From the NCBI GenBank assembly GCA_026625185.1, contig CP113000.1:2922651-2954650 (forward strand): a stretch of DNA of 32,000 bases. Direction: 5' to 3'. Source of the stretch: Thermodesulfobacteriota bacterium. GTDB taxonomy: Bacteria > Desulfobacterota > WTBG01 > JAGOGO01. Positions 1-32,000 of the stretch are shown here, piece by piece; positions within the stretch are counted from its first letter, which is position 1; the number at the start of each line of letters is the position of its first letter. The translations under genes were made by a program, and so were the position numbers. The notes beneath the pieces were generated by a model that was not told the DNA's origin, did no database searches, and worked only from the letters and a program-made list of their open reading frames with translations.

Positions 1-857
1 TCTTTGGATTCCAAAAGCTCTTGAGTGCGTTGCTTAACCAAGGATTCCAAGTTTTTCGTGTGCTCCTGGATCTGGGCCGCCATCCGGTTGAAAGAAAGAG
101 CTAATTGGCCAATCTCATCTTTTTGATGAATGGCTACTCGTAAGGACAATTCTCCTTCTGCCATTCGTGAGGAAAGGTGGGTAAGCTCTAATATGGGTTC
201 GGTCAGAAACCGGGCAAAAAATACCACCAGAGCTAACATGAGGGTTAAGGTGAAAATAGTTAAAATAAAGACTGCTTTTTGTGTCCTACCTACAGCTCCA
301 AAAATTTCGCCCTCATAGCTTCCGGCAGCAATCACCCAACCCAGTTGAGACAGATAACGAAATCGGGTAATTTTCATACGCGGTGATTTTTCACCCAATT
401 CTTTATTTATCCATGGATAGCGGATTTCCCCGGTACCTTCTCCCCTCAAAGAAATCGCTTTATAAATCATCTCGTTGATAAAATAATCGCCTTTGGAGTC
501 CTGGCTGTAAAGGATATTTTCGTTTTCTTTGGTAGGATGAATAATGAGGTTTCCCTTCTCATCAATTATAAACGGATAACCAGTTTCTCCGATAATAATG
601 TCTTTGACTACTTTTTTAATTTTGGAAAGTTGAGTAAGGGGGATGAATGGTTTATTGTTTTCACTCGATAAACTAATTTCACACAACGCGTAAATAGTAT
701 TTACCACATGATCTAAATCTTTTTCCGCTCCATTTTTTAAAGCGGAATTAAGCTGGGTGGTGGCAAAATAAGCAAGCAGGATTAAGGGAATGATTACTAA
801 AGGAGCAATAACTAAAATTAATTTATTCTGTATAGTCCAGTCAGAAATTTTTTTCAT
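1..857 (-). CDS. Sensor protein, N-terminal part: TM helix, Cache-like extracytoplasmic domain, TM helix, HAMP. The output domain lies outside the window.
   Basis: Absent from the ORF track because no stop falls inside the window. My own translation from the ATG at 857-855 reads MKKISDWTIQNKLILVIAPLVIIPLILLAYF (TM). It continues GYPFIIDEKGNLIIHP...IRYPWINKELGEKSPRMKITRF (Cache-like), then VFILTIFTLTLMLALVVFFARFLTEPILELTHLSSRMAEGELSLRVAIHQKDEIGQLALSFNRMAAQIQE (TM + HAMP). The frame stays open to position 1. Confidence 0.7.
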   Translation of the reverse strand, partial: MKKISDWTIQNKLILVIAPLVIIPLILLAYFATTQLNSALKNGAEKDLDHVVNTIYALCEISLSSENNKPFIPLTQLSKIKKVVKDIIIGETGYPFIIDEKGNLIIHPTKENENILYSQDSKGDYFINEMIYKAISLRGEGTGEIRYPWINKELGEKSPRMKITRFRYLSQLGWVIAAGSYEGEIFGAVGRTQKAVFILTIFTLTLMLALVVFFARFLTEPILELTHLSSRMAEGELSLRVAIHQKDEIGQLALSFNRMAAQIQEHTKNLESLVKQRTQELLESK

Positions 858-1343
858 AATATTTTCAAAATGGTTTCTATCACAAAAAAATAACCTTGAA
901 CTTATTTTTTTTAAATTTATTTAATAATATTATCAAATAATTAGGTTAAATTCAAGCTATTTGTAGTTATTAAATTTTTATCGAATAAAAATTTTTATCT
1001 TTTAGTTCATGAGTGTAAAAAAATATAGCCAAAATAATTGATTGGTTGCTGTGTTCCCCCACTTCAATAGGATTTTTTATAAGGAAATTTTTAATAGATA
1101 TTTTATCGAATCAGGCGGGGGAAATAACTACCATGGTAAACAGGTTGGATTTTATTTTTAACTTAGAACCCGATTAAGTAATGATACCAAAAGAATCATT
1201 AATTACAATTGTAAGCATCATATAGAATTGTTACCTCGTATTAGCTCTAGAACGTCATTTGTGAAATTCATCCATAAATGTGACGGTCTTATCTTTGCAG
1301 AACACCATATACTGTATAAAAATTAATAAGTTACGTAGCAGGG

Positions 1344-2336
1344 TTAACCTTCCTTTAAATATCTTTCTATTTTTGCACCTTTTTTTAATTTTTCAAGATA
1401 TAAATCAGTTTCTTTTTCGATTTTATCATTTTTAAGCATCGCTGCTAAGCGATCTTTTATCTTTTCATACGCCATGGTTGTCTCCGGCTTTTTATCCGTT
1501 AGTTTAATTATATGATATCCGAAATCAGTTTCAACTATACCGCTCACTTCTCCTGGTTTTAAAGAAAACGCCACATCTTCAAACGGCTTTACCATCTGGC
1601 CCCTACTAAAGTAACCCAGATCTCCCCCTTTGGAATTACTGGGACAGTCAGAAAATTTCTTAGCCAATTCTGAAAAATCCGCTCCATTTTTTAACTGCTT
1701 TTGTATATCTTCAATCTTTTTCCGTGCCGCTGCCTTTTGTGCTGCATCTGCTTTTGGGTCAACCTTAATCAAAATATGGCTGGCACGAACTTGCGCGGGG
1801 TTTTTAAAAAAATTCGGGTTGCTGTCATAAAAGGCTTTGGTTTCTTGATCAGAAACCAATGCCTTTTGCCCAAACTTCTTTTCAACAAACTGCTGAACCG
1901 CAATTCCCATCTTAAACTTGTCCTTGATCCCGGTCTCAGATAAATTAAGTTTCTTCAAGAATTCATTTAATTTTTCCTGACTGGGTATTTGTTTTTTCCA
2001 ATTTTCATATTGTTCATTAAGAATTTTCTCATCAACCTGGATTCCTTCTTTTTTGCTTTCCTGATAGAGCAGTTCGAGGTTAATAAGATTTTCAAGGATA
2101 TTTTTCTTTAGTTCAGAAAGCTCAGCGCTACTCGGAGTTTTTCCAGTTTGCGAAATTCGTTCATTTACCATCACCATTTCTCGATCAAAGTCCGATTTGG
2201 GAATTATTTTCCCGTTCACTACCGCAATTTTTACCTCGGCCATACCCTTTTCTCCGGCCCAACTAAAGGACATTGGTAATAAAAAAATCAAACTAATCAA
2301 AACGGTTATAATCCATCCCCCATCTTTTTTGTTCAT
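1344..2336 (-). CDS. Periplasmic parvulin-type peptidyl-prolyl cis-trans isomerase (SurA/PrsA/PpiD-like chaperone)
   Basis: 330-aa ORF with an N-terminal signal/anchor (WIITVLISLIFLLPMSFSWA). Parvulin signature RASHILIKV...GGDLGYFSRGQMVKPFEDVAF...FGYHIIKL. SD-like aaaggaga lies just upstream of the ATG. Confidence 0.85.
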   Translation of the reverse strand: MNKKDGGWIITVLISLIFLLPMSFSWAGEKGMAEVKIAVVNGKIIPKSDFDREMVMVNERISQTGKTPSSAELSELKKNILENLINLELLYQESKKEGIQVDEKILNEQYENWKKQIPSQEKLNEFLKKLNLSETGIKDKFKMGIAVQQFVEKKFGQKALVSDQETKAFYDSNPNFFKNPAQVRASHILIKVDPKADAAQKAAARKKIEDIQKQLKNGADFSELAKKFSDCPSNSKGGDLGYFSRGQMVKPFEDVAFSLKPGEVSGIVETDFGYHIIKLTDKKPETTMAYEKIKDRLAAMLKNDKIEKETDLYLEKLKKGAKIERYLKEG

Positions 2337-2599
2337 CCGAATCTCCTTTCAAGGTGATCTTATAAAAAAAACCCGAACTGGGTTAACATAGCAAAGTCAC
2401 TAATAAACTAATTAATAGATAAAAATTAATATAGCAGTCTTCCGCCCAGCACGCAAGAAATTTTATTTTTGATCAAATCTATAAAAAATCGCTGGATCCT
2501 CCTCATCCGAAATCTCTTGAAACTTTCTTTGTGATATAATCTGTTCTAGAAAAAAAACAGGATTTTGAATTTTTACTATTCCCCTTCCCCGTAAATTTA

Positions 2600-2628
2600 T
2601 TGACAACCCACCCAAGCGAGCATAGATT
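2600..2628 (+). promoter_or_regulatory. Candidate sigma-70 promoter for ubiE/menG (TTGACA-N17-TAGATT)
   Basis: -35 TTGACA at 2600-2605, exact 17-nt spacer, -10 TAGATT at 2623-2628, about 75 nt upstream of the ATG at 2704. AT-rich context, so a chance match is possible. Confidence 0.35.
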
Positions 2629-2703
2629 GAACTTTACTTACAGATTTGCTAACCATAATCATAAGCATTACCTTTACAATACTATTCTTAGTAAATCCTT
2701 ATT

Positions 2704-3396
2704 ATGCTCACCCGAGAAATAAAAGAATTATTTGAAAAGCAGGCGTCTTTGTATGATTTTACAAATACCTTTCTGTCGGTTGGGATTGATGACCTCTGGA
2801 GAAAAAGGGTTGCCCAATCACTATGTCTGCCGAACAACGCCCGGGTGGCAGACATTGCCACGGGAACTGCTGAAGTGGCAATTCATATTGCCAAGCAAAA
2901 TCCCACGGTAAAAATTGTTGGTCTAGATTTCTCACCTAACATGCTAAAATTTGGAAATAAGAAAATTACCAAATTTCATTACAACAATATCCTTTTATTA
3001 AGCGGCGATGCTACAGCGCTTCCATTCCAAAAAAATTCATTTGACGCTCTCACTATTGTTTTTGGAATAAGAAACATTATCAACCGTGAACAGGCGCTTG
3101 AAGAATTTTATTCTGTTCTAACACCGCAGGGCCAATTGGTAATAATGGAATTCGGCTTTCCGGAAGCACCTCTATTTCGATCACTTTATCTTTTCTATTT
3201 TAATCATCTTCTCCCCTGGATTGGAAACCTCTTGGTCTCCTCAGACCATGCGTATAGTTATCTAAGAGACTCGGTCCACAAATTTCCTTCTCCTGAAAAA
3301 TTTATGGAAATACTCAGGTCGGTTGGTTTTAAAAAAATACAACGAGTCTCCTTCACTGGCGGCATTGTCGACTTATTCAAAGCTTTTAAGGAATAA
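2704..3396 (+). CDS. ubiE: Demethylmenaquinone/ubiquinone C-methyltransferase (UbiE/MenG family, class I SAM methyltransferase)
   Basis: 230 aa. UbiE-type N-terminus YDFTNTFLSVGIDDLWRK, SAM motif I DIATGTAEVA, then GLDFSPNML, FDALTIVFGIRNI and LTPQGQLVIMEF. Confidence 0.8.
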   Translation: MLTREIKELFEKQASLYDFTNTFLSVGIDDLWRKRVAQSLCLPNNARVADIATGTAEVAIHIAKQNPTVKIVGLDFSPNMLKFGNKKITKFHYNNILLLSGDATALPFQKNSFDALTIVFGIRNIINREQALEEFYSVLTPQGQLVIMEFGFPEAPLFRSLYLFYFNHLLPWIGNLLVSSDHAYSYLRDSVHKFPSPEKFMEILRSVGFKKIQRVSFTGGIVDLFKAFKE

Positions 3397-3730
3397 CCCT
3401 TTTTTATCTTTAAATCACTAAAGCGCCTATTGTTTTTGCCTAAAAAAAATTTTATTATAATAAAAAAAGGTTGTTCTCCAAAATGAGGTGGTAAAAAATG
3501 TTTTTTTGAGAAACCCGTTTGCAGTTAAAGGGAAAAACAACTTGGCAAAGATGATAATTTATGTCATTTTTTAGACATGAAAAAAAACACTCTTTGCCAG
3601 ACAAGTAAAACCTGCTGTCCCGATTGAAAAACCTAAACCTGAACGGCCGCCAGGGGCTCAAGGAATTACTCAAAGCCAACCGGCGATCGAATACGCCAAA
3701 ACGTGCTGAAGGAATCCTTCAGACAGCTTT

Positions 3731-4027
3731 GTGACTACGCTTCGGCAGTCTGGGTTCGCAAATTTTTCGACCACCGGCGGGAATCCCTCAACTGGCAAAC
3801 AAAGACTGAAGCCATTTGAAGAACTCTCCGAGTTGATAGACCTTCGCTGGGACGGCATGGTCTTGGATTGCAAATCCGAACCCAAAGTGGCATTGGGGTT
3901 TGTTGAAGGGATCAACAACAAGATCAGAGTGATTCAACGGAGAGCTTACGGGTTGGAAAACCCCAAATGCTTCCGGCTGAAAGTTCCGACTTGCATGTTG
4001 ACGTCATTCAACTACAGAAACCTCTAA
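3731..4027 (+). pseudogene. ISL3-family transposase, C-terminal fragment only (remnant)
   Basis: The translation ends in the ISL3 C-terminal signature LGFVEGINNKIRVIQRRAYGLENPKCFRLKV. An in-frame TGA sits at 3707 and other frames upstream are broken. No N-terminal zinc-finger or DDE portion is present, and the apparent start is a GTG artefact. Confidence 0.55.
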
Positions 4028-4169
4028 ATTTTACCCACTCGGTAAGGAGAAAAAAGCAATAACATAGTAAAAATTTTAATCTCCAAACCAAAAAATTTTT
4101 TCAGGAGAATCTTCTTTTGACAGAAAAGTTTCTTTCATTAGCCATTTATAAAATTGTCCGGAATAAAAA

Positions 4170-5588
4170 ATGAGGCATTTCCTTGTCATTACAAAAAGTA
4201 AAAAGGTTTTTAAAACCATTCAAGGATCCTTTGGTCAAAATTACTCGGTTGAAAAAGCTTCCAATAAAAATATTGGATTGGAAATGCTTCGGACGAAGCG
4301 TTACGAATTTATCTTTATTGACTTAGCGCTTCTTTCAGAATCACTAAAAGGCAACGAATATAAATTAGCCTTACAAGCCTTTTGGCAGTTGAACCCTTCC
4401 GCAGAAATAATTGTTATGTCTCCTCCCGAAATGATCCGGGAATCGGTGATGGCCGTCAAAGCAGGGGCGAGTAATTACCTGACCTACCCTATTAATCTTG
4501 ATGAGGTAACATATTTAACCGAAAGTATTTATGCATCATTGATCGTCCAATCAGAGCTTGATTATCTTCGCGACCAATTCTGGCAAAGCGATTCATTAGA
4601 AATCGTTCAAACTAAAAATCTTTTAGTTAAAAAAGTTTTTGATAAAATCCGTTCAGTCGCGCCAACTAAAAGTACCGTGCTTATTTCCGGTGAAACCGGT
4701 ACCGGCAAAGGCGTGCTGGCCCAATTAATCCACAAACACAGCAATCGAAAAGATTCCCCTTTTATAAATGTCCATTGCGGAGCAATCCCTGACACCCTTT
4801 TGGAAAGTGAACTCTTCGGCCACGAAAAAGGTGCGTTCACTGGCGCGGTCCGTCGGAAATTAGGGAAATTTGAAATTGCCAAAGGCGGAACGATTTTTCT
4901 GGATGAAATTGCTACTATTACACCATCCGCACAGATCAAGCTTCTTCAAATTATCCAGGAAGGAACATTCAATCGGGTAGGCGGCGAAGAAACTATTGAA
5001 GCCAATGTAAGAGTTATCGCGGCCACCAATAGCTCTCTAAGAATAATGTGTGACGAAGGTCACTTCCGGACGGACCTTTATTATCGCCTAAATGTGTTCC
5101 CCATTGATATACCCCCCTTGAGAGAAAGAAGAGAAGATATTCCATTCTTTGTTGAAGTGATTTTAAAAAAACTAAACAAATTTCACACAAAAAATATCCA
5201 TAATATTCATCCCCAGGTCATGGAAGCTTTCAACCAATATCTGTGGCCGGGAAATATCCGCGAACTTGAGAACTTGATGGAGCGAGCTTATATCTTGGAA
5301 ACTTCACCAATATTAACCCAAGAAAGCTTTCCGAGTGAAATTTTTTCCTCCAAAGACTCCACTTCACTCATATTTGTTGACACTTTATCCACCCTTGCCG
5401 AGACAAGACGCCGCAGTATTGAACATTTTGAAAAGCAGTATATTAAAGAAATTTTGACCCAACACAGAGGAAGGATAAACGAATCGGCATCAACCGCTGG
5501 TATCAGCACTCGACAATTAAACAAATTAATGACCCGCTACGGAATTAAGAAAGAAGAATTCAAGCCCAAAAACCTGCCGTTAGACTAA
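4170..5588 (+). CDS. Sigma-54-dependent transcriptional activator (NtrC/Fis family EBP) with a degenerate N-terminal receiver domain
   Basis: 472 aa. AAA+ Walker A GETGTGKG, sigma-54 contact loop ESELFGHEKGAFTGA, Walker B GTIFLDEI, R-finger region. C-terminal Fis-type HTH ESASTAGISTRQLNKLM. The receiver-like N-terminus keeps the Asp in FIFIDL but lacks the acidic pair (LVITKSK) and the conserved Lys (YLTYP). Confidence 0.9.
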   Translation: MRHFLVITKSKKVFKTIQGSFGQNYSVEKASNKNIGLEMLRTKRYEFIFIDLALLSESLKGNEYKLALQAFWQLNPSAEIIVMSPPEMIRESVMAVKAGASNYLTYPINLDEVTYLTESIYASLIVQSELDYLRDQFWQSDSLEIVQTKNLLVKKVFDKIRSVAPTKSTVLISGETGTGKGVLAQLIHKHSNRKDSPFINVHCGAIPDTLLESELFGHEKGAFTGAVRRKLGKFEIAKGGTIFLDEIATITPSAQIKLLQIIQEGTFNRVGGEETIEANVRVIAATNSSLRIMCDEGHFRTDLYYRLNVFPIDIPPLRERREDIPFFVEVILKKLNKFHTKNIHNIHPQVMEAFNQYLWPGNIRELENLMERAYILETSPILTQESFPSEIFSSKDSTSLIFVDTLSTLAETRRRSIEHFEKQYIKEILTQHRGRINESASTAGISTRQLNKLMTRYGIKKEEFKPKNLPLD

Positions 5589-5863
5589 AAAACCAGGTAA
5601 CTCTGTCTTCACCCCAAGAGCTCTGTTGAAATTCAGTATATTAAACAAAGCGGAATTATTAGTTCTTATTAATTTATTTTCGGAACTTTTATTTCCTATT
5701 TTAAATAGTAAAATTAATTCAATATGTTAAACTAATATTTTAACTGTCAAATCCCTTTTTAGAATCAATAGGTTAAGCTCTCTGAAAATTATCGGAATTT
5801 TAAATTCTGGTTTTGTTTTATTGTTTTTTATAAATATTAAACAAAATCAAGCAATTATAAATT

Positions 5864-5879
5864 TGGCATAGTTATCGCT
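5864..5879 (+). promoter_or_regulatory. Candidate sigma-54 (-24/-12) promoter: TGGCAT-N5-TCGCT
   Basis: tGGcatagttatcGCt matches TGGCACG-N4-TTGCW with the correct GG-to-GC spacing. It lies 276 nt downstream of the EBP gene and in the same orientation. The predicted TSS is about 5889-5891, abutting the ATG at 5892. Confidence 0.4.
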
Positions 5880-5891
5880 GATGTTCATAAC

Positions 5892-6227
5892 ATGGCAAAT
5901 AGTCCTGAAAAAAAAATCACCGCCCCGTTAAAGAAAAAAAAAGGTAAAGATAGTTCGTCTTTGGTCACCTTACGGGGTGTGGTAATACCAGTAGATTGGG
6001 ACTCCGAGGGAAAGGTAATTGCCAATGCTATTTCCACCCACCATGAAGACGAATACCTAATTGTGGATGAAGAAAATACTATTGAAATGAATAACCTTAT
6101 TAATGAAGAGGTAGAAATAACTGGTATATATAAAAAAAGGGGTGACAAGAAGATCATAAAAGTAAAAACTTGCACCCGGATCACTACTGAGTCACCAGCG
6201 CATAAATCTTCAGGCAACAACGTGTAA
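5892..6227 (+). CDS. Hypothetical small protein (111 aa), lysine-rich N-terminus followed by a beta-rich segment
   Basis: ORF MANSPEKKITAPLKKKKGKD...LRGVVIPVDWDSEGKVIANAISTHHEDEYLIV...EVEITGIYKKRGDKKIIKV. I recognise no family. It is the first gene after the candidate sigma-54 promoter. No SD is present. Confidence 0.45.
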   Translation: MANSPEKKITAPLKKKKGKDSSSLVTLRGVVIPVDWDSEGKVIANAISTHHEDEYLIVDEENTIEMNNLINEEVEITGIYKKRGDKKIIKVKTCTRITTESPAHKSSGNNV

Positions 6228-6239
6228 ACCGGAGCATGT

Positions 6240-6548
6240 GTGAATAGAAAAAAAGTTTTTCTTGCCATGGTCGTTATAGGCCTTTTAATCGCTTATTTTC
6301 TCTTGCTGTCAAATATTTTGGCTGCGCCAAGTGTAATGAAAGGTATCGTTATTTCCGATTCCAAAATTTTATCTGATGATGGAAAAACCTATAAAATTAA
6401 TAATTCCGAAAATACATTCAGCTTATCTTCTTGCGTTGGGAAAAGGGTCGAGGTTGTCGGCATCGTTGAAGATTTAGAAGGAGAAATTGAAATAACCTTA
6501 AATTCATTTAAAATCCTTTCGGATTTCCCTAATAAAAGGAGAAGTTAA
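6240..6548 (+). CDS. Hypothetical small exported/anchored protein (102 aa)
   Basis: GTG start. N-terminal signal/TM KKVFLAMVVIGLLIAYFLLLSNILAAP, then MKGIVISDSKILSDDGKTYKI...GKRVEVVGIVEDLEGEIEITL. This pattern resembles the preceding ORF. Confidence 0.5.
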   Translation: MNRKKVFLAMVVIGLLIAYFLLLSNILAAPSVMKGIVISDSKILSDDGKTYKINNSENTFSLSSCVGKRVEVVGIVEDLEGEIEITLNSFKILSDFPNKRRS

Positions 6549-6612
6549 ATGATTACTTTCAGTGGGAGCATTTATCTCCCGTTCTTTCAACCATAGGGGG
6601 CATAAGACATAT

Positions 6613-7947
6613 ATGGAAAAAGGAGTCTTTTTCCCTGAAGAAGTTGAACCTCCCGGTATACGTTGCGACTCTGGAGTTCCAGAAAACAGCATAAATTTCT
6701 ATTCGACAACGCATTTAAGATACCAGGATAAGTCGACAATTAACTGGCCTTCAAAAACTCGAACTACTCCCGCATTTAAATGTAATAAAAAAACAAAAAG
6801 GTTTCGAAAAATTTTTTATCCTGGAGTATCCAACCAAGAATGGACCGACTGGCGTTGGCAATTGAAAAACCGAATAAAGAATCTTTTCCAATTGGAACGT
6901 TTTTTCCCCCTTTCCGAAAATGAACTAAAAACCTTATCTTTTCGCCGCTCCCTTCTTCCCCTTTCTATTACCCCCTATTATGCCAGTCTTCTCGATGGGA
7001 CTGACCAATTGCAGCCTCTCCGCAGAACAGTCGTCCCTGATATTGCGGAACACTTTCACGGCCATGGAGAATCGGAAGATCCCCTCGGGGAAGAAAAGGA
7101 CACTCCTGTCCCCGGCCTAGTCCATCGGTATCCGGACCGAGTTTTATTCCTTGTTACTGATACCTGTTCAAATTATTGCCGCTATTGTACCCGATCCCGA
7201 ATGGTGGGAAATGAAAATTCCAAGCAATTCAATTTTTTTAATTGGCAAAAGGCCATCGCTTACATTGAATCCCAACCAACTGTTCGGGACGTGCTTTTGT
7301 CCGGAGGTGACCCCTTAACTCTTTCGGACGAAAAACTGGAATGGCTTTTATCTCGACTGCGACGCATTCCCCATATTGAATTTTTACGAATTGGAACTAA
7401 AGTCCCTGTTGTTCTACCTCATCGAATTACCCCTTCCTTAACCAGAATTTTAAAACGTTACCATCCTCTTTGGATGAGCATCCATTTCACCCATCCTGAG
7501 GAGTTGACATCAGAAGTAGGTCAAGCTTGTGAACGTTTGGCAAATGCCGGAATACCTTTAGGAAGTCAGACGGTGCTTTTAAAAAATATCAATGATAATA
7601 TAGAGGTTATGAAAAAACTATTTACCGGGCTCCTACGCATACGAGTAAGGCCCTATTACCTTTATCAATGCGACCCGATTTTTGGGTCAGAACACTTCCG
7701 CACACCGGTAGAAAAAGGTCTAGAGATTATTAAAGGCCTGCGCGGTTTCATTACTGGGTACGCAGTGCCCACATATGTTATTGATGCTCCAGGAGGTGGA
7801 GGAAAAATTCCGCTGCTTCCTGAATCTGTATGCGGGCAAGATGGCGAAAACTTGCTCCTCAAAAATTATAAGGGCGAAACCTTCTCCTATCCTGATCACA
7901 AAGAAGAAAAAAAATCGGCAATAACCGACAGTACGCTATGGCAATAG
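6613..7947 (+). CDS. kamA: Lysine 2,3-aminomutase (KamA/AblA family radical SAM, PLP-dependent), makes beta-lysine
   Basis: Radical-SAM CSNYCRYCTRSR; N-terminal WTDWRWQLKNRI; LLSGGDPL; RVRPYYLYQCD; VIDAPGGGGKIP. The track ORF starts at 6562. The first ATG is at 6613 with a G-rich stretch upstream. Either start leaves a ~75-aa basic N-terminal extension before the conserved core. Confidence 0.9.
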   Translation: MEKGVFFPEEVEPPGIRCDSGVPENSINFYSTTHLRYQDKSTINWPSKTRTTPAFKCNKKTKRFRKIFYPGVSNQEWTDWRWQLKNRIKNLFQLERFFPLSENELKTLSFRRSLLPLSITPYYASLLDGTDQLQPLRRTVVPDIAEHFHGHGESEDPLGEEKDTPVPGLVHRYPDRVLFLVTDTCSNYCRYCTRSRMVGNENSKQFNFFNWQKAIAYIESQPTVRDVLLSGGDPLTLSDEKLEWLLSRLRRIPHIEFLRIGTKVPVVLPHRITPSLTRILKRYHPLWMSIHFTHPEELTSEVGQACERLANAGIPLGSQTVLLKNINDNIEVMKKLFTGLLRIRVRPYYLYQCDPIFGSEHFRTPVEKGLEIIKGLRGFITGYAVPTYVIDAPGGGGKIPLLPESVCGQDGENLLLKNYKGETFSYPDHKEEKKSAITDSTLWQ

Positions 7948-9011
7948 AAAAAAAACTACCCCGGGTTGGCATTACGTATGACCTGCGGCAAGACTATCTT
8001 GCTCAAGGATTCAGTGAAGAAGAAACCGCTGAGTTTGATCGCATTGATACTATTGAAGCGATTGAACAAGCCTTAGAAGATTTAGGTTTCGAAACTAATC
8101 GTATCGGCAATATCTTTAACTTAACGAAAAGAATCGCTGACGGTGAATCCTGGGATTTGGTGTTTAATATCGCCGAAGGCCTGAAAGGATTTGCCCGGGA
8201 GGCCCAAGTTCCTGCATTGCTTGATGCCTTTAACATTCCCTATACGTTTTCTGACCCCTTGGTACTGTCTCTTTCGCTTCACAAAGCATTGACCAAGCGG
8301 GTAATGCGTGATCTGGGTATCCCAACTCCTGATTTTTTTGTGGTAGAAAATCATTTAGATATTGATCTGGTTAACCTTCCATTTCCTCTTTTTGCCAAGC
8401 CAATCGCAGAGGGCACGGGTAAAGGGATCACCCCTTCGTCGAAAGTTGAAAACCCGCATGAGTTAGAAAATATTTGCGCAAATCTTTTAATTAATTATCA
8501 TCAACCCGTGCTTCTCGAGACTTTTCTTCCGGGACGTGAATTCACCGTTGGAATACTTGGTACTGGAAATGAAGCTGAAGCGATCGGTGCGTTGGAGATC
8601 GTATTGCGTGAGCAAGCTGAACCAACCGCTTACTCTTATGTCAATAAAGAACGCTGTGAAGATTTAGTAGAATATCGAATGGTAAATGAATCGTTATCTC
8701 GCAAAGCTCAAGAAATCGCTCTCAAAGCCTGGCAGGGACTTGGATGCCGTGATGCGGGCCGGGTTGATTTGAAGGTTGATATTCACGGAACACCCAACCT
8801 CATTGAGGTTAATCCTCTTGCGGGACTACATCCTGCGCATTCCGACCTTCCGATCTTGTGCCGGGCTGTTGGGATAAGCTACCCCCACCTTATCGGAAGA
8901 ATCATGGCCTCTGCCCTGAAACGTGCAAAGTCATTGTTTGTTGAGCCGGTAAAACAATTACCTTTTAAAAAATATCCGGAAACATTAAACCCTCTATGTT
9001 TGGTTAGCTAA
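7938..9011 (+). CDS. ATP-grasp ligase, D-alanine--D-alanine ligase-like family (substrate unknown)
   Basis: 357 aa. Ddl-like pre-ATP-grasp region VGITYDL...EFD..DTIEAIEQALEDLGF...WDLVFNIAEG..G..REAQVPALLDAFNIPYTFS. ATP-grasp core LFAKPIAEGTGKGI...LLETFLPGREFTVGILG...GRVDLKVD..G.PNLIEVNPLAG. The ATG overlaps the kamA stop by 10 nt. Confidence 0.8.
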   Translation: MAIEKKLPRVGITYDLRQDYLAQGFSEEETAEFDRIDTIEAIEQALEDLGFETNRIGNIFNLTKRIADGESWDLVFNIAEGLKGFAREAQVPALLDAFNIPYTFSDPLVLSLSLHKALTKRVMRDLGIPTPDFFVVENHLDIDLVNLPFPLFAKPIAEGTGKGITPSSKVENPHELENICANLLINYHQPVLLETFLPGREFTVGILGTGNEAEAIGALEIVLREQAEPTAYSYVNKERCEDLVEYRMVNESLSRKAQEIALKAWQGLGCRDAGRVDLKVDIHGTPNLIEVNPLAGLHPAHSDLPILCRAVGISYPHLIGRIMASALKRAKSLFVEPVKQLPFKKYPETLNPLCLVS

Positions 9012-9019
9012 AACAGCCG

Positions 9020-10087
9020 ATGAAAGCGGTTATCTTGCACGATCGCATACCCCTAAATGCAAATTTTGATCACCAGGATGTTTTATATCAGTCAGAAGCG
9101 ATTGCCAATCTTCTCAAAGAGTTAAGGTATGACCCGGTAGAAATAAGCGTATCCCTTAACCTTAAGGAACTTATCGAAGCTTTAACGGCCATTAACCCTT
9201 CTATAGTTTTTAACTTAGTTGAATCAATTGAAGGTCAGGGTCGCCTTATTCATCTTATTCCATCAATCCTTGATTATCTCAAACTGACTTATACTGGTTC
9301 AAAAACAGAACCCCTTTTCTTAACGTCAAACAAAATCATTGCTAAAAAGCTTCTTATCAAAGCGGGTATTTTAACCAGTTCTGCACTTTCGCTCGAGGAA
9401 CTCAAATACAATAAAAATGTAAAAGTGAATGGCTTATATATTATTAAATCTGTCTGGGAACACGCCTCACAAGGTATTGATGAAAACTCAGTAATCACCG
9501 TAAAAGACAAGGATCACCTTATAAAAGCACTCCGGTCTAAAGAAAATCAACTCGGGGGCGAATGTATCGCTGAACAATACATTGAAGGCCGGGAATTTAA
9601 CCTCTCTCTTTTAGCGTCACCAAAAGGGCCAGAAGTTCTTCCACCGGGTGAGATTATATTCGAAGATTATCCTCAGGAAAAAATAAAAATAGTATGTTAC
9701 CGTGCAAAATGGGTCGAAGGCTCATTTGAATATCTCCACACGCCTCGAACCTTTGAATTTTCTTCTCTTCAAGATCATGCCTTACTTCGCCGACTTAAAA
9801 AAATTGCAAAAAAATGCTGGAATCTTTTTGACTTGCATGGTTATGCCCGGGTAGATTTTCGAGTGGATAAATTCGATAACCCCTTTGTCTTGGAAGTAAA
9901 CGCCAATCCGTGCATTTCACCTGATTCTGGTTTTGTTGCTGCAGCAGCGCAAACCGGAATAAGCATGAAACGCGTGATTGAAAGAATAATCAGCGATGCA
10001 TTCCAGCCGGCTTATTCCGGATTGAGTTATAAAATCTCGCCCAAGCTAAGGGAGCAGTGCCCATCTTTTTTTGTACCTTTAACTTGA
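9020..10087 (+). CDS. Second ATP-grasp ligase, D-alanine--D-alanine ligase-like family (paralogous architecture, substrate unknown)
   Basis: 355 aa. VFNLVESIEGQGRLIHLIPSILDYLKLTYTGS; YIIKSVWEHASQGI; AEQYIEGREFNLSLL; GYARVDFRVDKFDNPFVLEVNANP. Starts 8 nt after the previous stop. Confidence 0.8.
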   Translation: MKAVILHDRIPLNANFDHQDVLYQSEAIANLLKELRYDPVEISVSLNLKELIEALTAINPSIVFNLVESIEGQGRLIHLIPSILDYLKLTYTGSKTEPLFLTSNKIIAKKLLIKAGILTSSALSLEELKYNKNVKVNGLYIIKSVWEHASQGIDENSVITVKDKDHLIKALRSKENQLGGECIAEQYIEGREFNLSLLASPKGPEVLPPGEIIFEDYPQEKIKIVCYRAKWVEGSFEYLHTPRTFEFSSLQDHALLRRLKKIAKKCWNLFDLHGYARVDFRVDKFDNPFVLEVNANPCISPDSGFVAAAAQTGISMKRVIERIISDAFQPAYSGLSYKISPKLREQCPSFFVPLT

Positions 10088-10141
10088 AGGATTCACGACA
10101 CCTTATCGCAAACATTTCATCCTCGCAGGAGAAAAATAATC

Positions 10142-10678
10142 ATGCAATTGGCCGACTATGAAGAGTATCGTATAAAATCACAATCAAATATTATCATTCG
10201 CCCGATCCTTGCCTGCGATAAGGAAAAACTTTTTCATCTCGTAAAACAACGGGGCACATTTAATGAAAAGGAAATCGAAATTGCCATAGAAGTCATTGAG
10301 GATACCCTTACATTCCCCGAAAAAAAAGAATATTATACTTTTTGCGCGCTTGAGGACAATGGAGATATTGCTGGATTTATCTGTTTTGGCCCCATCCCCA
10401 TGACCGACAGATGTTACGACCTTTATTGGATTGCGGTAGACGAAAAATTTTCCCGCAATGGCATTGGTAAAAAACTCCTTGAAGCTATGGAAAATTTTGT
10501 GGTTAAAGAAAAAGCACGTCGTATCTATATCGACACCTCTTCTACTGCTCCGTATACACCTGCAAGAACTTTTTATGAAAACCATGGGTTTCGTTTAGTT
10601 ACAGTGCTCCTAGATTTTTATCGGCTCGGTGATGACAAGATCATCTTAATGAAAGAATTAACAAGTAATGAGATGTAA
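10142..10678 (+). CDS. GNAT-family N-acyltransferase
   Basis: 178 aa. GNAT motif A region YWIAVDEKFSRNGIGKKLLEAME and C-terminal FYENHGF. SD aggag lies 9 nt upstream. Confidence 0.8.
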   Translation: MQLADYEEYRIKSQSNIIIRPILACDKEKLFHLVKQRGTFNEKEIEIAIEVIEDTLTFPEKKEYYTFCALEDNGDIAGFICFGPIPMTDRCYDLYWIAVDEKFSRNGIGKKLLEAMENFVVKEKARRIYIDTSSTAPYTPARTFYENHGFRLVTVLLDFYRLGDDKIILMKELTSNEM

Positions 10679-10712
10679 AATGAAAAATGCTTTTTTAATA
10701 AAAGGAGATAAA

Positions 10713-11399
10713 GTGAAAATCAATTTTTTCTCTATTTTAATAGCATTGTTATGCTGTTTTTTATTTTCGGTCACTTGTTTTGCGGGAAAACTCGAAACCC
10801 GCGTGGAAAATTCCATTGATGTTTTAAATGAAATCATGGCCATTCCTGAAAAAGGCATCCCGATTGATCTTTTGAAACGTTGCCGGGCGGTTGCCATCTT
10901 TCCCAGTGTGTTAAAAGGAGCTTTTATTTTCGGCGCTCAAGGCGGAAAAGGAATTATCTGTTCTCATGATCCTCAAACCGGACAGTGGAGTCCTCCGGCC
11001 TTTTTTACTATTGGTGCGGGGAGTTGGGGTTTGCAAATCGGTGGTCAATCAACTGATATACTGCTGGTCATCATGACTAAACGAGGTTTAGACAGCCTTT
11101 TGACCACAAAAGTAAAGCTTGGTGGTGATATAGGGGTTGCGGCTGGCCCAGTGGGTCGAAGAGCCGAAGCCGGGGTTGATCTTCTTCTCCGTGCTGAAAT
11201 TTTATCCTACTCACGAAGTAAAGGGTTGTTTGCGGGACTTTCCTTGGAAGGTGCTACCATTTTTCAAAATCCGGATGCAAACCGGGCTTTTTACGGAAAA
11301 GAACTTTCCGGCCGAGATATCCTGATTGATAAAAAGATTAAACCTACCCCTGACGGTAAAAAATTGATAAATACTTTGGAAAAATATTCTTCACATTAA
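10713..11399 (+). CDS. SYLF (Ysc84/DUF500) domain protein with signal peptide
   Basis: Core GAQGGKGIICSHD...WSPPAFFTIGAGSWGLQIGGQSTDILLVIM...KLGGDIGVAAGPVGR. The track start is 10668. I prefer the GTG at 10713 because it follows a strong SD (aaaggagataaaGTG) and yields the signal peptide MKINFFSILIALLCCFLFSVTCFA. Confidence 0.75.
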   Translation: MKINFFSILIALLCCFLFSVTCFAGKLETRVENSIDVLNEIMAIPEKGIPIDLLKRCRAVAIFPSVLKGAFIFGAQGGKGIICSHDPQTGQWSPPAFFTIGAGSWGLQIGGQSTDILLVIMTKRGLDSLLTTKVKLGGDIGVAAGPVGRRAEAGVDLLLRAEILSYSRSKGLFAGLSLEGATIFQNPDANRAFYGKELSGRDILIDKKIKPTPDGKKLINTLEKYSSH

Positions 11400-11606
11400 A
11401 CTCCGTCAGAATAATTTCATACGGGGCATTTTTAACGGGTTAAATAGTCTAAGAAAATTTCTCGCCTTCCGATGCAGGAGGGAAAGAAAAAGATTTTTTT
11501 CTCTCTTGACTCTCTCAATCACCGGATCTTCCTACGCGATAGTAGAAAAATCCTCGGGACAAAAAAGCTTTTGCAACCAAGCAAATATTGTTATAATCCT
11601 TTTGCT

Positions 11607-12335
11607 ATGGATGACATCAAAAATAAACCCACATCCGCATTACGCCCGGTAAAGAAACAGTGCCCATCCTGTGGAACATCAGAAATTCTTGGCCGGAGAC
11701 GGTATTGTTCTCAAGAATGCCGGCAACAACTTTTTCGCCGGCTACATATCTTATCAGGCCTTCTGCGGGCTTTAGGGACTCGGCATGCGACCTTTTCTTT
11801 TACTGAATCTTCTTTGGTCTTAGATATTAAACCGCAATGGTCCAAAAAGGTTTACCGTTTTATGCATCAGCGTTCCCATAAACAAAAGCCATCCCAAGCG
11901 CTCTACCATTTGACGGATGAATTAAGCAGTGTTTGGTGGGATAAAAAGAATCGGACCGGCAAAAGATATCAGGCGTGCCAGGAGGTGTTGAATATGGCCA
12001 GAAAAAATACTATCGCTCCTGATGCGGTCATTCCTCTTGAAGTTAAAATCCCAACGCGGGTAAAGAAATTTTTGGCTTCTTTGAAATTAACTCATAAAGA
12101 CTTACGATCAAGCCGTGCTTATCAAACCGTAAAATCTGCCTATCGAAAGCAAGCCCTTAATCATCACCCTGACCGCGGGGGAAATTCAGCGGCGTTCAGG
12201 AAAATCAATGCCGATTATCAAGAACTTATAAGCTGGCTAAAATCACCGGTATTGCAAATTCATCATGGTATTCCGGGCAAATGGTATTTTGACGGAAAGA
12301 AATGGAAAACCCCACTTTCTTTTTTTGTTCACTAA
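11607..12335 (+). CDS. J-domain (DnaJ-like) protein with N-terminal zinc-ribbon motif
   Basis: C-terminal J domain AYRKQALNHHPDRGGNSAAFRKINADYQEL (HPD motif). N-terminal CPSCG...CSQEC. The track ORF starts at 11472. A promoter-like TTGCAA...TGTTATAAT (11571-11597) inside that extension suggests the in-frame ATG at 11607 is the start. Confidence 0.6.
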   Translation: MDDIKNKPTSALRPVKKQCPSCGTSEILGRRRYCSQECRQQLFRRLHILSGLLRALGTRHATFSFTESSLVLDIKPQWSKKVYRFMHQRSHKQKPSQALYHLTDELSSVWWDKKNRTGKRYQACQEVLNMARKNTIAPDAVIPLEVKIPTRVKKFLASLKLTHKDLRSSRAYQTVKSAYRKQALNHHPDRGGNSAAFRKINADYQELISWLKSPVLQIHHGIPGKWYFDGKKWKTPLSFFVH

Positions 12336-12392
12336 ACAGGTGAGCCGAACCAGCAAAAAACATATAGGTCCCTTACCCTATGGGAGGCATAA

Positions 12393-13787
12393 ATGGCACA
12401 ATTGACATTCTTAGGCGCAACCGGAACCGTTACCGGATCACGTTTTCTTTTAGATTCTGAAAAAAGAAAACTACTCGTTGACTGTGGTTTATTCCAGGGT
12501 TTAAAACAAGATCGACTGAAAAATTGGGAGCCCTTCCCAATCCCCCAGGTAAAAATTGACCGCGTCCTGTTGACACATGCCCATTTAGACCACAGTGGTT
12601 ATTTACCTCGTTTTATCAAGCAAGGCTTTACCGGGAAAGTTCATAGTACCTGGTCTACCTTTGATCTTTGCAGGATTATGCTCCGGGACAGCGGCCACCT
12701 CCAGGAAGAAGATGCCTACTGGGCAAATAAAAAGAAGTTCTCAAAACACGAGCCGGCGCTTCCTTTGTATACCGTAAAGGATGCGGAAAATTCTCTAAAA
12801 TATTTTGACCCGGTTTTTTATGGACAAGACCTCTTGGTTGCCGATTCTCTTCGGGTAAAGTTCAGGGATGCCGGACATATCTTGGGTTCCTCCTTTATTG
12901 ATATTAAGAATACCTCCAATAATAGAATACGGAAAATTTTATTTACCGGCGACCTTGGTCGCCCCTCTCGCCCTATTCTGAGAGATCCGGTCCAGGTATT
13001 TGAGGTGGATTATCTTATTCTTGAATCTACCTATGGTGACCGGCTCCATGATTCCAAACCACCAGAGGAAGAATTAGCCCGGGTAATCAATGAAAGCGTG
13101 AAAAGGGGAGGATCTTTGGTTATCCCCTCCTTTGCCGTGGGCCGCACCCAAGAGTTATTATTCTGCATTCGAGAATTGGAAGAAGAGGGTAAAATCCCCT
13201 CCCTCCCGGTTTTTGTCGACTCCCCAATGGCAATAGATGCCACCATGGTCTTTGAAAAAAGAAAAGGAGATTATGACATTGAGTCCAAGGTTTTGGAACT
13301 TGAAGGAAAAAATGTCCTGAAGACGCGACAGATTAAATTTTGCCGCTCCACCGAAGAGTCAAAACAGCTTGATGAACAAAAAATCTCTGGAATTATTATC
13401 TCGGCAAGCGGGATGGTAGAAGGAGGCCGCATTCTTCATCATCTTGCCCACCGGCTTCCGAATCCCCAACATACGGTATTGTTTATTGGATTCCAGGCGG
13501 CAGGAACACGCGGTCACACTATATTGGAAGGAAAACCCATGGTAAAAATTCATGGGCAACAAATCCCGATCCGCGCTAAAATCGAAAACATTTCGGGTTT
13601 TTCTGCCCACGCTGATTATAATGAAATCCTTGCCTGGCTTATGGGATTTAACCGGCCTCCTTTAAAAACTTTCATTGTTCACGGAGAACCAGAGGCCGCA
13701 GAAGCTCTGTCTGAAAAAATTAAGCGCAAATTTGGCTGGGACGTCGTTATCCCAAAATTTAAGGAAACCTTTGAAATCGATTTTTAA
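12393..13787 (+). CDS. MBL-fold metallo-hydrolase with beta-CASP domain (CPSF/RNase J-like RNA-metabolising nuclease)
   Basis: 464 aa. HxHxDH motif LTHAHLDHSGYLP, then FRDAGHILGS, ILESTYGDR and a C-terminal SGFSAHADYNEIL. SD gggagg upstream. Confidence 0.85.
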   Translation: MAQLTFLGATGTVTGSRFLLDSEKRKLLVDCGLFQGLKQDRLKNWEPFPIPQVKIDRVLLTHAHLDHSGYLPRFIKQGFTGKVHSTWSTFDLCRIMLRDSGHLQEEDAYWANKKKFSKHEPALPLYTVKDAENSLKYFDPVFYGQDLLVADSLRVKFRDAGHILGSSFIDIKNTSNNRIRKILFTGDLGRPSRPILRDPVQVFEVDYLILESTYGDRLHDSKPPEEELARVINESVKRGGSLVIPSFAVGRTQELLFCIRELEEEGKIPSLPVFVDSPMAIDATMVFEKRKGDYDIESKVLELEGKNVLKTRQIKFCRSTEESKQLDEQKISGIIISASGMVEGGRILHHLAHRLPNPQHTVLFIGFQAAGTRGHTILEGKPMVKIHGQQIPIRAKIENISGFSAHADYNEILAWLMGFNRPPLKTFIVHGEPEAAEALSEKIKRKFGWDVVIPKFKETFEIDF

Positions 13788-13811
13788 TTTTTTTTTAAGG
13801 AAGGTGCCATC

Positions 13812-14471
13812 ATGACTTCCGAAAAGCAATATCTCATTGATGTAATGACGGTTAAAGATACCTGGCGGCTGTTTAAAGTCTTGGCTGAATTGGTTGATGG
13901 ATTTGAAACTTTATCCGAATTTTATCCCTGCATTTCTATTTTTGGCTCTGCCCGCGTCCACCCGGGAGATGAAACCTATGAAAAAACCTTCATCATCGCT
14001 CGAGAGTTAGCAAAGCATGGTTATCATATCATTACCGGTGGCGGCCCAGGAATCATGGAAGCAGGCAACAAAGGAGCTCGGGCAGGAGACGCGAAATCAA
14101 TCGGATTAAACATCCACCTACCTCTTGAACAAAAACCAAACATCTATTCCAATATTAAACTGGAGTTCAGGTACTTTTTTGTCCGTAAGCTCATGTTTGT
14201 CAAATATGCTCAGGCCTATATTGGCATGCCAGGAGGTTTTGGCACGCTGGACGAGATTTTTGAAGCATTGACCCTCATACAAACGAAACGTATAAAACCA
14301 TTTCCGGTAATTCTGGTCGGGTCTGATTATTGGAACGGCCTTTTGGAGTGGATCAAATCCACCCTTTTGACCAGGAAATTGATTTCTCCCGAGGACCTAG
14401 AATTAATCACAATACTTGACAATCCGGAAGATGTCGTAAAAACCATTAGGGAAAGAATCGGCGTCTTATAA
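13812..14471 (+). CDS. LOG-family / TIGR00730 Rossmann protein (nucleotide 5'-monophosphate nucleosidase type)
   Basis: 219 aa with the two family signatures GGGPGIMEAGNKGA and PGGFGTLDEIFEALTLIQT. Confidence 0.85.
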   Translation: MTSEKQYLIDVMTVKDTWRLFKVLAELVDGFETLSEFYPCISIFGSARVHPGDETYEKTFIIARELAKHGYHIITGGGPGIMEAGNKGARAGDAKSIGLNIHLPLEQKPNIYSNIKLEFRYFFVRKLMFVKYAQAYIGMPGGFGTLDEIFEALTLIQTKRIKPFPVILVGSDYWNGLLEWIKSTLLTRKLISPEDLELITILDNPEDVVKTIRERIGVL

Positions 14472-14495
14472 CTTGAGAACTTTACAAAAATATTT

Positions 14496-14625
14496 TTGGG
14501 TCACCCTGAACTCGTTTCCGGGCCTCGGAACATTGTGATTTATTCCCTGCCTGTCGCAGTCAGGGATGACCTGCAGATTCTGAGCCCCGTTCAGAATGAC
14601 ACGTTCAGGGTTCAGTATGACATTA
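14496..14625. repeat. REP-like intergenic cluster of imperfect hairpins between convergent genes
   Basis: caccctgaac (about 14500) is inverted against gttcagggt (about 14604). Local hairpin tccctg...caggga at about 14545-14567. A second gttcagaatgaca unit follows. Sequences of the tgtcattctgaac type recur as intergenic repeats in many bacteria (recollection, not searched). Confidence 0.4.
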
Positions 14626-14818
14626 CACATTATTTTATGACTTTTACAAAAGTCTCAACTGATCTCTGGGGTAGAGACAAAACTAAGGGAAGAAAAAAGC
14701 TTGTCCTTTGTCAGGATATCCCATTTGTTTTGTTGGCACAGGCAACTACCTCCGTCCTCGCTAAGCATTAAGCTGCCTGTACCAAGCCCTCTTCACACAC
14801 CTCTGAGTATTTTTCTTC

Positions 14819-15658
14819 CTATTTACCGGGGATGTTTACCACCGGCAAGGGCATTCCTCCCCCGACATATTGCGGATAATGGCCGTCCCACTTTTCTAAC
14901 AATCTAAGTTGAATGACCTGGGGGTTTTCTTTGATGGCTTGAGATTCCAATTTTAGCGCTTCGGCTTTCCCTTTTGCCTCCGCTATCCTTTGTTCGGCTT
15001 CAAATTTAATTTGTTCTAATTTGTTTTTAGCTGTTAAAGCTTGTTGCTCAGCAGTAACTTTGGCTTCGATCGCATCGTTAAATACTTTGGAAAAATTAAA
15101 ATCCACCATATTAAATTCATCAATCACAATGCCATGGGGCTTTAACTTTTGATATAATAAAGTTTTTATTTGGTCCCTTACTGTTTCCCTTTGAGTAATA
15201 AGTTGTTCAGCGGTAAATTTAGCGATAACCGCCTTCATTGATTCCTGGACAATAGGATCAATTATTCTCTCTTTAAAATTTACACCTACTTCCTGGTAAA
15301 CATTTGCAACCAAATTGGGATTTAAATGAAAATTAAGAGCAATGACCGAACTTATTTGCTGTAGATCTTTTGAGGAAGCTGCTGCTTCCACCTGATCCTT
15401 CTGGATTTTAATATCCATTTTTACAACCTTTTCCATAACCGGAATTCGAAAAAACAAACCTTCATCATAAATTTTTCCGGTAACCGCGTTCCATCGCAAA
15501 AGAACCCCTCGTTCGCCGGCCCCAACCGTTCCAAAAGGAAGCTGACGGATGATAATAACGATTATCACGAAGGCGATTATTCCATAAATTAGGTTTTTCA
15601 TTCCCTTCATTGACTGTTGATACTTTTTAGCCCAGTCTTCTGGTGAAGAATACTGCAT
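14819..15658 (-). CDS. SPFH/Band-7 (prohibitin/HflC-like) membrane protein
   Basis: 279 aa. N-terminal TM LIYGIIAFVIIVIIIRQL, SPFH core, Ala/Glu-rich coiled coil AEQQALTAKNKLEQIKFEAEQRIAEAKGKAEA. SD aggagga upstream. Confidence 0.85.
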   Translation of the reverse strand: MQYSSPEDWAKKYQQSMKGMKNLIYGIIAFVIIVIIIRQLPFGTVGAGERGVLLRWNAVTGKIYDEGLFFRIPVMEKVVKMDIKIQKDQVEAAASSKDLQQISSVIALNFHLNPNLVANVYQEVGVNFKERIIDPIVQESMKAVIAKFTAEQLITQRETVRDQIKTLLYQKLKPHGIVIDEFNMVDFNFSKVFNDAIEAKVTAEQQALTAKNKLEQIKFEAEQRIAEAKGKAEALKLESQAIKENPQVIQLRLLEKWDGHYPQYVGGGMPLPVVNIPGK

Positions 15659-15847
15659 GACGTTCCTCCTCTTGCATATAGTTATTATATTATTTTTTAT
15701 CCTTTAAAACCATAACGTCCTGTCCGGAGATTACGTGAACGAATGATGGTCGAAAAAGAAATAAACACCTTGGAATTGTGGAAGTCTATATCCACAAAAC
15801 TCCATGCCTAAAAATAAAAGTGGTGTCTTTGTGCTCTGACCGCACTC

Positions 15848-15972
15848 ATACCAAGTCGCCTTCATTTGTATATCTTTGTTGGCTCCTCGTCATACTCCTC
15901 GACGTACTAAAATGTACGCCTGCGTCGATTCCACGTAGCCGCCTCGATCTACTTTTGAATCCAACTTGGTAT
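15848..15972 (+). repeat. Copy A of a 125-bp element with terminal inverted repeats (ATACCAAGT...ACTTGGTAT); MITE-like
   Basis: By hand alignment, about 113 of 125 positions are identical to the reverse complement of 23077-23201. The termini are perfect 9-nt inverted repeats. It abuts the stop codon of the 131-aa ORF. Confidence 0.75.
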
Positions 15973-16367
15973 CAAAGCAGTTTTATATTTTTTGCCGCTG
16001 TTTTTACGACAAAAATTCGTCCGTTATTACTTTGCGGATCTGCCGGGGTCATAAAAAATCCCTGTCGGTCGGGTGAATACCCTAAGGTTTGACCGATTAT
16101 AACCTCATTATCATAAAACTCAACCCTTATCTTTCGGCCCGCTCCGGTCGTGGAAATGTCATAGTGATCAGGGCGAGATTTGTTTCCCACCAAATCCTTA
16201 ACAAAAAATATCGCCTTCAACTGGTCCACGTCAATTGCTTCAGTCTTTCCCTCGACATCAATTAAATGAAATTGGGTTTTGTTGGGAAAAAAATCACTGG
16301 TTGTCCCCTTCATGATTGTCTCGTTCTTAAAATGCACTACGATTTTGTTTATTATTGCGGTTTCCAT
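15972..16367 (-). CDS. Hypothetical protein (131 aa), two similar beta-rich halves
   Basis: The ORF shows an internal duplication-like pattern: KIVVHFKNETIMKGTTSDFFP versus KIRVEFYDNEVIIGQTLGYSP. No family is confidently recognised. Confidence 0.55.
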   Translation of the reverse strand: METAIINKIVVHFKNETIMKGTTSDFFPNKTQFHLIDVEGKTEAIDVDQLKAIFFVKDLVGNKSRPDHYDISTTGAGRKIRVEFYDNEVIIGQTLGYSPDRQGFFMTPADPQSNNGRIFVVKTAAKNIKLL

Positions 16368-16470
16368 GGACCCTCATCCTTAAAATGAATCTTTCTTGTT
16401 GATCGCCATACCATAGCTGGCCTGGCTGCATAGAAAACCGAAAACAGGTTGATTCACCCAAAATACCTAT

Positions 16471-17232
16471 TTAAACAGCATTTGCCCTTTGCCCGCAAAC
16501 CAAACAATTGGGGTCCTTGGCAACTTCGATACGGTAAAAATCGGTATCATTTCCATTCCATATTAAAAGGAACCCCTTGAGGTTTGATCCGATTCCAATT
16601 AAATATTTTAAAACTTCATTTCCCTCTAAACAACCTATAATACCGGGCGTTACTCCAATGACCGGAAAAATTTTTGATGTAGGAGCCTCAGGTATGATGC
16701 ACCGGAGGCACGGGGTATGAGGGGGGTGAATAAAGGTAAGTTGACCCGTGAGTCCTTCGATACCGGCATGGACAAGAGGTAATTTTTTTCTTACCGCATA
16801 TTCATTGAGGATATAACGGGTCTCAAAGTTATCCAAACAATCAACAATAATATCGGCGTTTCCTGCCAGCCTATCAATAGTGTCCCGAGAAATCGTTTCG
16901 GAAAAACAATCAATCTCAAGGTGAGGATTAAGTTTTTTAAGATTTTTTTGGGCAGAAACAACTTTTAGCTGGTGAAGATCTTCGTCAGTATATAGAATCT
17001 GGCGGTTAAGATTGGACCGCTCAACCGTGCCGTTATCACAAATCCTAAGCCTCCCCACCCCCGCAACAGCTAAGTAAATCGAAACCGGAGCCCCCAATCC
17101 TCCTGCTCCGGCAATAAACACGGTTGCCTGCCTAACCTTTTGTTGTCCTTCAACCCCCCAGTCCTGATAAATGATTTGCCGGTTATAGCGGTTTAATTCT
17201 TCAGGAGAAAACTTTATTTCTGTGTAGTCCAC
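16471..17232 (-). CDS. ThiF/MoeB/HesA-family adenylyltransferase (E1-like)
   Basis: 253 aa, GTG start. RYNRQI; nucleotide loop IAGAGGLGAPV; SNLNRQ; Zn-type CxxC pairs CLRC and CLVC. Confidence 0.85.
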   Translation of the reverse strand: MDYTEIKFSPEELNRYNRQIIYQDWGVEGQQKVRQATVFIAGAGGLGAPVSIYLAVAGVGRLRICDNGTVERSNLNRQILYTDEDLHQLKVVSAQKNLKKLNPHLEIDCFSETISRDTIDRLAGNADIIVDCLDNFETRYILNEYAVRKKLPLVHAGIEGLTGQLTFIHPPHTPCLRCIIPEAPTSKIFPVIGVTPGIIGCLEGNEVLKYLIGIGSNLKGFLLIWNGNDTDFYRIEVAKDPNCLVCGQRANAV

Positions 17233-17598
17233 TTTGCGATCCTTATTTCTAAATTTTTTTTTACCACGTTAGAAAACTGGCTATATCCCATAAGTCGGTT
17301 GCTGAACGCTGGGGGCAAACAACCGCATGGGGGAGGAAAATCAGAATTTTGAATCACGAAATTCGAGAAAAATTCTAAACTCGAATATTCCAATATTCAA
17401 GTCATCCAACCGGTTCTCCTTGATCGCTTTCGTCAAAGTCGGTTTTGGTTATTTGAATTTGATGTTTTGGTTATGGTTGCGTATTTCGGATTTAGAATTT
17501 CGAATTTACCCCTTACTGAATCAAAAAAAATCCCCCTTGTGCCGACAGTCACATTTATAGGTAAAAATCAGTTTAGAAAATCCCGGTGTGAAGGCCTT

Positions 17599-18712
17599 CT
17601 AACTGGGTTTACTCTTGGCTCCCCTCGACAATAAGTACGCCTGAATAAATTGGTTGAGATCACCATCCATCACCGAATCTACATCTCCCACGTCAATATC
17701 GGTCCGATGGTCTTTTACCATCCGGTATGGCTGCATGATATAAGAGCGGATTTGGCTTCCCCAGGCGATTTCTTTTTTATTGGCATGCATTTCCTCCAAC
17801 TTCTGATTTTTTTCCTTTTGCTGAAGTTCATAAAGACGAGCTTTAAGAATCTTCAGTGCCATCGCTTTGTTCTTATGTTGAGAGCGCTCGTTTTGACATT
17901 GCACGACAAGCCCGGTAGGAATATGAGTAATCCGAACAGCGGAGTCAGTTTTGTTAACGTGTTGGCCACCCGCTCCGCTCGCCCGATAGGTATCAATTCT
18001 CAGTTCATCCTCCTTAATTTTAATAGAAATATCATCTTCCACATCCGGATAAACAAATACTGAGGCAAAAGAAGTATGGCGGCGCCGGTTAAAATCAAAA
18101 GGTGAGATGCGAACCAATCGATGAACTCCCACCTCGGCTTTTAAAAACCCATAAGCATATTTACCATTAACCGTAAACGTGGCGCTTTTTATTCCGGCTT
18201 CCTCTCCCGTAAGGATATCGGCTATTTCGGTAGAATAGCTGTTTTTTTCAGCCCAGCGAAGATACATGCGCAGCAGCATTGAGGCCCAGTCCTGCGACTC
18301 GGTCCCTCCGGCTCCGGAGTGGATAACCACAATCGCGCCATTTTCATCCTCCTTCTCCCTGAGCATCTGCTGTAATTCAAGGCTGGAGATTCTTTGCTCG
18401 ATCTGGATAAGGCTTTGTTCAACTTCTAACGCGGTCTTCTCGTCGTTTTCTTCCTGGGCTAATTGAAAAAGTATTTTAGTCTCTTCCAAAGCATGGCGCT
18501 GACTTTCCCAGGAATCAATTTCGGTTTGGAGCAATTTTCTTTGCTTAAGAACTTTTTCGGCCTTTTCATTATCAGACCAAAAATCAGGCGCGCTGATTAT
18601 TTTTTCAAGGTCAGCAAGAAGAAAATTTTTTCCATCAAAATCAAAGGTACCCCCTGAGATCTTGAAGTCGATCTTCCAGGGTAGTTATTTTTTCTAATAA
18701 GCCAGGTACCAT
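17599..18712 (-). CDS. prfB: Peptide chain release factor 2, expressed through a programmed +1 frameshift
   Basis: The track ORF 17599-18534 carries SPF (RISPFD) and GGQ (RASGAGGQHVNKTDSAVR). The upstream 23-codon ORF from the ATG at 18712 (SD ggaggagg) ends ...AGG GGG TAC CTT TGA T. Shifting +1 at CTT-T joins it in frame: 18642-17599 is 1044 nt. Total is about 370 aa. Confidence 0.92.
18641..18655 (-). other. prfB +1 frameshift site: internal SD AGGGGG, 3-nt spacer, CUU UGA
   Basis: The minus strand reads AGG GGG TAC CTT TGA T. TGA is at 18643-18641 and CTT at 18646-18644. This is the same architecture as the classical E. coli prfB recoding site. Confidence 0.9.
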
Positions 18713-18726
18713 CTTAACCTCCTCCG

Positions 18727-19032
18727 TTATTTTTTTTCTTTTCCATCGTCTTGCTTTTTCTTATAAATAATTTCATCCTGGCGGGTCATCCCCAGCTCTT
18801 CGCGAGCCACTTTTTCAACATACTTTCTGTCTTCCTGAAGAAGTTTAATCTCTTTTTTCAACCTTTCGTTCTCTGCTTTAATCTTTTCGCTTGCGGCTTT
18901 AACTTTCTCGTTCTCCTGCTCTATTTTCCTGAGTTTCAAAATTCCATTGTCTCCAAAGATAGTCCAGTAAGCGATCAAAAATATGAAAAAAATAAGCAAC
19001 AAAAATTGGACTTTTTCTTTAAATTTTTTCAT
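18727..19032 (-). CDS. ftsB: Septum formation initiator FtsB/DivIC family
   Basis: 101 aa. N-terminal TM FLLLIFFIFLIAYWTIF, coiled coil LKLRKIEQENEKVKAASEKIKAENERLKKEIKLLQED, then YVEKVAREELGM. Confidence 0.8.
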   Translation of the reverse strand: MKKFKEKVQFLLLIFFIFLIAYWTIFGDNGILKLRKIEQENEKVKAASEKIKAENERLKKEIKLLQEDRKYVEKVAREELGMTRQDEIIYKKKQDDGKEKK

Positions 19033-19039
19033 TCTTTCT

Positions 19040-19068
19040 ATTATAATATAATGGGAAAAAAATGTAAA
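19040..19068 (-). promoter_or_regulatory. Near-consensus sigma-70 promoter (TTTACA-N17-TATAAT) directly abutting the ftsB ATG
   Basis: The minus strand reads ggTTTACAtttttttcccattatatTATAATagaaagaATG. -35 is at 19068-19063 and -10 at 19045-19040. Only 7 nt separate the -10 from the ATG at 19032, and there is no SD. Confidence 0.45.
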
Positions 19069-19379
19069 CCCCGTTAGAAGGATCGAATTGACTCATAATT
19101 ATCTCTCCTTGGGAAGTTGATGTTCGTTACATCTATTTATGAGTGAACGATCCCTTTTAAATCACTCTTTGGGTAACATTTATTTATGAGGCAACCGGGG
19201 ATTCCACACGGAGCATTTATCCTGTTAGAAAATTTTCAAACAAGATTAATCCCACTTGAAAAAATGTAAAAATATTTAACCTAAACTCGTACTTATCCAC
19301 TCTGTTAGATATCAAATAGCTAACCCAGCAAGCGGGGCATTTCTAACGGGGTAAATGCAAAATTCAAAAAGGAAAGAGA

Positions 19380-19397
19380 CGGGAAGGTTAATTCCCG
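19380..19397 (-). terminator. Hairpin terminator candidate downstream of crt
   Basis: cgggaa-ggttaa-ttcccg is a 6-bp stem, 11 nt after the crt stop. It is followed on the minus strand by the pyrimidine/T-rich tctctttccttttt. On the plus strand it is also followed by a T run (gcttttt). Confidence 0.45.
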
Positions 19398-19408
19398 GCT
19401 TTTTAAGG

Positions 19409-20203
19409 TCAAGTGCTGGTAAAGGCAGGTTTCCGTTTTTCGATGAAGGCGGTAATCCCTTCTTTCTGGTCAGAATGAGAAAAACAAAGGCCAAAAGAAT
19501 CAGATTCAATCTGACAAGCGGTCTTAAGATCAAGATCAAACCCCGCTTCAACCGCTGATTTCGCCAGACGCACAGCCCAAGCCCCCTTTGAAACGATCGT
19601 AGAAGCTGTTTTTTTTGCCGCGGCAAGAAGGTCTTCGGCCGGAAAAACCTTATTAATAATTCCCAACTCTTTTGCTTCCTGGGCGCCGATCATTTGTCCG
19701 GTATATATAAGTTCTTTGGCATGGCTTTTTCCAATCAGCCGGGCAAGCCTTTGAGTGCCGCCAAACCCTGGGATTAATCCCAAATTAATCTCCGGCTGGC
19801 CAAACTTGGCATCATCGGAAGCAAAAATAAAGTCGCACGCCAAAGCCAGTTCCATTCCTCCACCTAAAGCAAAACCATTCACCGCCGCGATAACCGGTTT
19901 GCCGATGTTTTCTATAGTCTCCATCAGGGTGTGACCAAATTTCGAAAATCGTCTTCCTTCTTGAGGGGTAAGACCAAGCATTTCTTTAATATCAGCCCCT
20001 GCCACAAATGCTTTTCCTTCTCCGGTAAGGATAATGGCCCGAACATTCACATCCTTTTCTAATTCTTGAAAAGCGGCAAGAAGTTCGAGGAGCACTTCCT
20101 GGTTGAGCGCATTCAACGCTTGAGGCCGGTTAACCTTGAGCAATGCAATACTATTAGCAATCTCTAACAAAAGGGTATTATAGGCCATTTGTTTAAGCCT
20201 CAT
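19409..20203 (-). CDS. crt: Enoyl-CoA hydratase (crotonase family)
   Basis: 264 aa. FVAGADIKEM, AAVNGFALGGGMELALACD, FGQPEINLGLIPGFGGTQRL. Confidence 0.88.
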   Translation of the reverse strand: MRLKQMAYNTLLLEIANSIALLKVNRPQALNALNQEVLLELLAAFQELEKDVNVRAIILTGEGKAFVAGADIKEMLGLTPQEGRRFSKFGHTLMETIENIGKPVIAAVNGFALGGGMELALACDFIFASDDAKFGQPEINLGLIPGFGGTQRLARLIGKSHAKELIYTGQMIGAQEAKELGIINKVFPAEDLLAAAKKTASTIVSKGAWAVRLAKSAVEAGFDLDLKTACQIESDSFGLCFSHSDQKEGITAFIEKRKPAFTST

Positions 20204-20275
20204 TATAACTTATTTTTTAATTATTATAGTATATTGTAAAAATAACTTAAACCATCAATTTAATTTTTCTCTTTG

Positions 20276-21133
20276 TTATTTCTTATTATAATCGTAAAAT
20301 CCTTTACCTGTCTTCCGGCCTAAATTTCCCGTGCGAACCATCTGCTTAAGAAGCGGACACGGACGATATTTAGAATCCCCGAATTCAGCGTATAAGGTCT
20401 CCATAATCGTCAGGGCCGTGTCTAAACCAATCATATCTAAAAGAGCGATAGGCCCAATCGGATGATGACAACCCAGTTTCATCCCATTATCAATATCCTC
20501 TTTGCTGGCAACTCCCTCCATTAAAGTAAAAACCGCCTCATTAAGCATGGGGATGAGAATCCGGTTCACCATAAATCCGGGAAAGTCTTTTATCTCAATG
20601 CCGGTTTTCCCGATTTTATTTACCACCTCTTTCACCACCTGAAAGGCCTCATCCGAAGTCTCTAATCCGCGGATAATTTCCACCAGCTGCATCACCGGCA
20701 CGGGATAGAAAAAGTGGAGGCCAATAACACGTTTTGGACGATTCGTAAAAGAAGCAATCTCCGGGATGCTCAGTGACGACGTATTGGAAGCAAACACCAC
20801 TTTTGGGTCGCATAAATTGCTGATTTCCTCGTAAAAACTCTTTTTTTTCGCTTTATTTTCTGAAATCGTCTCAATGATCAGTTCACAAGGCTTTAGGTCC
20901 TCAAGCTTTATGGTTCCCTTTATTCGCCCCAGAACAACATCGTATTCCTGCTGAGTCATTTTTTCTTTCTGAACCAAATGGCTTAAGTTGTCTTTGATGG
21001 TTTTTAACCCATTCTCCAGAAAACGGTCTTCGATATCCCGCAACACTATTATATAACCCGCCTGAGACAACACCTGAGCAATGCCGCTGCCCATCAGCCC
21101 CGCCCCAACCACCCCAATAATTTTTATATCCAT
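20276..21133 (-). CDS. hbd: 3-hydroxyacyl/3-hydroxybutyryl-CoA dehydrogenase
   Basis: Rossmann [37 protein letters not shown]-terminal [11 protein letters not shown]. The track start is 21208. I prefer the ATG at 21133 ([12 protein letters not shown]), which follows the SD aaaggaga. Confidence 0.88.
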
Positions 21134-21164
21134 AGTATCTCCTTTTAAAGGCACTGTTACCCAA

Positions 21165-22457
21165 TTAGACTCGTTCAAGAATCGCGGCCATGCCTTGCCC
21201 GCCGCCAATACACATGGTCACCAAACCTAAGTTTGAATTCTTACGTTTCATTTCATTCATGAGCGTTACGACCAGCCGAGCCCCGGTGCACCCAATGGGA
21301 TGTCCCAATGAAAGCCCGCCTCCCAAAAGATTGGTCTTTTCCATGGTCAGGCCTAATTCTCTCAAGCACGCAATCGATTGAGAGGCAAAGGATTCATTCA
21401 ATTCCAGCACATCAATATCCTTCATAGTAAGGCCGGCTTGTTTCAGCGCTTTTTTACAGGCCGGGACCGGACCAAGTCCCATATAAGCCGGATCCAATCC
21501 TCCGGCGGCAAAGGTCTTGATTTTCACAATCGGGGTTAACCCTAATTCCTTTGCCTTATCTTTGCTCATTAATACCACTGCGGCCGACGCGTCATTAATG
21601 CCTGCGGCATTCCCGGCAGTCACCGTCCCGTCTTTCTTAAAAGCCGGGGCTAATTTTGCCATCTTTTCCATATTGGTATCCATAGGGCGCTCATCAGTAT
21701 CAAAGACCATGGAATCGCCTTTTTTCCGGGGAGTTATGACCGGCACGATCTCCTGGGCAAAAATACCCTTTTTAATTGCTTCTCGGGCCCGTTGATGACT
21801 CAAAACACCGAATTCATCCTGCTCTTTACGGCTAATTCCGTATAATGCCGCGATATTTTCCGCGGTCATTCCCATGTGATAGTTATAAAAAATTTCGTAA
21901 AGCCCATCAAAAACCATTAAATCGATGAGTTCCCCGCGGGAGCTTACATCCATCCGATAACCCCACCTGGCTTTCGGCAAAGCATAGGGAGCGCCACTCA
22001 TGCTTTCCATACCACCGGCAACTACCACATCAGTTAAACCGGCCATGATACTGGTAGCGCCAACGGTTATGGCTTTTAAACCGGAAGCGCAAATCTTGTT
22101 CACGGTCATGGCATTGACCTCTTTGGGAAACCCGGCCTGAATCATCGCCTGACGGGTAGTATTTTGTCCCTGGCCGGCCTGGAAAACATTTCCCATCACC
22201 ACTTCATCAACCGACACCGGAATAGCTGAATCATCCCAATCCTGCGCCTTTTTCTCCAGAGCAATCATACCCTGACCTTTTAACTTTTCTGGTGCAGATT
22301 CCAGAAGCTCTTTGCTTACAATTGGTTTAAGGCCAGCCTTTCTCATTACTTCCTTTAAAACAATGGCCCCTAATTTAACTACCGGCACATCTTTTAAAGA
22401 TCCGCCAAAATTTGCAATGGGTGTTCGCACGCCGCTTACAATAACTACTTCTTTCAT
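21165..22457 (-). CDS. Acetyl-CoA acetyltransferase (thiolase II family) with an N-terminal-region insertion
   Basis: 430 aa. Nucleophile Cys in [12 protein letters not shown]-terminal [10 protein letters not shown] and CIGGGQGMA. An extra ~35 aa ([38 protein letters not shown]) sits where typical thiolases run straight from KAG.. to DEV.MGNV. Confidence 0.88.
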
Positions 22458-22514
22458 GAGAATTCCTTCCTTGGTAAATTCACTATTTTATCCAAGTATT
22501 TTTAATTAGTCAAC

Positions 22515-22835
22515 TACTACCGGCTAAAGCCGGCAGTTTGAATTTCGGCTGTAAGCCGACTAAAGTTCTCCATCAACCTTGAAGTCACCATCGGGAGGCT
22601 CAATACTTTGTTGTTCTATATATTTCATGATCAATTCGTCGGTCACATTGCCGGAGTTTGCCGCAAAGTAGCCTCGTGCCCACATGCGCCTACCCCAAAA
22701 GGATTTGCTTTCGGTATTTTGTGATCCATACTATAGGATACTTGAAATCGTATGGGTTATGACTCGATTTCCTGTAATTCTCCATACCGAAAGCATACTA
22801 AAGTCTTCGCCTGAAGGCGAGAGTTTTTCTCTCAT
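22515..22835 (-). mobile_element. Decayed IS200/IS605-family element (tnpA remnant plus flanking hairpins)
   Basis: Hairpins lie on both sides of the tnpA remnant: ccggc-taaa-gccgg (22520-22533), tcggc-tgtaa-gccga (22545-22559), tcgcc-tgaa-ggcga (22807-22820) and gagag-ttttt-ctctc (22819-22833). Subterminal hairpins are typical of this IS family. Confidence 0.6.
22560..22785 (-). pseudogene. tnpA: Internally deleted IS200-type Y1 transposase (tnpA)
   Basis: From the ATG at 22785: MENYRKSSHNPYDFKYPIVWITKYRKQILLG* (IS200 TnpA N-terminus). In another frame, ..SKSFWGRRMWARGYFAANSGNVTDELIMKYIEQQSIEPPDGDFKVDGEL* (IS200 TnpA C-terminus), ending at 22560. The central catalytic part is missing. Confidence 0.7.
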
Positions 22836-23076
22836 TCTTTTAAGGAGATAATAAAAAAATGTCAAGAAAGTTTTTTTTTGAGGTATTTTTTTAATGGTTT
22901 TTCTAAAAAGGGATATAATATTATAAAATCAAAATGTTTTTCAAGATAGTTGTTAATTTACTTCAGATTTGTTTTGACTTTTTTGCTTCCTCCCTGAGAC
23001 GTGCTTCTTAATCTTTAATTATAAAAGAGGGCTGAACGTGATATGAAATCACGAATTTTAGGCCAGATTAAGCTTC

Positions 23077-23201
23077 ATACCAAGTTGCATTCAAAAGCAG
23101 ATCGAGACGACGACGAGGTATCGACACAGGTGTACGTTTTAGTACGTCCAGGAGTATGATGAGGAGCCAACAAAGATATACAAATGAAGGCGACTTGGTA
23201 T
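23077..23201 (-). repeat. Copy B of the 125-bp TIR element, inverted relative to copy A
   Basis: Its reverse complement aligns end to end with 15848-15972. I count 12 mismatches, clustered in the central and right part. The termini ATACCAAGT/ACTTGGTAT are the same. Confidence 0.75.
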
Positions 23202-23259
23202 TAACCCTTTTATCGGTCATTTACTCATTCACTTAATCATTTACCTTAAGAGGTGAAGC

Positions 23260-24009
23260 TTGCGTTTCGGTGGAAGGGTATACAAAATTGAAGATTTGAA
23301 AATTATTGGTTCCTTGGGTCTTGACTTCGCTGAAATTAATCTCCTCGAAGGAGGAACTATGATATACCAGCCTAAGGACTTGCTACGGGAGGCGGAAAAG
23401 TGGGGTTTTACCTACTTGGTTCATGCCCCCAGAGAAGAAGACCCCTGTGATCTCAATCGACTGGCGGGTGTTTATTTTCAGGAGATTCTTGGCTTGTTTA
23501 AGGCTTGTCGAAAACTCTCTTGTCCGCTGCTCAACATCCACTTCTGGATGGACCCCCGATTTATCCCGGAAAAAATTCGGAACCGGAAGCGGGAAATACT
23601 CTTTGCCATGGCCAGAGAGGGACTGCGAAACGGGGGCCAACTTTGTTTGGAGAACTTGAGCGAACGTCCGGAGGACTTCCAATCATTGCTCTCAGAATGC
23701 CCGGAATTGGGCCTCACATTGGATATTGGCCACGCTCAGTTGTACTCTCAGAAAAATCATTGTGTTGAATTTCTGGAACTATGGCCTAAAAGGGTCAAAC
23801 ACGTTCATGCCCATGATAACATGGGAGGAGAAGGGCTGGAATATGACGTTCACCTTCCAATCGGAAAGGGGGTAATCGATTTCCTCTCTATCATGCGGGC
23901 ATTCGTGGTGTCTGGATACCAGAGAACTATTACTTTAGAAGTGCCCCTTGATCATTTGGAATCGTCGGTCAGACAACTCAAAAAAATTGTTGACTCCCTT
24001 AAAGTATAG
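23260..24009 (+). CDS. Sugar phosphate isomerase/epimerase (xylose isomerase-like TIM barrel family)
   Basis: 249 aa, TTG start after the SD aagaggtga. Family landmarks YLVHAP, LLNIHFW, LCLENL, LTLDIGHAQL, HVHAHDN, ITLEV. Confidence 0.75.
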   Translation: MRFGGRVYKIEDLKIIGSLGLDFAEINLLEGGTMIYQPKDLLREAEKWGFTYLVHAPREEDPCDLNRLAGVYFQEILGLFKACRKLSCPLLNIHFWMDPRFIPEKIRNRKREILFAMAREGLRNGGQLCLENLSERPEDFQSLLSECPELGLTLDIGHAQLYSQKNHCVEFLELWPKRVKHVHAHDNMGGEGLEYDVHLPIGKGVIDFLSIMRAFVVSGYQRTITLEVPLDHLESSVRQLKKIVDSLKV

Positions 24010-24050
24010 AAATATGAATTTTCCATTTTTTCTCGAACTCTTCGCGGTAA

Positions 24051-24260
24051 TGCGGGGATTCTTATTTTGTCCTCCGGCACTCGAATGGCTTTATGTATTC
24101 CGTCTCCAATGCGGAAGCGGAACGCGCCGGAGCAATGTTTCTGGAATTGGAAGGGTGTGATCTGGATCCGGCCGCCGAAGTAACCCTAGCCTCCCTTCTC
24201 CCACCTGCAAAAATGGGGCTTATTCTGCCGGACGACATCGTATTGGTCAACCTGACCGGG
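24051..24260 (+). pseudogene. C-terminal fragment of a fold-type-II PLP enzyme (threonine synthase-like)
   Basis: The frame opens after a TAA at 24048. RHSNGFMYSVSNAEAERAGAMFLELEGCDLDPAAEVTLASLLPPAKMGLILPDDIVLVNLTGVGY follows the ThrC C-terminal pattern S.G....V.D.E...A....EG...EP..A..lA.l....G.I.....VV..LTG.G. No N-terminal ~300 aa is present. The region is visibly more G+C-rich than its flanks. Confidence 0.35.
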
Positions 24261-24828
24261 GTTGGGTATCATCGTCTGATACTGGGGCACGTTCTCTATC
24301 CCCAGCTTCCCGATACGACAATGCCCGCTTCCTGCCTGTCGTTCGCGTCGTCAACCCCACTGAAAAGTGCAGAAAAAACTTTTCGGAACATATTTTTGCT
24401 TGCTTAGACTGTACATAAATAAGTATTCCGACATGTTTAAGATTTTTCAGGCGCTCTAAACCGAAATCCCCTAAAACCTTCTTGACAGAAAGACCGCGGT
24501 CTCATTTAAAAAACATGTAATCTAACAAAAGAGAACAGGTATAAGTGCCTTCATTCCATTTGCTTGATTTTGATAAGCAAGCTCCGGCGGTAGGAGCGAA
24601 AAAAGACAAAAGAACCATCTCTTCATTGTTGGGAAAAAATAACGTGTAAAGGATGGAGCAAATTTTTTTTTGTTAAGAATTGAAGACGCGGGATATCCTG
24701 GTGGTGTCACCGAATTAACTTTAAACCTCACCCAACATGAGAGAAGAAAATAACTGACGTTGTTTTTCTCCTCCTTTGATGGGAGGGGGAGGGTGAGTAC
24801 TATTCCTAAAGTCAATGACATTTAAACT

Positions 24829-26133
24829 TTAGGGAGTTTTTCCGCCGTTATCAATAAGCGCTTTCACCGCCTCAAGACCGTAGGGTGTACCTTCCTCAAT
24901 GGCCTTTAACACCGTACCGCCGCCCGTGAAGAAATAGTATTTCGAATTATCAAGGGTCGATAGGTAGAGACCGGGGCAAAGATTTTTAAATTCCTGAAGC
25001 GTATCCCCGCCTCCGTATAGTTTATTTGCCGCGGCGTTCTGATCAATTTTACTATCCAGAGCTGCAGAACCTTCACAAAAATACGGCGTATATCCCATGA
25101 CCGCATTTACAAAAATGGTTCTTGCCACGCTCAGAGTATCCGAAATCTCAGGATCTTCAAATGATTCCTTCGCAATATCTAAAATGTAAGGAAGTTTCGT
25201 GCCTTTTATAAATTCCTTTATCGACCTGATCCGGTATTTCCCCTCAATTTTCCCCTCCATGGTATCTGATTCATACACATAGGGAAGTTCCAGTATCTTG
25301 TGCTGTTCCTTGTCCATCTCCACAAGATTCTTGGCAGCATCGATATCTTCCTGTTCTATGCCGCTGACTGATATATTATATTTTGCACAGAGGTAGGTAT
25401 TGTAAATGATCCCTCCTAAGATCAATTTATCAACTTTCTTATAAATTTCATTCAGTGGTCCGATCTTCGTATTGTACTTTGCGCCTGCCACAACAGAGAT
25501 GAACGGTCTCTCGGGTTGCAGAACCTGCGAAAGATTCTGTATCTCCTTTTGCATGAGATATCCCGCAAAAGACGGTAGATACTTCGTGATGTGATAGGTG
25601 GATACATGAGGCTGCCAGGAGCCGAACGCATCGTTAACAAAGACGTCGGCCAGGCCCGCTAATTGGCGTGCAAAGTCCTCACGGTATTCCGCTTTCGATT
25701 CTTCTCCTGTGAACCATCTCGTATTCGGGAGGTATATAGCTCCGATTCTTTTTTCTTTCAGATTTTTTACGGCAAGATTTATCGAGGTGTCTATGCTTTT
25801 TATTCCTTCATCACCTTCGGGCCTAAATGAGGGACAGTAGATCTTAGTATGAAGTTTACGTTCCAGATATTCGGCAATGGGTTCAACCGCGGTTGATTTA
25901 TCTACTTTAATTTTATCGGTTTTGTCCCGGGGTCTTCCAATATGCGTCATAATGATCGGTCTGCCGCCCCTCTCGACGATATTGAAGATAGTTCCAATGG
26001 TTTGATCTATTCTAAACGGGTCTTCGATGACTCCGTTCTTGACCACATTATGGTCAACGCGCAGCAGGACTATTTTATTTTCTACATCGGCATCCTGCAA
26101 AAGCGGAAGTTTGGGATCAAGTTGTGTTTTCAT
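24829..26133 (-). CDS. pgk: Phosphoglycerate kinase (long, divergent form)
   Basis: 434 aa. N-terminal substrate-binding pattern VLLRVDHNVV..G.IEDPFRIDQTIGTI...GGRPIIMTHIGRP. C-terminal nucleotide-domain YGGGDT and FFTGGGTVLKAIEG. Confidence 0.8.
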   Translation of the reverse strand: MKTQLDPKLPLLQDADVENKIVLLRVDHNVVKNGVIEDPFRIDQTIGTIFNIVERGGRPIIMTHIGRPRDKTDKIKVDKSTAVEPIAEYLERKLHTKIYCPSFRPEGDEGIKSIDTSINLAVKNLKEKRIGAIYLPNTRWFTGEESKAEYREDFARQLAGLADVFVNDAFGSWQPHVSTYHITKYLPSFAGYLMQKEIQNLSQVLQPERPFISVVAGAKYNTKIGPLNEIYKKVDKLILGGIIYNTYLCAKYNISVSGIEQEDIDAAKNLVEMDKEQHKILELPYVYESDTMEGKIEGKYRIRSIKEFIKGTKLPYILDIAKESFEDPEISDTLSVARTIFVNAVMGYTPYFCEGSAALDSKIDQNAAANKLYGGGDTLQEFKNLCPGLYLSTLDNSKYYFFTGGGTVLKAIEEGTPYGLEAVKALIDNGGKTP

Positions 26134-26327
26134 GGCAATTCCCCATTACTTGTTAGTTAAACAACTTTCTTTCTTCACCGATTGGTTCGCCGCCGAACTG
26201 GGTCTGTATGGGCTTTCTTAACATTGCCGCAGCCTTCTCGATCATGTGCACAAAAGCTGCTTCTTCAATTGAGCGCTCAACCAACACCTTTTTTAAGCTG
26301 ATTTTGTCCAAATTGGACTAAAACAAT

Positions 26328-26370
26328 ATACTAATACTAACACTGACACTAACAACTAACACTGGCACTT
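26328..26370. repeat. Tandem hexanucleotide repeat AYACTR, about 7 units
   Basis: ATACTA ATACTA ACACTG ACACTA ACAACTA ACACTG GCACTT, directly abutting the stop codon of the DUF3786 gene (26371-26373). Confidence 0.7.
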
Positions 26371-27012
26371 TTACTTACCAAACGATGAAAAATAGGATTT
26401 TATTATTTTGATCATTACCTCCTGACCTAAAACCGCGATATCTTCGGTGGAGAAAAATTCCGTAATGCAGGCGTCAAAAAGGATTTGAAGATCAGGAGGA
26501 AACTCATCATCGGCAAACCATAAAACTAAGGTAACCGGCACGCGCGGAAACACGGAAATTTTTATCCCTGTATCACCGATGTTAACTGGTTGACCTCCCA
26601 GACCTTCCGCGATGGATTTAAAAGCCTGAGGTTTTGCGCTAAAGGTTTTGAGAAGCGGTTCAATGGATCTGCGGGCAAAGGCCGGATAATAAAATTCTCC
26701 GGAAGGGATTTCTTTGAAAGAGATTAACCTGTTTGCAAGGGGAATATCTTTAACACCATTAAGGTAATGAAGGATCAAAATCTGATTGGAAAGATTTATA
26801 TTCTCTCCGCTTTCCTTGAGAGAAAATTGGAAATGGGGAATAGTAACTTGGCAGGTAGTTTTAAAAGAAAGAAGATAAATCGTGCCCCCACCATCGGAAG
26901 GTTGCCATTCCGCGCCAGCGATCCGGCATCGTTCTTTTAAATCAGACTGCAAAAGAAGAACCTGAGCGAGTTCAAGAGCTTTCCGATATTCTTTATCGCG
27001 AGAGTAATCCAT
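26371..27012 (-). CDS. DUF3786-like protein commonly linked to acetyl-CoA pathway / metF clusters
   Basis: 213-aa ORF, 13 nt downstream of metF in the same operon. The assignment rests on recollection of the family's size, its N-terminal helical region (YRKALELAQVLL..DLKERCRIAGAEW) and genomic context. It was not searched. Confidence 0.55.
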   Translation of the reverse strand: MDYSRDKEYRKALELAQVLLLQSDLKERCRIAGAEWQPSDGGGTIYLLSFKTTCQVTIPHFQFSLKESGENINLSNQILILHYLNGVKDIPLANRLISFKEIPSGEFYYPAFARRSIEPLLKTFSAKPQAFKSIAEGLGGQPVNIGDTGIKISVFPRVPVTLVLWFADDEFPPDLQILFDACITEFFSTEDIAVLGQEVMIKIIKSYFSSFGK

Positions 27013-27025
27013 TGAAAAATTTTTT

Positions 27026-27910
27026 TTAACTGGCGGCGGCTAAAATTTCAGGAATCACCCCTTCCCTGCCGATGGCCATGATATGGACGCCGTCACAGAT
27101 CTTTTGCTCCCGCAATTGCCGGATCATCCTACCCGCAATTTCAACCCCTTTAGCTAACCCCTTTCCTTTTTCGGTGGAAGCCAGTTCATCAACAAGATTA
27201 TCGGGGACAAAAATCCCGGGAACGTTTTTATTCATGTATTTGGCCATACCGGCAGAAACCAAAAGTACCAAACCAGCCATGATCTTTATATCAAACTTTC
27301 GGGCATAATCCATGAACCTTCTGAAATTTTCGATATCATAGATGGCTTGAGTCTGAAAAAACCGCGCTCCCGCTTTAATCTTCTTTTCAAATTTTAGTAG
27401 TTGAGGCTCTATTGGTTTGGATTCTGGGGTTACGGTAGCCCCGATATAAAAATCAGTGCTTCCACTTAATTCATTGCCACCGATATCTTTCCCTTCATTG
27501 AGGGATTTAACCATGTGAATAAGCTGAGCCGAATCGAGGTCAAAGACCGGTTTGGCCTGGGGATGGTCCCCCACCGTGATATAATCACCAGTTAGACAAA
27601 GAACATTTCTGATCCCCAAGACATGGGCCCCCAGCAAGTCCGACTGCTGGGCGAGGCGATTCCGGTCTCTACAGGTCATCTGCAGAATGGGTTCACCACC
27701 CTTGTCCTTGATAATCTGACAGACTGCCAGGGAGGATATCCGCATTACCGAACTTTGGTTATCCGTCACATTGAGAGCATGAACTTTATCTTTGAGCAGG
27801 TCAATGTGATGGAACATCTCATCAATGTGGGTTCCTTTGGGAGGTCCCACTTCAGCCGTAATGGTAAATTCTCCTGACTCTAAGGTCTCGCGAAAACTTT
27901 TCTTATTCAT
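27026..27910 (-). CDS. metF: Methylenetetrahydrofolate reductase, MetF subunit
   Basis: MTHFR landmarks FTITAEVGPPKG, ALNVTDNQS, VLCLTGDY, ARFFQTQAIYD. The track start is 27934. The ATG at 27910 follows the SD aaggag and overlaps the metV stop by 8 nt, giving MNKKSFRETLESGEF. Confidence 0.88.
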   Translation of the reverse strand: MNKKSFRETLESGEFTITAEVGPPKGTHIDEMFHHIDLLKDKVHALNVTDNQSSVMRISSLAVCQIIKDKGGEPILQMTCRDRNRLAQQSDLLGAHVLGIRNVLCLTGDYITVGDHPQAKPVFDLDSAQLIHMVKSLNEGKDIGGNELSGSTDFYIGATVTPESKPIEPQLLKFEKKIKAGARFFQTQAIYDIENFRRFMDYARKFDIKIMAGLVLLVSAGMAKYMNKNVPGIFVPDNLVDELASTEKGKGLAKGVEIAGRMIRQLREQKICDGVHIMAIGREGVIPEILAAAS

Positions 27911-28586
27911 GGGCCTTCCCTTCTCCTTTTTCATAAGCCGGGTGGATCACTTTCCCTGGCTTGGTCTGGACATCATATCTCTTGGGTGGGAACAGCTTTT
28001 TGATGTTGTTTAACCCGCCGGTCTTTTCTAACCGTCGATAGATCAACGTCCAGGCACAGTCTTTTTCATTATCCACCTCGCATTTGCCCTCATTGGTACC
28101 GCCACAAGGGCCATTTAAAAGCCCTTTGGGACAAATAGTTACCGGACAGATGCCTCCAGTCTCTCCCAAAATGCAGTCACTGCACGCCATGCACCGCTGG
28201 GTCCACATCCCCTCATGTTCAGCCACCCCGATGAATCGGGTATTTAAACCGGGTAAGACCCTTTTGGTGTCATACATTTCCGCCAGAAATTGAACCCCCG
28301 CTCCGCAGGCTAGCGATACCACTACATCAGCATCGGAAACTTTTTTTGCTAAAGGTTCCAGGTATTCCTTGTCACATTGCCGTTCCACCGTGGTCTCGAT
28401 AATTTCTAATTCTCGTCCTTCTCTTTTGGCATCCAAGCGAAGCAAAGAGGCCAAGATTCCCACCTCTTTTTCCCCCCCTGCCATACATACGGCTACGCAG
28501 GTTCCGCAACCCACGATAAGTATCTTGTGAGCGTCACCCACAATTTGTTTTATTTCATCAAATGTTTTTCGCTCGGCAATAATCAT
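27903..28586 (-). CDS. metV: MetV (MTHFR C-terminal-domain, Cys-rich Fe-S/zinc-ribbon protein), small subunit partner of MetF
   Basis: 227 aa. Cys clusters GCGTCVAVC, LACGAG, QRCMACSDCILGETGGICPVTICPKGLLNGPCGG. Its ATG overlaps the mvhD stop (ATGA). Confidence 0.85.
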   Translation of the reverse strand: MIIAERKTFDEIKQIVGDAHKILIVGCGTCVAVCMAGGEKEVGILASLLRLDAKREGRELEIIETTVERQCDKEYLEPLAKKVSDADVVVSLACGAGVQFLAEMYDTKRVLPGLNTRFIGVAEHEGMWTQRCMACSDCILGETGGICPVTICPKGLLNGPCGGTNEGKCEVDNEKDCAWTLIYRRLEKTGGLNNIKKLFPPKRYDVQTKPGKVIHPAYEKGEGKAHE

Positions 28587-29032
28587 TGTATCCTCCTGAT
28601 GGCTGGCCTCTTTCTGTTTTTGATTTTTTTAAGCGGGCTCGGGCCAAATTCCTTGGCTATTTTGGTCATTTCATCGGCAGCATGGGCAAATTCCTTGGCG
28701 TCTGAAGCCCCCATGTTAAACATCTTTAGGCGTTCAGGCTCGATTTTAACCTCAGCTAATAACCCCTTAGTGTAATTTACTCTTTTCTTGGCTCGAATAT
28801 TTCCTTCCAGGAAATGACATTCTCCCTCCATTCACCCGGCCACAAACACGGCATCCGCGCCTCCCTCAAAAGCCTTCAAGAGGTGCAGGATATCAAGCTT
28901 TCCAGTACATTGAAGTTTGATAATCCTGACATAAGGAGAATATTCCAACCTCATCGATCCAGCCAGGTCAGCAGCCGTGTAAGCACAATAATTACAGCAG
29001 AAAGCCACAACTTTGGGTTCAAAATCTGTCAT
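28583..29032 (-). CDS. mvhD: MvhD-like [2Fe-2S] electron-transfer protein with an in-frame UGA (probable selenocysteine)
   Basis: Track ORFs 28832-29032 and 28583-28831 are contiguous in one frame, separated only by a TGA (28834-28832). The joined protein reads ...KVVAFCCNYCAYTAADLAG...GGADAVFVAG-U-MEGECHFLEGN. The UGA sits where Cys-type MvhD has GGCHLGDCHY (recalled Methanothermobacter sequence). Confidence 0.8.
28799..28815 (-). other. Candidate bacterial SECIS hairpin downstream of the mvhD UGA
   Basis: The minus-strand RNA reads UGA-N16-AUUUCC-UGGAA-GGAAAU: a perfect 6-bp stem and a 5-nt G-containing loop. The loop starts about 25 nt after the UGA, within the spacing range recalled for bacterial SECIS elements. 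Confidence 0.45.
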
Positions 29033-29069
29033 CCCGATCCCTTTCTTGAGTATTCCTGATTATGATCAT

Positions 29070-32000
29070 TCACCCCGCTTCCCGTTGGTCAAAAAGTATC
29101 TCGCACTCAGCAATTATTTGATTATCCTTATAGTGCTGGACATCAATAGCTTTACGGGGACAGGCACTGGCGCAGATCCCACAGCCTTGGCAAGCAGCCG
29201 GCTCGATATAGGCCACACCTTCTTCGGTGATAGCCGGAACATGGAAGGGACACTCCCGAACACAGGTAAGGCAGGCGGCACACTGATCCTGATCCACCAC
29301 TGAAACCGCGCCTCCCACATATCGCTTATTCTGAGAAATAATAGTGACGGCGCGAGCCGCCGTACCCCGGGCCTGAGCGATACTTTCATTTATGAATTTT
29401 GGGGAGTGAGCCAAACCAGCCATAAAAAACCCCTCATTGGAAAAATCCAAGGGCCGGAGTTTCATATGAGCCTCTAAAAAAAACTTATCGGCGTTAAGAG
29501 GAAGTTTCAATTTGGCGGCAAGTTCTTCGCAATCCGGCCGTGGATGAATACCAGCGCTGAGGATCAAATAATCCGGATTAAGCAGAATTTCCCGATTGAG
29601 GATCTCATCGAACATCTTAATTTTAATTTTTCCATCCTCAACATTCACCACAGGCTTTCGATCAACCTCGTAACGCACAAAAACGACTCCCTTCTCTCGA
29701 GCTTCTTTATAATAGAGTTCATTAAATCCATAGGTTCGAATGTCCCGATAAAGAATATAGATGGTGACCTCCGGGTTCATCTCTTTGAGTTTAAGAGCAT
29801 TCTTTATCGCTTCCGTGCAACAAATGCGACTGCAGAAGGGGTGCTTTTCATCCCGTGACCCAACACACTGAATCATAACCACTTTGCGGGCGGTCTTAAC
29901 GTTCTCTTCACCCTGGGCAAGTTTTTCTTCAAAAGAAAGTTGGGTTAAGATATTATCACTGCTCCCATGGCCATACTCAGTGGGATGATATTGCTGGGCA
30001 CCGGTAGCTAAGATTACCACGCCGTGAGCTATTTCCTCTTCTTTACCCGGCGTGCGAATCCGGGTTTTAAACTTACCAACAAAGCCGGACAACTCTTCTA
30101 TCTCGGCTTCAGTAAAGATTTTAATCTTCGGGTGTCCTTTTACCTTATCGATAAGATTTTCAAGGAATGACTTTGGGTCCTGCCCGTCAAGGGTATAGAA
30201 TATGTTCCGGAGATTCCCCCCCAGTTCTTTTTCTTTTTCAATCAAGTAAGCATCAAAACCCTGCTCCGCCAGCGAGAGGGCCGCAGTCATCCCCGATACA
30301 CCCCCACCAATAATGAGAGCAGATTGGTTTATGTCCATCAGGATCTCATGGATTGGTTCTAACCGGGTGGCTCGAGCCACCGCCATCCTGACCAAGTCAT
30401 TAGCTTTTTCTGTGGCTTGCTTCGGGTTAGCAGCATGTACCCAGGAACACTGGTCACGGATATTAGCCATCTCAAAGAGGTACTTGTTGAGTCCGGCTTC
30501 CCGAAGAGTATCCTGAAAAAGTGGCTCATGTGTGCGCGGGGAGCAAGAAGCCACAACCACGCGGTTCAATTGATGTTCCTTGAGGGCATTGATGATCTTA
30601 AGCTGAGTGTCCGTGGAGCACGTATAAAGATTCTCTTCAGCGTAAGCAACAAAGGGAAGGGTTTTAGCATAGTCGGCAACCGAAGGAACATCAACCACCC
30701 GAGCAATGTTGGTCCCGCAGCGGCATACGAATACCCCCACTCGCGGCTCCTCTTTGCTAATGTCCCTCTCTTGCGGATAGGTTTTCTCCCGAACCAAGCT
30801 TCCCCGCACCTCTGATAACAGCTCCCCGGCAAGAGCTGCAGCGCTGCTGGACCCCATCACGGTCTCCGGGATATCCATGGGCGCTTCATAAGCACCCGCT
30901 ACGTAAATTCCCGGTCGGGAAGTCTGATTAGGGGTGAATGTCTGGGTTTGACAGAATCCAAACCGGTTAACGTTAATTCCGATCATTTTAGCCAGCTCAA
31001 CAATCTCAGGATGAGGAACCAGTCCTACGGATAGGACTACGATATCAAACTCTTCCTCTTTGATCTCTCCGTTGTCGAGCGTATACGTGAGAAGGAGGTT
31101 TCCGCTCTGCTGAAGTTCTTTTATCCCCGATATAATCCCTTTGACATAACGAACCCCATAATTATTTTTGGCCGACTCGTAATAAAATTCAAAACCTTTT
31201 CCAAATGCCCGAATATCATTGTAAAAAATACTTGCCTCCAGCCCCGGCACATGATCAACCGCCATAATGGCTTCCTTGGTGGCATACATACAGCATACGG
31301 AGGAACAGTATTCATTTCCGCACAAGCTATCCCTCGAACCAACACACTGGATCCAAGCTATTTTTTTCGGTTCCTTATGATCCGAGGGTCTGATCACATG
31401 ACTCTGGTAAGGACCAGAGGATGAGAGAACTCGTTCAAATTGGATACTGGTCAGTACATTTTTCATCCGACCATGACCATATTCGTCCTTCAGTTGAGGA
31501 TTAAACTTTTCAAATCCTGGAGTAAGAATAATAGCCCCTACATCTACTTCATATATTTCGTCTTCCTGTTTATATTTAATAGCTTTAGCCTCACAGAAGC
31601 TCTCACACGCTTTACATGCATAATTTAAAAAATGCATACATGTCGTGCGATCAATAACCGGAGTTTTTGGTACTGCCTGGGGAAATGGTGAATAGATAGA
31701 TGGCCGCGAAACCAATCCCTCATCAAAAACAGAACTAATAGGTAGTGGTTTATTTTTGGAAAATTTTTCAAGATTAATAGCCCCAGTAGGGCAAATCATC
31801 TCACATGCTCCACAGGTGACACATATAGAGGAGTGCTCTCCGAATGGTGGAGAGACTATCCGGCTGGAACCGCGGTTTATAAAATTGATTGCGCCCACCC
31901 CCATAAGTTCCTGGCATACACGTACGCAGAGCCCGCATAGTACACACTTCTCCTCGTTTGGCTGAAAACGCTCATATCTTGATCTATCTATTCCAATTTC
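29070..32000 (-). CDS. hdrA: Large HdrA-like flavoprotein with two HdrA modules and several ferredoxin motifs; 5' end outside window
   Basis: The frame stays open from 32000; codons upstream of the track's Met read ...EKCVLCGLCVRVCQEL. Two HdrA signature motifs: IQCVGSRDSLCGNEYCSSVCC and IQCVGSRDEKHPFCSRICC. FAD fingerprint IIGGGVSGMTAAL. Ferredoxin motifs CVTCGACEMICP, CAACLTCVRECP and CQGCGICASACP. Confidence 0.88.
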   Translation of the reverse strand, partial: EIGIDRSRYERFQPNEEKCVLCGLCVRVCQELMGVGAINFINRGSSRIVSPPFGEHSSICVTCGACEMICPTGAINLEKFSKNKPLPISSVFDEGLVSRPSIYSPFPQAVPKTPVIDRTTCMHFLNYACKACESFCEAKAIKYKQEDEIYEVDVGAIILTPGFEKFNPQLKDEYGHGRMKNVLTSIQFERVLSSSGPYQSHVIRPSDHKEPKKIAWIQCVGSRDSLCGNEYCSSVCCMYATKEAIMAVDHVPGLEASIFYNDIRAFGKGFEFYYESAKNNYGVRYVKGIISGIKELQQSGNLLLTYTLDNGEIKEEEFDIVVLSVGLVPHPEIVELAKMIGINVNRFGFCQTQTFTPNQTSRPGIYVAGAYEAPMDIPETVMGSSSAAALAGELLSEVRGSLVREKTYPQERDISKEEPRVGVFVCRCGTNIARVVDVPSVADYAKTLPFVAYAEENLYTCSTDTQLKIINALKEHQLNRVVVASCSPRTHEPLFQDTLREAGLNKYLFEMANIRDQCSWVHAANPKQATEKANDLVRMAVARATRLEPIHEILMDINQSALIIGGGVSGMTAALSLAEQGFDAYLIEKEKELGGNLRNIFYTLDGQDPKSFLENLIDKVKGHPKIKIFTEAEIEELSGFVGKFKTRIRTPGKEEEIAHGVVILATGAQQYHPTEYGHGSSDNILTQLSFEEKLAQGEENVKTARKVVMIQCVGSRDEKHPFCSRICCTEAIKNALKLKEMNPEVTIYILYRDIRTYGFNELYYKEAREKGVVFVRYEVDRKPVVNVEDGKIKIKMFDEILNREILLNPDYLILSAGIHPRPDCEELAAKLKLPLNADKFFLEAHMKLRPLDFSNEGFFMAGLAHSPKFINESIAQARGTAARAVTIISQNKRYVGGAVSVVDQDQCAACLTCVRECPFHVPAITEEGVAYIEPAACQGCGICASACPRKAIDVQHYKDNQIIAECEILFDQREAG

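What the first reader, a model, noticed from the sequence alone, without database searches (positions are those of the whole stretch)
5864..10678. kamA + two Ddl-like ATP-grasp ligases + GNAT operon: candidate pathway for an uncharacterised beta-lysine-derived product
Seen in sequence:
- The genes are co-directional and tightly packed. kamA and ATP-grasp-1 overlap by 10 nt, an 8-nt gap precedes ATP-grasp-2, and 54 nt precede the GNAT.
- KamA has the radical-SAM CSNYCRYCTR motif and both acidic positions (YQCD and VIDAPGGGGK). In Clostridium subterminale LAM these Asp residues are recalled to bind the lysine epsilon-amino group, whereas glutamate 2,3-aminomutases replace them. The product is therefore probably beta-lysine.

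Established knowledge: the known fates of beta-lysine are N-epsilon-acetyl-beta-lysine (AblA + GNAT AblB), EF-P beta-lysylation (EpmB + the LysRS-like EpmA), fermentation (kamDE etc.) and streptothricin-type NRPS chemistry. None of these uses a pair of D-Ala-D-Ala-ligase-like ATP-grasp enzymes.

Inference: the two ligases could condense beta-lysine with itself or another amino or carboxylic acid, with the GNAT capping an amine. The product might be an acylated beta-lysyl di- or oligopeptide, such as an osmolyte, polyamine-like compound or envelope modifier. I know of no characterised system with this composition.
Basis: partly seen in the sequence, partly recalled or inferred. Interest (0 to 1): 0.75.

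Follow-up and report, generated by a model that had tools for sequence, protein, structure and literature searches.

The report
Orphan beta-lysine peptide-building operon
This is a real, tightly packed gene set, conserved across many bacterial phyla, that most likely converts lysine to beta-lysine and joins it into a small acetylated peptide-like molecule whose identity and purpose I could not find described.

Summary
In detail: the coordinates, overlaps, gaps and motifs are exactly as described.

**What each gene is**
- KamA is a clostridial-type lysine 2,3-aminomutase. It scores 445 bits to PDB 2A5H. The Fe-S cysteines, the PLP lysine and both epsilon-amine-binding Asp residues are invariant in 72/72 orthologues. 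It is not EpmB-type.
- The two ATP-grasp proteins have the D-Ala-D-Ala ligase (Ddl) fold and an intact catalytic core. They fall far below the Ddl HMM cut-offs and have changed D-Ala-pocket residues.

**Conservation**
- In 80 genomes from at least a dozen phyla, kamA lies just upstream of ATP-grasp-1 in 74/79 loci. ATP-grasp-2 follows in about 69/75, and the GNAT follows in at least 47/60.
- Natural AG1-AG2 and AG2-GNAT fusion proteins exist.
- About 20% of loci add an acetylpolyamine-amidohydrolase-like deacetylase.
- The cluster is present in the cultured Oleidesulfovibrio alaskensis G20. PDB 2R7H ("putative D-alanine N-acetyltransferase") belongs to its GNAT family and is 99% identical to a protein in the G20 GNAT's sequence cluster.

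**Regulation here:** a sigma-54 activator and a sigma-54-type promoter sit upstream.

**Literature:** ten full-text searches found no paper describing the cluster.

**Best reading:** an ATP-grasp pathway, independent of the ribosome and of NRPS enzymes, to a small N-acetylated beta-lysine (pseudo)peptide. The product is unknown.

The parts
4170..5588 (+). NtrC-type sigma-54-dependent response regulator (REC-AAA+-HTH); probable activator of the operon in this lineage
   Evidence: NCBIfam hits AtoC/NtrC/ZraR-type models, all below equivalog cut-offs. An orthologue (47-69% identity) lies next to the cluster in 12 of 80 loci and in Desulfovibrio/Oleidesulfovibrio.
5864..5879 (+). sigma-54-type promoter-like element TGGCAT-N5-TCGCT (GG-N10-GC)
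   Evidence: Read directly from the sequence. A comparable TTGGCAY-N5-nnGCW element lies upstream of kamA in 7 of the 12 loci that carry the regulator and in only 4 of the 59 other loci scanned. It also occurs in D. mangrovi. This is a motif match only; function was not shown.
5892..6227 (+). orfA, a small DUF5818-like protein (111 aa); lineage-restricted accessory of unknown role
   Evidence: No Pfam hit of its own. phmmer cross-hits link orfA, orfB and DUF5818-matching ORFs. Such an ORF sits just upstream of kamA in about 16 of 80 loci.
6240..6548 (+). orfB, a second small DUF5818-like protein (102 aa) with a hydrophobic N-terminus
6562..7947 (+). KamA, lysine 2,3-aminomutase (radical SAM/PLP). 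The start is GTG 6562 or ATG 6613; the first ~80 residues are not conserved.
   Evidence: 445 bits to 2A5H. TIGR00238 scores 350, above its cut-off of 199. AblA scores 470 (<525), Glu-2,3-aminomutase 419 (<650), Arg-2,3-aminomutase 396 (<600) and EpmB 254 (<369). CxxxCxxC and the equivalents of D293, D330 and K337 are invariant in 72/72.
7938..9011 (+). AG1, a Ddl-fold ATP-grasp ligase, the most conserved partner of KamA
   Evidence: Pfam Dala_Dala_lig_C. AF2 pLDDT is 85 and the top Foldseek hits are Ddl structures (TMt about 0.8, 22-28% identity). It is 59-69% identical across phyla. The catalytic core is kept. DdlB S150->T, Y216->E and L282->D are invariant or nearly so.
9020..10087 (+). AG2, a second Ddl-fold ATP-grasp ligase (about 25% identical to AG1)
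   Evidence: AF2 pLDDT is 89.7 and the top Foldseek hits are Ddl structures. The core is kept. S150->A, K215-W216, H280->D, L282->G and G276->C are conserved. It is naturally fused to AG1 in 10, and to the GNAT in 21, of the best 150 family representatives.
10142..10678 (+). GNAT N-acetyltransferase of the 2R7H family
   Evidence: Pfam Acetyltransf_1/7/10. The best PDB hit is 2R7H at E 2e-27, sharing the YDLYWIAV and FY..GDDKII motifs. No AblB model was listed at E<=0.01.
10668..11399 (+). SYLF/Ysc84-domain lipoprotein gene overlapping the GNAT stop by 11 nt; probably co-transcribed but not part of the conserved module
   Evidence: Pfam Ysc84. Found after the cluster only in the two closest relatives, L001 and L002.

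Best explanation
The core is a four-enzyme pathway, independent of the ribosome and of NRPS enzymes, that makes a small N-acetylated beta-lysine-containing peptide or amide. Proposed steps:
1. In this lineage the operon is switched on from a sigma-54 promoter by the adjacent NtrC-type activator (inferred).
2. KamA isomerises L-lysine to (3S)-beta-lysine (strongly inferred from residue-level identity with the crystallised enzyme).
3. AG1, which is translationally coupled to KamA, uses ATP to form an acyl-phosphate and a first amide bond involving beta-lysine. Its Ddl-type pocket has gained two conserved acidic residues (Glu for DdlB Tyr216, Asp for Leu282). This fits a substrate with an extra ammonium group (inferred).
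4. AG2 adds a second amide bond (inferred).
5. The GNAT acetylates a remaining free amine with acetyl-CoA, most likely the epsilon-amine of the beta-lysyl unit (inferred).
6. In about one fifth of genomes an acetylpolyamine-amidohydrolase-like deacetylase removes that acetyl group, for turnover or maturation.
The product would be a cytoplasmic small molecule. It would be comparable to the acetylated dipeptide osmolyte N-acetylglutaminylglutamine amide (NAGGN) and to N-epsilon-acetyl-beta-lysine. My guess is a compatible solute or polyamine-like stress metabolite of anaerobes. That physiological role is the weakest step (about 0.3 on its own).
For: - KamA: 445 bits to 2A5H, with Asp293, Asp330 and Lys337 conserved and invariant in 72/72 orthologues. 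Lysine-type models score best.
- AG1 and AG2: Ddl fold. ATP-grasp residues K97, K144, E180, E187, R255, D257, E270 and N272 are invariant in 71 and 63 orthologues, so both are probably active. The D-Ala pocket residues are replaced in a family-specific way.
- Co-conservation in 80 genomes from many phyla: kamA upstream in 74/79, AG2 in about 69/75, GNAT in at least 47/60.
- Core pair: KamA + AG1 remains where AG2 and the GNAT are absent (L010, L029, L072, L073).
- Rosetta-stone fusions AG1-AG2 (10) and AG2-GNAT (21) among 150 representatives, colinear with the gene order.
- Extra GNAT-like + HDAC gene in 16/80 loci plus L081 and L084. Its best solved relatives are small-molecule acetylpolyamine amidohydrolases (E 1e-71 to 1e-58). 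Single-domain HDAC-like amidohydrolases and protein deacetylases score about 1e-33; only two-domain HDAC6 chains, matched over two stretches, approach the amidohydrolase scores.
- Sporadic same-operon neighbours: an M20 dipeptidase/deacylase, and an agmatinase-like domain fused to the GNAT.
- No conserved membrane, cell-wall, tRNA-synthetase-like or carrier-protein gene in the module.
Against: - No product has been observed, and no substrate of AG1, AG2 or the GNAT has been tested.
- The pocket argument rests on alignment to DdlB, not on a docked model.
- The genomes come largely from freshwater sediment, groundwater, peat and digesters (record titles), which does not particularly favour an osmolyte.
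- No dedicated transporter or osmosensor is conserved.
- AG1 is 59-69% identical across phyla, which is unusually high for secondary metabolism and could reflect a macromolecular partner.
- Five of 79 loci lack an adjacent kamA, so beta-lysine supply is not always encoded locally.
Confidence: 0.5

Rival explanations
1. Oligomer or polymer synthesis. AG1 and AG2 initiate and elongate a homo-oligomer of beta-lysine, or a cyanophycin-like nitrogen-rich polyamide. The GNAT caps or detoxifies the polycation, as streptothricin acetyltransferases do for beta-lysine chains, and the deacetylase reactivates or mobilises it.
For: There are two ligases but only one dedicated building-block enzyme. Both pockets carry acidic residues suited to a diamino acid. 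The acetylation/deacetylation pair occurs in about 20% of loci. The activator is NtrC-type, which could hint at nitrogen control. From established knowledge, ATP-grasp enzymes such as CphA and RimK do polymerise.
Against: No depolymerase or cyanophycinase-like gene, and no exporter, is conserved. Ddl-type enzymes are typically single-turnover dipeptide ligases. The KamA + AG1-only loci argue that one ligation already gives a useful product.
Confidence: 0.13
2. Modification of a macromolecule. Beta-lysine, or a beta-lysyl peptide, is ligated by the ATP-grasp enzymes onto a protein (an EF-P or ribosomal protein, RimK-like, or a small DUF5818-type protein) or onto a peptidoglycan precursor, and is then N-acetylated.
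For: AG1 and KamA are very highly conserved across phyla. The GNAT's weak best NCBIfam hit is RimI-like. Small DUF5818-like ORFs lie directly upstream in about 16 loci. The murein peptide ligase Mpl follows the cluster in two Desulfobacteraceae loci. From established knowledge, ATP-grasp ligases decorate S6 (RimK) and peptidoglycan stem peptides (D-Asp ligase).
Against: KamA is LAM-type, not EpmB-type, and no epmA or efp is nearby. No candidate target gene is conserved across phyla: DUF5818 ORFs occur mainly in Thermodesulfobacteriota, and Mpl in 2 of 59 scanned neighbour ORFs. The associated deacetylase is closest to small-molecule acetylpolyamine amidohydrolases. There are no membrane or Mur genes in the module.
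Confidence: 0.12
3. An ordinary N-epsilon-acetyl-beta-lysine osmolyte pathway (AblA/AblB equivalent) whose two ATP-grasp genes serve an unrelated or merely regulatory function.
For: KamA + GNAT is the known minimal set for that solute (PMC3543383, cites the methanogen work). The AblA model is the best-scoring equivalog.
Against: AG1, not the GNAT, is the invariant partner of KamA, with overlapping genes and KamA + AG1-only loci. AG2-GNAT and AG1-AG2 fusions tie the ligases to the acetyltransferase. The GNAT does not match the AblB model, and KamA is below the AblA cut-off.
Confidence: 0.08
4. Genuine D-Ala-D-Ala (or D-Ala-D-X) ligases for cell-wall synthesis that merely sit next to kamA; or, alternatively, a lysine-fermentation locus.
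For: Public annotations call both proteins 'D-alanine--D-alanine ligase', and the closest folds are Ddl.
Against: Scores are 146 and 111 bits against the Ddl subfamily cut-off of 243. Ser150, Tyr216 and Leu282 are replaced in all orthologues. There is no mur/fts context. [quoted passage not shown]
Confidence: 0.03

Closest known systems
AblA/AblB pathway to N-epsilon-acetyl-beta-lysine (methanogens, some bacteria)
   Same: A lysine 2,3-aminomutase is followed by a GNAT, with beta-lysine as the committed intermediate and acetylation neutralising an amine.
   Different: Two Ddl-fold ATP-grasp ligases sit between the two genes and are the better-conserved partners. KamA is below the AblA equivalog cut-off and the GNAT does not match AblB. 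The GNAT belongs to the 2R7H family.
N-acetylglutaminylglutamine amide (NAGGN) synthesis by Ngg (GNAT + ATP-grasp fusion) and AsnO
   Same: A small acetylated peptide is made by an ATP-grasp ligase coupled to, and sometimes fused with, a GNAT. AG2-GNAT fusions here mirror Ngg.
   Different: The ATP-grasp subfamily differs (Ddl-like rather than the type in Ngg) and the domain order is opposite. No amidotransferase is present, and the building block is beta-lysine rather than glutamine. The TIGR03103 match is negligible (14.9 bits against 569).
D-alanine--D-alanine ligase (Ddl/VanA family)
   Same: The same three-domain fold is present (TM about 0.8), with the same ATP/Mg and acyl-phosphate catalytic residues.
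   Different: Identity is 20-28%, scores are below the family cut-offs, the substrate-pocket residues are replaced, and there is no cell-wall gene context.
Glutathione-type two-step ligase pathways (GshA/GshB, fused GshF with a Ddl-like ATP-grasp domain)
   Same: Two consecutive ATP-dependent ligations build a tripeptide-sized metabolite, and the two ligases are sometimes fused (AG1-AG2 fusions).
   Different: Both ligases here are ATP-grasp enzymes. No cysteine or glutamate logic is evident. A radical-SAM aminomutase and an acetyltransferase are added.
EF-P beta-lysylation (EpmB/EpmA) and streptothricin/viomycin beta-lysine incorporation
   Same: A KamA-family enzyme supplies beta-lysine for amide-bond formation. 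Streptothricin resistance GNATs acetylate a beta-lysine amine.
   Different: There is no LysRS-like EpmA and no NRPS adenylation or carrier domain. KamA is LAM-type with a LAM_C domain.

Membership tests
Lysine 2,3-aminomutase (KamA family, TIGR00238; clostridial LAM type) | Radical-SAM CxxxCxxC cluster motif | tested here: met
   CSNYCRYC is present and is invariant in 72/72 orthologues.
Lysine 2,3-aminomutase (KamA family, TIGR00238; clostridial LAM type) | PLP-binding lysine (Lys337) and the two Asp residues (293, 330) that bind the lysine epsilon-ammonium | tested here: met
   Alignment to 2A5H; invariant in 72/72. The roles of these residues are taken from the published 2A5H structure, from memory.
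Lysine 2,3-aminomutase (KamA family, TIGR00238; clostridial LAM type) | Family HMM above its curated cut-off, and a LAM_C domain | tested here: met
   TIGR00238 scores 350 bits, above 199. PF12544 scores 63 bits, above 26.7.
AblA equivalog (osmolyte-type lysine 2,3-aminomutase, TIGR03820) | Score above the equivalog cut-off | tested here: not met
   470 bits against 525. It is the closest equivalog but falls outside the curated family.
EpmB (EF-P beta-lysylation aminomutase, TIGR03821) | Score above cut-off, and an epmA/efp neighbourhood | tested here: not met
   254 bits against 369. The Pfam scans of window ORFs found no LysRS-like or EF-P gene, and none recurred among the 80 loci.
Lysine 2,3-aminomutase activity | Conversion of L-lysine to beta-lysine | not testable with these tools
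   Needs an anaerobic enzyme assay.
D-alanine--D-alanine ligase (Ddl) | Family HMM above its curated cut-off | tested here: not met
   AG1 scores 146 bits and AG2 111 bits against 243 (NF002378); against TIGR01205 they score 120 and 88 against 246.
D-alanine--D-alanine ligase (Ddl) | D-Ala pocket residues (E. coli DdlB Ser150, Tyr216, Leu282, His63) | tested here: not met
   AG1 has T, E and D at the positions of Ser150, Tyr216 and Leu282, invariant or nearly so. AG2 has A, W and G at those positions. The position of His63 is variable in both families.
D-alanine--D-alanine ligase (Ddl) | ATP-grasp fold with the Mg/ATP and transition-state residues | tested here: met
   K97, K144, E180, E187, R255, D257, E270 and N272 are invariant. 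Foldseek TM is about 0.8 to Ddl structures. This shows they work like Ddl, not that they are Ddl.
AblB beta-lysine N-epsilon-acetyltransferase (TIGR03827) | Match to the family model | tested here: not met
   The model was not among the 13 NCBIfam hits at E<=0.01. The best structural relative is 2R7H.
NAGGN synthetase Ngg (TIGR03103) | GNAT + ATP-grasp bifunctional enzyme above the model cut-off, with an AsnO partner | tested here: not met
   14.9 bits against 569. No amidotransferase gene turned up in the neighbour scans. The relation is one of analogy only: AG2-GNAT fusions exist.
Acetylpolyamine amidohydrolase (APAH, HDAC fold): accessory gene in other genomes | Close sequence similarity to solved APAHs; presence in this window | tested here: inconclusive
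   L007 9996-11771 matches 9GKZ, 6PHR, 3MEN and 3Q9B at E 1e-71 to 1e-58. It is present in 16/80 loci plus L081 and L084, but it is absent from this window. Its substrate is untested.

The most novel reading that the evidence does not exclude
The cluster makes a previously unrecognised class of beta-lysine-based di- or tri-amide metabolite. The metabolite would be acetylated and deacetylated on demand, and would serve as a widespread compatible solute or polyamine surrogate of anaerobic bacteria from more than a dozen phyla. It would be built entirely by Ddl-derived ATP-grasp ligases. That would be a third route to beta-lysine amides, beside NRPS enzymes and the LysRS-like EpmA.
Probability: 0.5. 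Interest if true: 0.75.

Novelty: new variant of a known kind. Interest (0 to 1): 0.65.

Why it matters
- **Unrecognised metabolite.** If the reading is right, a sizeable fraction of anaerobic bacteria make a beta-lysine-derived metabolite that has gone unnoticed. At least 549 species-level genomes were hit by a narrow pattern search, and 962 AG2-family representatives have E<=1e-30.
- **Misleading annotation.** Both ligases are annotated as D-alanine--D-alanine ligase, and the solved GNAT structure 2R7H as a "putative D-alanine N-acetyltransferase". These labels inflate counts of cell-wall genes in metagenome-assembled genomes.
- **New chemistry for known folds.** The known fates of beta-lysine and the substrate range of the Ddl fold would both widen. 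That is of interest for peptide-ligase biocatalysis with beta-amino acids.
- **Directly testable.** The cluster is present in a cultured, sequenced sulfate reducer, Oleidesulfovibrio alaskensis G20, which from memory is also genetically tractable.

Tried and rejected
- **Literature.** They combined aminomutase, beta-lysine, beta-Lys, ATP-grasp, acetyltransferase, sigma54, Desulfovibrio, alaskensis, acetyl-beta-lysine and the guessed G20 locus tags Dde_3040 to Dde_3047. None found a description of this cluster. The 2009 survey of ATP-grasp/GNAT amidoligases by Iyer and colleagues, which might mention it, could not be retrieved.
- **Regulatory RNA.** An Rfam scan of the window for a lysine riboswitch or other RNA element found nothing.
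- **Defence system.** PADLOC gave no hits.
- **Terminators and sigma-70 promoters.** The scan found no more sites than the shuffled controls.
- **Extra conserved partners.** All ORFs of the 80 loci were clustered, and 59 downstream and 37 upstream same-strand neighbours were Pfam-scanned. Nothing recurs beyond the GNAT-like/HDAC gene, the sigma-54 regulator and the DUF5818-like ORFs.
- **Structure models.** AF2 and Foldseek confirmed the Ddl fold.
- **Rejected readings.** Genuine Ddl, EpmB-type EF-P modification, lysine fermentation and a plain AblA/AblB pair; see the rival explanations.

Full report
**Observation**

The region holds a co-directional, tightly packed gene row on the + strand:
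- orfA 5892-6227
- orfB 6240-6548
- KamA 6562 (GTG) or 6613 (ATG) to 7947
- ATP-grasp-1 (AG1) 7938-9011
- ATP-grasp-2 (AG2) 9020-10087
- GNAT 10142-10678

Pfam and NCBIfam give Radical_SAM + LAM_C for KamA, Dala_Dala_lig_C for both ATP-grasp proteins and Acetyltransf_1/7/10 for the GNAT. The stated start, 5864, is the first base of a TGGCAT-N5-TCGCT element with the GG-N10-GC spacing of sigma-54 promoters. An NtrC-type sigma-54 activator gene (4170-5588) lies just upstream.

**KamA**

The protein aligns over 360 residues with the crystallised Clostridium subterminale lysine 2,3-aminomutase (2A5H; 445 bits, E 2e-132). I counted residues along that alignment. YQCD ends in the equivalent of Asp293. 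VIDAPGGGGK contains the equivalents of Asp330 and the PLP lysine 337.

In an alignment of this KamA with 71 orthologues from the related loci, the three Fe-S cysteines, both Asp residues and the Lys are invariant in 72/72.

| NCBIfam model | Score (bits) | Cut-off (bits) |
|---|---|---|
| KamA-family subfamily (TIGR00238) | 350 | 199 |
| AblA | 470 | 525 |
| Glutamate 2,3-aminomutase | 419 | 650 |
| Arginine 2,3-aminomutase | 396 | 600 |
| EpmB | 254 | 369 |

The subfamily model is passed and no equivalog model is passed. So this is a lysine-type aminomutase of its own subfamily. It is not an EpmB, and no epmA or efp was found in the 32-kb window. Beta-lysine as the product is a strong inference, not a measurement. 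The first ~80 residues are unconserved, so the ATG at 6613 is a reasonable start.

**The two ATP-grasp proteins**

Both are distant Ddl relatives. The best PDB sequence hits are Ddl enzymes at E 4e-23 (AG1) and 1.5e-10 (AG2). They score 146 and 111 bits against a Ddl subfamily cut-off of 243. AlphaFold models built from 40-sequence alignments are confident (pLDDT 85 and 89.7). Their best Foldseek matches are all Ddl structures (TM normalised to target about 0.8, 20-28% identity).

I aligned 71 AG1 and 63 AG2 orthologues with E. coli DdlB.
- **Catalytic core.** K97, K144, E180, E187, R255, D257, E270 and N272 are invariant in both families. Both are therefore probably active ligases that work through an acyl-phosphate.
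- **AG1 pocket.** Ser150 becomes Thr and Leu282 becomes Asp, each in every aligned orthologue (71/71 and 70/70). Tyr216 becomes Glu, taken from the phmmer alignment and nearly invariant. Ser281 and Lys215 are kept.
- **AG2 pocket.** Ser150 becomes Ala, Lys215-Trp216 is invariant, His280 becomes Asp, Leu282 becomes Gly and Gly276 becomes Cys.

Neither is a genuine D-Ala-D-Ala ligase. The acidic replacements would suit a substrate with an additional ammonium group, such as a diamino acid. That last step is inference from an alignment, not from docking.

**Co-conservation**

A pattern scan of one genome per species found at least 549 relatives of AG1, and the best 80 loci were kept. Their record titles name the following lineages:
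- Thermodesulfobacteriota in many orders, and Myxococcales
- Acidobacteria, Verrucomicrobiota, Planctomycetota and Bacteroidota
- Ignavibacteria, Calditrichota, KSB1, a KSB3-type UASB bacterium and Krumholzibacteriia
- Sumerlaeota, Vulcanimicrobiota, WOR-3, Spirochaetota, Bacillota and an Alphaproteobacterium

AG1 is 59-69% identical throughout. tblastn of the window's proteins against these loci gave the following:
- kamA lies directly upstream of AG1 on the same strand in 74 of 79 evaluable loci.
- AG2 lies downstream in about 69 of 75.
- The GNAT lies downstream in at least 47 of 60.
- Four loci carry KamA + AG1 with no detectable AG2 or GNAT (L010, L029, L072, L073). That pair is therefore the core.

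A search of 1.84 billion cluster representatives with AG2 returned 962 proteins at E<=1e-30. Among the best 150, ten are AG1-AG2 fusions and 21 are AG2-GNAT fusions. I verified this by BLAST and by reading seven sequences. The fusion order matches the gene order. Together these results rule out chance adjacency and tie the three downstream enzymes to one pathway.

**Accessory parts found elsewhere**

- **Deacetylase.** Sixteen of the 80 loci, plus a 6.5-Mb contig (L081) and Desulfovibrio mangrovi (L084), carry a ~590-aa gene with a weak N-terminal GNAT-like region and a histone-deacetylase-fold domain. Its closest solved relatives are acetylpolyamine amidohydrolases (9GKZ, 6PHR, 3MEN, 3Q9B; E 1e-71 to 1e-58). 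Single-domain HDAC-like amidohydrolases and protein deacetylases score near 1e-33; only two-domain HDAC6 chains, matched over two stretches, approach the amidohydrolase scores. An N-epsilon-acetyl-beta-lysyl group resembles N-acetylputrescine. This supports a small-molecule product acetylated on a distal amine, although the enzyme is absent from this window.
- **Sporadic operon neighbours.** These point the same way, but each is a single case. An M20 dipeptidase/deacylase sits directly after the GNAT (L015). An agmatinase-like domain is fused to the GNAT (L032). A di-myo-inositol-phosphate-synthase-like gene occurs in L011.
- **Nothing else recurs.** No transporter, carrier protein, Mur enzyme or tRNA-synthetase-like gene recurs. 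Mpl follows the cluster in only two Desulfobacteraceae loci.

**Lineage-specific regulation and small ORFs**

The sigma-54 activator accompanies the cluster in 12 of 80 loci and in Desulfovibrio/Oleidesulfovibrio. A TTGGCAY-N5-nnGCW element lies upstream of kamA in 7 of those 12, in 4 of the 59 other loci scanned, and in D. mangrovi.

orfA and orfB are mutually related ~100-aa proteins of DUF5818 type. Such an ORF sits just upstream of kamA in about 16 loci, mostly Thermodesulfobacteriota. Their role is unknown. The SYLF lipoprotein, DnaJ-like, beta-CASP and LOG genes downstream are shared only with the two closest relatives and are not part of the module.

**Link to a cultured organism and a solved structure**

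The GNAT's best PDB match is 2R7H, deposited as "putative D-alanine N-acetyltransferase of GNAT family" (E 2e-27). A search with the aligned 2R7H sequence found a 99%-identical protein, P0241. P0241's 90% cluster contains ABB39838.1/WP_011368809.1 of Oleidesulfovibrio alaskensis G20.

Contigs carrying P0241 and the exact G20 protein show sigma-54 activator, KamA, AG1, AG2 and GNAT in that order. The SpoIIE phosphatase three genes further on fits the "Dde_3047 serine/threonine phosphatase" of PMC8836040. That agrees with my recollection that 2R7H is Dde_3044. The deposited name probably derives from the neighbouring "Ddl" annotations.

**What it most likely does**

The shown or strongly supported steps are these:
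- a lysine-type 2,3-aminomutase;
- two catalytically intact, non-Ddl ATP-grasp ligases;
- an acetyl-CoA-type GNAT;
- their obligate association, including fusions.

The inferred steps are these:
- AG1 takes beta-lysine and forms a first amide.
- AG2 forms a second amide.
- The GNAT acetylates a remaining amine, probably the epsilon-amine.
- The deacetylase, where present, reverses this.

The closest functional analogues are N-epsilon-acetyl-beta-lysine (AblA/AblB), the acetylated dipeptide osmolyte NAGGN made by a GNAT/ATP-grasp fusion, and two-ligase tripeptide pathways such as glutathione. I put 0.5 on a small acetylated beta-lysine (pseudo)peptide. Within that, I put about 0.3 on a compatible-solute or polyamine-like role, because the source habitats are not notably saline.

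The rivals are a beta-lysine oligomer or polymer (0.13), modification of a protein or peptidoglycan precursor (0.12), plain N-acetyl-beta-lysine synthesis (0.08), and genuine Ddl or lysine fermentation (0.03).

**Novelty and limits**

Ten full-text searches found no description of the cluster. The library lacks most subscription journals, and the 2009 amidoligase survey could not be read. Prior mention therefore cannot be excluded.

All four enzymes belong to known superfamilies, so this is a new variant of a known kind (an ATP-grasp small-peptide pathway fed by an aminomutase) rather than a new category. Its breadth, its conservation, the systematic mis-annotation and its presence in a cultured, sequenced organism make it a good experimental target.

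Noticed in passing
window 5892-6548; e.g. L027 6193-6516, L042 6292-6585, L012 11785-12491: Two tandem small ORFs (orfA, orfB) upstream of kamA are mutually related ~100-aa proteins of DUF5818 type. A similar ORF precedes kamA in about 16 of 80 loci, mostly Thermodesulfobacteriota. orfB has a hydrophobic N-terminus. Their function and their relation to the pathway are unknown.
   Followed up: partly
window 5864-5879 and 4170-5588: A sigma-54-type promoter-like element lies only ~12 nt before the orfA ATG, and an NtrC-type activator gene is adjacent. The motif recurs upstream of kamA in 7 of the 12 loci that carry the regulator. If it is real, the transcript would have an almost leaderless orfA.
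   Followed up: partly
L032 11674-13167: The cluster's GNAT appears to be fused to an agmatinase-like ureohydrolase domain (TIGR01230, 220 bits) in one deltaproteobacterial metagenome-assembled genome that also carries the HDAC-type gene. This hints at a guanidino-containing variant of the product.
   Followed up: no
L003 9099-14230: A three-gene cassette is inserted between AG1 and AG2 in a Verrucomicrobiota metagenome-assembled genome. It comprises a C25/CHAT-like peptidase, a transglutaminase fused to 7 transmembrane helices, and an ATPgrasp_ST ligase.
   Followed up: no
L048 4777-10013: This locus has an expanded arrangement, KamA, an AG2-like gene, GNAT, AG1 and AG2, so it contains a second AG2 paralogue. 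In addition, AG2 seems to fall into two subtypes (about 35% versus about 50% identity to the window's AG2). The subtypes do not track GNAT identity.
   Followed up: no
window 18712-17599 (- strand); shift site 18646-18641: The release factor 2 gene (prfB) carries the classic programmed +1 frameshift site: ATG ... AGGGGG TAC CTT TGA. This is a known phenomenon, and it explains why the listed ORF starts inside the PCRF domain.
   Followed up: yes
window 12393-13787: A beta-CASP metallo-beta-lactamase protein has as its best NCBIfam hit the 'type VII CRISPR-associated Cas14' model (404 bits, well below the 800 cut-off). It is probably an ordinary beta-CASP RNase. No CRISPR context was looked for.
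   Followed up: no
window 26371-31904 (- strand): DUF3786, MTHFR and a large HdrA-like Fe-S/FAD protein lie together. With the beta-oxidation genes at 19409-22457, this is typical of a Wood-Ljungdahl-using Thermodesulfobacteriota genome. AG2 is 100% identical to a protein of an NCBI Thermodesulfobacteriota metagenome-assembled genome on a 3.3-Mb contig (P0121).
   Followed up: no
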